Shown here in pieces: positions 1-64,000 of a stretch of DNA of 64,000 nucleotides. The position numbers and the translations under genes were made by a program. How positions within the stretch are numbered: position 1 is the first letter of the stretch; each line of letters starts with the position of its first letter. This DNA comes from an uncultured Paenibacillaceae bacterium (lineage in GTDB: Bacteria > Bacillota > Bacilli > Paenibacillales > DA-C8), in assembly GCA_937957685.1 (NCBI GenBank), contig CALGAO010000031.1, positions 6,816-70,815 on the forward strand, read 5' to 3'. The notes under the pieces were generated by a model, which made no database searches, was not told the DNA's origin, and saw only the letters and a list, made by a program, of their open reading frames with translations.

Positions 1-798
1 CGTCAGGAGGATGGATGGCAGGAGCGAATAGGGCCGCTCTTCGATCGACTGCTCCAACAGGAACAGATTCGTCACCGCATCGCTCTCCACTTGTTCGATC
101 CGCTTCTTCACCCTTTGTATGGTCTGATCGTCGGCGATATTGCGCATGTACAGCATGAGCGCCGTGTTCTGCTTGCGCTTGCCGAAGGTGATCTTCTCGC
201 AACGCAGGTTGTGATCCTTGATATGCTTTCGGATGAGCGAGCGATTGACGTCCGTCGATTCGATGAACGCTTCCTTCGGGCCGCGCAGCACCTGTTCGAC
301 CTGGGGCATCTCCACGGTGCGGTATTCAAAGCCGGGCGTTTCGATGATGATCGCCCTGGAGCTCTGCGGGATGATGAGCACGGTGTTGCCGTGCAGCAGC
401 GCATCATTCAGCTCCTGGTAAGTCTCGGATTCCTTCACGGCCAGGGAAGGCAACAGCTGCTGCTTGATGATATTGATTCGTTCGGCAGGCTGGTGCGCAT
501 CGAGCTGCTGATCGTTCTCGAGGCATGGCCGGATGATGGTGCGCTCAACCGCCTGCCCGTCAGCAGCTCCTTCCACATAGAGCACCGCCGCGTCCACCTG
601 CAGCGCGCGGATGTGGATATGCCGGATCTTCAGGCTGTCGTTATCGGGGTAATCGAAGAGGTTCGCCAAGGTCTGAATATTCATCAGCATGTCGTCGGTC
701 AATTGACCGTCGATGAAGGCTCTCATCGGATCCGATTCCGATTGCGCCGACGAAAGTCCAGCGCGCGACCGGAGATAATTCCACGAACGGAATGCCAT
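1..798 (-). CDS. Spore germination protein, GerA/GerKA family A subunit (runs off window start; not in ORF track)
   Basis: Manual translation from ATG at 798 (SD AAGGAGG) is open to position 1 and contains the GerA motif EMPQVEQVLRGPKEAFIESTDVNRSLIRKHI. Confidence 0.85.
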   Translation of the reverse strand, partial: MAFRSWNYLRSRAGLSSAQSESDPMRAFIDGQLTDDMLMNIQTLANLFDYPDNDSLKIRHIHIRALQVDAAVLYVEGAADGQAVERTIIRPCLENDQQLDAHQPAERINIIKQQLLPSLAVKESETYQELNDALLHGNTVLIIPQSSRAIIIETPGFEYRTVEMPQVEQVLRGPKEAFIESTDVNRSLIRKHIKDHNLRCEKITFGKRKQNTALMLYMRNIADDQTIQRVKKRIEQVESDAVTNLFLLEQSIEERPYSLLPSILLT

Positions 799-927
799 GC
801 TCGCCCTCCTTTCCACCAGGAGAAACCCGGCTATAGTATTACGTTTTCCAAGAATGGCGCATTTTACCCAAATGAAAAACACCTTGCGCAGCCGTCAGAT
901 CATGCAAGGTGTGCCTTCATGCTTGGT

Positions 928-1491
928 TCACTTGCTGCGCAAGGTCTTCAGCACACCTGCCCAGGCGTTCAGCTGGTCAAGCATCGCATTCAACGCCTCC
1001 GCATGATGGGGAGCGGGCTTGAACGTGGTGAAGTTTTCAAAGTCGGTAAACAGCGACAAGCCGACCTGCGCCCGCACGTCCGCCACCTGCAGCTCTCCCA
1101 TGATGAGCCTGAGGTTCTCGACGGCGCGCGCGCCGAGGAAGCTGCCCCAGCTGACGAAGCCGGCCGCCTTGTTGTTCCACTCGTAGTAGATGAAATCGAG
1201 GGCATTCTTGAGCACCCCGGAGGTTGCGTGGTTGTATTCCGGCGTGCAGAACACGAAGCCATCCAGAGCCGCGATCTTCTGCGACCAGCGCTTCGTGTGC
1301 TCATGCTTGTAGTCCTGCGACATCGACGGGGGGACCGGCTCGTCATAGTTGGGGAAGTGATAGTCGGCGAGATCGACGATCTCGTATTCCGCGTCTCCAC
1401 GCTTCTGCGCATGCTCATATACCCATCTGGCCACCTGTTCGGCCACCCGTCCAGGCCGCGTGCTGCCGATGATGATGCCGATCTTGTTCAT
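928..1491 (-). CDS. NADPH-dependent FMN reductase (flavodoxin-like)
   Basis: GSTRPGR, TPEYN, LKNALD motifs; start moved to MNKIGII at 1491. Confidence 0.9.
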   Translation of the reverse strand: MNKIGIIIGSTRPGRVAEQVARWVYEHAQKRGDAEYEIVDLADYHFPNYDEPVPPSMSQDYKHEHTKRWSQKIAALDGFVFCTPEYNHATSGVLKNALDFIYYEWNNKAAGFVSWGSFLGARAVENLRLIMGELQVADVRAQVGLSLFTDFENFTTFKPAPHHAEALNAMLDQLNAWAGVLKTLRSK

Positions 1492-1801
1492 GTGTCTGAT
1501 CACCAGTCCTTCTTGAAATTGGGTTTCATCCAACTCCAAGTGTGCCCCGCGAGGCTGGCGACTATTCGGCCTGGCTCGGCAAGTCAGGCGTGACTATTGT
1601 CGAAATTGATTCGGGGTGTTCCGGAAGTCCGTATCAGGGGAGAACCGGATATTCGCCAAGAAAACGCTTGCATTGCGGCCGTATGGATTTTTATGATGAA
1701 GAAAGGTCGGATGACGTCACGTTTCGATTGGATTTCTATCATTCACCATTCAACAAAACAAAGGAGAAGTGGTCGTGAAGTCGTTCTTTTCTGTCGTATG
1801 A

Positions 1802-2611
1802 ATGATCGTGGGTGGGATTGGACTCTTCATTCTGAACGGTGCTATGGGTTGGTTCCTGTCAGAAGCGGGAATCGGAAACATCGGTATGTGGGCCATGACC
1901 GTCATTCTGTGCCTGGTGACTGTCATTCTGTATCATCTCGTGATGAGGCTTCTGGTCCGCAGAAGCACTCCGGAGATCGCTGTGCGGGGTTCGTGGAGGG
2001 AAGCGCTGCTGGGCATCCTGGCCGGGGTGATCCTGTTTGGCGCCTCCGTGACGATCATCGTGGCCATGGGCGGTTACTCCTTCGAATGGATCAAAGATGC
2101 GGATACAGGTGCGATCGTGCAGTCGACGCTCCGGGCTGCTCTGAACGTCGCCGTACTGGAAGAGCTTGTGTTTCGCGGGTTCCTGTTTCAGGCGGTGCAG
2201 CGGATGGGAGGACAATGGCTCGCGCTTGCGTTCACCTCTCTTTTCTTCGGCGCCGCGCATCTTGGCAACCCCGGAGCCACGCTGTGGAGCGCCTTTGCCA
2301 TCGCCGTCGAAGCAGGCGTGTTGCTGGGGGCGGCATATCTGTGGAGGCGCAACCTGTGGTTTGCCATCGGACTGCACTTCGCATGGAATGCCATCGTTGC
2401 CCTGATGGGGATCCCGGTGTCCGGTAACGAAGCCAGCGGGCTGTTCCGCGTCGATATGCGGGGCGCGGATCTTCTCACCGGCGGCGCATTCGGGATCGAA
2501 GGCTCGGTTGTTGTCGTCGCCATCAGCCTGCTGATCTCCGTACCGATGCTGGTCGCAGCCGCGCGTTCGCAGCCTCGGGCCGCTGCTCATGACCGCATGA
2601 CGCTGATCTGA
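1802..2611 (+). CDS. CPBP/CAAX-type (Abi) intramembrane glutamic endopeptidase; possibly disrupted at the 5' end
   Basis: EELVFRG, FGAAH and HFAWN motifs; multiple TM segments; SD-linked in-frame GTG at 1775 is followed by TGA at 1799-1801. Confidence 0.85.
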   Translation: MIVGGIGLFILNGAMGWFLSEAGIGNIGMWAMTVILCLVTVILYHLVMRLLVRRSTPEIAVRGSWREALLGILAGVILFGASVTIIVAMGGYSFEWIKDADTGAIVQSTLRAALNVAVLEELVFRGFLFQAVQRMGGQWLALAFTSLFFGAAHLGNPGATLWSAFAIAVEAGVLLGAAYLWRRNLWFAIGLHFAWNAIVALMGIPVSGNEASGLFRVDMRGADLLTGGAFGIEGSVVVVAISLLISVPMLVAAARSQPRAAAHDRMTLI

Positions 2612-2738
2612 TCCTCCTGCCCATGGGCCTGCCGGGGGTTCGGTCGTCCTCCCGCAGCCTGGGCGTGATTCGACATACGGATACCCGGCTGCACACAAAA
2701 GGCACCCTGTTCGGGTGCCTTCCCATGTCCTGCGGTCT

Positions 2739-4829
2739 TCACGCCGGCTCTCGCAAGCGGAATTTGCTCATCTCTTCTTCCAGCTTCCGTGCCATCTCCT
2801 TCAGTTGCTCGGAAGAGCTCAGGTTCTGCTCCATGGAAGCCAGCTGCTCCTCCGCGGATGCGGCCATCATCTCCGCTTCGCTGGCTGTCTTGTGCGAGAT
2901 GCTGGATACCTCCGCGATCGAGGCGGTCACTTCCTGCGTCTCGGCCGACATCTCCTCCGAGATCGCGGATACCTCCTGAATCTGGTCGTTCACGCGCTGA
3001 ATATCGGCAAGGATGCGTTGGATGGCCGTCCCGGAGCGTTGGATCGATTCCATGCCCGCAGTCGTTTCCATGCCCATCGAATCCATGATCGCTACCGTTT
3101 GATCGATCAGGGAACGAATGACACCCAGCAGCTCCGAGATGGACTTCGCGGATCGCGTCGTATCCTCGGCGAGTTTCCCCACCTCATGCGCCACGACGGC
3201 GAATCCGCGGCCTTGTTCGCCGGCGCGCGCCGCTTCGATGCTGGCATTGAGGGACAGCAGCCTGGTCTGATTCGCCACTTGCATGATGGTATGGATGATA
3301 TCATTGATGTGGGTCGAATGCTCGTCCAGTTTGGCGACGATCCGGGACGATTCCTCCTGGGTTTGCCTGATGCTCGCCATCTGCCTGACGGTATCCTCCA
3401 GCTGCTGAATGCCGTGCTCCGCATTTTCCGTGGTTTGCGCCGCGAGATTGGCCACGTCGGAGGCCGCTTCCGCGATGCGCATCACGCCGGTCGACATCTC
3501 GTTCAAGGCCGTCGCCATTTCTCGCACGGTTCTCTCCTGGATCGTCGTTCCTTCCGATACCCCTTGCAGGGAGGCGGCGACCTGCTGCATATTCCTGGTG
3601 GAATCCGAGGAGATGTCCGCCAGCTGCAGGGAAGACTGGAGAGTCGTTTCCGCCATGATGCGGTTGTAGCTGAGCACCCGGTTCATGGCGTCCTGCATGT
3701 CATTGAGGGCCGTTCCGACCAACCTCAGCTCATCCCGCGTCTTCAGCACAATCTCCTGCGAGAAATCTCCCCTGGCCATCGCTTCCGCTCGCTGCTTCAA
3801 GGTCCGAACGGTATCCATCACATTCAGGTAGAAGGCGATGTAGAAGATGACGACAAGCAGCAGACACCCGAAGGTAAAGATCATGGTGGCGTTTCGCGCA
3901 TTGATCGCATCATCGATGCGATCCTCAAGCAGCTGGACCACACGCTCCAGGCCATGATGGAACAGCTCCACAGCTACTTCGATCGCTTCCGTGCCCTTGG
4001 CAAAATAGGCGTCCGGAGCCATGTCCAGCACTGCCTTGTTGATGATCTCCGCATCAAGCAACCCGAGGAAATACTCGATGGATTGAGCCGCCTGCTCACC
4101 TGCAGTCAACAGCTCTTCCGTGTGTTCAGAGTCGTATTCGGCGATTTTGGCCAGCAGCATGTTGATTTCCGCCAGGGCTTCCTCGCTGATGCGGGATTCG
4201 AGCAACAGCTCCAGCCTGTCCTCCGCCGTCAAGGTTCGGGACGCAAGCACGCCGTTGCCGAGTCCGCGTATCCTCGCGGCCCCTTCGATCAGGGTGGGCA
4301 GTTCCTCAACGGTCATTTTCACCGTATAGAAGGAATTGATATCGGTGTCCAGCGTCAGACCGGATTCATCGGCGCTGTAGATCATCAGTTGCTTGATTTC
4401 ATTCACCAATTGGGAATGGTGATTGAAGCTTTCGGATGCTGCCAGCCCCTCATATGAGGCCAGAAGGTGCTCCCATTCTTGCCTGACGGACATCCACTGC
4501 TCAAGTGCCTTGGAGGAATCCTTATTGTGGAAATCACCGTCAACTTGCTCCATCTTGGCATGGATTCCCTGCTGTTTATCCTCAATCTTCGCCTTCGCAT
4601 CCCGATTGCCGTTCAGATACCCGTTGACCAGGCCGCGGTGCTGTTGCACTTCCAGCATGATCTGCATAAGATCGTCGATCTGCTTCACGCCCGCCAATTC
4701 TATCCTCAGGTTCTGGATCTCCCGCTGTTCGGCCGATACCAGACTATACAGGCTGTACAGGACCGGAATCAGGAACAGCAAGCTGATCAGGATGAACTTT
4801 TGCGCATACTTCAGCCTCGAGATGACAAA
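2739..4829 (-). CDS. Methyl-accepting chemotaxis protein (two TM, NIT-like sensor, HAMP, MCP signal domain); start unresolved, possibly 5'-truncated
   Basis: [24 protein letters not shown] signature; QQHRGL sensor motif; frame open to a TTG at 4940 inside the divergent usp gene. Confidence 0.85.
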
Positions 4830-4901
4830 GTCTCGATCGTTTTCGTGTGCCGTGTGAGGTATAGTAATAGTTAAAAATGGATCAGAACAGGAAGGTGGAT
4901 T

Positions 4902-5291
4902 ATGAGTTCCATCATCGTACCCATTGACGGCTCGCCCCAATCCCTCGATGCCTTGCGCTTTGCCTTAACGATGGCCAGGAATCACGGCGACGATCTGGTT
5001 CTTCTGAGCGTGCACAGCACCTCCCATGTGCTGGGAGAGCATATGCTTGGCGAGGCGCTGTCGATCATCAGCCAGGAATCCGTTTCCTATCGAACCAAGG
5101 TCAGAGTCGGCGGCAATCCGACCATCGAGATTCACATGGAAGCCAACGACCCGGACGTCCGTTGTGTCGTCATGGGGCTGCGCGGAGCCGGGAGCAAGGA
5201 TCAATCCATCCGGACCCTGGGAAGCGTCAGTCAGGGTCTCCTGAAGATCGCCAACTATCCCGTCACGCTGGTGCCGCACAGCGTCAGATAA
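4902..5291 (+). CDS. Universal stress protein (UspA family)
   Basis: [32 protein letters not shown]. Confidence 0.9.
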
Positions 5292-5364
5292 GGAAGGCAA
5301 GGGGACGGGTTCCTCCCGTCCTCTTGCCGGCAGCATGCCTGAACATTACAGGGCTCCCGTTCCA

Positions 5365-5535
5365 GGGGAGCCCTTTTCATATCCGGTCTGCGAATGGAAA
5401 GTTGAGCGGCAGGCAACCCGCAGACTCTTCATGCGGAGCCCTTGCGCATCCGGTCGGCGAACGGTAAGGCGCACGACGGGCAACCTGCGAATACTGCACG
5501 TGGGGGCCTTTCATATCCGGTCGGCGAACGAAGCC
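5365..5535. repeat. Degenerate 67-bp tandem repeat (~2.5 copies) between usp and menC
   Basis: ATCCGGTC.GCGAA core at 5381, 5448, 5515 (period 67). Confidence 0.75.
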
Positions 5536-5683
5536 CATCAAAAAGGGGCGTCCATCCTGGACCCCCGCTGGTCTTTGCGATTGTGCAAGACAATTTCACC
5601 GAATTTCCAATCATAAGCCGTATGGAAGCCTTCAGCACATTGCTGCGAAGGCCAGGTCCACAGCCCTGTATGACCTGCCGCTG

Positions 5684-6793
5684 TTACCGATAGGTCTGCA
5701 CATGCAGGCTGACGTGCCGCAGATAGTCGCGATCCATCTCATAGCCGATGCCCGGTCGGTCGGGAACGGCGATCCTGCCGTCGCTCACCGTCACTTCCGG
5801 CACGATGATGTCCCGCTCCCAGTAACGGGAGGATGCGGAGATATCCCCAGGCAGCGTGAAGCCTGGCAAGGTTGCCAGCGCGATATTGTGCGCCCGTCCG
5901 ACGCCGGTCTCCAGCATGCCGCCGCACCATAACGGCACGCCGCGGGAGTGGCACAGATCGTGGATGCGAACAGCTTCCGACAGCCCGCCCACCCGTCCGA
6001 TCTTCACATTCACCACCCGGCAGCTGCCCAGCATGATCGCCTTGCGCACATCCTCGCACGCAACGAGGCTCTCATCAAGGCAGATGGGCGTCCTGAGCTG
6101 TTTCTGCAGCTCCGCATGGTCGACGATATCGTCCGCCGCGAGCGGCTGCTCGATCATCATCAGGCCGAAGTCGTCCAGCTGCTTCAGGAGCGCAACATCC
6201 TCCAGCGTATAGGCGGAGTTCGCATCCGCCATAAGGGGAAGATCCGGGAAATGCGCGCGTATGCCGCGCACCAGTTCCACGTCATGGCCGGGCTTGATCT
6301 TGACCTTGATTCTCCTGTATCCATCCGCCAGGTATTGCTCGATCACCCGATACAGCTTCTCCGGCGTCTCCTGAAGCCCGACAGCCACTCCCGTCTCGAT
6401 CTGCTGCCTGACGCCGCCGATCACCGTTGCCAGCGGCTGACCGCGCCGTCTGGCATAGAGATCCCATACCGCCATCTCCAGTCCGGCCTTCGCCATGTGA
6501 TGCCGCCTGACGAAGGCGAACAGCGGGAGCACCTCGTCCGGATGAGCGATCTCGCAATGCAGCAGCGTCGGGATCAGATACCGCTCCATCATATGCCAGG
6601 CGGTCTCGACCGTCTCCTCGGTATACCATGGGGTGGCGAAAGCGACGCACTCTCCCCAGCCGGTCGCTCCGGATTCATCCCGTACCTCGACCAGGATCGT
6701 CTCTCTGTCCGTGTAGGCGCCGTAGGAAGTGGCGAAGGGTGATTTCAGCTGCAGGCATATGCGGTGTAGGGTAATCTGCTCAATGCGCATCAC
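5684..6793 (-). CDS. menC: o-succinylbenzoate synthase (enolase superfamily)
   Basis: [32 protein letters not shown]; SD AGGAG before GTG 6793/ATG 6790. Confidence 0.92.
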
Positions 6794-6896
6794 GATCCGT
6801 CTCCTGTTCGTTCCGGCGGCCCGCTCGCGCGGACTGGTCCGGATATAGGCGCCAGGCCTTAGGGCGCGGCACCTCGCTCCTGTCTCCTGCATCTTT

Positions 6897-7013
6897 CTGC
6901 GTCTCCTTGCCGGGGCCCAGTCGTACCGTTCTCCTGCGTCCCTTTGCATGGGCCCTGCCGTAGCGTTCTCCTGCTTATCCTGCGTCTCTTGCACGGGCAC
7001 GGCCGTACCATTC
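6897..7013. repeat. Three degenerate 37-46 bp tandem copies in the menE-menC spacer
   Basis: CTGCGTC...TTGC..GGGC.C.G.CGTA.C.TTC at 6897, 6934, 6980. Confidence 0.7.
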
Positions 7014-8478
7014 ACAGCAGCTTCGACAGCTCGCGCCTCAGCAGCTTGCCGGCGGCATTGCGCGGCAGCGCATCGACGAAGCGGATCCGGGCCGGGTGCT
7101 TGTACCTGGCCAGCCTCGTCCGGCAATGATCGCGAAGCTGCTCCTCCGTAACCGACGCTCCCTCGGCCAGCCTGACGAAGGCTACCGGCACCTGACCCCA
7201 GCGTTCGTCGGCCATGCCGCACACACCTGCCTCCGCCACCGCCGGGTGGCCGAGCAGCACCGCCTCGATCTCGGCCGGATACACGTTCTCGCCGCCGGAG
7301 ATGATCAGATCGCTTCTGCGATCCAGCACATAGAGGAAGCCATCCTCATCCACGTATCCGATGTCGCCGGTGGCCAGCCAGCCGTCCCTCAGCGCCTCGG
7401 ACGTCGCGTCCGGGCGATTCCAGTAACCGCTGGTGACATTGGGACCGCGCACCTGGATCTCGCCGGGCACGCCCGGCGCTGCCGGCTCCCCGCCGTTCAT
7501 GATGCGGATCTCCGACTGGAAGAGCGGCTTGCAGGGCGAGCCGAGCTTCGTCAGCATATACTCCGGCGGCAGCGTCACGATCTGCGATGCCGTCTCCGTC
7601 ATGCCGTACGTCTGGTAGATCGGGATGCCCTTGTCGGCGCAGGCCTCAAGCAGCGGCAGCGGCGCGGGTCCGCCGCCGAGCAGCATGCAGCGGAAGCTGG
7701 CAGGGTACCTCGCCTCGCCCAGCCGATCGAGCATGCGCGCCAGCATGTTGCTGACGACCGAGACGATCGTCACGCCTTCCTCCATGATCGCGCGGTTGAC
7801 GGCCTGTTCGTCGAACCGCTCATGGATCATCATCGGCATCCCGTAGATGACGCTGCGCATCAAGATCGACAGGCCGCTGATGTGAAACATCGGCACGGCC
7901 GCCAGCCACAGGTCGTCGCCGCTCATGCCGAGATTCAGCGCGGAGCCGATCGCCGACGCCCAGTGATTGCCGTAAGTGAGCATCACGCCCTTGGGACGAC
8001 CGGTCGTGCCGGAGGTATACATGATCGTGTTGGTCTCCTCGCTGTCGATCGTCGTCACAAGCGGCTCGTCCGAAGGAGGCACATCCGGCAGTTCGGCCAG
8101 GGCGCGCACAGACAGGCCAGGCAGCTGGCCGGCAAGCTCTCCGGCCAACTGCCTGTTCGTTTCGTCATGGAGCACGCACCGGCACGAGCAGTCCTCGACC
8201 TGATAGGCCAGCTCATGGGCCGTGAGTCTCGTGTTGAGCGGCACCAGGACCGCTCCGGTGTAGTGGACGGCGTGCACCAGCTCCGCGACATGGATGCCGT
8301 TGCGGCACAGGAAACCGACACGCTCGCCCCTATGTATGCCCAGGCTGTGCAATCGGCGCGCCACAGCGCGGGCGCGCTCGCGCAGCTCGCCGAAGGTGAG
8401 CCGGTCGCCGCCGCAGATCAGGGCGATGCGGTCCGGCGTCAACGCCGCGCGCTTCTCCAGCCAATGCGTCATCAACAT
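7012..8478 (-). CDS. menE: o-succinylbenzoate--CoA ligase
   Basis: [32 protein letters not shown]; men operon context. Confidence 0.93.
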
Positions 8479-8508
8479 GCGCCGTACGCTCCTTGTCTCC
8501 TTCGTCGA

Positions 8509-9330
8509 TCAGGGGAAACGCGGAAACCTGGAGAAATCCGGGCGTCTCTTCTCCTTGAAGGCGTCCCGGCCTTCCTTGGCCTCGTCCGTGGTGTAATACA
8601 GCAGCGTGGCATCGCCAGCGAGCTGCTGAATGCCGGCCAAACCGTCCGTATCGGCATTAAACGCGGCCTTCAGGAAGCGGATCGCCGTCGGGCTCTTCTC
8701 AAGGATCTCGCGACACCACTTGATCGTCTCCTCTTCAAGCTGTTCAAGCGGCACGACCGTATTGACCAGCCCCATCTCCAATGCTTCCTGAGCATTGTAC
8801 TGACGGCACAGATACCAGATCTCGCGCGCCTTCTTGTGGCCGACGATGCGCGCCAGGTAACCCGCGCCATAGCCGCCATCGAAGCTGCCGACCTTCGGTC
8901 CCGTTTGTCCGAAGATCGCGTTGTCCGCTGCGATCGTCAGGTCGCACACGATATGCAGCACGTGACCGCCGCCAATCGCATAGCCTGCCACCATCGCGAT
9001 GACCGGCTTCGGGATCGTTCGGATGAGACGCTGCAGGTCCAGCACGTTCAGTCTCGGGATCTGATCCTCGCCGACATATCCGCCGTGGCCGCGCACCTTC
9101 TGGTCGCCGCCGGAACAGAACGCCTTGTCGCCCGCGCCTGTCAGGATGATCACCCCGATGCTCGAATCGTCACGCGCGGCGATGAACGCGTCGTACATTT
9201 CCATAACCGTCTTCGGCCGGAACGCATTGCGCACTTCCGGACGGTTGATCGTAATCTTCGCGATACCGTCGTACGTCTCGTAGATGATATCCTCATAGTT
9301 GCCCTGTCTGACCCATGGTACTACCGACAT
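8509..9330 (-). CDS. menB: 1,4-dihydroxy-2-naphthoyl-CoA synthase
   Basis: [37 protein letters not shown]. Confidence 0.97.
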
Positions 9331-9333
9331 CTT

Positions 9334-10161
9334 TTACGCCATCCTTTCCTGATCGATCGTTGAAAGAAAATCCATCACTATTGTATCAAAAAAATCCGCC
9401 CGTTCCACATGCACCGCATGCCCCGCATTCTCCACCTCGACCAGCCGGCAGTCCGGGATCAGCTCGCGCATGCGTCGGCCGATCTCGGTGAACTTCCCGT
9501 CCAGCTCGCCGACGATCAGCTGCACGGGCATCGCAAGCTTGGTCAGGCGATCCCACCACGAGGGCTGCGCACCGGTGCCCATGCCCCGGAGGCTGCCCGC
9601 GAGCCCGCACGGGGAGTTGGCCTGGCGCTGACGGCGGATCGCCAGGCGCACATCCTCCGGCAGGCGGCGCATCGAATGGAACAGCGGGATGTTCTCCCAG
9701 TAATCGACGAATCGCTCGATGCCTTCCCGTTCGATGCGCGCCGCCAGCGCTTCGTCGCTGCGCACCCGCTCCGCCCGCTCCTCGGCCGTGGCCAGCCCGG
9801 GCGAGCAGCTCTCCAGGATGAGCGAGCGCACGCGCTCCGACTGCATCATCGCGAAGGACAGCGCGAGCCGGCCGCCCATCGAGTAGCCGAGCAGATGCGC
9901 TTGCCGGACTTCCAGCTGATCGAGCAACTGCGCAAGATCTCTGACGGCGCATTCCGTCGAGTATCGCGTCGGGTCCTGCGGCGCATCGCTCTGCCCGTGG
10001 CCGAGGACATCGACGGCGATGACGCGGAATCGCCTGCTCCACGACGGCAGGAAGGGCCGCCACGTCGAGGCGCTTCCGGTAAAGCCATGCAGCAGGAGCA
10101 GTGCCGCGCCTTCACCCGCCGTTTCCACGTGATAATGGACTCCGTTCACCTGGATCCGCAT
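9334..10161 (-). CDS. menH: SHCHC synthase (alpha/beta hydrolase)
   Basis: LHGFTG, GYSMGGR, GMGTGAQPS, AGHAVH; lies between menD and menB. Confidence 0.92.
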   Translation of the reverse strand: MRIQVNGVHYHVETAGEGAALLLLHGFTGSASTWRPFLPSWSRRFRVIAVDVLGHGQSDAPQDPTRYSTECAVRDLAQLLDQLEVRQAHLLGYSMGGRLALSFAMMQSERVRSLILESCSPGLATAEERAERVRSDEALAARIEREGIERFVDYWENIPLFHSMRRLPEDVRLAIRRQRQANSPCGLAGSLRGMGTGAQPSWWDRLTKLAMPVQLIVGELDGKFTEIGRRMRELIPDCRLVEVENAGHAVHVERADFFDTIVMDFLSTIDQERMA

Positions 10162-10183
10162 GCCTTTCCCACCTCCCTCGTCC

Positions 10184-10300
10184 GCTGTAAGCAGATGTTT
10201 TCTGCTTACAGGCGTCTCCGGCTGTAAGCCGATTTTTCCTGCTTACAGACGTCTCGCGACCGCACTTCCGGCTGCAAGCAGATGTTTCCTGCCTACAGGC
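10184..10300. repeat. Three REP-like palindromic units in the menD-menH spacer
   Basis: GCTGTAAGCAG-N7-CTGCTTACAG type hairpins at 10184, 10221, 10271. Confidence 0.8.
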
Positions 10301-10421
10301 GAACCGACGTGCAGTCTTACCTGTTCTCACGTACTTTCAACCGGTCTCTGAACCCGTCGAGGGGCGATACCCCCACCGGGCGGCTTTTTCCAGAGCCCGC
10401 AAGCTGCGGCGCCGATCCCGG

Positions 10422-12182
10422 TCACCTGGGCGCGGGCAGCTCCAGCCCCGCCAGTCTGGCGTACATGAGTTGCCAGATTCGCCGATGCTGCTCCACAATC
10501 GACCAGCGGTCGGTGCGCAGCTCGATCAGCTGCAAGCCGCCCTCATCCATCGCCCGCCCTACCGCGGCGCGGAACGCTTCCCAGGTGTCGACCCGCGTGA
10601 ACCTGCCGCCATACATGGCTGCGGCATGGGAGTAATCCAGGCCAAGCGGCGTGCCGAACAGTTCCTCATAATGCCGCTTCAGACTGGCCTGCGGCAGGAA
10701 GGAGAAGATGCCACCGCCATCGTTGTTCACGATGATGATCGTGATCGGCAGCCCGTGCAGCCTGGAGGCGAGCAGCCCGTTCATGTCGTGGTAGAACGAC
10801 AGGTCGCCGAGCACGAGCACCGTTCGCTCACCGGCCGCGCTGTAGCCAAGCGCCGTGGAGATGAGGCCGTCGATGCCGTTGGCGCCGCGGTTGCAGGCGA
10901 TGCGGATGCGTCTGTCGCTCGCGGCGAAGAACGTGTCCAGGTCGCGGATCGGCATCGAGTTGCCGGCGAACAGCACCGTCCCGTCAGGCAACAGCTGCCG
11001 AAGCTCGGTGAAGATGCGGCCCTCGAACAGGCCCTCCGCCTGCTCGACGCCTGCCTCAAGCGCCTGTCTCGTCTCGCTGTTCAGCCGCTGCCACAAGTGC
11101 AGCCACTCCCCGTCTCGCCGCATCCCCCGCTCCGCCAGTTGCTCGGTCAGGCTGCGGCACAGCTCGCCCGCATCGGCGAACAGCATATCCGAGGCCAGCA
11201 ACGTCGGATCGCGCCAGCCCCCCTCGTCCACGACGATCAGACGGCTCGTCCGATGGCGCTGGATATATTGCAGGAGCGGCTTGGAGACCGGCATCGCCCC
11301 GAGGCGGATGATCACATCCGGGGCCAGGGCTTGCGCGGCACGCTCGTCTCGCAGGAAGGCATCGTACGCGTCCACGACCACGTCGCGGCGATGGGAACCT
11401 CCCCTCAGCTGGGACAGCGGGTCCGCCAGCAGCGGATAGCCGAGCAGCGCCGCCAGCTCCGACGTCGCTTCAGCGAGCGCCGGCTCGTCGATCGGGCCGC
11501 AGACGATGATGCCGCGCTCCGTCGCCGCCAACTGTTCCGCCAGCTTCTCCAGCGACGTCCGGTCCAGCCGGGCAGTGGCTTCTGGGGCAGCAACGTAGGC
11601 TCTTCCCTCCTCGCGTCCGGCGCCAAACAGCTGCGGATGCTCCAGATCCGGCAGCAGCGGCTCGCGCAGCGGAAAGTTCAGATGCACCGGACCGCCCGGC
11701 TTGCGTGCCGACTCGATCACGGCCCGGGACGCGCAGAAACGGGCATGGCGAAGCATATGCTCGTCCGCTTCCGGGATCGGCATCTCCATGAACCATTTCA
11801 CATGATCGCCATACAGCCCGATCTGCCGAATCGTCTGAGGCGCCCCAACTTCGCGCAGCTCATGCGGCCGGTCCGCGGTCAGCACGACGAGCGGCACGCG
11901 CGCCACATGCGCCTCGGCCACGGCCGGCGCGTAGTTGGCCGCCGCGGTACCCGAGGTGCAGAGCAGGGCCACCGGCTCGCGCCTTGCCTTGGCCAGGCCC
12001 AGCGCGAAGAAGCCCGCCGAACGCTCGTCCACATGCATCCACACGCGCAGCTCCGAATGCTCCGCTGCCAGCACGGCGAGCGGCGTGGAGCGCGAACCGG
12101 GACTGATCACGATATGGCGCAAGCCGGAGCGCGCGAGCTCGTCCACAAAAGCGCCAAGGTATAAGGTTGATCCTACTGTCAA
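10422..12182 (-). CDS. menD: SEPHCHC synthase (ThDP-dependent)
   Basis: SPGSRSTPL, DERSAGF, NRGANGIDG, GDLSFYHDMNG, NNDGGGIF. Confidence 0.96.
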   Translation of the reverse strand: MTVGSTLYLGAFVDELARSGLRHIVISPGSRSTPLAVLAAEHSELRVWMHVDERSAGFFALGLAKARREPVALLCTSGTAAANYAPAVAEAHVARVPLVVLTADRPHELREVGAPQTIRQIGLYGDHVKWFMEMPIPEADEHMLRHARFCASRAVIESARKPGGPVHLNFPLREPLLPDLEHPQLFGAGREEGRAYVAAPEATARLDRTSLEKLAEQLAATERGIIVCGPIDEPALAEATSELAALLGYPLLADPLSQLRGGSHRRDVVVDAYDAFLRDERAAQALAPDVIIRLGAMPVSKPLLQYIQRHRTSRLIVVDEGGWRDPTLLASDMLFADAGELCRSLTEQLAERGMRRDGEWLHLWQRLNSETRQALEAGVEQAEGLFEGRIFTELRQLLPDGTVLFAGNSMPIRDLDTFFAASDRRIRIACNRGANGIDGLISTALGYSAAGERTVLVLGDLSFYHDMNGLLASRLHGLPITIIIVNNDGGGIFSFLPQASLKRHYEELFGTPLGLDYSHAAAMYGGRFTRVDTWEAFRAAVGRAMDEGGLQLIELRTDRWSIVEQHRRIWQLMYARLAGLELPAPR

Positions 12183-12200
12183 GCCACTCTCTCCTCTCCG

Positions 12201-13634
12201 TCAGGATGCAGATTCCGAATCGAGCGCACCAAGCGCGGACAGCATCGGCCTGAACTTGAGCGCCGTCTCCTGATATTCACTGGCCGCCACCGAGTCGCCC
12301 ACGATGCCGCAACCGGCGTACAGCAAGGCTTCCTTGCCGCTTACGAGCGCGGAACGAATCGCCGCGGCGAACTCCCCGTCCATCTGCAGATTCAGCCAGC
12401 CGATCGGCGCCGCATACCAGCCCCGATCCATGCGTTCCAGCTCGCGGATCGCCTCGATCGCGGCTTCGCGCGGCATGCCGCCCAGCGCAGGCGTGGGGTG
12501 CAGCGCCTCGATCGCCTGCAGCAGCGTCACGCCCTCTCTCGCCCGTCCGGATATCGGCGTGAGCAGATGCTGCACATCCTTCAGGCGATAGAGGATCGGC
12601 GCATCCGGAAGCTCCACGCGCTCACACAGCTGCCGCATCGCGTCCCTGATCATCTCGACAGCCAGCGCATGTTCATGCAGATTCTTCTCGTCATGGAACA
12701 GGAACTCGCCGTACTGCCGATCCTCTTCATCGGTCTGCCCGCGTCCGATCGTGCCGGCCAACGACAAGGTGCTGAGTCGCCCGTCCTTGCTCTCGACCAG
12801 CCTCTCCGGCGTAGCGCCAACGAAGCAGTCCGGGCCCGACTCGATCGCGAACACATACGTGTTGTTCTGCTCGCGCAGCAGCCTGCCGAGGATCTCGCGC
12901 ACATCAAACGGGCGATCCGCATACAGCTTCATCTGCCGTGCCAGCACAACCTTCCGCATCTGACCGTCACGGATCGATGCGGCTGCCCGTTCCACTGCAT
13001 GCATCCATTCGATCGGCGCTATTTCTTCCTTATATATATGCTTCTCCGCTTCAATGGCCGGGGGAAGCTCTTCTCCCGCGCCCGAGAGCTGCTCGATGAT
13101 GCGCAGATCGTCCTCCCATGCCGCGTCGATGCTCTCATGCGCCTCTTCCCGGGAGATCAACCTGCTGATCGTCACCCAGGTTCGTCCTTCATATTCGGTC
13201 CACATGATCTCCGGCAGCACGAACCTGGTATGCGGATAGTGTTGCCATTCCTCCGACTTTGCGTTCAACGGATCAAAGGAGAAGCCGCCGAACAGGTGAG
13301 GTCCCGTATAGGCCGGAGCCTCTCCCTGGACGATGCAACCGCGGGTTGCTTCCCGCCATTGCCGCTCCACCTGCCCGAAACGCTGCCCGACATCATCCGC
13401 CTCGATCTGCAGCGCGCAGCCGAGTCCGGCAAGAGCCAGCTTGCGTCCCGGTTCGGACCAAAAAAAACGGGTCCCGTAGAACCTCTTATGCTCAAATGAA
13501 AAAAGGGACGGCAAATGCGTCCTGCGCACCTCAAAAACCGTGCTCACCAGCACGTCTCTTCCGGCGTTGAAAGCCCGCTGCCTTCCCTTATCTGCCAATA
13601 TGCGTAAATGATCTTGTATCAAGCCGTTAGCCAC
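12201..13634 (-). CDS. menF: Isochorismate synthase (menaquinone-specific)
   Basis: KVVLAR, GATPERL, LHPTPALGG, RGWYAAPIGW, YAGCGIV. Confidence 0.93.
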   Translation of the reverse strand: MANGLIQDHLRILADKGRQRAFNAGRDVLVSTVFEVRRTHLPSLFSFEHKRFYGTRFFWSEPGRKLALAGLGCALQIEADDVGQRFGQVERQWREATRGCIVQGEAPAYTGPHLFGGFSFDPLNAKSEEWQHYPHTRFVLPEIMWTEYEGRTWVTISRLISREEAHESIDAAWEDDLRIIEQLSGAGEELPPAIEAEKHIYKEEIAPIEWMHAVERAAASIRDGQMRKVVLARQMKLYADRPFDVREILGRLLREQNNTYVFAIESGPDCFVGATPERLVESKDGRLSTLSLAGTIGRGQTDEEDRQYGEFLFHDEKNLHEHALAVEMIRDAMRQLCERVELPDAPILYRLKDVQHLLTPISGRAREGVTLLQAIEALHPTPALGGMPREAAIEAIRELERMDRGWYAAPIGWLNLQMDGEFAAAIRSALVSGKEALLYAGCGIVGDSVAASEYQETALKFRPMLSALGALDSESAS

Positions 13635-13678
13635 TGATTTTCACCCTTGTCATAACCTAGCGCACAAAATCTGTATTA

Positions 13679-13707
13679 AGAATACACCCCCGCCTTCGGA
13701 ACGTCAA
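13679..13707 (-). promoter_or_regulatory. Putative sigma-A promoter of the menFDHBEC operon
   Basis: TTGACG-17nt-TATTCT on the minus strand. Confidence 0.6.
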
Positions 13708-13728
13708 CTTGTGGAAGGCTTCGGAGCG

Positions 13729-13757
13729 TTGACACTTGATCGCTCTTCCCCTACACT
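13729..13757 (+). promoter_or_regulatory. Putative sigma-A promoter of menA
   Basis: TTGACA-17nt-TACACT. Confidence 0.65.
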
Positions 13758-13810
13758 TAACTTGGGTTATGGTGCAACCACAATTCTGATAGATAAGGAT
13801 GGAAGCCGTC

Positions 13811-14734
13811 ATGCAAATCGAACTGCAAACGAAGACCGCTTCGAACGTATGGTGGCGCTTGATGAGACCGCATACGCTGACCGCGTCATTTGTCCCGGTA
13901 TTTATCGGGTCGGCGATGGCGCTGTTCGATCATCAGCTCCGCTTCCCGCTGTTCCTGGCCATGCTCGTGGCATCGCTCCTGATCCAGGCAGCCACCAATA
14001 TGTTCAATGAATATTATGATTATATAAGAGGTCTGGATACGAAGGATTCCGTTGGCATCGGCGGCACGATCGTCCGCGACGGGGTCGCTCCGGCCACGGT
14101 TCGCAACCTGGCCATCGCCTTCTATGGCATATCGGTCCTGATCGGCGTCTATATCTGTATGGAGAGCTCGTGGTGGGTTGCCGTAGCCGGCATCCTCTCG
14201 ATGCTGGTCGGGTATCTGTACAACGCCGGCCCACTGCCGATCGCCTCGACGCCGCTTGGTGAACTGTTCTCCGGCTTTTTCATGGGTCCAGTCATCATCA
14301 TGATCACTTACTATATTCAGACCGGCAATCTGACGATGGACTACTTCTATGTCTCGCTCAGCATCGGCCTCCTCATCGGGGCGATCAACCTGTCGAACAA
14401 CATCCGCGACCTGGACGGAGACAAGGAGCACGGACGCAAGACGCTGGCCATCCTGCTCGGCAGGCCGCGCGCGATCAACCTGCTCGCCTCGATCTTCACG
14501 ATGGCTTTCCTGCTCATCGTCGCGTTTGTTATCCTCGGCATCGTCACGCCGTGGGCGCTGCTCGTTCTGCTCAGCATACCGAAGGCCGCCCAGGCGGTGA
14601 AGCTGTTCCGGGGCAAGTCGCTCGCCTATGAGATGATGCCGGCGATGAAGGCCACCGCCCAGCTGAACACCATCTTCGGCCTGCTGCTCACGGTTGGATT
14701 GGTCATCGGATATATCAGCGGCCTGAGCTTCTGA
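13811..14734 (+). CDS. menA: 1,4-dihydroxy-2-naphthoate polyprenyltransferase
   Basis: RPHTLTAS, NMFNEYYDYIRGLD, NNIRDLDGDKEHGRKTLA; alternative start 13799. Confidence 0.95.
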   Translation: MQIELQTKTASNVWWRLMRPHTLTASFVPVFIGSAMALFDHQLRFPLFLAMLVASLLIQAATNMFNEYYDYIRGLDTKDSVGIGGTIVRDGVAPATVRNLAIAFYGISVLIGVYICMESSWWVAVAGILSMLVGYLYNAGPLPIASTPLGELFSGFFMGPVIIMITYYIQTGNLTMDYFYVSLSIGLLIGAINLSNNIRDLDGDKEHGRKTLAILLGRPRAINLLASIFTMAFLLIVAFVILGIVTPWALLVLLSIPKAAQAVKLFRGKSLAYEMMPAMKATAQLNTIFGLLLTVGLVIGYISGLSF

Positions 14735-14946
14735 TGAGAACAGCCTGACGAAGCCCGTGCAAGGCGGGGCCCGACGATGGTAGCCGGCGGATGGAGCGGG
14801 ATGGAGCGGCTTCATCATACCGGAACTGCGCCGCTAAGGAATCACGTTCCGCCTGCTTCCGGTCATCCGAAGACCGAGCCGCAACCGATTGAACCCATGT
14901 TGTCCAGATGGCTGTAATGATCTTCGTCGTTGGGAGTGGAGAGTAC

Positions 14947-15126
14947 CCCTCCCAGCCGTAATGGAACGTCGATCCGCTGTTTGTGGTCAAACGGCCATTT
15001 CCTCAAGGTTAACGGAACGTCAGTGCGCTATCGGGTGATTTTGGTCGATTTTCTTGACCGATATGGTTCCATAACGAATCCACGTTCCGTCAGCGTCAGG
15101 CCATCCGATCAGAAGCAACAATCGAT
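14947..15126. repeat. REP/MITE-like intergenic element (TAACGGAACGT family), copy 1
   Basis: TAA(C/T)GGAACGTC at 14959 and 15010 plus an inverted copy near 15082-15090; 15014-15126 matches 34914-35027 in reverse. Confidence 0.75.
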
Positions 15127-15171
15127 GGAAACCGCAGTTTTTCCAGATCAGCAACAACAGAGGTGAATCTT

Positions 15172-15636
15172 ATGGATCATCGAGGCACGATCCTCGAAGC
15201 GCTGGGCATTCAGGTGGTGCATGCGGACTCTGACCGGGTCGTCTGCACGATGCCCGTCGACGAGCGCACCAGGCAGCCAATGGGCGTGCTTCACGGCGGC
15301 GCGTCCGTCGTGCTGGCCGAGACGGCGGCCAGTCTGGGCACTTATCTGCAGATCGACCATGAGACCGAGATGTCCTTCGGCATGGAGATCAACGCCAATC
15401 ATGTGCGCAGCGCCTCCTCCGGGACGGTTACCGCAACCGCTGTTCCTCTGCACAAGGGCCGAACTTCGATGGTGTGGGATATCCGGATCACCGATGAGCA
15501 GGGCAGGCTCATCTGCGTCTCCCGCTGCACGGTGGCGATCGTGAAGAAGCGCGGGAAGAATGAAGCCGGAGATACGCTCGAACACATAACCGAACAAATG
15601 GCAACCGCTGCCGATTCGAACCCAGGCGGCGCATGA
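15172..15636 (+). CDS. menI: Hotdog-fold thioesterase, probable DHNA-CoA hydrolase
   Basis: QPMGVLHGGASVVLAET, GMEINANH; next to men genes; SD GAGGTG. Confidence 0.8.
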   Translation: MDHRGTILEALGIQVVHADSDRVVCTMPVDERTRQPMGVLHGGASVVLAETAASLGTYLQIDHETEMSFGMEINANHVRSASSGTVTATAVPLHKGRTSMVWDIRITDEQGRLICVSRCTVAIVKKRGKNEAGDTLEHITEQMATAADSNPGGA

Positions 15637-15701
15637 GATTACCAGCGGTCAGGAATCTGGCCGCTGTTCCTGTCTGCCAACGATGAAAGGAGCTTGCGAT
15701 C

Positions 15702-17249
15702 ATGTACCTCGTCACAGCTGAACAGATGCGGAAGCTGGAAGAAAGGGCGATGTCCGACTCCGGACTTCCTTCCCTCGTTCTCATGGAGAATGCGGCCCGC
15801 GCCGTCGCCGATGCCGCGATCCGGATGGATCGGCCCGATCGGCCGATGAAGCGTTGGGCCGTGCTCGCCGGCAAAGGCAACAACGGCGGAGACGGCATCG
15901 CAGCCGCCCGGCATCTGACGGAGGCCGGATGCAGCTGCGAGATCATCCTCGCCGTGCCGCCGGAGCAGCTCGGCGCCGATGCCGCGCTGCAGCTGAAGGC
16001 TGCGCGCAGCTTCGGGATCCCTGTCCAGGTCTTCTCGCCGGGAGCGACTCCCTGGCATCGATATGACGGCATCATCGATGCGCTGCTCGGCACCGGGACT
16101 GCCGGGGCGCCGCGCGAGCCTTACGCCTCGATGATCCGCGAGGCGAACGACAGCGGACTGCCGATCGTCGCCGTGGACATCCCAAGCGGCCTTGATGCGG
16201 ATAGCGGCAAGGTGTACGAGCCCTGCATTCGCGCTGTTCAGACGGTGACCTTCGCTTGCAGCAAGGTCGGCCTCGCCCTGTACCCGGGCAAGGAAGCTGC
16301 CGGTACCGTCACGACGGCGCCGATCGGCATCCCCGAGCAGCTGGCCGAAGCGGAAGGGGTACGCACCTGTCTGCTCGACGAGCGAACGATCCGCCGCAGG
16401 CTGAGGGTCGATCCGGCCCTGCCCAGACAGGCGGATACGCACAAGGGCACCTACGGCCATCTGCTGGTCGTCGCCGGGACGCTGAACATGTCCGGCGCCG
16501 GGCTGTTGTGCGCCAGCGCCGCGCTCCGTGCCGGATGCGGCCTCGTCACATGGGCGCTGCCATCGGCGCTGGCCGGTCACGTGATCGGCCGCGTGCCCGA
16601 GGTGATGCTGGCGCCCGTGTCCGGCAATGCCAATGGATGCTGGTCAGCGGAGACAGCGGACGAGCTGGCGCGGCTGTTCGCGGGGCGAGACGCGCTTGCC
16701 ATCGGTCCCGGCCTTGGCCGTTTCGCCGATGACACCGCATGGCTCAGGCGAATCTGGGAACTGAGCGGCGAGGCAGGGTTGCCTCTGGTGCTTGATGCCG
16801 ATGCGCTGAACATATTGGCCGATGCGCAGGATATCGCGAGCTGGACGAGACGGTCTGCGGAAGCTCCGGTGATCGTGACGCCTCATCCCGGAGAGATGGC
16901 CCGGCTGTCCGGATTGACCACCGCCCAGGTGCAGGAGAACCGGCTCCGGGTGGCGCGCGACTACGCCGCCAGGCACGGCGTGTACGTTGTGCTGAAAGGC
17001 GCCGCCTCGATCGTCGCCTGCCCGGACGGGACCGCCTATGTGAATACGACCGGCAATCCCGGCATGGCCACCGGGGGGGCAGGCGACGTGCTGACGGGCA
17101 TCATCGGCGGCTTGCTGGCACAGGGCTGGACGGCGGAACAGGCAGCCGCTTTCGGCACGTGGAAGCACGGCCTGGCTGGCGATCTGGCCGCGCACAAGCG
17201 CAGCGTCACAGCCAGCCTGATCGCCTCGGACATCATCGAACAGCTGTAA
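15702..17249 (+). CDS. nnr: Bifunctional NAD(P)H-hydrate epimerase/dehydratase
   Basis: GKGNNGGDG, DALLGTG, VDIPSG, HKGTYG, TPHPGEM, GGAGDVLTG. Confidence 0.93.
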   Translation: MYLVTAEQMRKLEERAMSDSGLPSLVLMENAARAVADAAIRMDRPDRPMKRWAVLAGKGNNGGDGIAAARHLTEAGCSCEIILAVPPEQLGADAALQLKAARSFGIPVQVFSPGATPWHRYDGIIDALLGTGTAGAPREPYASMIREANDSGLPIVAVDIPSGLDADSGKVYEPCIRAVQTVTFACSKVGLALYPGKEAAGTVTTAPIGIPEQLAEAEGVRTCLLDERTIRRRLRVDPALPRQADTHKGTYGHLLVVAGTLNMSGAGLLCASAALRAGCGLVTWALPSALAGHVIGRVPEVMLAPVSGNANGCWSAETADELARLFAGRDALAIGPGLGRFADDTAWLRRIWELSGEAGLPLVLDADALNILADAQDIASWTRRSAEAPVIVTPHPGEMARLSGLTTAQVQENRLRVARDYAARHGVYVVLKGAASIVACPDGTAYVNTTGNPGMATGGAGDVLTGIIGGLLAQGWTAEQAAAFGTWKHGLAGDLAAHKRSVTASLIASDIIEQL

Positions 17250-17318
17250 ACGGCTGCTCACGACTGCTTCGGCACGCCTGAGAGAAGATTTTTCGTCTCT
17301 CACGCTGCTTTCACTTGT

Positions 17319-17381
17319 AAAAAAAGAGGGCTGCATGCGTCAGCCAGTGGTCATCACTGGCTTTCGATGCAGCCTCCTTTT
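17319..17381. terminator. Bidirectional intrinsic terminator between convergent genes
   Basis: A-tract, GAGGGCTGCAT...ATGCAGCCTCC stem, T-tract. Confidence 0.75.
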
Positions 17382-17387
17382 CTGTTA

Positions 17388-18692
17388 CTACTGCTCCGGA
17401 GCCGGCTCCAGCTTGAAGGCCCGTTCCAGATCGCGGATGCGATCCATGTCGATATGAACGATGTCGCCAAGCGCTCTCGCCATCAGGATCGACTTCGCGC
17501 TGTACTCCGCCACTTCCAGACGGTCGAAGGCGTTCAGCAAGCTCTGACCGGTCACAATGAGGCAGTTGTTCTTCACGAGAGCGATCGGCGTGTGCGGCTT
17601 GAAGATCGCCGCCGTCTCCGCCGGGCTGTTGTACACGGCGTCAAACGGCAGCTTCGGCGTGCCGCGCAGCAGGATGTAGCTCTCGGGGATCGTGCGCGAG
17701 TCGAAAGCCAGATCCGTCACCGCAAACGTCATGATGTTCGGCGGATGGGCGATGATGATCGACTGCACATGCGGATGTTGCCTGTAGATCTCCTGGTGTA
17801 GCAGCCAGGACTTGCTAGGCGCCGTGCCGCGCGGCTTGCAGCCGTTCCGGATCGCGATCAGGTCCTCCGCCTCCATCAGCTTGCGGTCCACGCCGTTGGG
17901 CGTGATCAGGAAGTTGTCCCCGTCCAGACGATGCGAGAACGTCCCCTGCGTGCTGTTGAAGAGCCTCTGGTCATAGGCGCGGCGGATGAACTTGATCATG
18001 TCCCTGCGCAGCCCCCGCTCCTCCGTCGGCACGCTGCCCGGATCGTAATCCTCGATCGGAACCTCGCCCTTGCTTCTGACCACTTCATAATCCTCATCCG
18101 TCAGCACGATCGGCTGACCGTATCGGGAAGCCTCGATCTCCAGACGAGCGCAATAGTCCAAGGTCTCAAACACCTGAAACGCCTCAAACAGATCCTCAGC
18201 GCCAACCACGACCCCGTGATTCTCCAGCATGACGGTGTTGATGCCGCGGGCAAACACATCAGCGATGTTCTGCCCAAGCTGCTCGCTGCCCGGAAGCGCA
18301 TACTCGGCGATGCCGATCTCGCCGCACAGCTTGCGTTCATCAGGCAGCAGCCGCGTATCCGGAATCTTGCGCACGATGCTGAAGGACACGAGCGCCGGTG
18401 GATGCGCGTGCACGATCGCGCGAAGATCAGGCCTTGTCTGATAGATCAATGCGTGAAACGGATACTCGCTCGACGGGCGATGATTGCCCACGATCGTGCC
18501 GTCCGCCTTCACACATACCATATCAGCTCTTGTCAATTCCCCCTTGTCGATGCCTGCCGGGGTTATCCAGATGTCCCCGTTCGCATCTCTGATCGACAGA
18601 TTGCCGCCGGAGGTGGTTGTCATGCCGTATCGGTAGATGCGTTCCATGAACATCAGCAGCTGATCTGCCGGATGCAGGATAGCGGTTTTCAT
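17388..18692 (-). CDS. Class II aldolase/adducin family protein with two tandem domains
   Basis: TTSGGNLS, PSSE, HAHPP, LENHG in domain 1; STQGTFS, PSKS, IAHPP in domain 2. Confidence 0.85.
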   Translation of the reverse strand: MKTAILHPADQLLMFMERIYRYGMTTTSGGNLSIRDANGDIWITPAGIDKGELTRADMVCVKADGTIVGNHRPSSEYPFHALIYQTRPDLRAIVHAHPPALVSFSIVRKIPDTRLLPDERKLCGEIGIAEYALPGSEQLGQNIADVFARGINTVMLENHGVVVGAEDLFEAFQVFETLDYCARLEIEASRYGQPIVLTDEDYEVVRSKGEVPIEDYDPGSVPTEERGLRRDMIKFIRRAYDQRLFNSTQGTFSHRLDGDNFLITPNGVDRKLMEAEDLIAIRNGCKPRGTAPSKSWLLHQEIYRQHPHVQSIIIAHPPNIMTFAVTDLAFDSRTIPESYILLRGTPKLPFDAVYNSPAETAAIFKPHTPIALVKNNCLIVTGQSLLNAFDRLEVAEYSAKSILMARALGDIVHIDMDRIRDLERAFKLEPAPEQ

Positions 18693-18776
18693 GCTGTTCG
18701 CCTCTTTCTGTTTTTTCCCCCATCATAACACAGGTCACGCGGGCAAAGTATGACAATTTACCGGACTTTTTGGTCC

Positions 18777-19601
18777 TTAACGCTTGTTCATGTGACTCGG
18801 ATCGGAGCCTCTGCGGCGGTTCTTGTTCAGCCGATTGATCGCTTCCATCTCGTCATCCGCCAGACTGAAGTCAAAGACGCGGAAATTCTCCTCGATGCGG
18901 GAAGGGGTGACCGACTTCGGGATGACGATCGAGCCTTCCTGCAGATGCCAGCGCAGGATGACCTGGGCAGGTGTCCTGCCGTGCGCTTCCGCGATCCTGA
19001 CGATCGTCTCGTCGCGCAGCACTTCGCCGCCCTGTTCAAGCGGGCTCCAGGACTCGATGAAGATGTTATGCCTGGCACAGAACGCCTTGAGCTCCTTCTG
19101 GGTCAGATAGGGATGACATTCCACCTGATTGACGACCGGGACGACCTCGCACTCCGCCATGAGCCGCTCCAGATGCTCGATGTGGAAGTTGCAGACGCCG
19201 ATGGCCTTCGCTCTGCCTTCCCGATAGATGCGCTCCATCGCCTTGAATGTCTCAACGTATTGGTCATACATCGGAGTGGGCCAATGGATCAGATACAGAT
19301 CGATGTAATCAAGATCAAGTCTCTTCAGGCTTTCATCAAATGCGCGCAGCGTATTGTCATAGCCGTGATCGCCGTTCCACACCTTGGTGGTGATGAACAG
19401 CTCCTCGCGCGGCACCTGCGACTGCTTGATGGCTCGGCCGACGCCTGCTTCATTCTTGTAGATCATGGCCGTATCAATCAGCCGATACCCGACCTCCAGC
19501 GCCTTGCTGACGGCAACCGTTGCCTGCTCGTCGGGCACCTGCCACACCCCGAAGCCGAGCTGCGGCATCTTCAGACCATTGTTCAGTGTGACGTATTGCA
19601 T
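18777..19601 (-). CDS. Aldo/keto reductase (2,5-DKG reductase/YvgN-like)
   Basis: GFGVWQ, IDTAMIY, TTKVWN, DLYLIHWP, IPKSVTPSRIEEN. Confidence 0.92.
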   Translation of the reverse strand: MQYVTLNNGLKMPQLGFGVWQVPDEQATVAVSKALEVGYRLIDTAMIYKNEAGVGRAIKQSQVPREELFITTKVWNGDHGYDNTLRAFDESLKRLDLDYIDLYLIHWPTPMYDQYVETFKAMERIYREGRAKAIGVCNFHIEHLERLMAECEVVPVVNQVECHPYLTQKELKAFCARHNIFIESWSPLEQGGEVLRDETIVRIAEAHGRTPAQVILRWHLQEGSIVIPKSVTPSRIEENFRVFDFSLADDEMEAINRLNKNRRRGSDPSHMNKR

Positions 19602-19903
19602 CTTGTCTTGCTCCTCCTCCGCATTATGTATTGGGATGAACGGCCGGATGCATTACCAACCCCATCCGTCTGTGGTCATCATAGTTCACGTCACCGCGCC
19701 AAGTCAAGCCGCACGGAACAGCACGGACAGGCCGGCGCACCCATCATGTCCCCGGATCGCCGATATCCGGCATCACCCGGCCTCGCTCCTGTCTCCATCA
19801 TCCAATCGCATCATGCATCGGTCCAGTGAAGTTGAGGAGCCCTTCCGGTAATGGCCAAGCCATCCGATGACGGGCCATCACCTGCACGGACAGTCCCGCA
19901 TAG

Positions 19904-19943
19904 AAAAAGATCGGGATGGAAACCTGCTGTCTCCTCCCCGATC
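19904..19943 (-). terminator. Intrinsic terminator downstream of katA
   Basis: GATCGGGGAGGA...TCCATCCCGATC followed by TTTTT on the minus strand. Confidence 0.6.
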
Positions 19944-20026
19944 CCGGGTGCAGGGATGCTCCCTGGCGGCACGGCCGCCTGCATGGAGCGATCCTCCATA
20001 TCGTTTGTTGTCAGATGATGTCCGAA

Positions 20027-21529
20027 TCAGCCCTGGCCGCTCGCCGCTTCCACTTCGCTCATCGGAATGCCAAGCGCTCTGGCCACTCCTTCGCCATAAG
20101 CGGGATCAGCCTTGTAGCAGTTGTTGATATGGCGCAGCTGAACTTCCTTCGTCGTACCCTGCATGGCGCGAGCCGTGTTCTCGAACAGCCGCTGCTGCTC
20201 ATCCGGCTTCATCAGGCGGAACAGCTTGCCCGGTTGCTCGTAATAGTTGTCGTCGTCCTCACGGAAGTTCCAGTAGCTGGCTGCACCGAACAGATCAAGA
20301 GGCGGTTCCTGATGCTCCTTGCTGTCCTGATGCACGCCGTAACTGTTCGGGCTGTACGTGATCTGATTCGGTCCGCCGACGTTCGGATGCAGGATCCTCA
20401 TCGCGCCATCCCTGTGATACGGGCAGAAGTTCGTGGCCGCCTTCGGATAATTGACCGGGATCTGCCAGTAGTTGACGCCGAGGCGGTAGCGCTGCGTGTC
20501 GCCATAGGAGAACAGGCGGCCTTGCAGCATCCGGTCAGGCGAGAAGCCGATGCCCGGCACGATGTTCGCCGGCGAGAAGGCGGCTTGCTCGACTTCCGCG
20601 AAGTAGTTCTCCGGATTGCGGTTCAGCTCGAGAACGCCCACTTCGATGAGCGGGAAGTCCTTCTTGTACCACACCTTCGTCAGGTCGAACGGGTTGTAAG
20701 GCATGTTGTTGGCCTGCTCTTCCGTCATGACCTGGATGTACATCGTCCATTTCGGATAATCGCCGCGCTCGATCGCTTCGTACAGATCTCTCTGATGCGT
20801 CTCGCGATCCTTGCCGATCATCTTCTCCGCTTCCTCGTCCGTCCAGTTCTTGATGCCCTGCTGCGTCTTGAAGTGGAACTTCACCCAGACGCGTTCGTTG
20901 TTCGCATTGTACATGCTGAACGTGTGGCTGCCGAACATGTGCATGTGGCGGTAGCTGGCCGGGATGCCGCGGTCGCTCATGACGATCGTGACCTGATGCA
21001 GGGCTTCCGGCAGGCTGGTCCAGAAATCCCAGTTGGCTTGCGGGTTCTTCATGTTCGTCTTCGGGTCGCGCTTGACGACGTGATTAAGGTCCGGGAAACG
21101 CTTCGGATCGCGGAAGAAGAATACCGGCGTGTTGTTGCCGACGAGGTCCCAGTTGCCATCCTCCGTATAGAACTTGATCGCCGTGCCGCGAATATCGCGT
21201 TCCGCATCAGCCGCACCGCGTTCGCCGGCCACCGTCGAGAAGCGGATGAAGACTTCCGTTTGCTTGCCGATCTCGGAGAACAGCTTCGCCTTCGTATACT
21301 TCGTGATGTCGTTGGTGACGGTGAAGGTGCCGTAAGCGCCGGATCCCTTGGCGTGCATGCGGCGTTCCGGGATCACCTCACGGTCGAAATGGGCCATCTT
21401 CTCGAGAAGCCATACGTCCTGCAACAGCACCGGGCCGCGTTTGCCTGCTGTGAGGGTGTCGTCGTCGTTCGGTACGGGAGCGCCAAAGGCTGTGGTTAAT
21501 CGCTTATGTTGATTGTCTTGTTCGGACAT
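20027..21529 (-). CDS. katA: Monofunctional heme catalase
   Basis: [32 protein letters not shown]. Confidence 0.96.
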
Positions 21530-21624
21530 AATCTGAAATTCCTCCTTAATTAAAATTATTATTAATTTATATTCAATATCATATAAAATATTCTCCAGGA
21601 TTGCAACTCTAATAATCTAGTTCT

Positions 21625-21639
21625 TTAGAATGATTCTTG
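21625..21639. promoter_or_regulatory. Possible PerR box upstream of katA
   Basis: TTAGAATGATTCTTG resembles TTA.AAT.ATT.TAA in an AT-rich promoter region. Confidence 0.45.
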
Positions 21640-21736
21640 TTAAAAGCGATTTCATAGTCATCGTCGTCCGATCAAGGCTATCTGTACCCGGCACAGATAT
21701 CCGTATGTATCAGCCATTGACCATGCGCCCTTGAAC

Positions 21737-22819
21737 TCACGCGTCTCCGTCATTCAGCCTGGTCAGAATCCCTCCCTGATACGCATATCTGGCAGAAACA
21801 GGCGTCTCCAGATCCGGATTCAGGAACACCTGAAGCTCAATCGCGAATCGCCCCGCTGCCTGAACCAGTCTGGCCAGATGAATGGTTTGCTCGGGCACAT
21901 CCAACAGTTGCGCCACCCGGTCGCTCCTCTCCCAGCTCCCCTGATGCCAGCGATAGATGGTCACATCCGGCCAGGACAGATGCAGGCCCTCAAACTGAAG
22001 CACCAGCTCATGAGCGGCGTCCCCGTCCATATCCGCCAACATCGGCTTGCCCCAGTCGCCGATCATGTACCAGCGTCCGAGCGTCACGTCCTGGTACAGG
22101 ATGCCGATCCTGCCCGGACCATTCGCCGCCAGCGCGATCGTGCCATGCAGATAGATGTGCTGGCCTCCACTTCGATACTCGTGCCCCAGCCATATGACCG
22201 CATCGCTCAGTGCAGCATCATCGGCCAGATCGTTGGGCACGCACTCCGGAAGGCGGAGGGGTTGTCCCCGGTATACCAGGATCCCGATCGCCTCATGCGA
22301 GAACGTGCAGACCTCCTCGCTGCCGGTTGGCCGGTAGATCTCCAGGCTGATCGGCTCGCCGCTATAGTACCCGATTGTAAGCGTGTTCAACAGTTCCCAC
22401 GATGGATCGGGTGTGATCGGTTCCAGCTCGACCGATTCCACCGGATGGAATCCTGGCTTAAGCGACTCAGGAAAATCATAGGTCGCGGCGCTCGTTTCCT
22501 CTTCGGCGGCGGAGCCGGTTTCCTCCGGCTTCGCTTGCGGCTCGGGCTGTCTCCCCTCCGGTGCGGCAGATGGCTCCGGCTTCGCTTCTGTTCCATCGGG
22601 GGGCGCTTCCGAGTCCGGCTCCTCTACGTCCACGGACTCCTCCTGTACAGGCGCATCGGCTTCTGAACCTGCTTCTCCTGTCGCGGTCACCGCATCATCG
22701 GACGAAGCGGACGGCGCCTTCGCCTTGTCACCGCATGCGGCGAGCAGCAGGCACATGACCAGGAGCAGGCTGCAGGCGAGAACCCTGCGCCAATGTCTGT
22801 TGATGGTGCGTTTCCTCAT
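21737..22819 (-). CDS. Hypothetical lipoprotein
   Basis: Basic N-terminus, lipobox LLLAAC, acidic Pro/Glu/Ala linker, DMDGD motif. Confidence 0.75.
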   Translation of the reverse strand: MRKRTINRHWRRVLACSLLLVMCLLLAACGDKAKAPSASSDDAVTATGEAGSEADAPVQEESVDVEEPDSEAPPDGTEAKPEPSAAPEGRQPEPQAKPEETGSAAEEETSAATYDFPESLKPGFHPVESVELEPITPDPSWELLNTLTIGYYSGEPISLEIYRPTGSEEVCTFSHEAIGILVYRGQPLRLPECVPNDLADDAALSDAVIWLGHEYRSGGQHIYLHGTIALAANGPGRIGILYQDVTLGRWYMIGDWGKPMLADMDGDAAHELVLQFEGLHLSWPDVTIYRWHQGSWERSDRVAQLLDVPEQTIHLARLVQAAGRFAIELQVFLNPDLETPVSARYAYQGGILTRLNDGDA

Positions 22820-22985
22820 TTGCGGTGGACACTCCTTTTTCTTCCATTGTATCGTTGATTATACCTTATGTTGAAACCGTTAGCTGCAAGCACCTGGTCC
22901 GATTCTTACAAATATCAGATCTTCGTTTCGTTACGGCGGGAGGTCGACCCGTCGCGGTCTGTGTTGCTTGCTCCTGTCTGCCATC

Positions 22986-24380
22986 TCAGACCAATTTATG
23001 CCGATACCACTTGTCACCCCGGAAGCGGATTGTAAAGATGACACCTCTGACCAGCCATTCGGTGATCATCGCCACCCATACGCCGAAAACGCCAAAACCG
23101 AGCGTAACACCAAGCACATAGCCGAGGATGACGCGCAGCAGCCACATCGTCAGCATCGAGGTGATCGAGGTGAACCGGGAATCCCCGGCAGCGCGCAGGG
23201 CGGACGGCATGATGAAGCTGATCGACCAGAACAGCGGCTGGGCCAGCAGGATCAGGAGCGTCAGCCGGAAGATCAGCGGCACGATCTCATCCGGCGGCGA
23301 GAACAGATCCATGAGCAACGGGAACAGAGGCAGGATCAGGATGATCGCGACGATGAACGACAGTGTGGAGAGGCCGAGGAAAGCCCTCACGTACCTTCGG
23401 GCATCCTGGACATCGCCGCGGCCGATGCTCTGCCCGACCACCGTGACGATCGCGATGCTGAGCGCCCCGCCGCCGATCTGCGACACCATCGAGATCGATC
23501 CGCCTATGGCATTGGCGGTGATCGCCAGGGTGCCGAACTGGACGATGTACGTCTGCGTCAGCAGCTTGCCGCCGTTGAAGAACATCTGCTCCGCCGCGAA
23601 CGGCAGACCGACGAACAGGATCTTCTTCACGATCGCCATATCGACATGCAGCACATCACGAATGCGGAAATGCAGCTTCGGGCAATATCTCAATATATAT
23701 ACCGTTGCGGCTGTGGCGCCGATCACCTTGGCCAGGATGAGCGAGATCACCAGACCCATGACCCCCATATCCAGACCAACGATGAACAGAACGTTCAGGC
23801 CGAGATAGGTAAGATTCATGATGAGGGACAGGATGAGGCACACCCGCGTCTCGGCGATGCCGCGAAGCACGCCGGTGATCGCCGAATACAGGCCCAGGAG
23901 CGGAAAGGTGATGCATTGGCCGATGAGGTAGATGCGCGCGTTATGCAGCACGTCCGCGTCCGCCCGGCCAAACAGCAGCTGAAGCATCGGATCATGGAAC
24001 GCGAGCACGAGCGCGGCGATGCCGAGCGATGCGACCGTCACCGTGGAAAGTGCCTGCGAGGCCGCCCGGGTGACCATCTCCCCTCTTCCGCTGCCCTTGT
24101 ATTGGGAGACGATGACCGTGCCGCCGGTAGCCAGGGCGATAAACACATTGGCGATAAAAATGATGAGCGAATCCACCATGCTGACGGCACTGACCGCCGC
24201 CACGCCGGAGGAGCTGATCATCGCCGTATTGAACAGGCTGATGAGGATGAGGAAAGCCTGATCCGCCAGCACCGGCAGGATGATCGCGATGATCTGCTTG
24301 TAGTCGAACATATTGCCTGACAGCGAACGGTCCAGCAGGCGAATGGCTCCCATCTTCCATTTGTGCAACAAGGGCTTCAT
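22986..24380 (-). CDS. MATE family efflux transporter
   Basis: ~12 TM; AAVSAVSMVDS, VVGQSIGRGD, LRAAGDSRF; alternative starts 24389/24392. Confidence 0.9.
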   Translation of the reverse strand: MKPLLHKWKMGAIRLLDRSLSGNMFDYKQIIAIILPVLADQAFLILISLFNTAMISSSGVAAVSAVSMVDSLIIFIANVFIALATGGTVIVSQYKGSGRGEMVTRAASQALSTVTVASLGIAALVLAFHDPMLQLLFGRADADVLHNARIYLIGQCITFPLLGLYSAITGVLRGIAETRVCLILSLIMNLTYLGLNVLFIVGLDMGVMGLVISLILAKVIGATAATVYILRYCPKLHFRIRDVLHVDMAIVKKILFVGLPFAAEQMFFNGGKLLTQTYIVQFGTLAITANAIGGSISMVSQIGGGALSIAIVTVVGQSIGRGDVQDARRYVRAFLGLSTLSFIVAIILILPLFPLLMDLFSPPDEIVPLIFRLTLLILLAQPLFWSISFIMPSALRAAGDSRFTSITSMLTMWLLRVILGYVLGVTLGFGVFGVWVAMITEWLVRGVIFTIRFRGDKWYRHKLV

Positions 24381-24551
24381 AAGAATCATCACTTCTTGTC
24401 AATTGAGATCGTCCGTTGCGTTTGAGACATTATACCACCGTTGATTGCAATTTTCAGTACATTTATTTGACCAGTATCGGTCATCGGCAGGTTGCAGTCG
24501 CTCTGCTTCAGCAGGCAACGTCGGCAACGTCCCTGGACGGAGCAAGTAAAT

Positions 24552-24582
24552 AAAAAACCTTATGTCGAAGCCGACATAAGGT
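24552..24582 (-). terminator. Terminator downstream of tRNA-Lys
   Basis: ACCTTATGTCG-GCTT-CGACATAAGGT followed by a T-tract. Confidence 0.8.
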
Positions 24583-24598
24583 ATCGTGATTTATGTAA

Positions 24599-24674
24599 TG
24601 GTGGGCTCTCAGGGACTCGAACCCTGGACCAGATGATTAAGAGTCACCTGCTCTACCAACTGAGCTAAGAGCCC
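24599..24674 (-). tRNA. tRNA-Lys(CTT)
   Basis: 76-nt cloverleaf; GGGCTCT/AGAGCCC acceptor stem, anticodon loop CTCTTAA, TTCGAGT T-loop, encoded CCA. Confidence 0.97.
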
Positions 24675-24960
24675 ATATCCACTTGCTTCAGCAGTTCGTT
24701 TACCGAAGCAACATTGATTATTTTACTCGCCTCGGATCCATCTGTCAACTTTAAATTTTACCAACCTTCACCCCCTCAACATTACGCCAAACCCGCGTCC
24801 CATCTGCGTTTTCCCGTAATTCCGGCCACTTGCGTTCGACATGGACAGAAAAATTTTTTTGCGATTTATTCTTAAGATATCCTTTATGAGCGGTTAATAA
24901 TTTCTTTATATTTGCCAGCTATACTGGATGAAGGAAGCGAGGAATGGAAGGGGGTATCTG

Positions 24961-25203
24961 TTGATGGATCAGCGCTTGCGGATGCTCAGAGATTCCGAGC
25001 ATCTGTGTTATCGCGTTTGCCATTATCTGCTGCAGAACGAGAAGCTGGCTCTGGAGACCGCCAAGCTCGCTCTGCTGGAGCTCGCTCGCAACCCGGACTT
25101 TTACGCGTGCCCCCAGGAGCAGAAGCAGGACATTATTCGCCGCGTCGCTGCCCGCAAATGCCTGATGGCTTACTATAGTCATAAAGACCAAAGGTCGGGA
25201 TAA
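24961..25203 (+). CDS. Small protein resembling an isolated sigma-70 region 2 of ECF sigma factors
   Basis: SD AAGGGGG then TTG/ATG; LCYRVCHYLLQNEKLALETAKLALLEL...IIRRVAARKC echoes the sigma-2 helix pattern; no region 4. Confidence 0.55.
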   Translation: MMDQRLRMLRDSEHLCYRVCHYLLQNEKLALETAKLALLELARNPDFYACPQEQKQDIIRRVAARKCLMAYYSHKDQRSG

Positions 25204-25412
25204 CCGATGCCGATCCGCACCCGATATGAGCGCTTGTCGCATACGCATCTGTCCCAACCTCATCCCGATGGCTGTGATTCAATGGATTGTTGCTTCACAC
25301 ACTGACGATGCATTGGCGTCTCTTCTGGCTTCAGGCAACAACGAAGATGATCACGGCCTTTACCGTCTCCGCTGCCCTTGTCCCCTGCCGCGGCCTCGCT
25401 ACCCCCTTGCGA

Positions 25413-25880
25413 TCAGTTCAGGTTCTTGCTCCATTCGTCCACCCTGCGGAAGCTTTCCTCCTCCGACAGATCCTCCACCCGCGACATGATCGACCAGCGG
25501 ACGCCTACCGGATCCAGGATGCTCGCATAGCGGTCTCCGGATACGAAGTTCGCCGGCTGCTCGCGAACCTGAGCTCCATGCTCGATCGCCAGCGCAAAGG
25601 TATGATCCACATCCGGCACGTAGATCCCCAGGGAATAGCAAGCCTCCCCATTCCCCGGAGGCAGCACCAGCCGATAATGGGGATTCGCCGATCCGAGCTG
25701 CAGATAGCCATGACCGAAGTCCAGATCCGCATGGACGATCCGCCTGACTCCGTCAAATTCCATCTCCGTCAAACTCTTCAGCTTCGCGCCGAACACCTTC
25801 TCGTAGAACCCGATGGCCCGCTTCGCATCGCTGACCACGATAAACGGCGTCAATGACGTATACCCGATCGGCGTGCCGTG
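25413..25880 (-). pseudogene. VOC/glyoxalase (PhnB-like) protein, probably 5'-truncated
   Basis: LTPFIVVSDAKRAIGFYEKVFGA, GDRYASILDPVGVRWSI; frame continues HGTPIGYTS upstream of TTG 25853 with no start or SD. Confidence 0.65.
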
Positions 25881-25885
25881 TATAC

Positions 25886-26899
25886 ATGAAGAATCTCGAA
25901 GAGCTGAACGCTTACGTGAAGATCGGCAACAAGGATCCGGAGAAGCTGGGAGACTATATCCTCCCGCTTGCCGTCTCTGACGATGCCAATTATATCTACT
26001 ATATGGAATTCGACGAGGATGCCAGGTTCGGCCAAGACAGCGACGAAGTCGGACACCTCTATGTACAAAAGGGGAAAAAACGAATCCGGCTCAGATCCAA
26101 CGTGGCCCTAGCGGACCTGACCCTGCTGTTCAACAGGAACTATTCGCAGGTGATCATCTCCGAAGACGGCAGATCCTATCTCAGCATCGATGCCGCAGAG
26201 AGCATCCCCGTGGCCAGATCCGAGATCATTTTTGCCGCATATGAGCTTGCATCCAGGTCCTGGGCGCTGCCCGAGTACGCATGGTGGAAGGACAGCTTCC
26301 GCGTGTTCGCCGTCAGCGATCTGACCAGCTTGCTGTTCCACAATGAACATGGAGACATCGTGTCCATCGACCGATCGGGCAACAGCGAGACGCTCGTCAG
26401 CGAGGCCTGGAACTCCTATGTGACCCCTGACGGCAGCACCGTCGTATACGTCGATGATCGTGAACGCCTCATCCGCAGATCCCTGAAGGATCCAGGGAAA
26501 GAAGCCGAGATCATCTCGCGGGATGTCATGAGCTTCCAGACGGCGGGCGATGGCAAGCTCATCTACTATCTCGATTTCAACAACGATCTGTACGTCGTCA
26601 AGGGAAGCGATGAACCTAAGCTCCTGATGATGGATGCAAGTTACCCGATCAACCTGACACCGGACGGCGAGCAGTTCCTCTTCATGGCGGATTACCGAGA
26701 CGAGAGCGGCGATCTGTACATTTCCTCAAGGGGCGGTGATCCGAAGAAGATCGACGAAGATGTGTACACCTATGTCGTGACGGAGAAAGGCATGTACATC
26801 GCCAAGGACTACGACGAAGGTTGCTTCGACCTGTATTTCAGCAGTGACTTCAGCCGATCCGAGCTGATCACCCACGATGCGGAATCGCTCTTTTATTGA
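25886..26899 (+). CDS. TolB-like beta-propeller repeat protein, probably a 5'-truncated fragment
   Basis: Repeated SDDANYIYY, TPDGSTVVY, AGDGKLIYY, TPDGEQFLF blades; no SD, no signal peptide. Confidence 0.6.
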   Translation: MKNLEELNAYVKIGNKDPEKLGDYILPLAVSDDANYIYYMEFDEDARFGQDSDEVGHLYVQKGKKRIRLRSNVALADLTLLFNRNYSQVIISEDGRSYLSIDAAESIPVARSEIIFAAYELASRSWALPEYAWWKDSFRVFAVSDLTSLLFHNEHGDIVSIDRSGNSETLVSEAWNSYVTPDGSTVVYVDDRERLIRRSLKDPGKEAEIISRDVMSFQTAGDGKLIYYLDFNNDLYVVKGSDEPKLLMMDASYPINLTPDGEQFLFMADYRDESGDLYISSRGGDPKKIDEDVYTYVVTEKGMYIAKDYDEGCFDLYFSSDFSRSELITHDAESLFY

Positions 26900-26976
26900 C
26901 CTGTACGCCACACCAACGGCCCTATCCGGGTTGATCGGATCGAGGATATGAACAGCAACCATCAACGCCACACACG

Positions 26977-27001
26977 CGGCCCTGTCCATGGGACAGGGCC
27001 G
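26977..27001 (+). terminator. Hairpin downstream of the propeller gene
   Basis: CGGCCCTGTCC-ATG-GGACAGGGCCG perfect stem. Confidence 0.6.
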
Positions 27002-27159
27002 TTTCGCATGGGCGGATCATGCCGAGGCTGCGGGAATGCCGAGCACCTCCAGCACCTTGCGAGCGGCCGCTTCGCCGGATTGCGGATTCAGATGAATAAA
27101 TAAACCGAATGACGCACACCCTGTTGTTGTAAAATTCTAGCGGCAAGGATGTGTGTGAA

Positions 27160-27954
27160 TTGAGCAAACGTCTGGAGAACAAGGTCATCGTCATCACCGG
27201 CGCTGCCATGGGGCTTGGTCAGGCCACGGCGATGGAAGCAGCCAAGGAAGGGGCGAAGCTGTCGCTGGTCGATCTGAATGCCGACGCCCTGGAGCAGTCG
27301 AAGCAGGAGATCGCCGCCAAATATCCCGGCACGGAGATCCTGACCATCGTGGCCGATGTGTCCAAGGAAGACGAAGTGCGCCGATACGTGGACGAGACGG
27401 TCAGGCAGTTCAACCGCATCGACGGGTTCTACAACAACGCAGGGATTGAAGGCAGGCAGGCGCTGATCCCCGACTATGACGTGGGCGTCTTCAAGAAGGT
27501 CATCGACATCAACCTGTTCGGCGTCTATTACGGGTTGCGCTATGTGATCCCGGTCATGCGGAAGCAGCGATACGGGCGGATCGTCAACACAGCCTCGGTC
27601 GGCGGCATTCGCGGCGTGCTGAACCAGGTGCCGTACGTCGCCAGCAAACACGCCGTAGCCGGCATGACCAAGAATGCGGCGCTGGAATTTGCCCGGGAGG
27701 GCATCGTCACCAACGCCATCGCCCCCGGGGCCATCCTGACGCCGATGGTCGCCGGCTCGTTCAAGCAGGTGAATCCGGAGGACCCGAAGAAGGCGGAGAT
27801 GGAATTCGCCCAGGGCAATCCGACGAAGCGGCTGGGACTGCCGGAGGAAGTGGCGAAGGTCGTCGTGTTCCTGCTCTCGGAGGATTGCAGCTACGTGAAC
27901 GGGCAGATCATCGCGATCGACGGAGGACAGTCGAATATTTACGGATTTGTGTGA
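27160..27954 (+). CDS. Short-chain dehydrogenase/reductase (levodione reductase-like)
   Basis: TGAAMGLG, NNAGIEG, YVASKH, NAIAPG. Confidence 0.9.
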   Translation: MSKRLENKVIVITGAAMGLGQATAMEAAKEGAKLSLVDLNADALEQSKQEIAAKYPGTEILTIVADVSKEDEVRRYVDETVRQFNRIDGFYNNAGIEGRQALIPDYDVGVFKKVIDINLFGVYYGLRYVIPVMRKQRYGRIVNTASVGGIRGVLNQVPYVASKHAVAGMTKNAALEFAREGIVTNAIAPGAILTPMVAGSFKQVNPEDPKKAEMEFAQGNPTKRLGLPEEVAKVVVFLLSEDCSYVNGQIIAIDGGQSNIYGFV

Positions 27955-28042
27955 GCAAGTGAGCAGATGCGGCTTGCTTCGCTCTTCGCCCTGTCGATGC
28001 CAGTGTGAGCTTCCGGTGCTGCTCGCACTGGCATCGACATTA

Positions 28043-28427
28043 TCAGCCACCCTGTTTCTCCAGGTAGTGAATGGCCTGCTCAACGGCCTCCGGATGAAGG
28101 TGCGGGATCATATGCCCGGCCTGCTCCAGGACGACAAGCGTGGATCCCGGCACCTCTCGATGCAAGCGATAGCTGTGTTCCTTCGTCGTGAATGGATCCA
28201 GATCTCCAACGACGATGATCAGCGGCACTGTGACCTCACGATATCTGTGCATCATTTCTGTCGCAGCTGGCACAAAGGCCAGCACGTCCTCCCGGTTCGA
28301 TCACTTCATCGAAATCGTGCGCATGAAGCACACCGCCATGGAGAAACACGATCGGTTGCCCGCTCCCTTTGCTGATATAGTGCAGCTTGACGCCTTCTAC
28401 TGTGACAAAATTCCCATCCGGCGGGAT
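28043..28427 (-). pseudogene. Alpha/beta hydrolase pseudogene with a frameshifting internal deletion
   Basis: N-fragment PPDGNFVTVEGVKLHYISKGSGQPIVFLHGG joined out of frame near 28297 to C-fragment NREDVLAF...GDLD...AGHMIP; nucleophile region and start codon missing. Confidence 0.8.
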
Positions 28428-28602
28428 CCTCAGAAGCCAGCACTGGCTCCATCTGAGCCGGGAGCGCCCGAATCTTCATCGTCTGCCAAAGTTTACCGAT
28501 GGCTCCATCCATCCAGCCTGTCGGGTATACAGGAAAGCCGCTTCAATCCTGACAGGTATCGAAGCGGCTTATGCTTGGCTGCATCATTCGGTTGTAGCTT
28601 GT

Positions 28603-28992
28603 TCACACCTGTTCCGTCAGGATCACGGCGCCACTCTTCAGCGTGTTGCCGATCGTGCAGCCGCGCTCCGCGATGGTGATGAGCTTCCTGCGATACGCCT
28701 CATCCAGGGAGTCAGGCAGCCTCACCTTCACATGCAGATGGGAGAACTGGTTCGCCTGCGGATCGGCCTCCTTGGTCGCCACCACGTCCACCTCCAGCTG
28801 CGTCGGGTCATACTCGATCTGATCCCGCTCCAGCACCTTCTGGATCGTGATCGTCACGCACAGCGCCACCGATGCCTCCAGCAGCTCCCGCGGCGACAGA
28901 CCTTCGCTGTTCGGCGTCCTGCTGCCCTTGACCTGGATCCCGGCCTCGTTGATGATCTGCATCTGTCCGTCGATCGTCTTCACGTTTGTCAT
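28603..28992 (-). CDS. OsmC/Ohr family protein
   Basis: SPRELLEASVALC and AERGCTIGNTL two-Cys pattern. Confidence 0.85.
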   Translation of the reverse strand: MTNVKTIDGQMQIINEAGIQVKGSRTPNSEGLSPRELLEASVALCVTITIQKVLERDQIEYDPTQLEVDVVATKEADPQANQFSHLHVKVRLPDSLDEAYRRKLITIAERGCTIGNTLKSGAVILTEQV

Positions 28993-29037
28993 AGGATGGT
29001 CCTCCTCATTGTTTGTCTGATGATCCCCGCCTGAGGG

Positions 29038-30060
29038 TCAATGCTCTCTTCCCCGCTCCTCATCCAGGAGATGGCATGCGGCCAGATGATGGGTTCCTGC
29101 CGTCTGCAGCCTGGGCACCTCCAGCTTGCATCGCTCCCATGCGTATGGACAGCGCGTATGGAACACACAGCCGGATGGCGGATTCAGCGGCGACGGCAAC
29201 TCGCCGCGCAGCACGATTCGCTCCCTTCGCTTCTCCCGCGTATAGTCCGGAACGGACGAGAGCAGCGCCTGCGTATAGGGATGCTTCGCGTGCGCGAACA
29301 GCTCATCCGTCGGCGCTTCCTCGACGATCTTGCCGAGGTACATGACGCCGATGCGATCGGAGATGTAGCGGACGACGCTCATATCATGGCTGATGAACAG
29401 CATCGTCAGCTTCATCTCCCGCTGCAGCTTCTTGAACAGGTTCAGGATCTGCGACTGGATCGACACGTCCAGCGCCGACACCGGCTCGTCGCAGACGATG
29501 ATGTCCGGCTTCAGGATCAGGGCGCGGGCGATCCCGATCCGCTGCGCCTGCCCTCCGGACAGTTCATGCGGATAGCGGAAATAATGCTCCGGCCTGAGTC
29601 CCACCGCATCCAGCATGCGGAACACTTCCTCCCGCCGCTCTTCGCTGCTCCCCATGCGATGGATGATCAGAGGCTCCTCCAGGATGTCGCCGATCCGCTT
29701 CTTCGGATTAAGCGAGGAGTACGGGTCCTGGAAGACAAACTGGATCTTCCGGCGCATCGACCGGTGCTGCTCTCCGGACAGCTTGTACAGATCGGTTCCC
29801 CGGTAGCGAACCTCGCCTGTCGAAGGCTTCGACAGGCCGACGATCATGCGGCCGGTCGTGCTCTTGCCCGAGCCGGACTCGCCGACGAGCCCGTAGGTCT
29901 CCCCCTCGTACAGCCGCAGGGACACGTCCTTCACCGCCGTTACCATGGGGCGCTTCCACAGCGTGTTCAGCGTGCGCTGGGCGGGGAACAGGCGGCTCAC
30001 GTTCACAAGCTCCAGCAGCGGCTCACGTCCATGCTGCTTATCCTTCTCCGTCATCGCCAT
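29038..30060 (-). CDS. Oligopeptide/dipeptide ABC transporter ATP-binding protein (OppF-like)
   Basis: [26 protein letters not shown]-terminal HPYT and Cys motif. Confidence 0.92.
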
Positions 30061-31078
30061 GCCCCCTTCCTGCAACGCCGGACATCTCGCTGATCTCGCG
30101 ATGCTTCCAGCATCTGACGGTATGTCCTTCGCCGATGTCCTCCATCGGCTGCGCCATCTCCCGGCAGCGTTCCTCCGCATATGGGCAGCGCGTGCTGAAA
30201 CGGCAACCCAACGGAACATCATGCAGCGACGGCACCGTCCCCTGGATCACATGCAGCAGCTCATCCCGGTTGGTGTCGAGCCGCGGGATCGATTGCAGCA
30301 GCCCCTGTGTGTACGGGTGGCGCGGCTGCCGGAACAGCTCGTCCGTTCTCGCTTCCTCGACGATCTGGCCGAGATACATCACCTTCACGGAGTCGCAGAT
30401 ATCGGCGACGATGCCCAGATCATGCGTGATGAACATGATCGCCATGCCCATCGTTTCATTCAGCTGCACGAGCAGATCGAGGATCTGCGCCTGGATCGTC
30501 ACGTCCAGCGCGGTCGTCGGCTCGTCGGCGATCAGCAGCTTCGGCTGGCAGGCGAGGGCGATCGCGATCATCACCCGCTGCTGCATGCCGCCCGACAGCT
30601 GATGCGGATAATCGTGCACGCGAGCTTCCGGCGAAGGAATGCCGGTGAGCCTTAGCAGCTCGATCGCCCGCTCTCTCGCCTCCTTGCGCGACAGCTTCTG
30701 GTGCAGGCGCAGCACCTCCTCGATCTGGTCGCCGATCGTATGAACCGGGTTCAGCGACGTGAGCGGATCCTGGAAGACGACGGAGATCTCATTGCCGCGA
30801 ATGGCGCGAAGCTTCGACAGAGGCAGCTCGAGCAGATTGCGTCCCTCCAGCAGCACGGCGCCCTCGTATTCGATCGAGCTCGAAGGCTCCAGCAGGCGGA
30901 CGATCGACTGGCTCATCACGCTCTTGCCGCTGCCGGACTCGCCGACGATGCCGACGATCTCGCCTTCGCGGATCGTCATGTTGACGCCGTCAACGGCCGT
31001 TACTCTTCCCCTCGGTGTATGAAAATGCACTTTAAAGTCCTGTAGCTCCAACAGAGGCTGATCCTTCTGTCCACCCAC
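30038..31078 (-). CDS. Oligopeptide/dipeptide ABC transporter ATP-binding protein (OppD-like)
   Basis: [24 protein letters not shown]. Confidence 0.92.
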
Positions 31079-31102
31079 GATCTCTCCACCCCCGTTTCAT
31101 GT

Positions 31103-32005
31103 TCACGTTTTTCTGCCTTTGCCGGCAATCCGCGGGTCCATATAGTCACGCAGTCCGTCGCCAAGCAGGTTCAGGCTCAGCACGGACAGGACGATCATCG
31201 CTCCCGGGCAGACGATCATCCACCAGGCCTTGGAGATGACGAGCTTGCCCGCTTGCAGGATGTTGCCCCAGCTCGGATCAGGAGCCGGAATGCCAACGCC
31301 GAGGAAGCTCAGCGCCGCTTCCGAGATGATCGCCTCCGCGAACACGAAGCTGGCCTGTACCAGGAGCGGCGACAGCGTGCCCGGCATGATATGCTTCCAT
31401 ATGATGCGCGAGCTGCTCGCCCCCTGCACGACCATGGCTTCGATATACGTCAGATTGCGCACGGACAGCGCGGCCGACCTGACGATGCGGGCCACACTTG
31501 GCGTGGATACGATCGTCAGGGCGATCACGACGTTGGTCACGGACGCGCCAAGCGCCGCCATCAGCGCGATCGCCAGCAGCACGCCGGGGATCGCGTACAG
31601 CCCGTCGCAGATACGCATCAGGATATGGTCGAGCGCGCGATAATAGCTCGCATACAGCCCGATCACCAGACCGAGCAGCGAGGACAGCAGCGAGACGAGC
31701 AGACCTACGCCGATCGACACCCGCGCGCCGTAGATGATCCGTGTGAGCAGGTCGCGGCCAAATTCATCCGTGCCGAACCAATGCTCCGGGCTCGGCGCCT
31801 TCAGCCGATCCACGACCTTCATCTCCGCCGGATCATAGGGCGCAAACAGCGGGCCGATCAGCGCGATCAGAACGAGCAGCAGGAAGATGCCGGCACCGAT
31901 CAGCAGGCCATAATTCGATTTTAACCGCAGGAGGCGCAGCTTCCGCTGCTCTCCCAGCATTTGTTTCCTGATCGTCGCAAGATCAGTCGGTTGTTGAACA
32001 GTCAT
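31103..32005 (-). CDS. Peptide ABC transporter permease (OppC-like)
   Basis: HWFGTDEFGRD, EAALSFLGVG, NLLGDGLRD. Confidence 0.92.
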   Translation of the reverse strand: MTVQQPTDLATIRKQMLGEQRKLRLLRLKSNYGLLIGAGIFLLLVLIALIGPLFAPYDPAEMKVVDRLKAPSPEHWFGTDEFGRDLLTRIIYGARVSIGVGLLVSLLSSLLGLVIGLYASYYRALDHILMRICDGLYAIPGVLLAIALMAALGASVTNVVIALTIVSTPSVARIVRSAALSVRNLTYIEAMVVQGASSSRIIWKHIMPGTLSPLLVQASFVFAEAIISEAALSFLGVGIPAPDPSWGNILQAGKLVISKAWWMIVCPGAMIVLSVLSLNLLGDGLRDYMDPRIAGKGRKT

Positions 32006-32027
32006 GGTCGTACTCCCCTAACACGCA

Positions 32028-32978
32028 TTAACGGCGCCCCAGTCTGACTCTGGGGTCGACAGCTCCGTACAGCAGGTCCACCACCAGGTTGATGCCCACA
32101 TAGATGATCGTGATGATCAGCACCACGCCCTGGATTACCGCATAATCACGCCGCTCGATCGAATTGATGATGAGCTGCCCGAGGCCAGGTATATTAAAAA
32201 TCGATTCCACGACAACCGCGCCCGTCACGAGCGTCCCGAACGATTGGCCAAGCACGGTCAGCACCGGCATCAGGGAATTGCGGAACACGTGTCCGAGCAT
32301 GACGCGGAATTCGTTCAGCCCTTTTGAACGCGCGGTCTTGATGTAGTTGTGGCTCATCGTCTCCAGCATCGCCGCGCGGGTCATGCGCGTGATCAGGGCA
32401 GCCTGGATCGTGCCCAGCGACAAGCCCGGCAGGATCAGAAACTTCAGATGCTCCCACAGCCCGCTGCTCAGCGGCTTGTAGCCGGCGATCGGCAGCCATC
32501 TGAGCTCCACGCCGATCAGCAGCATCAACAGCATCCCGAGCAGGAAGCTCGGCACCGCCATGCCCACGAGAGAGAGGGCCATCAGCGAATAATCCGTCAG
32601 CTTGCCCCGCTTGTAAGCGGCGAGCATGCCGAAGGGAATCGCCAGGATCACGGCGATCAGCTGCGCCAGGATGGCCAGCGACAGCGTTGGCCCGATATGT
32701 TCGGCGATCGCTTGTCCCACCGGTTGCCGCATGAAGATCGAATCGCCCAGATCTCCCCGCAGCAAGCCTCCGACCCAGCTGATGTACTGCTCCAGGATCG
32801 GACGATTGAGGCCGAGCTGCTCATTCAGCGCATCGATCTCCTCCTGGGAGGCTTCCAGACCCAGGATCGATGACGCCGGATCGCCAGGCGTCAGGTGCAT
32901 GATCATGAAGATGACGATGGTCACGACGAACAGCACGGGGATCAGCGATAATATTCGTTTGACCAGATAAGCAGCCAC
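32028..32978 (-). CDS. Peptide ABC transporter permease (OppB-like)
   Basis: PGDPA, GDLGDS, YIKTARSKG, VESIFNIPGLG; GTG start at 32978. Confidence 0.92.
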   Translation of the reverse strand: MAAYLVKRILSLIPVLFVVTIVIFMIMHLTPGDPASSILGLEASQEEIDALNEQLGLNRPILEQYISWVGGLLRGDLGDSIFMRQPVGQAIAEHIGPTLSLAILAQLIAVILAIPFGMLAAYKRGKLTDYSLMALSLVGMAVPSFLLGMLLMLLIGVELRWLPIAGYKPLSSGLWEHLKFLILPGLSLGTIQAALITRMTRAAMLETMSHNYIKTARSKGLNEFRVMLGHVFRNSLMPVLTVLGQSFGTLVTGAVVVESIFNIPGLGQLIINSIERRDYAVIQGVVLIITIIYVGINLVVDLLYGAVDPRVRLGRR

Positions 32979-33076
32979 AGGAATCCCCCATTGCTCATAC
33001 TTCAATATGATATTCTTTATAAATAACATAAGCAGGGTGCTCTGTCGAGACACCCTCCTTAAGTCTTAACGTTCAA

Positions 33077-34684
33077 TTATTTGCGAATCTTCGCGTTCCA
33101 GGCAACCGGCGCTTCAAATTGCTCATATCCCTCGATCTTGGTGGATACGGCAACCAGCGAATTGTAGTGGCCGATGACGGTCGAGGAGCCGATCTCATAC
33201 AGATAGCCCTGCAGTTCCTCCCACACCTTCGCCGCTTCTTCAGAGGAGGAAGCCGATCGGATCGCCACCAGCGAGTCCTTCACCTTCTGATCGTTCAGGC
33301 CTGCCCAGTCCGGCGTTACCGCCAGCAACTGCGGCGGCGTCAGCTGATAGCCGGTGCTGGCCACGAACAGATCCCACTTGCTGCGGTCGTTCTTCGTCTC
33401 GAGGAAGGTCGGGAAGTCGTAGTTGTCCACCTTCACATTCATGCCGATCTGACGAAGCTGCTCCTGGATGACGAGCGTGGCGGTGTACATTTCATTGTAG
33501 TCCTTCGTCGTCAGCAGCGTGATCTCTTCACCGTTGTATCCCGCTTCGCTCAGCAGCTGCTTCGCTTTCTCCACATTGGCCTGGTTGTAGTATTCCGCGC
33601 CCGCATCCGTGGCCCACTGCGTCTGATTCAGGTTCATGTAGCCCGGGTCAAGCGTGTACAGCTCTGGCTTGGCGAAGCTGGCCAGCATGATCTCATCGTT
33701 GTTCAGCGCAGCAAGCACGGCATGACGCAGCTTGACGTTGTTCGCGAACACGCCGTCCGCGGTGTTCAGGAATGCGGTCAGCGTGCCGCCTGCGAAGGTC
33801 TCCAGCTTGATGCCCGGCTCGGCAGCCAGCTCATCGTAGTTTTCGATCGGAATATCCGCCACGATGTCGTACAGACCTGTCTTGGCGCCGGCGATGCGCG
33901 TCGAGTGATCCGTGACGAAGTGGAAGTAGATATGCTCCGTCGGCGCTTCCTTGCGGCCGGAGAAGCCGCTCGGCGCGGAGTCAACCGGTTGATAGTCCTC
34001 GTAACGAACCAGATGGATGTATTGGTCCTGCTTCCACTCCTCGAACTTGTACGGACCGGTGCCGATATACTCGGTTACCCCTTCCGGTCCTGCTGCCTCG
34101 ATGATTTCCTTCGGCATGATCGCCGGGAAGTTGGCTCTGGTCGCCATCAGGATCAGCACGTCGGAAGCCGGCTGTTGCAAGGTCAGCTTGACCGTATAAG
34201 GATCCACTTCTTCGAAGTTCGAGCCGCTCAGCAGCGACTTGGCGCGGGACGAAGTGACGAGCCAGCGGTTCATCGAAGCCACGACGTCCTCGGCCGTCAT
34301 CTCCTTGCCGTTGTGGAACTTCACGCCCTGTCTCAGCCTGAACGTGTAGGTCAGCCCGTCATCGCTGATGTCCACGGACTCGGCCAGCATCGGGACCGGC
34401 TCATAGTCGGCGTTCAACGTGTAGAGCTGTTCGAAGATGTAGAGCGCCGTATTGAGCGCAACCTGGGACACCGTCATCGCCGAATCAAGCGTTGGCGGCT
34501 GAGCCGTTACAGCAATGTTGATCGTATCGCGATATTCGGCTGCGGCTTCTCCCGACGATTCATTGCCGCCTGTCTTGCTATTCCCGGACGAGTTCGACTG
34601 CCCGTTGCTGTTGCCGCCGCAAGCGGTCACGATCAACGCGAGACTCAGCATAACCCCCAGAAACCAAAGCGTTCTCTTCTTCAT
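33077..34684 (-). CDS. Peptide ABC transporter substrate-binding lipoprotein (family 5)
   Basis: Lipobox IVTAC; YTFRLRQGVKFHNG; IGTGPYKF. Confidence 0.92.
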   Translation of the reverse strand: MKKRTLWFLGVMLSLALIVTACGGNSNGQSNSSGNSKTGGNESSGEAAAEYRDTINIAVTAQPPTLDSAMTVSQVALNTALYIFEQLYTLNADYEPVPMLAESVDISDDGLTYTFRLRQGVKFHNGKEMTAEDVVASMNRWLVTSSRAKSLLSGSNFEEVDPYTVKLTLQQPASDVLILMATRANFPAIMPKEIIEAAGPEGVTEYIGTGPYKFEEWKQDQYIHLVRYEDYQPVDSAPSGFSGRKEAPTEHIYFHFVTDHSTRIAGAKTGLYDIVADIPIENYDELAAEPGIKLETFAGGTLTAFLNTADGVFANNVKLRHAVLAALNNDEIMLASFAKPELYTLDPGYMNLNQTQWATDAGAEYYNQANVEKAKQLLSEAGYNGEEITLLTTKDYNEMYTATLVIQEQLRQIGMNVKVDNYDFPTFLETKNDRSKWDLFVASTGYQLTPPQLLAVTPDWAGLNDQKVKDSLVAIRSASSSEEAAKVWEELQGYLYEIGSSTVIGHYNSLVAVSTKIEGYEQFEAPVAWNAKIRK

Positions 34685-34717
34685 TTGATGTTCCTCCCCA
34701 AATTGTATATATCTACC

Positions 34718-34778
34718 AATCCCGACCTCTTTAGTCGGATATAGATCATATCATAGATGGTTTGGTCAGTTTTGTCAA
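34718..34778 (-). promoter_or_regulatory. Sigma-A promoter with a downstream dyad operator (CymR/Rrf2-like)
   Basis: TTGACA(34773-34778)-17nt-TATGAT(34750-34755); dyad AATCCCGAC-CTCTTTA-GTCGGATAT at 34718-34742. Confidence 0.65.
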
Positions 34779-34913
34779 CATGTTCAGTGTCAAAATACGA
34801 AAAGAATTCGTTTGTCACGGGCAATTCCCGGATCGCACGGTCAACTCGTCCTTAGAATGCTTGCGTGAACCTGATATTATTCGCCAGACAGCGCGGTATG
34901 CTGGTCAAATACA

Positions 34914-35027
34914 ATCGGTTGTTGCCTATGACACGGATGACCTGACGCGAACGGAACGTGGATTTGTTATGGAATCAACTCAGTCAGAAAAATCGAGCCC
35001 AATCACCCAATAACGCACGGACGTTCC
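34914..35027. repeat. REP/MITE-like intergenic element, copy 2
   Basis: About 80% identical by manual alignment to the reverse complement of 15014-15126. Confidence 0.75.
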
Positions 35028-35080
35028 AACACAACCAACAAAAAAAACGCCCTTATCAGGCGTTTGTTGGTGTTGTAAGA

Positions 35081-35155
35081 TGGTGGACTCGATGGGATTT
35101 GAACCCACGACCCCCACACTGCCAGTGTGATGCGCTCCCACTGCGCTACGAGCCC
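35081..35155 (-). tRNA. tRNA-Ala(GGC)
   Basis: 75-nt cloverleaf; anticodon loop CTGGCAG; G3:U70 alanine identity pair; encoded CCA. Confidence 0.95.
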
Positions 35156-35321
35156 ACGAGATAGCTTATTGCTTGATTCTGTTGCGAACATTACCGATTA
35201 TATATCATCGTCGGGCAGAAGGCAAGATGGGAGTTGTCATATTTTTCGATGGTAATTTTTTCTAATTAAACCTGTCTGGAGACGAGGAGCTGACATCCCG
35301 CCAGCATCGCCCCCCGTCCGC

Positions 35322-36683
35322 TCAGGTCAGATACGCCAGGAACGCTGTGGCGATGCCGAAGTAGATCAGCAGCGACAGTATGTCATTCAGCGTCGTGATC
35401 AGCGGGCCGGAGGCGATCGCCGGGTCGATGTTCAGCCTGTACAGCACGATCGGCACGACCGTGCCGGTGAGCGTGCCGAAGACGAGCGTGATCGACAGCG
35501 AGCAGCCGACGACCAGGCCGAGCATCAGATTGCCCTGCCACACATAGGCGATGATCGCGATGAGGACGCCGCAGACGAGGCCCAGCAGGATGCCGACCAG
35601 CAGCTCGCGGATGACGAGGCGCTGTACCGTGCCGGCGTCGATATCGCGCACGGTCAGCCCGCGCACCACGACCGCCAGCGATTGCGTGCCGGTGTTGCCG
35701 GTCATCCCGGCGATCATCGGCATGAAAAAGGCCAGGGCGACCACGCTCGCCAGGGTATCCTCAAAACCGCTGATGATCGAGCCCGATACAATGCCGATGA
35801 GCAGGAGCAGGACAAGCCAGGGCAAGCGGCGCATGGCTGCCACCGGCGCTCGCGTGTTGAAGTCGATCGCCTTGCCAGAAGCGGACAGCCGCTCGATATC
35901 CTCCGTCGCTTCCCGGATGACGACATCGAGGATGTCATCGACCGTGATGATGCCGACGAGGCGCTGATCATGATCCACCACCGGCAGGGCAAGGAAGTTG
36001 TACCGTTCGATCATCCGCGCCGCTTCCTCCTGGTCCGCATCCGCATGGACGAAGATGACCCGCTCATGCATGATATTCACGATCCTCTCCCCCGGCTCCG
36101 CCAGGATCAGATCGCGATAGGAGAGGACACCGATCAGCCGGCGCCGGTCATCGATCACGTACAGGTAGTTGATCGTCTCCGCGATCGCCGCATACTCCCG
36201 CAGCTTCGCCATCACGTCCTCCACGGTATAGTGCTGCGGCAGCCATACATACCGATCCGTCATGATGCGGCCGGCGGTCTCTGGCGGATATTGCATCAGG
36301 CGGCGCACGGCGTACGACTCACTGGGCCCCATCCTCGCCAGCAGTTCCGTCCGGCGCTCGTCGTCGACTTCCTCCAGCAGGCTGGCCAGGTCGTCGTTGT
36401 CCATCAGATCCATCACCTGCGCCAGCTTGTCGGCACCGAGCTTGGTCAGAACATCGATCTGCAGCTTCCGCTCGAGCTCCTCCACGAGGTCTGTCACCTG
36501 TTCGATCGGCAGCAGGGACACGAACAGCGCGCGACGCTCATCATCGAGATGGCCATAGATGTTCGCCAGGTCATACGGATGCAGCTCATCAACGACGGCC
36601 AGGAATTCCTCCTGGCTCATCTCCCCGATGCCCTGGATGATGCGTTCGTCCCATTGGCGATTGTCTGTACGGTTCGCGTTCAT
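35322..36683 (-). CDS. mgtE: Magnesium transporter MgtE
   Basis: MgtE N-domain, CBS pair, GNTGTQS, DPAIASGPLITTLND. Confidence 0.95.
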   Translation of the reverse strand: MNANRTDNRQWDERIIQGIGEMSQEEFLAVVDELHPYDLANIYGHLDDERRALFVSLLPIEQVTDLVEELERKLQIDVLTKLGADKLAQVMDLMDNDDLASLLEEVDDERRTELLARMGPSESYAVRRLMQYPPETAGRIMTDRYVWLPQHYTVEDVMAKLREYAAIAETINYLYVIDDRRRLIGVLSYRDLILAEPGERIVNIMHERVIFVHADADQEEAARMIERYNFLALPVVDHDQRLVGIITVDDILDVVIREATEDIERLSASGKAIDFNTRAPVAAMRRLPWLVLLLLIGIVSGSIISGFEDTLASVVALAFFMPMIAGMTGNTGTQSLAVVVRGLTVRDIDAGTVQRLVIRELLVGILLGLVCGVLIAIIAYVWQGNLMLGLVVGCSLSITLVFGTLTGTVVPIVLYRLNIDPAIASGPLITTLNDILSLLIYFGIATAFLAYLT

Positions 36684-36818
36684 CGGCTGCCCTCCATCCT
36701 GGGGTGCGCAGAGTGATCCTGCTCATATCATGCCCGATTCAGACATCGCGGCTTCTTTTTGCATACTGGACAACCTGGTCAAACCTTCACATAATGGAGT
36801 ATGGAGGAGAGGATCTGT

Positions 36819-37496
36819 ATGGGCATCCTGAAAAATGACTGGGCCGACATCGTCGGAGATCAATTCGAGCAACCCTACTACAAGAAGCTGCGCGCATTCC
36901 TCATCGAGGAATACCGACACACAACCGTCTATCCGGATATGTACGATATTTTTAACGCGCTGCACTATACGCCATATGCCAATGTCAAGGTGGTCATCCT
37001 GGGGCAGGACCCGTATCATGGTCCGGGGCAGGCGCATGGACTGAGCTTCTCCGTCAAGCCGGGAGTCGCGCCGCCGCCATCGCTGCAGAACATCTTCAAG
37101 GAACTGCACGACGATCTGGGGTGCCGGATACCGAATCACGGCTACCTCGTCAGCTGGGCCGAGCAGGGCGTGCTGCTGCTCAACACCGTGTTAACCGTCC
37201 GTGCCAATACGCCGAACTCGCATCGGAACATCGGTTGGGAGATCTTCACGGACAGCGTGATCCGCGCGCTCAATGCGAAGGAAGAGCCCGTAGTTTTCAT
37301 CCTCTGGGGAAGCCATGCGCAGAAGAAGACCGAGCTGATCACAGACAAACGTCATCATATCATCCGTTCTCCCCATCCCAGCCCGCTCTCCGCACACCGA
37401 GGCTTCTTCGGCAGCAGGCCGTTCTCGGCAGCGAATCGCTTCCTGCAAGCGCAAGGCCGGGGTGAGATCAACTGGCAGTTGCCGCTTGAGGTGTAA
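36819..37496 (+). CDS. ung: Uracil-DNA glycosylase
   Basis: [23 protein letters not shown]. Confidence 0.97.
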
Positions 37497-37519
37497 GCTT
37501 CAACCAAATCCTGAGTCAT

Positions 37520-37566
37520 AAACGGGGAAGTTCAGCAAGCTGGACGTTTGCTGAACTTCCCCGTTT
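37520..37566. terminator. Bidirectional terminator between ung and nrdR
   Basis: AAACGGGGAAGTTCAGCAA...TTGCTGAACTTCCCCGTTT. Confidence 0.8.
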
Positions 37567-37610
37567 GGCATGCATGTCAATGGCGTTTCCTGGACACACT
37601 AACTCGTAAT

Positions 37611-38108
37611 TCAGGCATCATCCTGCTCTTCCTGAGCGGATGTCTTCGGATGATGGCTCCTCGACAACAAGGCCGAGAGCTCCTTCATGAACATATTGAT
37701 GTCCTTGAACTGCCGATACACAGAAGCAAAACGTACATAAGCCACCTCATCGACCGGGTACAGCTGCTCCATGACCAGCTCGCCGATCTCCCGGCTGTCG
37801 ATCTCTGTGCTGGCGGTATTGCGCAGCTTCTGTTCAACCTCCGATACGATCCTCTCCAGCCGTTCGACAGACACGGGGCGTTTCTCACAAGCCCTGAGCA
37901 GCCCGCGCAGCATCTTGTCACGGCTGAATTCCTCCCTGCTGCCGTCCTTCTTGATGACGATGAGCGGGGTTTCCTCCACCATCTCGAATGTGGTGAATCT
38001 CTTCTGGCACTGCTCGCATTCTCTTCGTCTGCGTATCGATTTGTTATCGTTGGCCGGTCTCGAATCGAGCACCTTGGTGCTGGAATGATCACAATACGGA
38101 CACTTCAT
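37611..38108 (-). CDS. nrdR: Transcriptional repressor NrdR
   Basis: MKCPYC zinc ribbon, IRRRREC, ATP cone, [10 protein letters not shown]. Confidence 0.97.
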
Positions 38109-38138
38109 AATCTCCCTCCATCCATCCACACATTTCCT

Positions 38139-38168
38139 GAATACAGGACATGAACCCGCTACATAATA
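38139..38168 (+). promoter_or_regulatory. Putative sigma-G promoter of the SASP gene
   Basis: GAATA-18nt-CATAATA. Confidence 0.6.
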
Positions 38169-38198
38169 GGACTACACTCGACAAGGAGGTGAACAACA

Positions 38199-38423
38199 AT
38201 GGCTCAAGGACAATCTCGCAGCAGCAATGTACTGGTTGTACCACAAGCTACAGCTGCACTAGACCAACTGAAATACGAAGTCGCGCAAGAGCTGGGTATC
38301 CAGATACCGCAAGACGGCTATATGGGTAACATGGCAACTCGCGACGCAGGTGCTATCGGGGGCCACATTACTCGTCGTCTTGTTCAGATCGCTGAGCAAC
38401 AACTGGCAGGTCAATTTAAATAA
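38199..38423 (+). CDS. Alpha/beta-type small acid-soluble spore protein
   Basis: LDQLKYEVAQELG, GAIGGHITRRLV; SD AAGGAGG; terminator follows. Confidence 0.95.
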   Translation: MAQGQSRSSNVLVVPQATAALDQLKYEVAQELGIQIPQDGYMGNMATRDAGAIGGHITRRLVQIAEQQLAGQFK

Positions 38424-38517
38424 TGATGACTTATATGGGGGCTGGGCAGCTTAGGCTGTCCGGCCTTTTGTCTTTTGTTTGATCAAGCGATCAGGCCGCC
38501 GGCGTAAGGCAAGTTTT

Positions 38518-39135
38518 CTATGGTGTGCCGGCAAGTTCATTATACAGGTTTTTGTATTTCTTGTAATAGTAATGGACTCTTTGCACATAATGCCTGGTCT
38601 CCTTGTACGGGATCTGCTCGCTTGTATCGAGCCGGCCGTCCCACTTGCCCGTTGCGAGCCACTCCTGCACGGTGCCTTGTCCGGCGTTGTAGGATGCGGC
38701 GACGATCGCCAGGCGGTCCGCCTCCTGATCGAGCCCCGACTTCTCGAAGAATGGGTTGAAATAATCATAGAGATAGCGAAGATACCAGGTCCCCATGCGA
38801 ATGTTGATCGTAGGAGTGTCCAGGATATGCGCCGAGGCCTCGGAGAACTCGGGACTTTGCTCGGCTATCCATCGCGCTGTCTCAGGCATCAGCTGCATGA
38901 TGCCGGTTGCTCCCTTGGACGACACAAGATCCGTCCGGAAGTTGCTCTCCACGCGGATGATCGCCGTGATCACGAAGGGATCGACCAGGTACAGACCCGC
39001 GCTGTGCATGATTTCTTCCTTGTAATGCACCGGATAGATCAGCCTGCCGATGAAGTCCGCATTCCAATACCACAATACCAGCAGAACCATCAGAACGAGC
39101 GCGTACACGCGCGATTTTCGGAGGACAGCCATCAT
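38518..39135 (-). CDS. Lytic transglycosylase (SLT domain)
   Basis: IIRVESNF, GATGIMQLMP, ASYNAG, ETRHYV; N-terminal TM. Confidence 0.92.
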   Translation of the reverse strand: MMAVLRKSRVYALVLMVLLVLWYWNADFIGRLIYPVHYKEEIMHSAGLYLVDPFVITAIIRVESNFRTDLVSSKGATGIMQLMPETARWIAEQSPEFSEASAHILDTPTINIRMGTWYLRYLYDYFNPFFEKSGLDQEADRLAIVAASYNAGQGTVQEWLATGKWDGRLDTSEQIPYKETRHYVQRVHYYYKKYKNLYNELAGTP

Positions 39136-39725
39136 AAACCCTTTCGTTCCAAGTATTGATCCAGTTGCTTCGCCGTTTCCTCCAGACTGCCGCTGTTGTC
39201 GATCACCACATCAGCGAGCCGACGCTTGTCCTCCAGCGGCATCTGGGAACGTATGCGTTCGAGCGCCTGGCTCTCCGTCAGACCGTCGCGTTCCATGAGC
39301 CTGGCGATCTGTACGGGAAGCGGCACGTATACAACCATCACTTCTGAAAACATATGTTGCAGGTTGGATTCATATAACAGCGGAATGTCAGCCACGATCA
39401 GCTTGTCCGGATATTCCGCTTCATATTGCCGGATGCGCCTCAGCATCTCCGCACGGATCGGGGGATGCATGATCGCGTTGAGCTTCAGTCTCTTCTCCTC
39501 ATCGCTGAAAATGATGGAGCCCAGTTTCTTGCGGTTCAATTCGCCGCTCTCAAGCAGCACCTCCTGGCCGAATTCGTCGGCAATCTTCTGCAGAACGGGA
39601 CTGCCTGGCATGACGATTTCCCGGGAAATCTGATCCGCATCGACGATCAGGGTGCCGCGCTCACGCAGCATCCGGGACACGGTGCTCTTGCCGCTCGCGA
39701 TTCCACCTGTCAGACCGATATTCAT
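39132..39725 (-). CDS. coaE: Dephospho-CoA kinase
   Basis: GLTGGIASGKSTV, DIPLLYE, RLMERD. Confidence 0.96.
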   Translation of the reverse strand: MNIGLTGGIASGKSTVSRMLRERGTLIVDADQISREIVMPGSPVLQKIADEFGQEVLLESGELNRKKLGSIIFSDEEKRLKLNAIMHPPIRAEMLRRIRQYEAEYPDKLIVADIPLLYESNLQHMFSEVMVVYVPLPVQIARLMERDGLTESQALERIRSQMPLEDKRRLADVVIDNSGSLEETAKQLDQYLERKGL

Positions 39726-39834
39726 CACGTACACCTCTATCTATCCATCAGATAAGTCCGTTGTTGAACGGGTTGTTGGAACGTATGTGCCTGCTCATGA
39801 GGCTCAAACAGATCATGTCGTCGCTCAGGATGAT

Positions 39835-40590
39835 TCAGATTTGCAGGATTTTGGCCAAACCGAGCGCGATCAGGATGAAGCCAGGGAGCAGGGTGAGTCT
39901 CCTTACCCACGATATACCCGCAGCGGCTGTGCCCACTCCGATGCCGAGCCTCAGGAAGATCGCGCAGAAGATGGCGATGACGCCCGACGTGAACCACGGC
40001 GACATTCCGATGAACGCAGCGCCGATGCCGGCGCCGAAAGCATCCAGCGAGAGCGCTGTGCCGAGCAGAGCAGCTTCTCCGGGCGAGATCGTGCCCGACC
40101 GGTCCATATCCGCGCTGGAAGGAGTGCGCAGGATTTCAATGACGATCCCCAGCGATCTCAGCTCCACTCTCCATACCCGCTTCGGGTCGCATGCGGGAAA
40201 GTCTTGGACAACGCGGGAATCGGTTGTGATGGGGCCCTGTGCTGTTCCCGAATCGCCTTCCGATCGATCACCTGTATCGCCGACCGCTGTCGCCCCGATC
40301 CTGTCATCGCCGTTCTCCTTGCGACGGAGCAACATCTGCAGGACCGCCCACAAGCCGATGAAGATCAGGATCGCGCCGCCCGTCCATCTCACAATTTGCT
40401 CCGGAACCAGCGGCATGATCAGGGAGCCGAGCAGCATCGCGACAAGCATCATCAGACCGGAGCACAGAGCGATGATGGCGATCGATATTCTCGGAATCTT
40501 GATCTGGCGCAAGCCATAGTTCAGACCGACGCCGAAACTGTCCAGGCTCACCGCAAATGCCAGCAACACTATGGAAGCTGTCTGCAGCAT
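39835..40590 (-). CDS. ytaF: YtaF/MntP family membrane protein
   Basis: AVSLDSFGVG and ALSLDAFGAG repeats; conserved position between mutM and coaE. Confidence 0.85.
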   Translation of the reverse strand: MLQTASIVLLAFAVSLDSFGVGLNYGLRQIKIPRISIAIIALCSGLMMLVAMLLGSLIMPLVPEQIVRWTGGAILIFIGLWAVLQMLLRRKENGDDRIGATAVGDTGDRSEGDSGTAQGPITTDSRVVQDFPACDPKRVWRVELRSLGIVIEILRTPSSADMDRSGTISPGEAALLGTALSLDAFGAGIGAAFIGMSPWFTSGVIAIFCAIFLRLGIGVGTAAAGISWVRRLTLLPGFILIALGLAKILQI

Positions 40591-40663
40591 GCTTCCCGCC
40601 TCCCTCATCCTCTCGATACTCAACATGATATGAGGGAAGCATAGATGGGTGCGTGTATGCCAA

Positions 40664-41509
40664 CTAGCGGTTTGTCCGTTTTTTGGGCCGTTGACAGTTC
40701 GGGCAGTAGTGGGTGCCCCGTCCCCCTACCGTGATCTTGCGCAACTCCTTGCCGCAGCGATGGCAAGGCTGACCTTCGCGACCATAGGCGGACAACTGCT
40801 GCTGGAACATGCCCATCTCACCCTGGCCGTTCACATATGACTTGATCGAGCTGCCGCCATGCTTTACGGCTTCGCTGAGCACGCTCACGATCGCTTCATG
40901 CAGTCTGCGCCATTCCTGGGCCGACAGCGAGTCGGGGCTTCGCTCCGGATGGATGCGCGCGGCAAACAGCGCTTCGTCGGCATAGATATTGCCGATCCCA
41001 ACAATATACAGCTGGTTGAGCAGCAGCGACTTGATCTTGCCCTTACGCTGCTGAAGCCTGGCGCGCAGGCTCTCCGTCGTAAACGAATCGTCGAGCGGCT
41101 CCAGGCCAAGCTTGCTGAGCGGCGGACTGGCGAGATCTTCGCCCGGCAGGAACAGATGCATCGTGCCGAATTGGCGAACATCCTTGTAGCGCAGATCGGT
41201 ACCGTCCGTGAACCGGAAGATCACATGCGTGTGTTTCTCCACCGGCTCGTCGGAACGATATACGCCGTATCTGCCTTCCATGCGCAGATGAGACACCAGC
41301 ACGAGCTCATCCAGCAGCAACCGCAGAAACTTGCCCCTGCGCTCGACCCTTTCAAAGGTATGCCCGGCGAGCATCGAAGCGAACAGGGCCGGATCCTCCG
41401 GCCTCCTGATGATGCGCGGCAGGTTCACCTGCACGCGTTCGATCTGCTTGCCGACGATCAGCTCATTCAGAGTGCGCTTGACCGTCTCCACCTCCGGCAA
41501 CTCCGGCAT
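40664..41509 (-). CDS. mutM: Formamidopyrimidine-DNA glycosylase
   Basis: MPELPEVE, HLRMEG, GIGNIYADE, C-terminal zinc finger. Confidence 0.97.
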   Translation of the reverse strand: MPELPEVETVKRTLNELIVGKQIERVQVNLPRIIRRPEDPALFASMLAGHTFERVERRGKFLRLLLDELVLVSHLRMEGRYGVYRSDEPVEKHTHVIFRFTDGTDLRYKDVRQFGTMHLFLPGEDLASPPLSKLGLEPLDDSFTTESLRARLQQRKGKIKSLLLNQLYIVGIGNIYADEALFAARIHPERSPDSLSAQEWRRLHEAIVSVLSEAVKHGGSSIKSYVNGQGEMGMFQQQLSAYGREGQPCHRCGKELRKITVGGRGTHYCPNCQRPKKRTNR

Positions 41510-41602
41510 GATGCTATCTCCCTTCTGGTTGTTGGTTTTCTTTGGCAGGGTTCAGGGACAGAAGGCCTCTCCGGGGATCCCCCTTCCCACCGTAACGGAA
41601 CA

Positions 41603-41919
41603 TCGTACCAGTCCGTGCCGTCGTTCATATCCTCAGTTGCTTGGCCAAATGCCAAGCACCTAAGGCTGCTCAGCTGTGCTGTCGTTCACCTTCTCAGTTG
41701 TTTGACCTTGTGTTGACCGCATAAGACTGCCCAGCTTCGCCTCACTTCGCTTCGTACCAGTCCGTGCCGTCGTTCATATCCTCAGTTGCTTGGCCAGATG
41801 CCAAGCACCTAAGGCTGCTCAACTGTGCTGTCGTTCACCTTCTCAGTTGCTTGGCCGCGTGTTGACCGCATAAGGCTCCCCAGCCTCGCCTCACTTCGCT
41901 TCGTACCAGTCCGTGCCGT
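41603..41919. repeat. 149-bp tandem repeat (two full copies plus a partial) containing the polA 3' end
   Basis: TCGTACCAGTCCGTGCCGT at 41603, 41752, 41901; about 9 differences between full units; internal ~60-bp subrepeats. Confidence 0.9.
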
Positions 41920-44533
41920 AATTCACGTCCGCCTTCAGAGGCACATCCAGCTTGATCGCCGTCTCCATCACTTCCGGTACGAGCACCTTCATCCTCTCCA
42001 GCTCATCCTCCGGCACCTCAAACACCAATTCGTCATGCACCTGCAGGAGCATGCGGCTCCTCAAGCCTTCCTGCTTCAGGCGATCCGCGCACTTGACCAT
42101 GGCCAGCTTGATGATGTCCGCGGCCGTGCCCTGAATCGGTGTATTCATCGCCGTCCGCTCGGCGAAAGAGCGCAGATTGAAGTTCGATGCGTTGATGTCC
42201 GGCAGATAGCGACGGCGGTTCAGCAACGTGGATACATAGCCGTCGCGCTTGGCCGTCTTCACGATCTCGTCCATGTAGCGACGCACGCCCCGGAACACGC
42301 TGAAATATTGCTCGATGAAGGCAGCGGCTTCCTTGCGGGTGATGCCCAGATTCTGCGACAGGCCATAATCACTGATGCCATACACGATGCCGAAGTTGAC
42401 CGCCTTCGCCTGCCGGCGCATGTTGGCATCCACCCGGTCCGCAGGCACGCCGAACACGTCCATCGCCGTCTTCGTGTGGATGTCCATATCGTGATGGAAG
42501 GCCTCCATCAATCGTTCATCCTGGGAGATATGAGCCAGCACGCGCAGCTCGATCTGCGAATAGTCTGCCGCCAGGATGTACCAGCCCTCCTCCGAAGGAA
42601 CAAAGGCCCGGCGTATCTGACGGCCTTCCTCCAGGCGGATCGGAATATTCTGCAGGTTCGGATACTGGCTGCTCAGGCGGCCTGTGGCGGCGATCGTCTG
42701 CCTGTAGTACGTATGGATCTTGCCGGTATCCGGTCGGATCTCCTTGAGCAAGCCTTCCACATAGGTGGACTGCAGCTTCGTCAGCTGCCGGTATTGGACG
42801 ATATTGGCGGCGATCTCATGGTACGGCGCCAGGCGCTCCAGCACCTCGGCATCCGTCGAATAGCCGGTCTTCGTCTTCTTGATGACCGGCAGACCCAACT
42901 TGTCGAACAGGATCTCGCCCAGTTGCTTCGGCGAGCCGATATTGAATTCGGTGCCGGCCAAGGCGTAGATCTCCCGTTCGATCTGATGAATCTTGAGATC
43001 CAGATCCTTGCCGAACTGCTCCAGGGTCTCGGCGACGACCTTGATCCCAGTCAGCTCCATCTCCGCCAGGACGCCTGACAGCTTCAACTCCAGATCATAA
43101 TACAGTTCGCTCATGCCGGTGCTCGTCAGCTCATCATTCATCGGCTGCTTCAGGCGCCAGATCGCATTGGCCTTTCTTGCCAGATGCGCGCTATACACCT
43201 CGAGCTCCGGGATATGGAACTTGGCCCCTTTGCCGAAGATTTCCTCATCCTCCGCCACCGACGGCAGTCCATAGCGGCGCGTCAGATCCCCTATGCTCTG
43301 GTTGCTCTGCGTCGGATCCAGCACATACGCGGCCAGATGCACGTCGAAATCGACCCCTCGCAGCTGAATACCTCTCCAGGCAAGGGCCAGCTGGACCTTA
43401 TGCGCATCGTAGATCGTCTTGGGGGCGCGCTCATCCGCCAGCCAGCTGCGGATTGGTTCCGCTTCTGCGCTGATGAGCAGTTCATATGGCAGGAACGTCA
43501 CTCCGTCCTCCATATCGAAGGCGATGCCCAACACATCGCCGTGGTGCGGATTGTCTCCCGTCACCTCCACGTGGATGGCGCGAACATTGGGAAGATGATC
43601 GATCAGCTTCGGCAGGCCGGTAGCATCCGCGACCTGAATATTCAGTTCCGGCGCAGGCTCGTCGCTTCTTGCGGAAGAGATGTCGAGCTTCTCCAGCAGC
43701 GATTTGAACTCCAGCCGCTTGAACAGTCCCGCTACCTTGTCCACGTCCATGCCGTCGAATTTCATATCGTCCCAGGTATGGGTGAGCGGCACCTCCCGAT
43801 AGATCGTGGCCAACTGTTTGCTGAGCCGGGCATCATCCGCATGGGCCATGAGCTTCTCGCCAAGCTTGCCCTTGATGCTCGCTGCGTTCTCGAGCACGTT
43901 CTCGACACTTCCGTACTCATGCAACAGCTTGAGCGCCGTCTTCTCACCTACGCCCGGGACGCCCGGGATGTTGTCCGAAGTGTCGCCCATCAGGCCCTTC
44001 ATATCGATGATCTGGTGCGGTTTGAGACCGTATTTTTCCTGGATATAGGCTGGGTCATGTATCTCCATCTCGCTGATGCCCTTGCGGGTCACGGCGATCT
44101 TCACGTGGTCGGATGCAAGCTGCAGCATATCCTTGTCGCCGGTCACGACCAGCACGTCCATCTTCTCTTCGTCCGCCAGCCGCGTCAGCGTGCCGATGAT
44201 GTCGTCGGCTTCGTAGCCCTCCAGCTCGAACTGCGCGATGTTGAAGGCTGCGACCAGATCCTTGATGAGAGGCCATTGCTCCGACAGCTCAGGCGGAGTT
44301 TTGGCGCGACCGCCCTTGTAGTCCTGATAGTCGGCGTGGCGGAACGTCACCTTGCCTGCGTCAAAGGCGAACAGGAAGTGCGTTGGCTTCTCTTCCTCGA
44401 TCAGCTTCAGCAGCATCGTGGTGACGCCGTACACCGCATTCGTGTGCAGGCCCTCGGAATTGCTGAGCAGCGGCAATGCATAGAAGGCGCGATTGGCGAT
44501 GCTGTTGCCGTCGACGATAATCAGTTTGGACAT
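41891..44533 (-). CDS. polA: DNA polymerase I
   Basis: 5'-3' exonuclease N-terminus, ADYSQIELR, KAVNFGIVYG, LLQVHDEL. Confidence 0.98.
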   Translation of the reverse strand: MSKLIIVDGNSIANRAFYALPLLSNSEGLHTNAVYGVTTMLLKLIEEEKPTHFLFAFDAGKVTFRHADYQDYKGGRAKTPPELSEQWPLIKDLVAAFNIAQFELEGYEADDIIGTLTRLADEEKMDVLVVTGDKDMLQLASDHVKIAVTRKGISEMEIHDPAYIQEKYGLKPHQIIDMKGLMGDTSDNIPGVPGVGEKTALKLLHEYGSVENVLENAASIKGKLGEKLMAHADDARLSKQLATIYREVPLTHTWDDMKFDGMDVDKVAGLFKRLEFKSLLEKLDISSARSDEPAPELNIQVADATGLPKLIDHLPNVRAIHVEVTGDNPHHGDVLGIAFDMEDGVTFLPYELLISAEAEPIRSWLADERAPKTIYDAHKVQLALAWRGIQLRGVDFDVHLAAYVLDPTQSNQSIGDLTRRYGLPSVAEDEEIFGKGAKFHIPELEVYSAHLARKANAIWRLKQPMNDELTSTGMSELYYDLELKLSGVLAEMELTGIKVVAETLEQFGKDLDLKIHQIEREIYALAGTEFNIGSPKQLGEILFDKLGLPVIKKTKTGYSTDAEVLERLAPYHEIAANIVQYRQLTKLQSTYVEGLLKEIRPDTGKIHTYYRQTIAATGRLSSQYPNLQNIPIRLEEGRQIRRAFVPSEEGWYILAADYSQIELRVLAHISQDERLMEAFHHDMDIHTKTAMDVFGVPADRVDANMRRQAKAVNFGIVYGISDYGLSQNLGITRKEAAAFIEQYFSVFRGVRRYMDEIVKTAKRDGYVSTLLNRRRYLPDINASNFNLRSFAERTAMNTPIQGTAADIIKLAMVKCADRLKQEGLRSRMLLQVHDELVFEVPEDELERMKVLVPEVMETAIKLDVPLKADVNYGTDWYEAK

Positions 44534-44904
44534 GCGAACACCTCGTCCCGATAATTCTTCACTAGTCACATCATAGCATAGCGCAACCGCATATAAAAAT
44601 GCTTGTGGAATCTTTTTTTATGGCCGCTTCCGCTGACCTTCCGGGCGGATCGCGCATAGGCTAATAAGGAGGAAACAAGACAGCTGCGGACCGGTCAGAT
44701 CAACTGCTCAGGATCTGCATCAACGTCATCATCGTGTATCCCCTGGTCAGCTCCCTGCTCTATCACGGTCGCGAACATCAGTGGAGGAGGACAACACGGT
44801 TGCGGGCATCGGAGAAGGAGGATAACACAGTTCCGAGTGAAGAAGGACTATCCCCGCCAGGCTTACATACCCCACTACAGAGAGTGAAAGGCAGGAAAAG
44901 GATC

Positions 44905-45645
44905 ATGTCCGAGCAGAAGACCAACAGGAAGAAGGTCATTTTCTTCGACCTGAACGGCACGCTGATCAAGCGCAAGAAAAGCGCCGCCCAGGCATTCAGG
45001 GAGGCGCTCGCCCCTTATCTGGATCGCTGGGATTCCGATGACAAGCCATCGCTCATCAACAAGGCCTGCAAGATCTACAGCCATGCGATCCGCCAATTCA
45101 AGAAGAAATCCGCAGCCGAGGTGGATGAAAAGATCCGGAAGGCGGCTATCAAACGTGCCATCGCCAATCTTCCGCTGTCAAGAGACGACGCAGTCATCTC
45201 GAGCATCGATCGGGAGCTGCAGCTGATCATGAGCGACAAGCAACGTTTCGATCGCAACCACCTCCTGGTGCTCAAAAAACTCAAAAAACACTACAAACTC
45301 GCATTGATCACGAACGGCAGCGAGAGCGTCATCCGCCACAAGGTCAAGCGCTATCGCCTCTCCCCTCTGATCTCGGATCAGGCCATCTTCGTCTCATCAA
45401 AACTTGGCAAAGGCAAGGGCAAGCCGGATCCTGCCATCTTCCGCCACGCTCTCTCCAGGATGAAGGTGAAACCCGAAGAGGCGGTGATGGTTGGCGACTC
45501 ATGGAAGCAGGACATCGAAGGCGCGGTCCGATGCGGAATCGATGCCGTATGGGTGAACCCTTCCGAGGAGTTCGCGCCTGTTCAGGAAAGCCGCGCTCAC
45601 GTGATCGTCATCCGCGACATCAGCGAACTGGAGGACATTTATTAA
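44905..45645 (+). CDS. HAD-superfamily hydrolase (IA)
   Basis: FFDLNGTL, LITNG, KPDPAIF, VGDSWKQDIEGA. Confidence 0.85.
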   Translation: MSEQKTNRKKVIFFDLNGTLIKRKKSAAQAFREALAPYLDRWDSDDKPSLINKACKIYSHAIRQFKKKSAAEVDEKIRKAAIKRAIANLPLSRDDAVISSIDRELQLIMSDKQRFDRNHLLVLKKLKKHYKLALITNGSESVIRHKVKRYRLSPLISDQAIFVSSKLGKGKGKPDPAIFRHALSRMKVKPEEAVMVGDSWKQDIEGAVRCGIDAVWVNPSEEFAPVQESRAHVIVIRDISELEDIY

Positions 45646-45930
45646 AAAAATAGACGGATGCGTTCACTCTCACGCACATGGAAGGGCATGCGCGATTCAG
45701 GAAGCATGTGACGGCATGAATATCGCTACACGGGCGGATGAAGAGCCTTATCCGACAACAGAAAAGGCGGCCACTTGCAAGAGGACTCCGTGGCAGGGAG
45801 TTCTTTTTCTATCTTTCATTAGTTCACAAAATGTATCATAATTAGATTGACGTTACATTTAGTAGCATGATGTTGCATCGACATGTCGAAGACATTCGCA
45901 GTAACGAATGACGAAGCATGAGGTGATGAT

Positions 45931-47706
45931 ATGAGGAAGCGAAGACCTTTCATCAGTATCTCGTCGAAGCTCATCTTCATCTTCTCGTGCATCATCATCG
46001 TGCCCGTGACGGTGATGTCGATCAACTCCTATGTGTCGTCACAGCGACTGCTGGAGAGGAAATATACCGATCTATTGTTGGATATCGCGAAGCAATCGAA
46101 TATTCGGATCAGCGAATACCTGAAAGAGATCGAGAAGATCACCCTCGTGTCGAGCTACGGCATGAATCGTTACTCTTCCCTCGTCTATCAGGAGGAATAT
46201 CCGATCCAGGATTTCCTGCACTACAGCAATGACGAGAGCGAGAACATCACGTATCGCGTTCTGATGAACTATATCCTGATGAAGGATCGGCTGTTCTCCA
46301 TCTATATCTACAGTCTCAACGGCGGACGCGACATGTTCGTCCATTCCACCGAGCCGATCGACTATTCGTATCGGCCGCTCCAGGAGCCGTGGTTCCGGGA
46401 GTTTCTCGCATCTGACAGGAAAGTGGTCATCCTCGATCCCCAGGTGGACAAGCAGATTCGGAACAAAAACAAGTACGCCGTCCTCCATGCGCGCAAAGTA
46501 TTCGACATGTCCAACGGCAGGCTGCTCGGCGTCATGGTGGCCAGCATCGACATCAACTTTATCGGACTGTTCACCAACCGTCTGCAGGAGGGCCTGCGCA
46601 CCAATTTTACGATCGTCGACCAGCACAACCGCATCATCTATCATGCCAATTCCCAGTTGATCGGGCGGTCGTTCCACGACATCATGCCGTTTCGCGATGA
46701 GAAGGGCATCACGCAAGCCTGGGGGGAGGACTATCTCGTCGTCCGGAGCCCGTTTGAAGAGCTGCCGTGGACAACCTATCTGTACACTCCGCTCAGCGAG
46801 ATATCGGCCGAGGGGGCGATCCTGAAGCAGAACATGTTCATCCTCGCCGGACTGATCCTCGTGTTTGCTTCTTTCACCTCCATCTTCCTGTCCACGGTTA
46901 TCGCGCGACCGATCAAGAAGCTGATGCGAAACATCACGCTCGTGGAGAAAGGGATGTTCGACAATCTTCCCGTGATCGACTCCAACGACGAGATCGGAGA
47001 ACTGTCACGCCGCTTCAACAGGATGTCTTCCGAACTGAAGCAACTGGTCTCGCGAATACAGAAAGAGGAAAAAGAAAAGGCGATGGCAGAGATCCGGGCG
47101 CTGCAATCCCAGATCAATCCGCACTTTCTGTACAACACATTGGGTTCCGTCAAATGGATCGCATCCATGCAGAAGGCGGACAAGATCGTGGAGATGACGG
47201 AGGCCCTGATCTCCATCCTCCGGTACACCGCCAAGCTGGAGAGTTCCATGGTCACCCTTCGTGAGGAGATTGACAACATCCGGAACTACATCATCATCCA
47301 GAATGTTCGCTATTACAACCGAATCCAGCTGCAGATCCAGGTCGATGACAGCCTGCTGGGGAGCAGGATGCCGAAGCTCATCCTGCAACCGATCGTGGAG
47401 AATGCGATCTTCCATGGCTTCGCGGAATTGGAGGATGAAGGCATCATCACCGTACGCGCGCACAGATATGACGAAGGGATACAGATCGAAATCTCGGATA
47501 ACGGCGCGGGAATCGATCCCGCCACGGCTGAGTGGCTGAACCGGGAGCTGCGTTCGGCTGAGAACATCCAGACGTCGGGGATCGGACTGCCCAACGTGCA
47601 GAGACGCATCCAGCTTCATTACGGAGATCGCTACGGCATTGGCTTTCACAGTGCGCAGGGTCAGGGGACCACGTTCGTGATCACGCTGCCTGATATTCAG
47701 GACTAA
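45931..47706 (+). CDS. YesM-type sensor histidine kinase (Cache, HAMP)
   Basis: Two TM; LQSQINPHFLYNTL; LQPIVENAIFHG; GIGLPNV. Confidence 0.93.
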   Translation: MRKRRPFISISSKLIFIFSCIIIVPVTVMSINSYVSSQRLLERKYTDLLLDIAKQSNIRISEYLKEIEKITLVSSYGMNRYSSLVYQEEYPIQDFLHYSNDESENITYRVLMNYILMKDRLFSIYIYSLNGGRDMFVHSTEPIDYSYRPLQEPWFREFLASDRKVVILDPQVDKQIRNKNKYAVLHARKVFDMSNGRLLGVMVASIDINFIGLFTNRLQEGLRTNFTIVDQHNRIIYHANSQLIGRSFHDIMPFRDEKGITQAWGEDYLVVRSPFEELPWTTYLYTPLSEISAEGAILKQNMFILAGLILVFASFTSIFLSTVIARPIKKLMRNITLVEKGMFDNLPVIDSNDEIGELSRRFNRMSSELKQLVSRIQKEEKEKAMAEIRALQSQINPHFLYNTLGSVKWIASMQKADKIVEMTEALISILRYTAKLESSMVTLREEIDNIRNYIIIQNVRYYNRIQLQIQVDDSLLGSRMPKLILQPIVENAIFHGFAELEDEGIITVRAHRYDEGIQIEISDNGAGIDPATAEWLNRELRSAENIQTSGIGLPNVQRRIQLHYGDRYGIGFHSAQGQGTTFVITLPDIQD

Positions 47707-47727
47707 CCATGGGAAGGAGGCGATGCC

Positions 47728-49347
47728 ATGTTAAAACTGATGATCGTAGATGATGAGTTACTGATGCGCATCGGACTGAAGTCGATGATGGAATGGGAGA
47801 GGTACGGGTTTCAGATCGTCGGGGAGGCTTCGAACGGAAGAGAGGCGCTGGAGCTGGCGCTTGCTGTCATGCCTGATCTCATCATCTCGGACATCAAGAT
47901 GCCCGTGATGGACGGCCTCGCGATGATACGCGAGCTGTCGCCCAGGCTGCCGCGCTGCCAGTTCGTCATCTTCAGCAACTTCGATGACTTTCACCTGGTC
48001 AAGGAAGCGCTGCGGCTCGGTGCGAGTGACTATCTGATCAAGAGCGAGATCCGGCATGAGATGCTCGCTGAAGTCTTAAATCGCATACGCCAGAAGCTGG
48101 AGAATGATGGGAGAATACCGCAGGCGCTGTTTGCATTGCCGGATTATACACAGAGTTTGACCTATCTGAAGGAGAACCTGTTTAAAGAGACGATCAGCGG
48201 TCTGGCCAGCAAGGAGAAATTCGAGGCGTTGCGGGAACAACTGTATATTCGCTTGCAGCCGGAGCCCTTCGTCGTGATCAAGATGATGATCGACCGGTTT
48301 GACCAGGTGAAGAAGAAGTATGTGGAGAAGGACGAGAAGCTGCTGCGCTTCTCCATCGTGAATATCGTCGAGGAGATCACGCTGCCCAAGCGAGACAAGG
48401 AAGTGGTGGTCGAAAGCTCCTCGGAATATCTGCTGTTCCTCAATGTTCAGCATGAGGAATCTGAGCAGGCAAGAGCCCAACTTCTCAAGCTGTGCCAGAG
48501 GCTGCTGCGCACCGTGAACGATTTTATGAACCTGTCCATATCGCTCGGCATCAGCAGCATGGTGCAAGGTTATTCTTACATCCGGCTGGCCTATAACGAA
48601 GCGGATATTGCTGTAAGACGTCGCTTCTATGAAGGGGCGGGCAGCATCATCTTCTTCGAAGACCTGTCGCGGGAGCCGGCGCGAGACGGCCGTCAGATGC
48701 CGCTCACCCGCGTCCACGCGGAACAGTTTCAGCATGTGATGGACAGCGGCAACCGGGCCGGGCTGACGGCTTTCCTGTCCACCGTCCGGCAGGTGTTGCA
48801 CAAGGCACGATCCGACGAGGAAACCGTGCGCCAAACGTATCTCTACCTGCTGGAGATTGCGAATGCGACGTTCTATGTCGGATCACTGGCCCACGGATCA
48901 CCCAGCATCCCCCCGTATGAAGCGATCCTGCATGCGGAGACATGGGAGGATATGGAGAACGTGCTTGCCGAGCATGTCCTGGCGTGCATGGAGGCGGAGC
49001 AGGACGATGCCTATCGCTCTTACACGGATATGGCGATCGAGCTCATCAACCGGTATTATGCGGAAGATATTTCCTTGCAGAGCGTGGCCAGTCAGATCAA
49101 TGTGAACGCCTCGTACCTGAGCCGCATCTTCAAACAGGAAACCGGAGAAAACTTCACCGCTTACCTGACACGCATCCGCATCGAGAAAGCGAAGCACTAT
49201 CTGGCCAGCGGACGCCTGCGCGTCTCTGAAGTGGCGCACAAGGTCGGCTACCACAACTACACGTACTTCAGCAAGATATTCAAGAAGGTGGTCGGCATGA
49301 GCCCGGAAGATTATCGAGCCAAGGTCTGTTCGACGACGACGCCGTGA
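47728..49347 (+). CDS. YesN-type response regulator (REC + AraC HTH)
   Basis: IVDDE, SDIKMPVMDG, YLSRIFKQETG, YFSKIFKKVVG. Confidence 0.93.
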   Translation: MLKLMIVDDELLMRIGLKSMMEWERYGFQIVGEASNGREALELALAVMPDLIISDIKMPVMDGLAMIRELSPRLPRCQFVIFSNFDDFHLVKEALRLGASDYLIKSEIRHEMLAEVLNRIRQKLENDGRIPQALFALPDYTQSLTYLKENLFKETISGLASKEKFEALREQLYIRLQPEPFVVIKMMIDRFDQVKKKYVEKDEKLLRFSIVNIVEEITLPKRDKEVVVESSSEYLLFLNVQHEESEQARAQLLKLCQRLLRTVNDFMNLSISLGISSMVQGYSYIRLAYNEADIAVRRRFYEGAGSIIFFEDLSREPARDGRQMPLTRVHAEQFQHVMDSGNRAGLTAFLSTVRQVLHKARSDEETVRQTYLYLLEIANATFYVGSLAHGSPSIPPYEAILHAETWEDMENVLAEHVLACMEAEQDDAYRSYTDMAIELINRYYAEDISLQSVASQINVNASYLSRIFKQETGENFTAYLTRIRIEKAKHYLASGRLRVSEVAHKVGYHNYTYFSKIFKKVVGMSPEDYRAKVCSTTTP

Positions 49348-49378
49348 ATTTCCTGACCGATACCGAAGGAGGGATCGG

Positions 49379-50653
49379 ATGAACAGAATGAGAGGGTGGT
49401 TCATGCCAGCGGGGGTCGGCTTGCTGTTCATCATGCTGACAGCATGCGTACACCCCGATGTTCCCGCAAGCGATATGGCCGAGCAGGAGACGGAGCCCAT
49501 CGTCCTGAGATACTCCAGTTTTCTCCTCGATTCCGCGCAGGCGGGCGACGTGTATCACAACGCGGTGGCGGAGTTCGAGGCGCAGCATCCGCACATTCGC
49601 ATCGACCGGGACTTTATCCCGAACACCAATTATACGGCGGGCATCAAGACGCGGCTGCTTGGCGGAGAGAAGCTCGATGTATTCGACGTCTGGTCTCCCA
49701 GCCTGTTCGAGGAGTTTCGCAAGCTCGGTGACGTCTACCTGGACTTGAGCGGCGAGCCGTTTCTGGATGAATTCCTGTCTTCCTCGTTGGAACCGGTTAC
49801 ATTCGACGGCAAGGTGTACGGCGTTCCGGAGGTGATGCACAGCGACGGACTGCTCTATAACCGTACGCTGTTCGAAGAACTGGGCCTGAGCGTTCCCCGG
49901 ACATGGGACGAATTTATCGAGGTGTGTGAGGCGCTCAAAGCCAGAGGGATCATACCGATCGCCTTTGATTCCGAATGGTGGGGACCGCAATTTTTCTTCG
50001 GCTCGATCATGTCCAATAACGGCGCGGATGCGGCCTGGACCGAGAAGCTGGAGCGCGGTGAAGTGACGGTGCGCGATCCGATCTTTGTCGATGCGATGAT
50101 GAAAACGAGAGAGCTGATCGACAGGGGGTATGTTCCGCCGGACTGGCTGAGCCTGAGGCGCGAGCAGACGAAGGATATGATCGGAGCAGGGAAAGCGGCC
50201 ATGATGATCGCTGGCACATGGGACATGCCGAGTGTCATCGCCCGCAATCCGGATTATGACATCGATTTTATGATGGTGCCGGGAACGGACAGGACCGTTC
50301 CGAACATCAACATCGGGACGTATCGGGTGATCTATGCCGGGACGGAATATCCGGAGGAGGCGAAGCTGTTCGTGGCGTTCATGAACGGCAGGGCGAATCA
50401 GGAGAAACTGGCCCTTGGCGCGCTGGCGGTGCCTTCGGTGAAGGATTACCGGGTGAATCATCCGATCGTCGAGAAGATTGCGGCGGTCGTCACCCGTGAG
50501 GACGCGACCTTGTACTGGCCGCATACGGTATCCACCGAATCGCTGCAGGTGAGCATCCTGGAAGGAGTGAATCAATATCTGGTCGGCGCCGAGCTGGAGG
50601 CGGCACTCGACCAGATCCAGGCGGCGATCGATCAGGCGAGATTCAGAAGATAA
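49379..50653 (+). CDS. Sugar-binding lipoprotein encoded with the two-component system
   Basis: Lipobox MLTAC; LLYNRTLFEELG, PRTWDE, GKAAM family-1 SBP motifs. Confidence 0.88.
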   Translation: MNRMRGWFMPAGVGLLFIMLTACVHPDVPASDMAEQETEPIVLRYSSFLLDSAQAGDVYHNAVAEFEAQHPHIRIDRDFIPNTNYTAGIKTRLLGGEKLDVFDVWSPSLFEEFRKLGDVYLDLSGEPFLDEFLSSSLEPVTFDGKVYGVPEVMHSDGLLYNRTLFEELGLSVPRTWDEFIEVCEALKARGIIPIAFDSEWWGPQFFFGSIMSNNGADAAWTEKLERGEVTVRDPIFVDAMMKTRELIDRGYVPPDWLSLRREQTKDMIGAGKAAMMIAGTWDMPSVIARNPDYDIDFMMVPGTDRTVPNINIGTYRVIYAGTEYPEEAKLFVAFMNGRANQEKLALGALAVPSVKDYRVNHPIVEKIAAVVTREDATLYWPHTVSTESLQVSILEGVNQYLVGAELEAALDQIQAAIDQARFRR

Positions 50654-50809
50654 CCGGATGCCGATTATGGAGCGCACATCAGCTCGGGAACCAGCATGTT
50701 TCACGCATGTTTCGCGCATGCGTTTTTTTGTTTTATGCAAAAAAAAGCATATAGCCGGTAAAAATATGGCAAATTCGACATGCCGGACCCGGCCGCCCCC
50801 CGGAAGCTG

Positions 50810-50874
50810 GTAAAGAAAGCAACAATGGTTGTAAAAAACGATGATAGAGCAAAGGCAAGTTCCTGTTCTATCAT
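50810..50874 (+). promoter_or_regulatory. Activator-dependent promoter: 37-bp direct-repeat operator plus -10 box
   Basis: GTAAAGAAAGCAACAATGGTTGTAAAAAACGATGATA-22nt-TATCAT; 28/37 identical to 59636-59672. Confidence 0.75.
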
Positions 50875-50911
50875 GTGGGGGACAATGGCAAATTCATTAT
50901 GGAGGATGGTC

Positions 50912-52189
50912 TTGATGAAGCAACGATGGTTGGTCGGACTTCTGGCATTATTGCTGGCATTGATGATGGCCGCCTGCAGTTCGGGCGGCAACGCGGGAAA
51001 TGGTGATGCTGGAGACAAAGGCGGTGATTCAAGCAAAAAAGCGACGCTCCGATTCGCATTGTGGGATTCCAATCAGGCGAAAGGCTTGCAAGTGATGGCC
51101 AATGAGTTCATGGAAGACAATCCGGATATGAACATCCAGATCGAGGTCACCGGCTGGATGGACTACTGGACGATGCTCGAAGCGGGAGCCACGGGCGGTT
51201 CATTGCCGGATGTGTTCTGGATGCACTCCAATGAGATCTATCGTTACGCATCCAACGGGATGCTGCTGGATCTGACGGACCGGATCAACAAGAGCAGCAA
51301 GGTCGACCTGAGCAAGTTCCCGCAAGGGATCGTCGAAATCTACAACCATGAGGGCAAACAGTATGCGGTGCCGAAGGATTTCGACACGATCGGACTTTGG
51401 TACAACAAGAAGCTGTTCGATGAAGCGAATCTCGCATACCCGGATGAGAACTGGACCTGGGATGATCTGTACAATGCGGCGAAGGTATTGACGAAAGACG
51501 GCGTGTACGGCTTCCTCGCAGCGTTCCATAACCAGGAGGGGTATTACAACTTCGTCTATCAAAATGGCGGCACGATCATCACGAAGGACAAGAAGTCGGG
51601 CTACGATGATCCGAAGACGATTGAAGCCCTGGAATTCTACGTGAAGTTTATCCGCGACGGTCTCTCGCCGCAAATATACGGCGACGCGGAACGCGCCGAG
51701 GCGCTGCAAAACGGCCTCGTGGCGATGGGACTGTTCGGTTCGTGGAACCTGTCCGGATTCACGGCGAATGAATTCATCTCGGAGAACTTCGATGTAGCCG
51801 TCCTGCCGAAGAATACCCATCGGGCCTCGATCTACAACGGTCTGGGCTATGCGATCGCGCATAATACGAAGTATCCGGATGAAGCGTGGAGGTTCGTCGA
51901 ATATCTCGGTTCGAAGGAAGGTCAGGAGAGACAGGCGGAACTCGGCGTTGCGATCTCCGCGTATGAGGGCACGGCCGAGAAATGGATCTCCTCCAACGAC
52001 AAGTTCAATGTGAAAGTCTTCGTCGATATGGTCGATTACGGTGTCATCAGGCCTTACTCGAAGACGACCGCAGTATGGGAAGACAAGGCGTATGAAGCCT
52101 TAAGACCTGCCTTTACAGGCGAAATATCGGTTGAAGAAGCGGCTCGGAATGCGGCCAGAATCATGAATGAAAGCCTGGCAACCGAATAA
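50912..52189 (+). CDS. Carbohydrate ABC transporter substrate-binding lipoprotein
   Basis: SD GGAGG; lipobox MMAAC; LPDVFWM, LWYNKKLFDEA, WTWDDL. Confidence 0.92.
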   Translation: MMKQRWLVGLLALLLALMMAACSSGGNAGNGDAGDKGGDSSKKATLRFALWDSNQAKGLQVMANEFMEDNPDMNIQIEVTGWMDYWTMLEAGATGGSLPDVFWMHSNEIYRYASNGMLLDLTDRINKSSKVDLSKFPQGIVEIYNHEGKQYAVPKDFDTIGLWYNKKLFDEANLAYPDENWTWDDLYNAAKVLTKDGVYGFLAAFHNQEGYYNFVYQNGGTIITKDKKSGYDDPKTIEALEFYVKFIRDGLSPQIYGDAERAEALQNGLVAMGLFGSWNLSGFTANEFISENFDVAVLPKNTHRASIYNGLGYAIAHNTKYPDEAWRFVEYLGSKEGQERQAELGVAISAYEGTAEKWISSNDKFNVKVFVDMVDYGVIRPYSKTTAVWEDKAYEALRPAFTGEISVEEAARNAARIMNESLATE

Positions 52190-52274
52190 CAGGATGACAA
52201 TGATCCATTCCGGGATGGGATACATTGCGGCAGCCGTACGGTTGCCGCAATTTTAACTGAAGGGAGGTCGCGAT

Positions 52275-53183
52275 ATGGCGAAATTATCAAACAAGGTGTC
52301 CAAAAACACGTGGAATGAATGGATCTGGGCCTGGTTTCTGATCGCGCCTACCACCATAGGCTTGATCGTCCTGAATATCATCCCGATCTTTCAGACCGCG
52401 TACCTCAGCTTCTTCAAAAGCGGTGACTTCGGCCGCAATCACATCTTCGTCGGTCTGGACAACTACGTGCGCATGTTTCAGGATCCGCAGGTTTGGCAGG
52501 CGGTGGTCAACACCCTGGTCTACACGCTTCTGGTCGTTCCGGTCAGCATCGCCTTCGCCATGCTGATCGCCGTTCTCCTGAACCGGCCGATCCGTGGCAG
52601 ATCGCTCTACCGGACGATCTACTTTATCCCGATGATCGCCGCGCCCGCGGCCGTCACGATGGTATGGAGATGGCTTTACAACTCAAACTTCGGACTGATC
52701 AACTACCTGTTGTCCTTGCTCGGCATCCCGCCCGTGAACTGGACGACGGACCCGAAGATTGCGATCGTCTCCATCGCCATCATCGGCATCTGGAGCATCG
52801 TCGGGTACAATATGGTGCTGCTGCTCGCAGGACTGCAGGAGATCCCGAGAGACTTTTACGAGGCATCGGAGATCGACGGCGCGGGGAAGGTGAAGCAGTT
52901 CTTCACAGTGACGTTGCCGCTCGTTACGCCGACGCTGTTCTTCGTCATGGTGACGACGATCATCCAGTCGATGCAGGTATTCGACGTGATCTACATGATG
53001 ATCGATATCACGAATCCGGCGTACGAGAAGACGGTGTCGCTGGTCTATCTGTTCTACAACAACTCCTTCAAGTATTCCGACAAGGGCTATGGATCCGCGA
53101 TCGTCATGCTGCTGCTCGCGATCATCATGATCATCACCGTCATCCAGATCAAGGTGCAGAAAAAATGGGTGAACTATTCGTAA
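52275..53183 (+). CDS. Carbohydrate ABC transporter permease 1
   Basis: FVGLDNY; LAGLQEIPRDFYEASEIDGA EAA loop. Confidence 0.93.
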   Translation: MAKLSNKVSKNTWNEWIWAWFLIAPTTIGLIVLNIIPIFQTAYLSFFKSGDFGRNHIFVGLDNYVRMFQDPQVWQAVVNTLVYTLLVVPVSIAFAMLIAVLLNRPIRGRSLYRTIYFIPMIAAPAAVTMVWRWLYNSNFGLINYLLSLLGIPPVNWTTDPKIAIVSIAIIGIWSIVGYNMVLLLAGLQEIPRDFYEASEIDGAGKVKQFFTVTLPLVTPTLFFVMVTTIIQSMQVFDVIYMMIDITNPAYEKTVSLVYLFYNNSFKYSDKGYGSAIVMLLLAIIMIITVIQIKVQKKWVNYS

Positions 53184-53205
53184 GGCGAGAAAGGAAGGAG
53201 AACCG

Positions 53206-54036
53206 ATGAGTTATAAGCCGATGGTGTCACGCATCCTGATCCATGTGTTCCTAATCTCGGGAGCCTGCAGCATGATCCTGCCGTTCGTCTGGATGGTGCT
53301 GACCTCGTTCAAGACAGTCGCCGAATCGACCTCGATGAATCCCTTTGTCTGGCTCCCGAGTGAATGGAAATGGGAGCATTACATTAACGTATGGCGACAG
53401 AACAATTTCCTGATCCTGTATGTGAACACGTTTGCGATGATGGCCATTCGCGTCATCCTGGGCGTCCTGTTCAGCGCCATGGCCGCCTATGCATTCGCCC
53501 GATTGAGATTCCCGGGCAGAAGCTTCTTCTTCGGACTGGTCCTGTTTCAGATGATGGTGCCGACACAGATCTTCATCATACCGCAATATCTGATGGTCGA
53601 CGCGCTCAACATGCGCAACACGATCTTTGCCCTGGTCTTTCCCGGTCTGGTGAGCGCCTTTGGAACGTTCCTGCTGAGGCAATTTTTCCTGGTGCTGCCG
53701 AAGGAACTGGAAGAGGCGGCGAAGCTGGACGGCTGCAATATCGGGCAGACATTCCTGTTCGTCATGCTGCCGCTCACCCGTTCCGGCCTCGTCGCCCTGG
53801 GGATCTTCACAGCGCTGTTCGCCTTCAAGGAGCTGATGTGGCCGCTCATCGTCAACACGAGCGCGGACGCCGCGACGCTGTCATCCGCCCTTGCGAAGAT
53901 TCAGAGCGCTTATTCCGTTCATTATCCGGAGCTGATGACCGCTGCCGTGCTGGCAATATGGCCGATGATGCTCGTCTATTTCCTGTTCCAACGTCAATTC
54001 ATCGAGGGGATCTCGACCTCAGGAGGCAAGCTGTAG
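53206..54036 (+). CDS. Carbohydrate ABC transporter permease 2
   Basis: AAYAFARLRFPG; LPKELEEAAKLDG; FQRQFIEG. Confidence 0.93.
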   Translation: MSYKPMVSRILIHVFLISGACSMILPFVWMVLTSFKTVAESTSMNPFVWLPSEWKWEHYINVWRQNNFLILYVNTFAMMAIRVILGVLFSAMAAYAFARLRFPGRSFFFGLVLFQMMVPTQIFIIPQYLMVDALNMRNTIFALVFPGLVSAFGTFLLRQFFLVLPKELEEAAKLDGCNIGQTFLFVMLPLTRSGLVALGIFTALFAFKELMWPLIVNTSADAATLSSALAKIQSAYSVHYPELMTAAVLAIWPMMLVYFLFQRQFIEGISTSGGKL

Positions 54037-55113
54037 CTTCTCCTCATCATCCTGTGCATGCAGGTAATCCATGAGTCGCAAGATCATCACCACCGCCTCC
54101 GCCCGTGTCGTCACTCCTTGCGGCGCAAACCGGTTGTCGCCAACTCCCTGAACAAGTCCAAGTTCTGTGGCGGCGGCGACAGCCGGATACGCCCAATCTC
54201 CTATCCGATCCGCATCTCGATACGCCAGCGGTTTGCCTGCCGCAGCCTGCTCGTCATACCCTGCCGCGCGCATGATCATGACCGTCATCTCGGCGCGCGT
54301 GATCAGCCGTTCAGGTCCGAAAGTGCGATCAGGGAAGCCTCGGACGATTCCAGCCGCGGTCGCGCGGGCCACATGCTCTCTGGCGAAGTCCGGTATGCGA
54401 TCGGCGTCGATGTAATCCGGCCTGGAGCTTGTCGGGCCGGAGAGCATCAGGGCTCTGGACAACATCGTGGCGAACTGCGCGCGCGTCACCTCATCCTGCG
54501 GTCCGAACCTGCCGTCCGGATAGCCCTTGATCCACCCCATCCGCTCCGCCCTCAGGATCGCGTACTCCGCCCAATGCCCCTCGATGTCGCTGAATATGGC
54601 CGCGGTTGGAGCAACCTGCAAGGTGATCTTGACATCGGGACTTTGGGAGATGCTGTTCACCTGGCTGTCCACCAGCTTGACGCGAGCCAGGCGGACGGAG
54701 GTTTCCCCATACCCGATCGCCTTGAACCGAATCGTGGCCAGCTGCACATCTCCGCTCTCTCCGCTCACCTTGCCGATCTTCGTATGCGCGAAGACGATCA
54801 CCCCGTTCCGAATGATCGGCGGGACCGTGAATCCCGACCAATCTGCGGACGCTTCCCTCACCTCCAGCACTTCCGGATCATACATGAGTCGCAGCTCGTA
54901 TCCATACACATCGCTCAGGTGTTGAGCGCTGATGGTCACGTCCAGCTCTTCACCCGCCTGCACCCGCTTGACGACGGCGTCCAACGTGTAGATGGGCTCG
55001 TCCAGGGCAAGCGCGGCAGAAGTGGTCGCGATCAGCATATAAGCGAGCATCATGATGGCCAGGGAGCACCTGGCGACCAGACGCATCGACTTGCTAAATA
55101 TCCTGTGTCTCAT
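54019..55113 (-). CDS. Secreted single-cohesin + 3xSLH cell-surface anchor protein (SdbA/OlpA-like architecture)
   Basis: Signal peptide; cohesin-like VTISAQHLSDVYGYELRLMYDPEVLE...LATIRFKA; three SLH repeats (GYPDGRFGP..VTRAQ, GFPDRTFGP..ITRAE, GVGDNRFAP..TTRAE). Confidence 0.85.
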   Translation of the reverse strand: MRHRIFSKSMRLVARCSLAIMMLAYMLIATTSAALALDEPIYTLDAVVKRVQAGEELDVTISAQHLSDVYGYELRLMYDPEVLEVREASADWSGFTVPPIIRNGVIVFAHTKIGKVSGESGDVQLATIRFKAIGYGETSVRLARVKLVDSQVNSISQSPDVKITLQVAPTAAIFSDIEGHWAEYAILRAERMGWIKGYPDGRFGPQDEVTRAQFATMLSRALMLSGPTSSRPDYIDADRIPDFAREHVARATAAGIVRGFPDRTFGPERLITRAEMTVMIMRAAGYDEQAAAGKPLAYRDADRIGDWAYPAVAAATELGLVQGVGDNRFAPQGVTTRAEAVVMILRLMDYLHAQDDEEKLQLAS

Positions 55114-55151
55114 CAAGCACATGCCTCCTGTTATCCATGAGAGTGAAAAGG

Positions 55152-55193
55152 GCCAGGAGCATCCGCCTTCAGCAGGCGGTCGATGCTCCTGGC
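55152..55193 (-). terminator. Stem-loop between the enzyme and anchor genes
   Basis: GCCAGGAGCATC...GATGCTCCTGGC stem followed by CCTTTT on the minus strand. Confidence 0.6.
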
Positions 55194-55201
55194 TGATTCG
55201 A

Positions 55202-58200
55202 TTAATTGGACAGGATCAACTGAGCCATCATCACGAGATCGGTGATGTCGATGATGTCATCGCCGTTCAGATCGAAGTGCGAGTATTGATCCCAGTCAGG
55301 GCTGTTCTTCGATTTGCCGTAAGCGGATGCCATCATCGCGAGGTCGCCCACGCTCACGCGATCATCATCGTTGAAGTCGCCAGGGATCGTCGGCTTGCGG
55401 ATCAGGATCGTATGCTCTGCGCCGGCAACTGACGTTTCCGTGCCATCCTTGTCGGCGACGGTCAGATTCGTGATGCGGACCTTGGTCGTTCCCTCTGTCT
55501 CCAGGGCCTTGAACGGAAGCTTCATCAGGTCCTGATCGGGATTGGTCTGCCAGTCGTCCAGGTGAATGGCGATGACGCGAACCCTGCCAGGCTGATCTTC
55601 CTTGTAGCCCAGGATGACGAACTTGTTGTTCATCAGGGATACCGGTTCTCCGAGCATTTCGAGCAAGTCCTTGTCGTATTCGAACGTGATATCCTGAGCG
55701 TATACGGGCTGTCCGATGCCCCGCAGACCATAGGTCACATGGAACGTCTGCCCTTTCTCAACCGTCTCCGGACCGGTCAGGACCGCCGGACTGGTCGGCC
55801 CGTCAGAATCCACCATCACCTGCGGATACAGGTCGAAGCGGTCAAATGCTGGCGTGTACTGATTGGGCACGGCTGTATAGTGAGTGAATCCCGCCGTTCC
55901 CGATGCATTGTTGCCGCCGTATGGATTGGATCCGCCGTTGTACGTGTTGTTGTTGGAGAAGCGGATCGTGTTGGCGCCAGCTTTCAGATAAACATCGATC
56001 GTCTGGGTAGCGTAATGGAGCCACGAGATCGTGTTCTTGAAATGGACGGTGATCGGTTCTTCGCCGTTGACGCTGATCTGTGCGTAGCGCTCCACGACAT
56101 CGTTGTTATAGGCATGGGTGCCTGCGCTCTCGCCGTTCGCGTAAGTCACGACGAGCTTGTATACCCCGTCCTTCGGCACCACGATGTCACGAATCTCCAG
56201 ATAACGCTCCTGGCCGTCATACGAGGTGATGCCGTTGACATACTTGCCGCCGGATGCGTACCGGGCAGATATATCCGAACGGATCAGAGGCAGCTCTTGT
56301 CCTGCCGGCTCACCCACCACGATGGCATCCTCCGCTTCGATCGAGAAGATCGGCATCTTGCCGACGTAAACCGCCTGCACCTCATCCAGGCTCAGGCTCG
56401 CCGTCGATCTTACGTCGATCAGGTTAATGCCTCTGCGCAGGAACATGCGGACGGTGGCATCCTTCCAGCTGCCGCTCGTATGGCTGACCGGGATATCTAT
56501 CGCATGAATGCGGTCATGGTCGATGATGATCCGGCCGCTGCTTGCGGACGCATATCGGAATGTGACGTCGTACATGCCATCGTCGAGCACGCTGACGACG
56601 AAGCGTGTGCTTGCGTCGGCCTGGTTGCCATAGCCGGTGATGTAGCCTGCGCCGGTGAATCCGGAGAGCTCGTTATCTCTGTACAGGCCCGTTGCAGGAT
56701 CGTATTCGGAGAATTCCGCCTGCACCTTATAGGTTGGAGCGGCGCCCTTCGGACCGTGATAGGTCAGTTCGATCGCATCGAGCGTCGATTCGCCGATTCC
56801 TTCTTCACCCGTATCCAGGTTGTACTTGCTGATGCTGATCGTATGTGTGCCGGCATCCAGATCGATGAACGTCGTATGGCCGCCGAGCTGTTGCATGCTG
56901 TAATCGGCGCGCAGGATGATCTTGAAGGAAGGCTGATCATCCACCTTGATGAACCATTCCGAGTTGATGCGCTGAGTGGCATTGCCTGTGTTGGCCTGGT
57001 TCGGCATGCTCGCCGTCGCGCCGCTTCCGCCGATGAGATCCAGTCGATAAGATCCGTCGGCAGGCACCGTGATGTTCGTCCAGCGAACGACGCTGTCCTG
57101 CTTGTTGATGCCCTGGACGATGCGCCCGTTGGATGCCGAGCGATTGCTGCTGGCTGCCGGGTACAGGTTGGCGATCGAGACGTTCGTCCTGACATCAGCT
57201 TCTTCCGCCTCGTAGCGGCTGAACCATACCTCGTGCGGATCGCTGTCCGTAGCAGGAGTGATCACAGCGAAGTAAGCGGCCGTGTAATCGTCGATGTCCA
57301 GAGTGAGGGTGACCGTTCCGTTTACGACCGGATAGTTGCGGTCGATGATCTGCGTCGGTTCCACGAGATAGCCGGTCAGTCCCGTGTATCCGGCGTACCA
57401 TACGGTGACTCTGACTTGCTCGGCATCCTTCAGGAACGCTGGGCTGTTCGCATGACCGCTTAAGTTGCGGAAGACGATCTTGCTGTTGCCCTTCGTTCCG
57501 CCGAACGCGATGGCGACCTGCTTCTTGTCATCCTGAATCGAGGCAAGTCCATAGAGACCAGGCCCCAGGTTGTCATCCTCATGTCTGGAGTTGATCACGG
57601 TGATCTTTGCCATGTCGCCGCCGATCATATCGGCATACCATTTGTACAGCCACCATGCGCCATTCGGCTCATTCTGGCCTGCCAGGAGAGACCCGTAGGA
57701 GTTCGCCGTATTCCAGTAAGGCAACATGCTGTTCATCTTGTGCTCATCGTAGCGGGCGATATACTGGATCAGCGATCCGCCCACCGCGATTTCCTCCATG
57801 GCGGCATATTCGTTAATGTCGACCTTCAGCGGGAACGGACTCGCGCGATCCGGATATTTCTCCAGGTAGATCGGTTCGTACTTCTCTTCCAGCGCACGGA
57901 AGGATGCGAGGTTGGGCCCTGCTTGCAGGAAGGCCTTGGCCCACAGCAAGTGCCAGGAGACGACATCCGGCAGGCAATCGTGCTCGACGCAGAATGCGAT
58001 GAAGTCCTCCATGAACACATTCGAATATTGGGTCAGGTTCGGTCCGGAGATGAGCGCACCAGGATCGAGTTCCTTGATCTTGTTTGTGACCGCCAGCCAG
58101 TCGCTGTTGAACACGGCGCGTGAATTTCTGCCCGTCTGGTTATTGCTCAACAATTGCGGGTAGCGGGTGTTGTTCTGCTCCGGTTCATTGTACGGGATGT

Positions 58201-59500
58201 AGATGAATTTTTCGTCCGGGTTTTCACCTGGATGGGCGGCTGCCCATTGATCCTTGAACTGCCTGACCGCCGTGACGATCGGAATGACCGCTTCATTGAT
58301 ATATTCTTGAGCCGTTCTGGACGGATAGTACCAGCGTTGGTAATAATCCTGCATGACGATGTTGACCACTTGCCCGCCAGCCTCGAAGAAGTAATCCGCC
58401 ACGCGCAGCGCATCGCCGGTCGGATGCTGGATGCCGTTCGGCGGCTTCTGCGTGATATGGGAAGGCTTGATCGGGAGCAGGGTATTGATGTCCGGGACGT
58501 TCGGTTCGCTCAAGGCATACAGCGCGCCGGCCGCCCCATGGAAGATCGGCCCAAGCGAACGATCCGCCAGATCAACGGTGATCTGTGCAGGCATGGTTTC
58601 GCCGGCACCTTCATGCTTCGTCTCTTCATACAGCGCGCTGACCTGGTCAGCCGTCAGCATCACATTGTACAGTCTGATGTCGTCAAACTTGCCGGCGATA
58701 TCTCCGTCGGAAGTATACAACGATCTGCCGAAGTCATTGTACGTCAAGGCATCAAGATATTCGCGGCTGAACAGTCGTTCCAGCACGGAAGCAACCGTGG
58801 CGCCGCCTGTGCTGTTGTTCGGTTCGATGCCTTTGATGCCGGTCGGTTCGCCGTCGAAGTACACTTCGTACTCGCCGCCCTCGTTCATCGCAACCACGAT
58901 ATGTTGCCATTTGCCACGGGCAGGGTTCTTGTTCCAGGCGATGTCCCCTTTGTACGAGGCGATCTTCGTCGGATCCGTACCGATGTAGATCCGATTGTTG
59001 AACGTGCCGCCGCCTGCCACGAAGATGAATTCCGGATCCTGCCAGCCGGATATGCCGGAATTCGTCAACCCTTTCTCCGTGATCGTGGAGGACAGCAGGC
59101 GCGTATAACCGCTGGACGACGATTCGATGTACGCCCATACGGCAAACGTCAGCTCGTCATTCACCTGTGAGTACAGATGATTGGGCAAGCTTAGCCATCC
59201 AGTGCCATTTACGCCGCCGGATAAGGACAGGACATTGCCTCTCAGCTCATCTGTTATCACTTGCGCCGTTCCCTTGAGTACTGCATCATCCGCACGATTG
59301 TCCGAGTTGGCGCTGTTCACTACGTTTGCCCCATCCACTTGATCGAAAGTCCAATGGAAGATCGGCGTTGCAGGATCTGACTCTGCGAGGAGAGATACGT
59401 CAGGGACAGAAGCGGAGACTGAAGCGCTTGCAAATGCAGGCGGCAACAGGAGCAAGATTGCAAGCATGGTCATCAGCGCACGCTTGGCATAGCTTTTCAT
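55202..59500 (-). CDS. Secreted modular glycoside hydrolase: LamG - GH39-like (clan GH-A) - multiple CBM35/CBM6-like - cohesin-like - dockerin
   Basis: Signal peptide; LamG (KWQHIVV, FDDIRLYN); YNEPE acid/base and INEY nucleophile; YEAE/QAE/IEAED CBM starts; dockerin loops DFNDDDRVSVGD and DLNGDDIIDITD. Confidence 0.85.
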   Translation of the reverse strand: MKSYAKRALMTMLAILLLLPPAFASASVSASVPDVSLLAESDPATPIFHWTFDQVDGANVVNSANSDNRADDAVLKGTAQVITDELRGNVLSLSGGVNGTGWLSLPNHLYSQVNDELTFAVWAYIESSSSGYTRLLSSTITEKGLTNSGISGWQDPEFIFVAGGGTFNNRIYIGTDPTKIASYKGDIAWNKNPARGKWQHIVVAMNEGGEYEVYFDGEPTGIKGIEPNNSTGGATVASVLERLFSREYLDALTYNDFGRSLYTSDGDIAGKFDDIRLYNVMLTADQVSALYEETKHEGAGETMPAQITVDLADRSLGPIFHGAAGALYALSEPNVPDINTLLPIKPSHITQKPPNGIQHPTGDALRVADYFFEAGGQVVNIVMQDYYQRWYYPSRTAQEYINEAVIPIVTAVRQFKDQWAAAHPGENPDEKFIYIPYNEPEQNNTRYPQLLSNNQTGRNSRAVFNSDWLAVTNKIKELDPGALISGPNLTQYSNVFMEDFIAFCVEHDCLPDVVSWHLLWAKAFLQAGPNLASFRALEEKYEPIYLEKYPDRASPFPLKVDINEYAAMEEIAVGGSLIQYIARYDEHKMNSMLPYWNTANSYGSLLAGQNEPNGAWWLYKWYADMIGGDMAKITVINSRHEDDNLGPGLYGLASIQDDKKQVAIAFGGTKGNSKIVFRNLSGHANSPAFLKDAEQVRVTVWYAGYTGLTGYLVEPTQIIDRNYPVVNGTVTLTLDIDDYTAAYFAVITPATDSDPHEVWFSRYEAEEADVRTNVSIANLYPAASSNRSASNGRIVQGINKQDSVVRWTNITVPADGSYRLDLIGGSGATASMPNQANTGNATQRINSEWFIKVDDQPSFKIILRADYSMQQLGGHTTFIDLDAGTHTISISKYNLDTGEEGIGESTLDAIELTYHGPKGAAPTYKVQAEFSEYDPATGLYRDNELSGFTGAGYITGYGNQADASTRFVVSVLDDGMYDVTFRYASASSGRIIIDHDRIHAIDIPVSHTSGSWKDATVRMFLRRGINLIDVRSTASLSLDEVQAVYVGKMPIFSIEAEDAIVVGEPAGQELPLIRSDISARYASGGKYVNGITSYDGQERYLEIRDIVVPKDGVYKLVVTYANGESAGTHAYNNDVVERYAQISVNGEEPITVHFKNTISWLHYATQTIDVYLKAGANTIRFSNNNTYNGGSNPYGGNNASGTAGFTHYTAVPNQYTPAFDRFDLYPQVMVDSDGPTSPAVLTGPETVEKGQTFHVTYGLRGIGQPVYAQDITFEYDKDLLEMLGEPVSLMNNKFVILGYKEDQPGRVRVIAIHLDDWQTNPDQDLMKLPFKALETEGTTKVRITNLTVADKDGTETSVAGAEHTILIRKPTIPGDFNDDDRVSVGDLAMMASAYGKSKNSPDWDQYSHFDLNGDDIIDITDLVMMAQLILSN

Positions 59501-59607
59501 TCGTCAATTCACCTCTTTTATTGGTATTTTGGAGTTCATGACTGTTCGCTCCAGTTAGCGGTCATCTTCCTCCCTTCTCTAACAATTGATTGTAGGGTTC
59601 GGTTCCT

Positions 59608-59672
59608 ATCATAATGCCAGATGCTAGAGTTACGATATTAAGGATTTTTACTACTCCTGTTCCTTTCTTTAC
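59608..59672 (-). promoter_or_regulatory. Activator-dependent promoter: 37-bp direct-repeat operator plus -10 box
   Basis: GTAAAGAAAGGAACAGGAGTAGTAAAAATCCTTAATA-22nt-TATGAT on the minus strand. Confidence 0.75.
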
Positions 59673-59902
59673 GACTGTGGCAACTAGAGTCGGGACGGAG
59701 CAAACAACGTCCATGTTCTTTTTTTACTGCGGCTTTCCGTTTTTTTCTGCAGGCATGGGGATACTCGCCTTTCCGCAACTGAACGCCTGCCAGGCCCAGT
59801 TGTTGAATACTGATTTTTTACTGGTCTGGTGAACCACACTGCAGATATAAGAAAAACCACGCACCATATCCGGTACGCGGTTTCGTTTCCGATATTCTGC
59901 TT

Positions 59903-62900
59903 CTATTCTGCATCAGACTTGCCGTGTTGGAACGGCCACCAATTCGCCTGGCCGAACAAACGCACCATCAGCGGAATGAACAGCGGCAGGAACACGAGCG
60001 CGTAGAGCACGAGTCCCGCCAGGACGATCGTCGCGATCATGAGCAGCGACAGGACGCCGGACGGAAGCATCGCCGCAAACGTGCCGCCGAGGATGATGAC
60101 CGCCGAGAAGATGACTGAACCCATCTTCTTCATCGCTTCAAGGATCGCATCCTTCACATCAAGATGCGTATACTCGTTGAAGCGGCCCATCAGGAAGATG
60201 CTGTAGTCGATGCCCAGCGCGAGCAGCATGACGAAGGCGAAGAATGGTACCGCCCAGGTAACGCCGTCATATCCGAGCAGATCGACGAAGATCCATTCTG
60301 CGATCCCCATCGAGGTGTAATAGGTAAGCAGCAGCGAAGCCATGAGATAGATCGGCATGATGATCGATCTAAGCAGCAACGCCAGCACGATGAAGATTCC
60401 GATCAGCATGATAACCGCCGTGCGGCTGAAGTCTTCCTCCGATACCATGGCCAGGTCATGGTGCATGCTGGTCGTACCGCCTGCGGCATATTCCGCGTCA
60501 TCCAGCGGCGTCCCAGCTACTGCCCGCGCCACCGCTGCATTCAGATCCTCGATCTTATCGAGCGTCTCCTGGTCGTATGGGTTGGTGTCGAAGATCACAT
60601 CCAGCTTCGTCGTCATCCGGTCAGCCGACAGATAATTGTCGAGCACCTGGACGAACAGCTCCTCCTCGAGTACTTCCTCCGGCATGTACCAACCGCCAAG
60701 TTCATCATCATTGGTCGACAGGACCTCCAGATAATCAACGGCTTGATTCAAGCCATCTCCGATCTGTGTCAAACCGTCAACGCTCTGCATCAACCCATCG
60801 GTCAATAAACCAATCTGGCTGTTCAGTTCCGCAAATCCTGCTTGCAGCTGGCGCTGACCGTCTTCGATCTGCGTCAGACCGTCGATCGCGCCAGGGACAT
60901 TCGCTGCAATCTGTCCTTGCCCATCAGCCGCCAGGTTGAGGCCTTGTTCCAGCTCTTGCAGTCCACCTATCAACGCATCAAACGCCTTGTTCAGCTCGCT
61001 GTGCCCAGCGTTGGCCTGACTGAATCCGGCTGTGGCATCGCTCAAGCCAGCCTGCACGTTAGCGAGCTGCGCATTCAATTGGCCGATGCCTGCAGTCAGT
61101 TCCTCGGCTCCGCCTTTGAGCTGCGTTGCGATGCCAAGCGCTGTCTGGAACTGCACATCCTGCGCAAGATCCGGATGGCTCGCTGCTACGGCCTGCAACG
61201 CTTGCTCCAGGCCAACCAGCCCATCACGTATGCCTGCCAGCCCTGCCTCGATATTGCCATACTGTTCTGACAATACGCCTACACCGCCGCTCAGCTGCTC
61301 GTAGGCGTCTGCGATCTGTTGATACGTCGCTCGCAGCGTCTCCGCATTGCGCCTCATCTCCTCGAGGCCGCTTCTCAGCTGAGCAGCGCCAAGCGCGCCG
61401 TCGCGCACGCCTTTCTCCAGCTCGCCAAGTCCCGCAGAGAGCTGTGACAGACCGTTCACCAGTTCATTGGTCCCATCTGCCAATGCAGCTGCTGCATCGA
61501 CGGCTTCGTCCAGCTTCGGCTTCGACTCTGTCAGTTTGTCACTCGCTTCAGCGAGACCGTCGCGAACCTGCACGATGCCGTCCACTCCTTGGACAAGCCC
61601 GTCCTTCAGCATATCCGCCTGACCCGACACCGACAGTTCCTTCAGCTCCTCGCCAACCGGACGCGTTGCACTGCGCACCTTGCTTACGCCGTCCACCTCC
61701 AGCAGCTCGCGGCTGATCCGCTCGATCCAAGCCATGCCTTGCGGATTGTCCAGCGGTTCATCATGCTGGATGACGATCGAAGTAGGCAATGATTCCCCCG
61801 GGCCGAAATGCTCCGAGACGATATTGAACGCCTTCACCGAATCGTAACGCTCACCGATCTCATCCAGAGAGTTATACGTCACATCGCCGTCATATTGCCA
61901 GAGTGTCGGGACGACGATGACCGCGATGATCGCCAGCGCGATGAGCGGTCTGCGCAGCGAGAACGATCCAACAGCTCCCCACAACCGGCTGTCCTTATGG
62001 CCTAGGGACTTGCTGCCAGGCCAGAACATGGCGCGGCCGAACGTGGCCATGAAGAATGGCATCAACGTGAACAGGGCGATCAGCACGACCATCACGCCAA
62101 CGCCAACCGCAACGGCAGACTGGTAGAGGATGAACCTCGAGAAACCGATGGCGATGAAACCGACGAGAACCGCAAGACCGGAGAAGATTACCGTCTTACC
62201 CGCAGTACGATAAGTAGCAACGATCGCCTCTACCATGCTGTCTTGCTTAGCCAACTCTTCCTTAAACCGGCTGATCAGCAAGATGCAATAATCCGTCCCG
62301 ATCCCGAACATGACCGCAACCATGAAGATCTGCGTATACGTTGACAGCGGAAAGCTCACATATTCAACCAGATACGCCACGATCGACTGGGCAGCGAGAT
62401 AGCTGATCCCGATCGTCAAGAGCGGGATGAAAGGGGCAATCGCCGAACGGAATACGACGAACAGAATGACCAGAATAAAGACAACCGTGATCACTTCCGT
62501 TCGCTTAAGCCCTTCCTGCGAGGAGATCACCACATCTTCCGTTATCAACGTGCTGCCGGTCAGATAGTGCTCCACCGACACGGAATCCATCGCGTCGTAC
62601 AACCCATCGCGCAGATCGCTCTCTGCCCATGCCTCTCCATCCAGACCAAGCAGCACGAGCACCGTCGTGCCGTCCTCCGAAACCATCTGCTTAGCCAGGT
62701 CCGGCTGTTCAAAGTGCGACATGACCGACGTAAGTCTCAGCTCGTCTTGACGCTCCTTCAAGATGTTCACAGCATCTTCAATCTCGCTCAGTTCTTGTTC
62801 ATCAAGACCGTCATGATCATAAAATACATAAACCGCTGATGCGCCGCTGCCCCCAATCTCCTCGAGCATCTCTGCTGCACGCAGCGAAGCCGAGCCGTCC

Positions 62901-63025
62901 GGCATCGTCAGTTGCCCCTTCTCCCGGACCAGCTCCTGCATATTCGGCGCCGTCAGGAAGAGCCCCACCGCGAGCACAAGCCACAGAGCGAGTACCGCCC
63001 AACGGAACCTAACGATTGCTTTCAT
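59903..63025 (-). CDS. MMPL/RND-family membrane protein with coiled-coil insert (YdgH-like)
   Basis: GIGTDYCILLISRFKEE and ALGIDYSIFLMGRF motifs; GxxxLxxG heptads. Confidence 0.9.
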   Translation of the reverse strand: MKAIVRFRWAVLALWLVLAVGLFLTAPNMQELVREKGQLTMPDGSASLRAAEMLEEIGGSGASAVYVFYDHDGLDEQELSEIEDAVNILKERQDELRLTSVMSHFEQPDLAKQMVSEDGTTVLVLLGLDGEAWAESDLRDGLYDAMDSVSVEHYLTGSTLITEDVVISSQEGLKRTEVITVVFILVILFVVFRSAIAPFIPLLTIGISYLAAQSIVAYLVEYVSFPLSTYTQIFMVAVMFGIGTDYCILLISRFKEELAKQDSMVEAIVATYRTAGKTVIFSGLAVLVGFIAIGFSRFILYQSAVAVGVGVMVVLIALFTLMPFFMATFGRAMFWPGSKSLGHKDSRLWGAVGSFSLRRPLIALAIIAVIVVPTLWQYDGDVTYNSLDEIGERYDSVKAFNIVSEHFGPGESLPTSIVIQHDEPLDNPQGMAWIERISRELLEVDGVSKVRSATRPVGEELKELSVSGQADMLKDGLVQGVDGIVQVRDGLAEASDKLTESKPKLDEAVDAAAALADGTNELVNGLSQLSAGLGELEKGVRDGALGAAQLRSGLEEMRRNAETLRATYQQIADAYEQLSGGVGVLSEQYGNIEAGLAGIRDGLVGLEQALQAVAASHPDLAQDVQFQTALGIATQLKGGAEELTAGIGQLNAQLANVQAGLSDATAGFSQANAGHSELNKAFDALIGGLQELEQGLNLAADGQGQIAANVPGAIDGLTQIEDGQRQLQAGFAELNSQIGLLTDGLMQSVDGLTQIGDGLNQAVDYLEVLSTNDDELGGWYMPEEVLEEELFVQVLDNYLSADRMTTKLDVIFDTNPYDQETLDKIEDLNAAVARAVAGTPLDDAEYAAGGTTSMHHDLAMVSEEDFSRTAVIMLIGIFIVLALLLRSIIMPIYLMASLLLTYYTSMGIAEWIFVDLLGYDGVTWAVPFFAFVMLLALGIDYSIFLMGRFNEYTHLDVKDAILEAMKKMGSVIFSAVIILGGTFAAMLPSGVLSLLMIATIVLAGLVLYALVFLPLFIPLMVRLFGQANWWPFQHGKSDAE

Positions 63026-63028
63026 CCT

Positions 63029-63478
63029 TTAACTCCCTCCATCCTTTTTGATAATCGCCGCCAGCTTCTCATAGAGTGTCAGGAACTGGTCGAGCTCAGC
63101 TTGTGTGAATTGGCTGATGAACCCCACCAACAGTTCATGAATGCGGCTCGCAGCCGCCTCATATACCTCTGTCCCTTTCTCCGACAGTTGGAAGCTGACC
63201 ACACGCCGATCTTTGTCGTCTTGTACGCGTGTGATATATTGTTTGTCTACGAGACGCGATGTAATCGCCGTTGTAGCGCTCTTATTGACGCAGAACGTAT
63301 CCGACAACTCGCTGGCCGTACAGCTCTTGCGATTGTATATGTAACGCAAGGTTAGAAACTGGTCGAGCGTCAGTTCGTTGTCGATGCACTCGCGGATGAG
63401 CGCATTCAGTTTGCGCGTTACAGTGAATGATACGGCTTCGAATCGGTCGATATACTCGGTAATTTTCCCTGTATCCAT
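63029..63478 (-). CDS. MarR family transcriptional regulator
   Basis: LTLDQF, winged HTH, DKDRRVV; SD GGAGGAGG. Confidence 0.9.
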   Translation of the reverse strand: MDTGKITEYIDRFEAVSFTVTRKLNALIRECIDNELTLDQFLTLRYIYNRKSCTASELSDTFCVNKSATTAITSRLVDKQYITRVQDDKDRRVVSFQLSEKGTEVYEAAASRIHELLVGFISQFTQAELDQFLTLYEKLAAIIKKDGGS

Positions 63479-63502
63479 TCGCTCCTCCTCCCTGTCGACC
63501 AT

Positions 63503-63563
63503 ATAGTTCAACGATTGAATTATTCACCCATGTAACTATATACCTGATCAAACCCTAAGTCAA
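63503..63563 (-). promoter_or_regulatory. Sigma-A promoter with MarR-type palindromic operator
   Basis: TTGACT-17nt-TATAGT; dyad ATAGTTCAA-CGA-TTGAATTAT at 63503-63523 and a related site overlapping the -10. Confidence 0.65.
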
Positions 63564-63747
63564 GGGCAGGAAAAAAGCTGCCTGGAGGATCGACGTGAAC
63601 ACAATCACATCGGCCCTTCCAAACAGCCTCATGTCCCTTCTATCTTGCGATCTTGCCGCTCGCATCACGGATAGCTCGCGAGAAAGCTTCATTCCAAGGA
63701 GATAGAAATGTGACAAAACCCCCGTCCCTCTGTCACTACCTCTGTCA

Positions 63748-64000
63748 CTAGTCGTTCAGGTCAGGACGTTTGCCTTGCACCAGGTAAACGACGCTCTCAC
63801 CGATATTCGTCGCATGATCCGCCATTCGCTCCAAATATCGGCTGACGAAGCACAGCTGCAGCGCCTGGTTCACATGCCGGCTGTTCTCCATGATGTACGT
63901 GAACAGCTCGCGCAGGATCTGGCTGTGCAACTGATCCACCTCATCGTCCATCTGCGCCATCTTGTAAGCGAGCTGAACATCCTCGCGGATATACGACTGG
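63748..64000 (-). CDS. phoU: Phosphate signaling protein PhoU (3' part; runs off window end)
   Basis: MDDEVDQL...SRYLERMADHATNIGESVVYLVQG. Confidence 0.93.
   Translation of the reverse strand, partial: QSYIREDVQLAYKMAQMDDEVDQLHSQILRELFTYIMENSRHVNQALQLCFVSRYLERMADHATNIGESVVYLVQGKRPDLND

Follow-up and report, generated by a model that had tools for sequence, protein, structure and literature searches.

The window, i.e. the whole stretch of 64,000 nucleotides that was analysed, contains two co-oriented genes that encode a large glycoside hydrolase ending in a dockerin and, directly downstream, a small cohesin-bearing SLH protein, referred to here as the anchor (Table 1). Both open reading frames are present in the ORF list as the original prediction had described them, and its view of the host as a catalase-encoding spore former agrees with the catalase gene of the window and with Spo0A in the genome. 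The enzyme starts with a Sec-type signal peptide, as read from the sequence, which is followed by a LamG module, a GH39-like catalytic domain, three CBM35/6-like modules, a cohesin and the dockerin. Metagenome records hold an identical protein (P0113), and orthologs with 69% identity are found in P. nanensis and P. soyae.

Table 1. Features of the enzyme-anchor locus and its surroundings, with positions in the window
Feature	Position	Strand	Basis or remark
Enzyme gene	55202..59500	-	1432 aa; ORF list, translation, domain searches
Laminin_G_3 / concanavalin-like module, residues 99-288	58637..59206	-	Pfam PF13385, 36.4 bits (cut-off 27.6)
GH39-like clan GH-A catalytic domain, residues 306-749	57254..58585	-	phmmer against PDB and aligned motifs
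Three CBM35/6-like modules, residues about 760-1200	55901..57223	-	PDB 2wz8 (E 8e-24), 2vzp (E 5e-6)
Enzyme-borne cohesin, residues 1238-1366	55403..55789	-	Pfam Cohesin at residues 1242-1365, 45.1 bits
Dockerin, residues 1373-1432	55205..55384	-	Pfam Dockerin_1 at residues 1373-1429 (window 55214-55384), 26.4 bits (cut-off 22.9)
GC-rich hairpin, 17 bp, then CCCUUUUC	55153..55193	-	Between enzyme stop codon and anchor start
Anchor gene	54019..55122	-	367 aa; signal peptide, cohesin, three SLH repeats
Anchor cohesin, residues 40-172	54607..55005	-	Pfam Cohesin at residues 52-161, 37.2 bits (cut-off 24.1)
Three SLH repeats, residues 177-349, TRAQ/TRAE/TRAE motifs	54076..54594	-	Pfam SLH, 139 bits, 3 stretches
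Sensing and import genes: dCache histidine kinase, AraC-type response regulator, two solute-binding proteins, two ABC permeases	45931..54036	+	Pfam
Catalase gene	about 20339-21496

The assignment as a glycoside hydrolase is borne out by a phmmer search against the PDB, in which the catalytic domain matches 8UWT (E 3e-35) and 5U22, the GH39 enzyme NF2152 (E 1e-32). The catalytic motifs can be aligned to both structures, with YNEPE on WNEPD for the NEP acid/base and DINEY on AINEY for the INEY nucleophile, so that the predicted clan GH-A domain has the NEP glutamate and the nucleophile glutamate of the NF2152/GAfase branch of GH39. No Pfam GH model matched the enzyme, and its placement in CAZy family GH39 is therefore by homology to 5U22 only. 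NF2152 is an alpha-L-(beta-1,2)-arabinofuranobiosidase, and side-chain-releasing arabinofuranosidases of GH39 include GAfase and AAfase of Bifidobacterium (PMC10688797). As in AAfase, the catalytic domain of the window enzyme is followed by three galactose-binding-like modules; the Pfam models CBM_35, CBM_6 and CBM13-like all stayed below their cut-offs over this region, and repeats 1 and 3 share 28% identity (E 7e-8). However, the identity to NF2152, GAfase and AAfase is low, and the window enzyme has an additional N-terminal LamG module as well as the C-terminal cohesin-dockerin tail. The window enzyme probably releases side chains that contain arabinose from arabinogalactan-protein or pectic arabinan.

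A duplicated Ca-loop dockerin had been placed at about 55205-55381, in agreement with the Pfam match. Both F-hand Ca loops are intact, with the ligands D13/N15/D17/D24 and D48/N50/D52/D59 invariant across 12 homologs (alignment A3), and the dockerin shows three helices in the AF2 model. The AF2 model of the enzyme-borne cohesin (pLDDT 90.9) best matches the non-cellulosomal cohesins 2vo8/2jh2 of C. perfringens (TMt 0.87-0.88, rmsd 1.8-2.0 Å, 21-26% identity). BLAST similarity to the anchor cohesin is marginal (E 0.013), and by sequence the enzyme-borne cohesin is of another class.

The anchor likely starts at the ATG at 55113, which is located 10 nt past an AGGAGG and yields 364 aa, the length of its nearest homologs; homologs of 341-373 aa are found in many Paenibacillus species. 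As predicted, it combines a signal peptide (read from the sequence) with one cohesin and three SLH repeats, and no catalytic domain was found by Pfam search. The cohesin fold of the N-terminal domain is seen in the AF2 model (pLDDT 88), which matches many solved cohesins, among them 2vo8/2jh2 with TMt 0.77-0.78, and the SLH domain of B. anthracis Sap (3pyw) with TMt 0.85; the SLH region also retrieves 3pyw by sequence (E 2e-13). The hairpin between the two genes folds with -36.2 kcal/mol (z -4.85), a value that none of 200 shuffles equalled, and strong hairpins occupy the equivalent position in four other enzyme-anchor pairs, suggesting a terminator-like or mRNA-stabilising element.

Together with the sensing and import genes, the pair forms a roughly 14-kb block that is absent from a genome of the same genus (G002), where PolA-HAD-MMPL-MarR are contiguous without it. 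In P. nanensis and P. soyae the permease-SBP-enzyme-anchor block is kept, with 81% identity for the permease and 63% for the SBP. The anchor cohesin is far less conserved than the enzyme, with 38% compared to 69% identity to these orthologs.

Cohesins and dockerins in the genome and the order

The proposal of a lone two-gene system does not hold. The source assembly, which is 85% complete, has genes for four or five enzymes that end in a cohesin-dockerin tail, in addition to those for two cohesin-SLH anchors. Only 4 dockerin tails were counted, and 4/4 dockerins are in cohesin-bearing proteins; Pfam and family-specific HMMs gave 7 cohesins, one per protein, and thus no multi-cohesin scaffoldin in the 85%-complete genome. 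These proteins are predicted to form two parallel display sets, split by dockerins with or without Ca loops. The first comprises the window enzyme, a PL11 rhamnogalacturonan lyase on contig C136 and the window anchor, all with canonical dockerins on the enzyme side, while the second consists of PL11 enzymes on C7 and C125/C28, whose dockerins lack both Ca loops, and an anchor on C125. In the PL11 paralogs encoded on C136, C7 and C125, a FIVAR module lies ahead of the dockerin. No anchor is encoded next to the C136 lyase, whose dockerin is canonical, and this lends some support to the suggestion that the window anchor could also carry dockerin enzymes encoded elsewhere. As for the wall ligand, the genome contains 86 SLH repeats and, on contig C71, a CsaB-like pyruvyl transferase (PS_pyruv_trans, 125 bits), a candidate for producing the pyruvylated secondary cell-wall polymer.

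Nor is the arrangement unusual for the group, contrary to what had been assumed. Among 301 genomes sampled from the order, 118 (about 39%) have anchor cohesins, and a single genome can encode as many as 14 anchors; both an anchor and a dockerin tail are present in 101 of the 301, an anchor only in 17, a dockerin only in 11 and neither in 172. Full-length anchor homologs were compared at 23 loci of other Paenibacillus genomes. At 19 of them the anchor gene comes right after a large ORF of the same orientation whose product ends in a dockerin, which is canonical in 10 cases and without Ca loops in 9; the remaining four have no dockerin gene upstream. In the tree of the anchor cohesins, the dockerin class of the neighbour changes only twice over 20 rows, compared to about 8 changes on average for shuffled labels (each class counted alone), and the window anchor falls into the starred clade (95/89), in which all members follow canonical dockerins. 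Adjacency and co-occurrence are partly due to the two genes being inherited together, and related genomes are non-independent samples.

Comparison with described systems

The architecture of the anchor, i.e. signal peptide, one cohesin, three SLH repeats and no catalytic domain, is that of OlpA/OlpC and SdbA of C. (Acetivibrio) thermocellum, and the cohesins of OlpA and OlpC bind enzyme dockerins directly. Structures of the latter two (3ul4, 4dh2) are among the fold matches of both window cohesins, although the identity of the anchor cohesin to OlpA/OlpC/SdbA-type cohesins is only 12-18%. Of the elements of OlpA/SdbA-type display, the locus shows secretion signal, cohesin fold and SLH triplet in the anchor and a two-loop Ca dockerin in the client. 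In contrast to C. thermocellum, no multi-cohesin scaffoldin of the CipA type was detected in the 85%-complete genome of the window organism, which encodes catalase and whose client enzymes carry their own cohesin. Classification as a cellulosome in the strict sense was rejected for want of a primary multi-cohesin scaffoldin: the 85%-complete assembly offers 7 single cohesins for only 4 dockerin tails, and the clients are GH39-like and PL11 enzymes.

The closest described system is that of P. guangzhouensis, for which the same architecture was reported in silico as "scaffoldin-containing" (Front Microbiol 2024, section 15; PMC11557425). According to this section, enzymes carry one cohesin-dockerin pair at their end, separate single-cohesin SLH proteins serve as anchoring proteins and nearly all dockerins are in cohesin-bearing proteins, as is the case here; both organisms are aerobic-type Paenibacillus relatives, and in both the system has been recognised solely by sequence analysis. 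By its predicted domains the window pair belongs to the GH-cohesin-dockerin enzymes with SLH-cohesin anchors described there (PMC11557425). The set described here is smaller than the 28 enzymes and 5 anchors given for P. guangzhouensis, and its GH39-like and PL11 enzymes, directed at pectin or arabinogalactan, differ from those in the section. Furthermore, the survey, as presented there, required a protein with two cohesins, none of which was found here, and its passage on the system mentions neither the operon-like order of enzyme and anchor, nor two dockerin classes, nor spread across the order (PMC11557425).

Among solved structures, the enzyme-borne cohesin most resembles those from the NagJ, NanJ and NagH system of C. 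perfringens (2ozn, 2vo8, 2jh2), in which glycosidases likewise carry cohesins and dockerins themselves, with no scaffoldin. By contrast, cohesin and dockerin are here combined in one polypeptide, a dedicated SLH anchor is present and plant instead of host glycans would be targeted. In the FIVAR-dockerin proteins of C. perfringens a FIVAR module precedes the dockerin (PMC9241160), a layout that the PL11 paralogs of this genome resemble. The window enzyme itself was rejected as such a protein, since it has no FIVAR module and just 7 residues lie between its cohesin and its dockerin.

Probable display of the enzyme on the cell wall and alternatives

From the domains, folds, gene linkage and co-occurrence found, we infer that the dockerin binds the anchor, and it is reasonably likely that the two genes constitute a unit for non-covalent wall display. 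In this model the enzyme would be exported by Sec, its C-terminal Ca-loop dockerin would plug into the single cohesin of the anchor as the putative receptor, and the three SLH repeats would hold onto pyruvylated secondary cell-wall polymer. Docked to an anchor held by the wall, the enzyme would work at the cell surface, beside the ABC importer encoded in the same block. Display of the enzyme through the anchor is probable, and the part of the original prediction that postulated a dedicated adaptor is indirectly backed by the adjacency, by the co-occurrence across genomes and, weakly, by the predicted complex, while its simple pairing of an enzyme dockerin with an anchor is complicated by the cohesin of the enzyme itself, which could be the real partner of the dockerin. 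The hairpin between the genes, which may uncouple their expression, likewise counts against a display unit, as do the low conservation of the anchor cohesin compared to the enzyme and the four anchor homologs that have no dockerin gene upstream.

For the complex of the anchor cohesin (residues 40-172) with the dockerin, a score of 0.49 (median of 3 runs) was obtained, compared to 0.02 for the best control; at least 95% of the contacts agree between runs and the partner pLDDT is at least 74. Among the reference pairs, 58 of 80 solved complexes passed the mark, as did 2 of 110 mismatched pairs. The score lies in the weak band; passing scores of at most 0.60 were seen for just 7 of the 80 solved complexes and for both passing mismatches. 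Because cohesin-dockerin complexes are solved, the pass may also reflect likeness to known structures.

A wider interpretation, which appears rather doubtful as a whole, holds that two orthogonal scaffoldin-free cohesin-dockerin display systems exist side by side in Paenibacillales, one of them with a dockerin lacking both Ca loops. Every client would bring its own cohesin, so that head-to-tail chaining from a single SLH anchor would be possible, and this "self-scaffolding" assembly would be aimed here at pectin and arabinogalactan and not at cellulose.

Such chaining is central to an alternative that we consider unlikely, namely that enzyme molecules bind one another, dockerin to enzyme-borne cohesin, in a head-to-tail polymer that the SLH anchor only terminates or roots and that would place several enzymes on each anchor without a scaffoldin. 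Indeed, exactly one enzyme-type cohesin is present in all 24 of the 24 dockerin-tailed enzymes examined, 64-304 residues before the C-terminus, and tails outnumber anchors in many genomes, with 3 anchors and at least 20 tails in one of them (G111). A terminator-like hairpin past the enzyme gene would yield more enzyme than anchor, and the section of the 2024 survey refers to such proteins as "monovalent adaptors" (PMC11557425). Clades of the enzyme cohesins separate (100/100) according to the dockerin class of the same protein, but the two would co-vary trivially if inherited within one protein. Moreover, enzyme and anchor cohesins are barely alike, so that binding of one dockerin to both would need explaining.

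It is very unlikely that the enzyme-borne cohesin is no receptor at all and, like the X modules of type II X-dockerins, packs on its own dockerin for stabilisation or adds contacts to the anchor. The linker of about 7 residues in the enzyme and its closest homologs, the constant company of a cohesin beside the dockerin and the AF2 model of the tail, confident over both modules (pLDDT 90.9, pTM 0.71), would suit this role. However, one to three FIVAR-sized spacers (70-240 residues) part the modules in most paralogs, which argues against a fixed dyad, and the module is a bona fide cohesin with dockerin-binding C. perfringens cohesins as its nearest structures.

A free, secreted enzyme, with an anchor cohesin that binds another protein or a glycan and an adjacency due only to co-regulation in a glycan-utilisation island, would fit the four homologs without an upstream dockerin gene, the 17 anchor-only genomes and the weak complex score, but is highly improbable given that the catalytic domains of the 19 adjacent enzymes are diverse (PL11, GH39-like and others), that the anchor clades track dockerin class and that the cohesins of most anchor-only genomes match only weakly (E about 1e-9 to 1e-13).

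Implications

Cohesin-dockerin assembly has mostly been studied in anaerobic cellulosome producers, and no bench test of such surface-display systems of Paenibacillus was found in the searchable literature. The display system is common in Paenibacillus relatives. For the window itself the result is confirmatory and not surprising. The locus is part of a large family with a layout other than that of anaerobic cellulosomes, in which enzymes would carry both plug and socket and small SLH proteins would act as wall anchors, with predicted pectin and arabinogalactan enzymes of catalase-encoding soil bacteria as the clients here. Whether the anchors are one-to-one or root self-extending enzyme chains, and whether the dockerins without Ca loops are possibly Ca-independent, either result would provide compact and possibly orthogonal parts for designer enzyme display.

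The enzyme, the anchor and the hairpin between them

The enzyme and anchor genes are co-oriented on the minus strand, with the enzyme gene upstream (ORF list), and their features are collected in the table. The original prediction of a secreted 1432-aa glycoside hydrolase ending in a dockerin with two Ca loops was borne out by the Sec signal, the GH-A motifs and the Dockerin match. None of the Pfam GH models matches the catalytic domain, in which the clan GH-A motifs NEP (acid/base) and INEY (nucleophile) can be aligned. The structure 5U22 is NF2152, a GH39 α-L-(β-1,2)-arabinofuranobiosidase, and its bifidobacterial relatives GAfase and AAfase combine GH39 with three galactose-binding-like domains and liberate disaccharides from the side chains of arabinogalactan-protein and arabinan (PMC10688797). 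By analogy with these relatives, our best guess is that the enzyme acts on side chains of arabinogalactan-protein or arabinan. A PDB search with the first CBM-like repeat alone gave no significant match; this repeat is regarded as CBM-like because it is similar to repeat 3 (E 7e-8). The enzyme also bears a cohesin of its own, separated by about seven residues from the dockerin, both Ca loops of which are intact, with ligands invariant across the alignment of 12 homologs. The AlphaFold2 model of the last 203 residues (pLDDT 90.9) shows a cohesin sandwich and, C-terminal to it, a three-helix dockerin, and its best solved matches are 2vo8 and 2jh2 (TMt 0.87-0.88, rmsd 1.8-2.0 Å), which are non-cellulosomal cohesins of Clostridium perfringens glycosidases.

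Features of the enzyme-anchor pair and of related cohesins and dockerins
Feature	Position	Strand	Description and basis
Anchor gene	54019-55122	-	signal peptide, cohesin (37.2 bits), three SLH repeats (139 bits); Pfam
17-bp GC-rich hairpin, then CCCUUUUC	55153-55193	-	RNA fold -36.2 kcal/mol, z -4.85
Enzyme gene	55202-59500	-	1432 aa; ORF and domain searches
Enzyme signal peptide	N-terminus, MKSYAKRALMTMLAILLLLPPAFA/SA	-	Sec-type
Laminin_G_3 module	enzyme residues 99-288	-	Pfam
Catalytic domain	enzyme residues 306-749	-	homology to PDB 8UWT (E 3e-35), 5U22 (E 1e-32)
Three CBM35/6-like modules	enzyme residues 760-1200	-	PDB 2wz8 (E 8e-24), 2vzp (E 5e-6)
Enzyme-borne cohesin	enzyme residues 1242-1365	-	enzyme-type; Pfam (45.1 bits) and HMM
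Enzyme dockerin	enzyme residues 1373-1429	-	Pfam 26.4 bits, cut-off 22.9
Enzyme-type cohesin	contig C136		PL11 rhamnogalacturonan lyase, Coh-FIVAR-Doc; domain search
Enzyme-type cohesin	contig C7		PL11 plus GDSL esterase; domain search
Enzyme-type cohesin	contig C28, L010:2-4213	-	PL11, cut by contig end
Enzyme-type cohesin	contig C125, L011:9443-10822	-	fragment
Ca-loop-less dockerin, own genome	contig C125, L011:9446-9643	-
Ca-loop-less dockerin, own genome	contig C7, L013:6392-6589	+
Ca-loop-less dockerins elsewhere	L021-L024, L027, L029, L032, L036, L038		dockerin alignment A6

For the next gene, a signal peptide, one cohesin and three SLH repeats with nothing catalytic had been proposed, and the Pfam scores uphold this layout; the Pfam search found no catalytic domain in the anchor. 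Its true start is probably the ATG at 55113, which is preceded by AGGAGG 10 nt ahead and gives 364 aa, the length of the nearest homologs. The SLH repeats read TRAQ/TRAE/TRAE at their motifs, and the GC content of the anchor stretch is 61.5% compared with 54-56% in the adjoining stretches. At its 3' end the anchor gene shares 18 nt (54019-54036) with the 3' end of the ABC permease gene that converges on it, and a consensus scan found no terminator-like site between the two. The anchor model (pLDDT 88.4) matches dozens of solved cohesins, the best being 2vo8 and 2jh2 (TMt 0.77-0.78) and A. fulgidus 2xdh, so that the objection that the N-domain might lack a cohesin fold fails at the level of the model. 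The SLH part resembles the SLH domain of B. anthracis Sap (TMt 0.85). Enzyme and anchor cohesins show only slight similarity by BLAST (E 0.013); an HMM from anchor cohesins barely picks up the enzyme cohesins, which were searched with a separate HMM of their own.

Complex prediction with residues 40-172 of the anchor (alignment of 20 rows) and the enzyme dockerin (12 rows) scored 0.49 (runs 0.49, 0.43 and 0.54; best control 0.02), graded as weak support, with at least 95% contact agreement between runs and partner pLDDT of at least 74. Of 80 solved complexes 58 attain the mark applied, as do 2 of 110 mismatched pairs; with scores of 0.60 or below, only seven of the 80 attain it, along with both passing mismatches. 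As solved cohesin-dockerin structures exist, the pass may stem from resemblance to them and not from binding of this pair, and the modelled score would shift the odds of anchor-dockerin binding little.

The intergenic hairpin lies directly after the enzyme stop codon. Strong hairpins occupy the same position in the enzyme-anchor pair on C125 (L011:9355-9445) and in three Paenibacillus pairs (L014, L016, L017), such that across five independent pairs the sequences differ and the position is constant. The consensus promoter and terminator scan, which returned sites no commoner than in shuffles, missed the intergenic hairpin. The hairpin could either terminate transcription incompletely or stabilise the 3' end, setting the enzyme above the anchor in amount.

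Cohesins and dockerins in the genome and the order

In the assembly (4.1 Mb, 149 contigs, 85% complete), Pfam identifies seven cohesins, and the home-built HMMs recover these without adding any. Five are of the enzyme type and two of the anchor type, each in a separate protein; neither search found a multi-cohesin scaffoldin in the assembled part. The second anchor, again a cohesin with three SLH repeats, is located directly downstream of the C125 enzyme. Thus, a pair does exist as proposed, but the notion of a minimal two-gene system does not hold for a genome with seven cohesins and a second anchor. The PL11 enzyme tails on C28 and C125 are 94% identical over 342 residues and lie at two contig ends, and a single gene split into two pieces was considered; because the break in the assembly falls within a repeated cohesin-FIVAR cassette, the tails are read from their sequences as paralogs or strain variants. 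The proposed genome-wide count yields only four dockerin tails and two anchors: the dockerin HMM finds two canonical tails (window enzyme and C136) and two without Ca loops (C125 and C7). In the latter class loop 1 has lost its DxNxD to a four-residue deletion, and loop 2 has substitutions at N3 and D12, with the YG, W and helix residues retained (alignment A6). A true cellulosome was rejected, since the assembled part shows neither a multi-cohesin scaffoldin nor cellulases among the clients. The genome also encodes 86 SLH repeats, many of them in very large ORFs, so that direct SLH fusion and the proposed indirect docking coexist, as well as a CsaB-like pyruvyl transferase.

A search within the GTDB family, which covered only three genomes, found nothing. 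Many named Paenibacillus species have homologs of the anchor (341-373 aa), frequently several in one genome, annotated as SLH-domain proteins only. Some homologs reach about 640 aa (ORFs of 540-640 aa; e.g. L085:6776-8665 (+)), with extra sequence beside the cohesin, and may be two-module anchors. Among 23 full-length homologs taken with their flanks, 19 have close upstream a large co-oriented ORF ending in a dockerin (ten canonical, nine without Ca loops). Every dockerin-tailed enzyme examined (24/24) carries one enzyme-type cohesin, 64-304 residues before the C-terminus. The enzyme-cohesin tree separates canonical from Ca-loop-less proteins at 100/100 support with one long-branch exception, and the Ca-loop-less dockerins always go with their own enzyme-cohesin clade. 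In the anchor-cohesin tree (20 rows) the class of the neighbouring dockerin switches only twice, and the window anchor falls into the starred clade, all members of which follow canonical dockerins. As the modules are inherited together, this indicates stable, diversified cassettes, not proven co-evolution.

In an order-wide sample of 301 genomes, 118, spread over 26 of 60 genera, carry anchor-type cohesins, with up to 14 per genome; the original prediction had taken the arrangement to be unusual for the group, which these counts contradict. Dockerin tails occur in 112 genomes. Both features are found together in 101 genomes, the anchor alone in 17, the dockerin alone in 11 and neither in 172, and most single-feature genomes have weak matches only.

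An accessory island around the pair

Convergent with the enzyme and anchor genes are those for a dCache histidine kinase, an AraC-type response regulator, two solute-binding proteins (SBPs) and two ABC permeases. In a same-genus genome (G002:C10, L094; 98% complete) PolA, HAD, MMPL and MarR are contiguous; between HAD and MMPL this genome lacks the whole ~14-kb block (window 45.9-59.9 kb) that comprises the genes just named together with anchor and enzyme. Neither anchor cohesins nor dockerin tails turned up in either of two same-genus genomes. In P. nanensis and P. soyae the order permease, SBP, enzyme and anchor is conserved, at identities of 81%, 63%, 69% (over about 1390 residues) and 47-48%, respectively. 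The block is therefore an accessory module, with predicted roles in sensing, degradation, display and import. The flanking MMPL-family membrane protein (1040 aa, 59903-63025 (-); 69% identity in the same-genus genome), with a MarR gene upstream, has weak sub-threshold Pfam matches of coiled-coil type in its middle (about residues 484-754; Laminin_I, Rod_CreS and others).

Probable display through the anchor and its place among known systems

Of the proposed two-gene display pair, display of the enzyme through the anchor stands as the best reading, and a reasonably probable one, but the enzyme itself carries a cohesin. In layout, the anchor is similar to OlpA/OlpC and SdbA of C. thermocellum. 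The glycosidase complexes of C. perfringens offer parallels to the cohesin within the enzyme and to the way FIVAR and dockerin are arranged in the paralogs. The S1 complex of P. curdlanolyticus was dismissed as a comparator, S1 having no cohesin and its xylanase no dockerin. According to section 15 of a 2024 genome survey, P. guangzhouensis has 35 cohesin proteins, 28 of which are "monovalent adaptors" with one dockerin-cohesin pair and often an N-terminal GH, as well as five SLH-anchoring scaffoldins as possible docking sites for them, and nearly all its dockerins lie within cohesin proteins (PMC11557425). As described there, that system has the same architecture as the present one and is known from sequence only, so this kind of system is already on record at that level. 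No experimental study of the architecture was found in the searchable literature. Beyond that section of the survey, the present analysis shows that the enzyme gene precedes the anchor gene in a conserved order, that the dockerins fall into two classes, each accompanied by separate cohesin clades, and that anchors and dockerin tails co-occur across the order; it also adds the island context and the intergenic hairpin.
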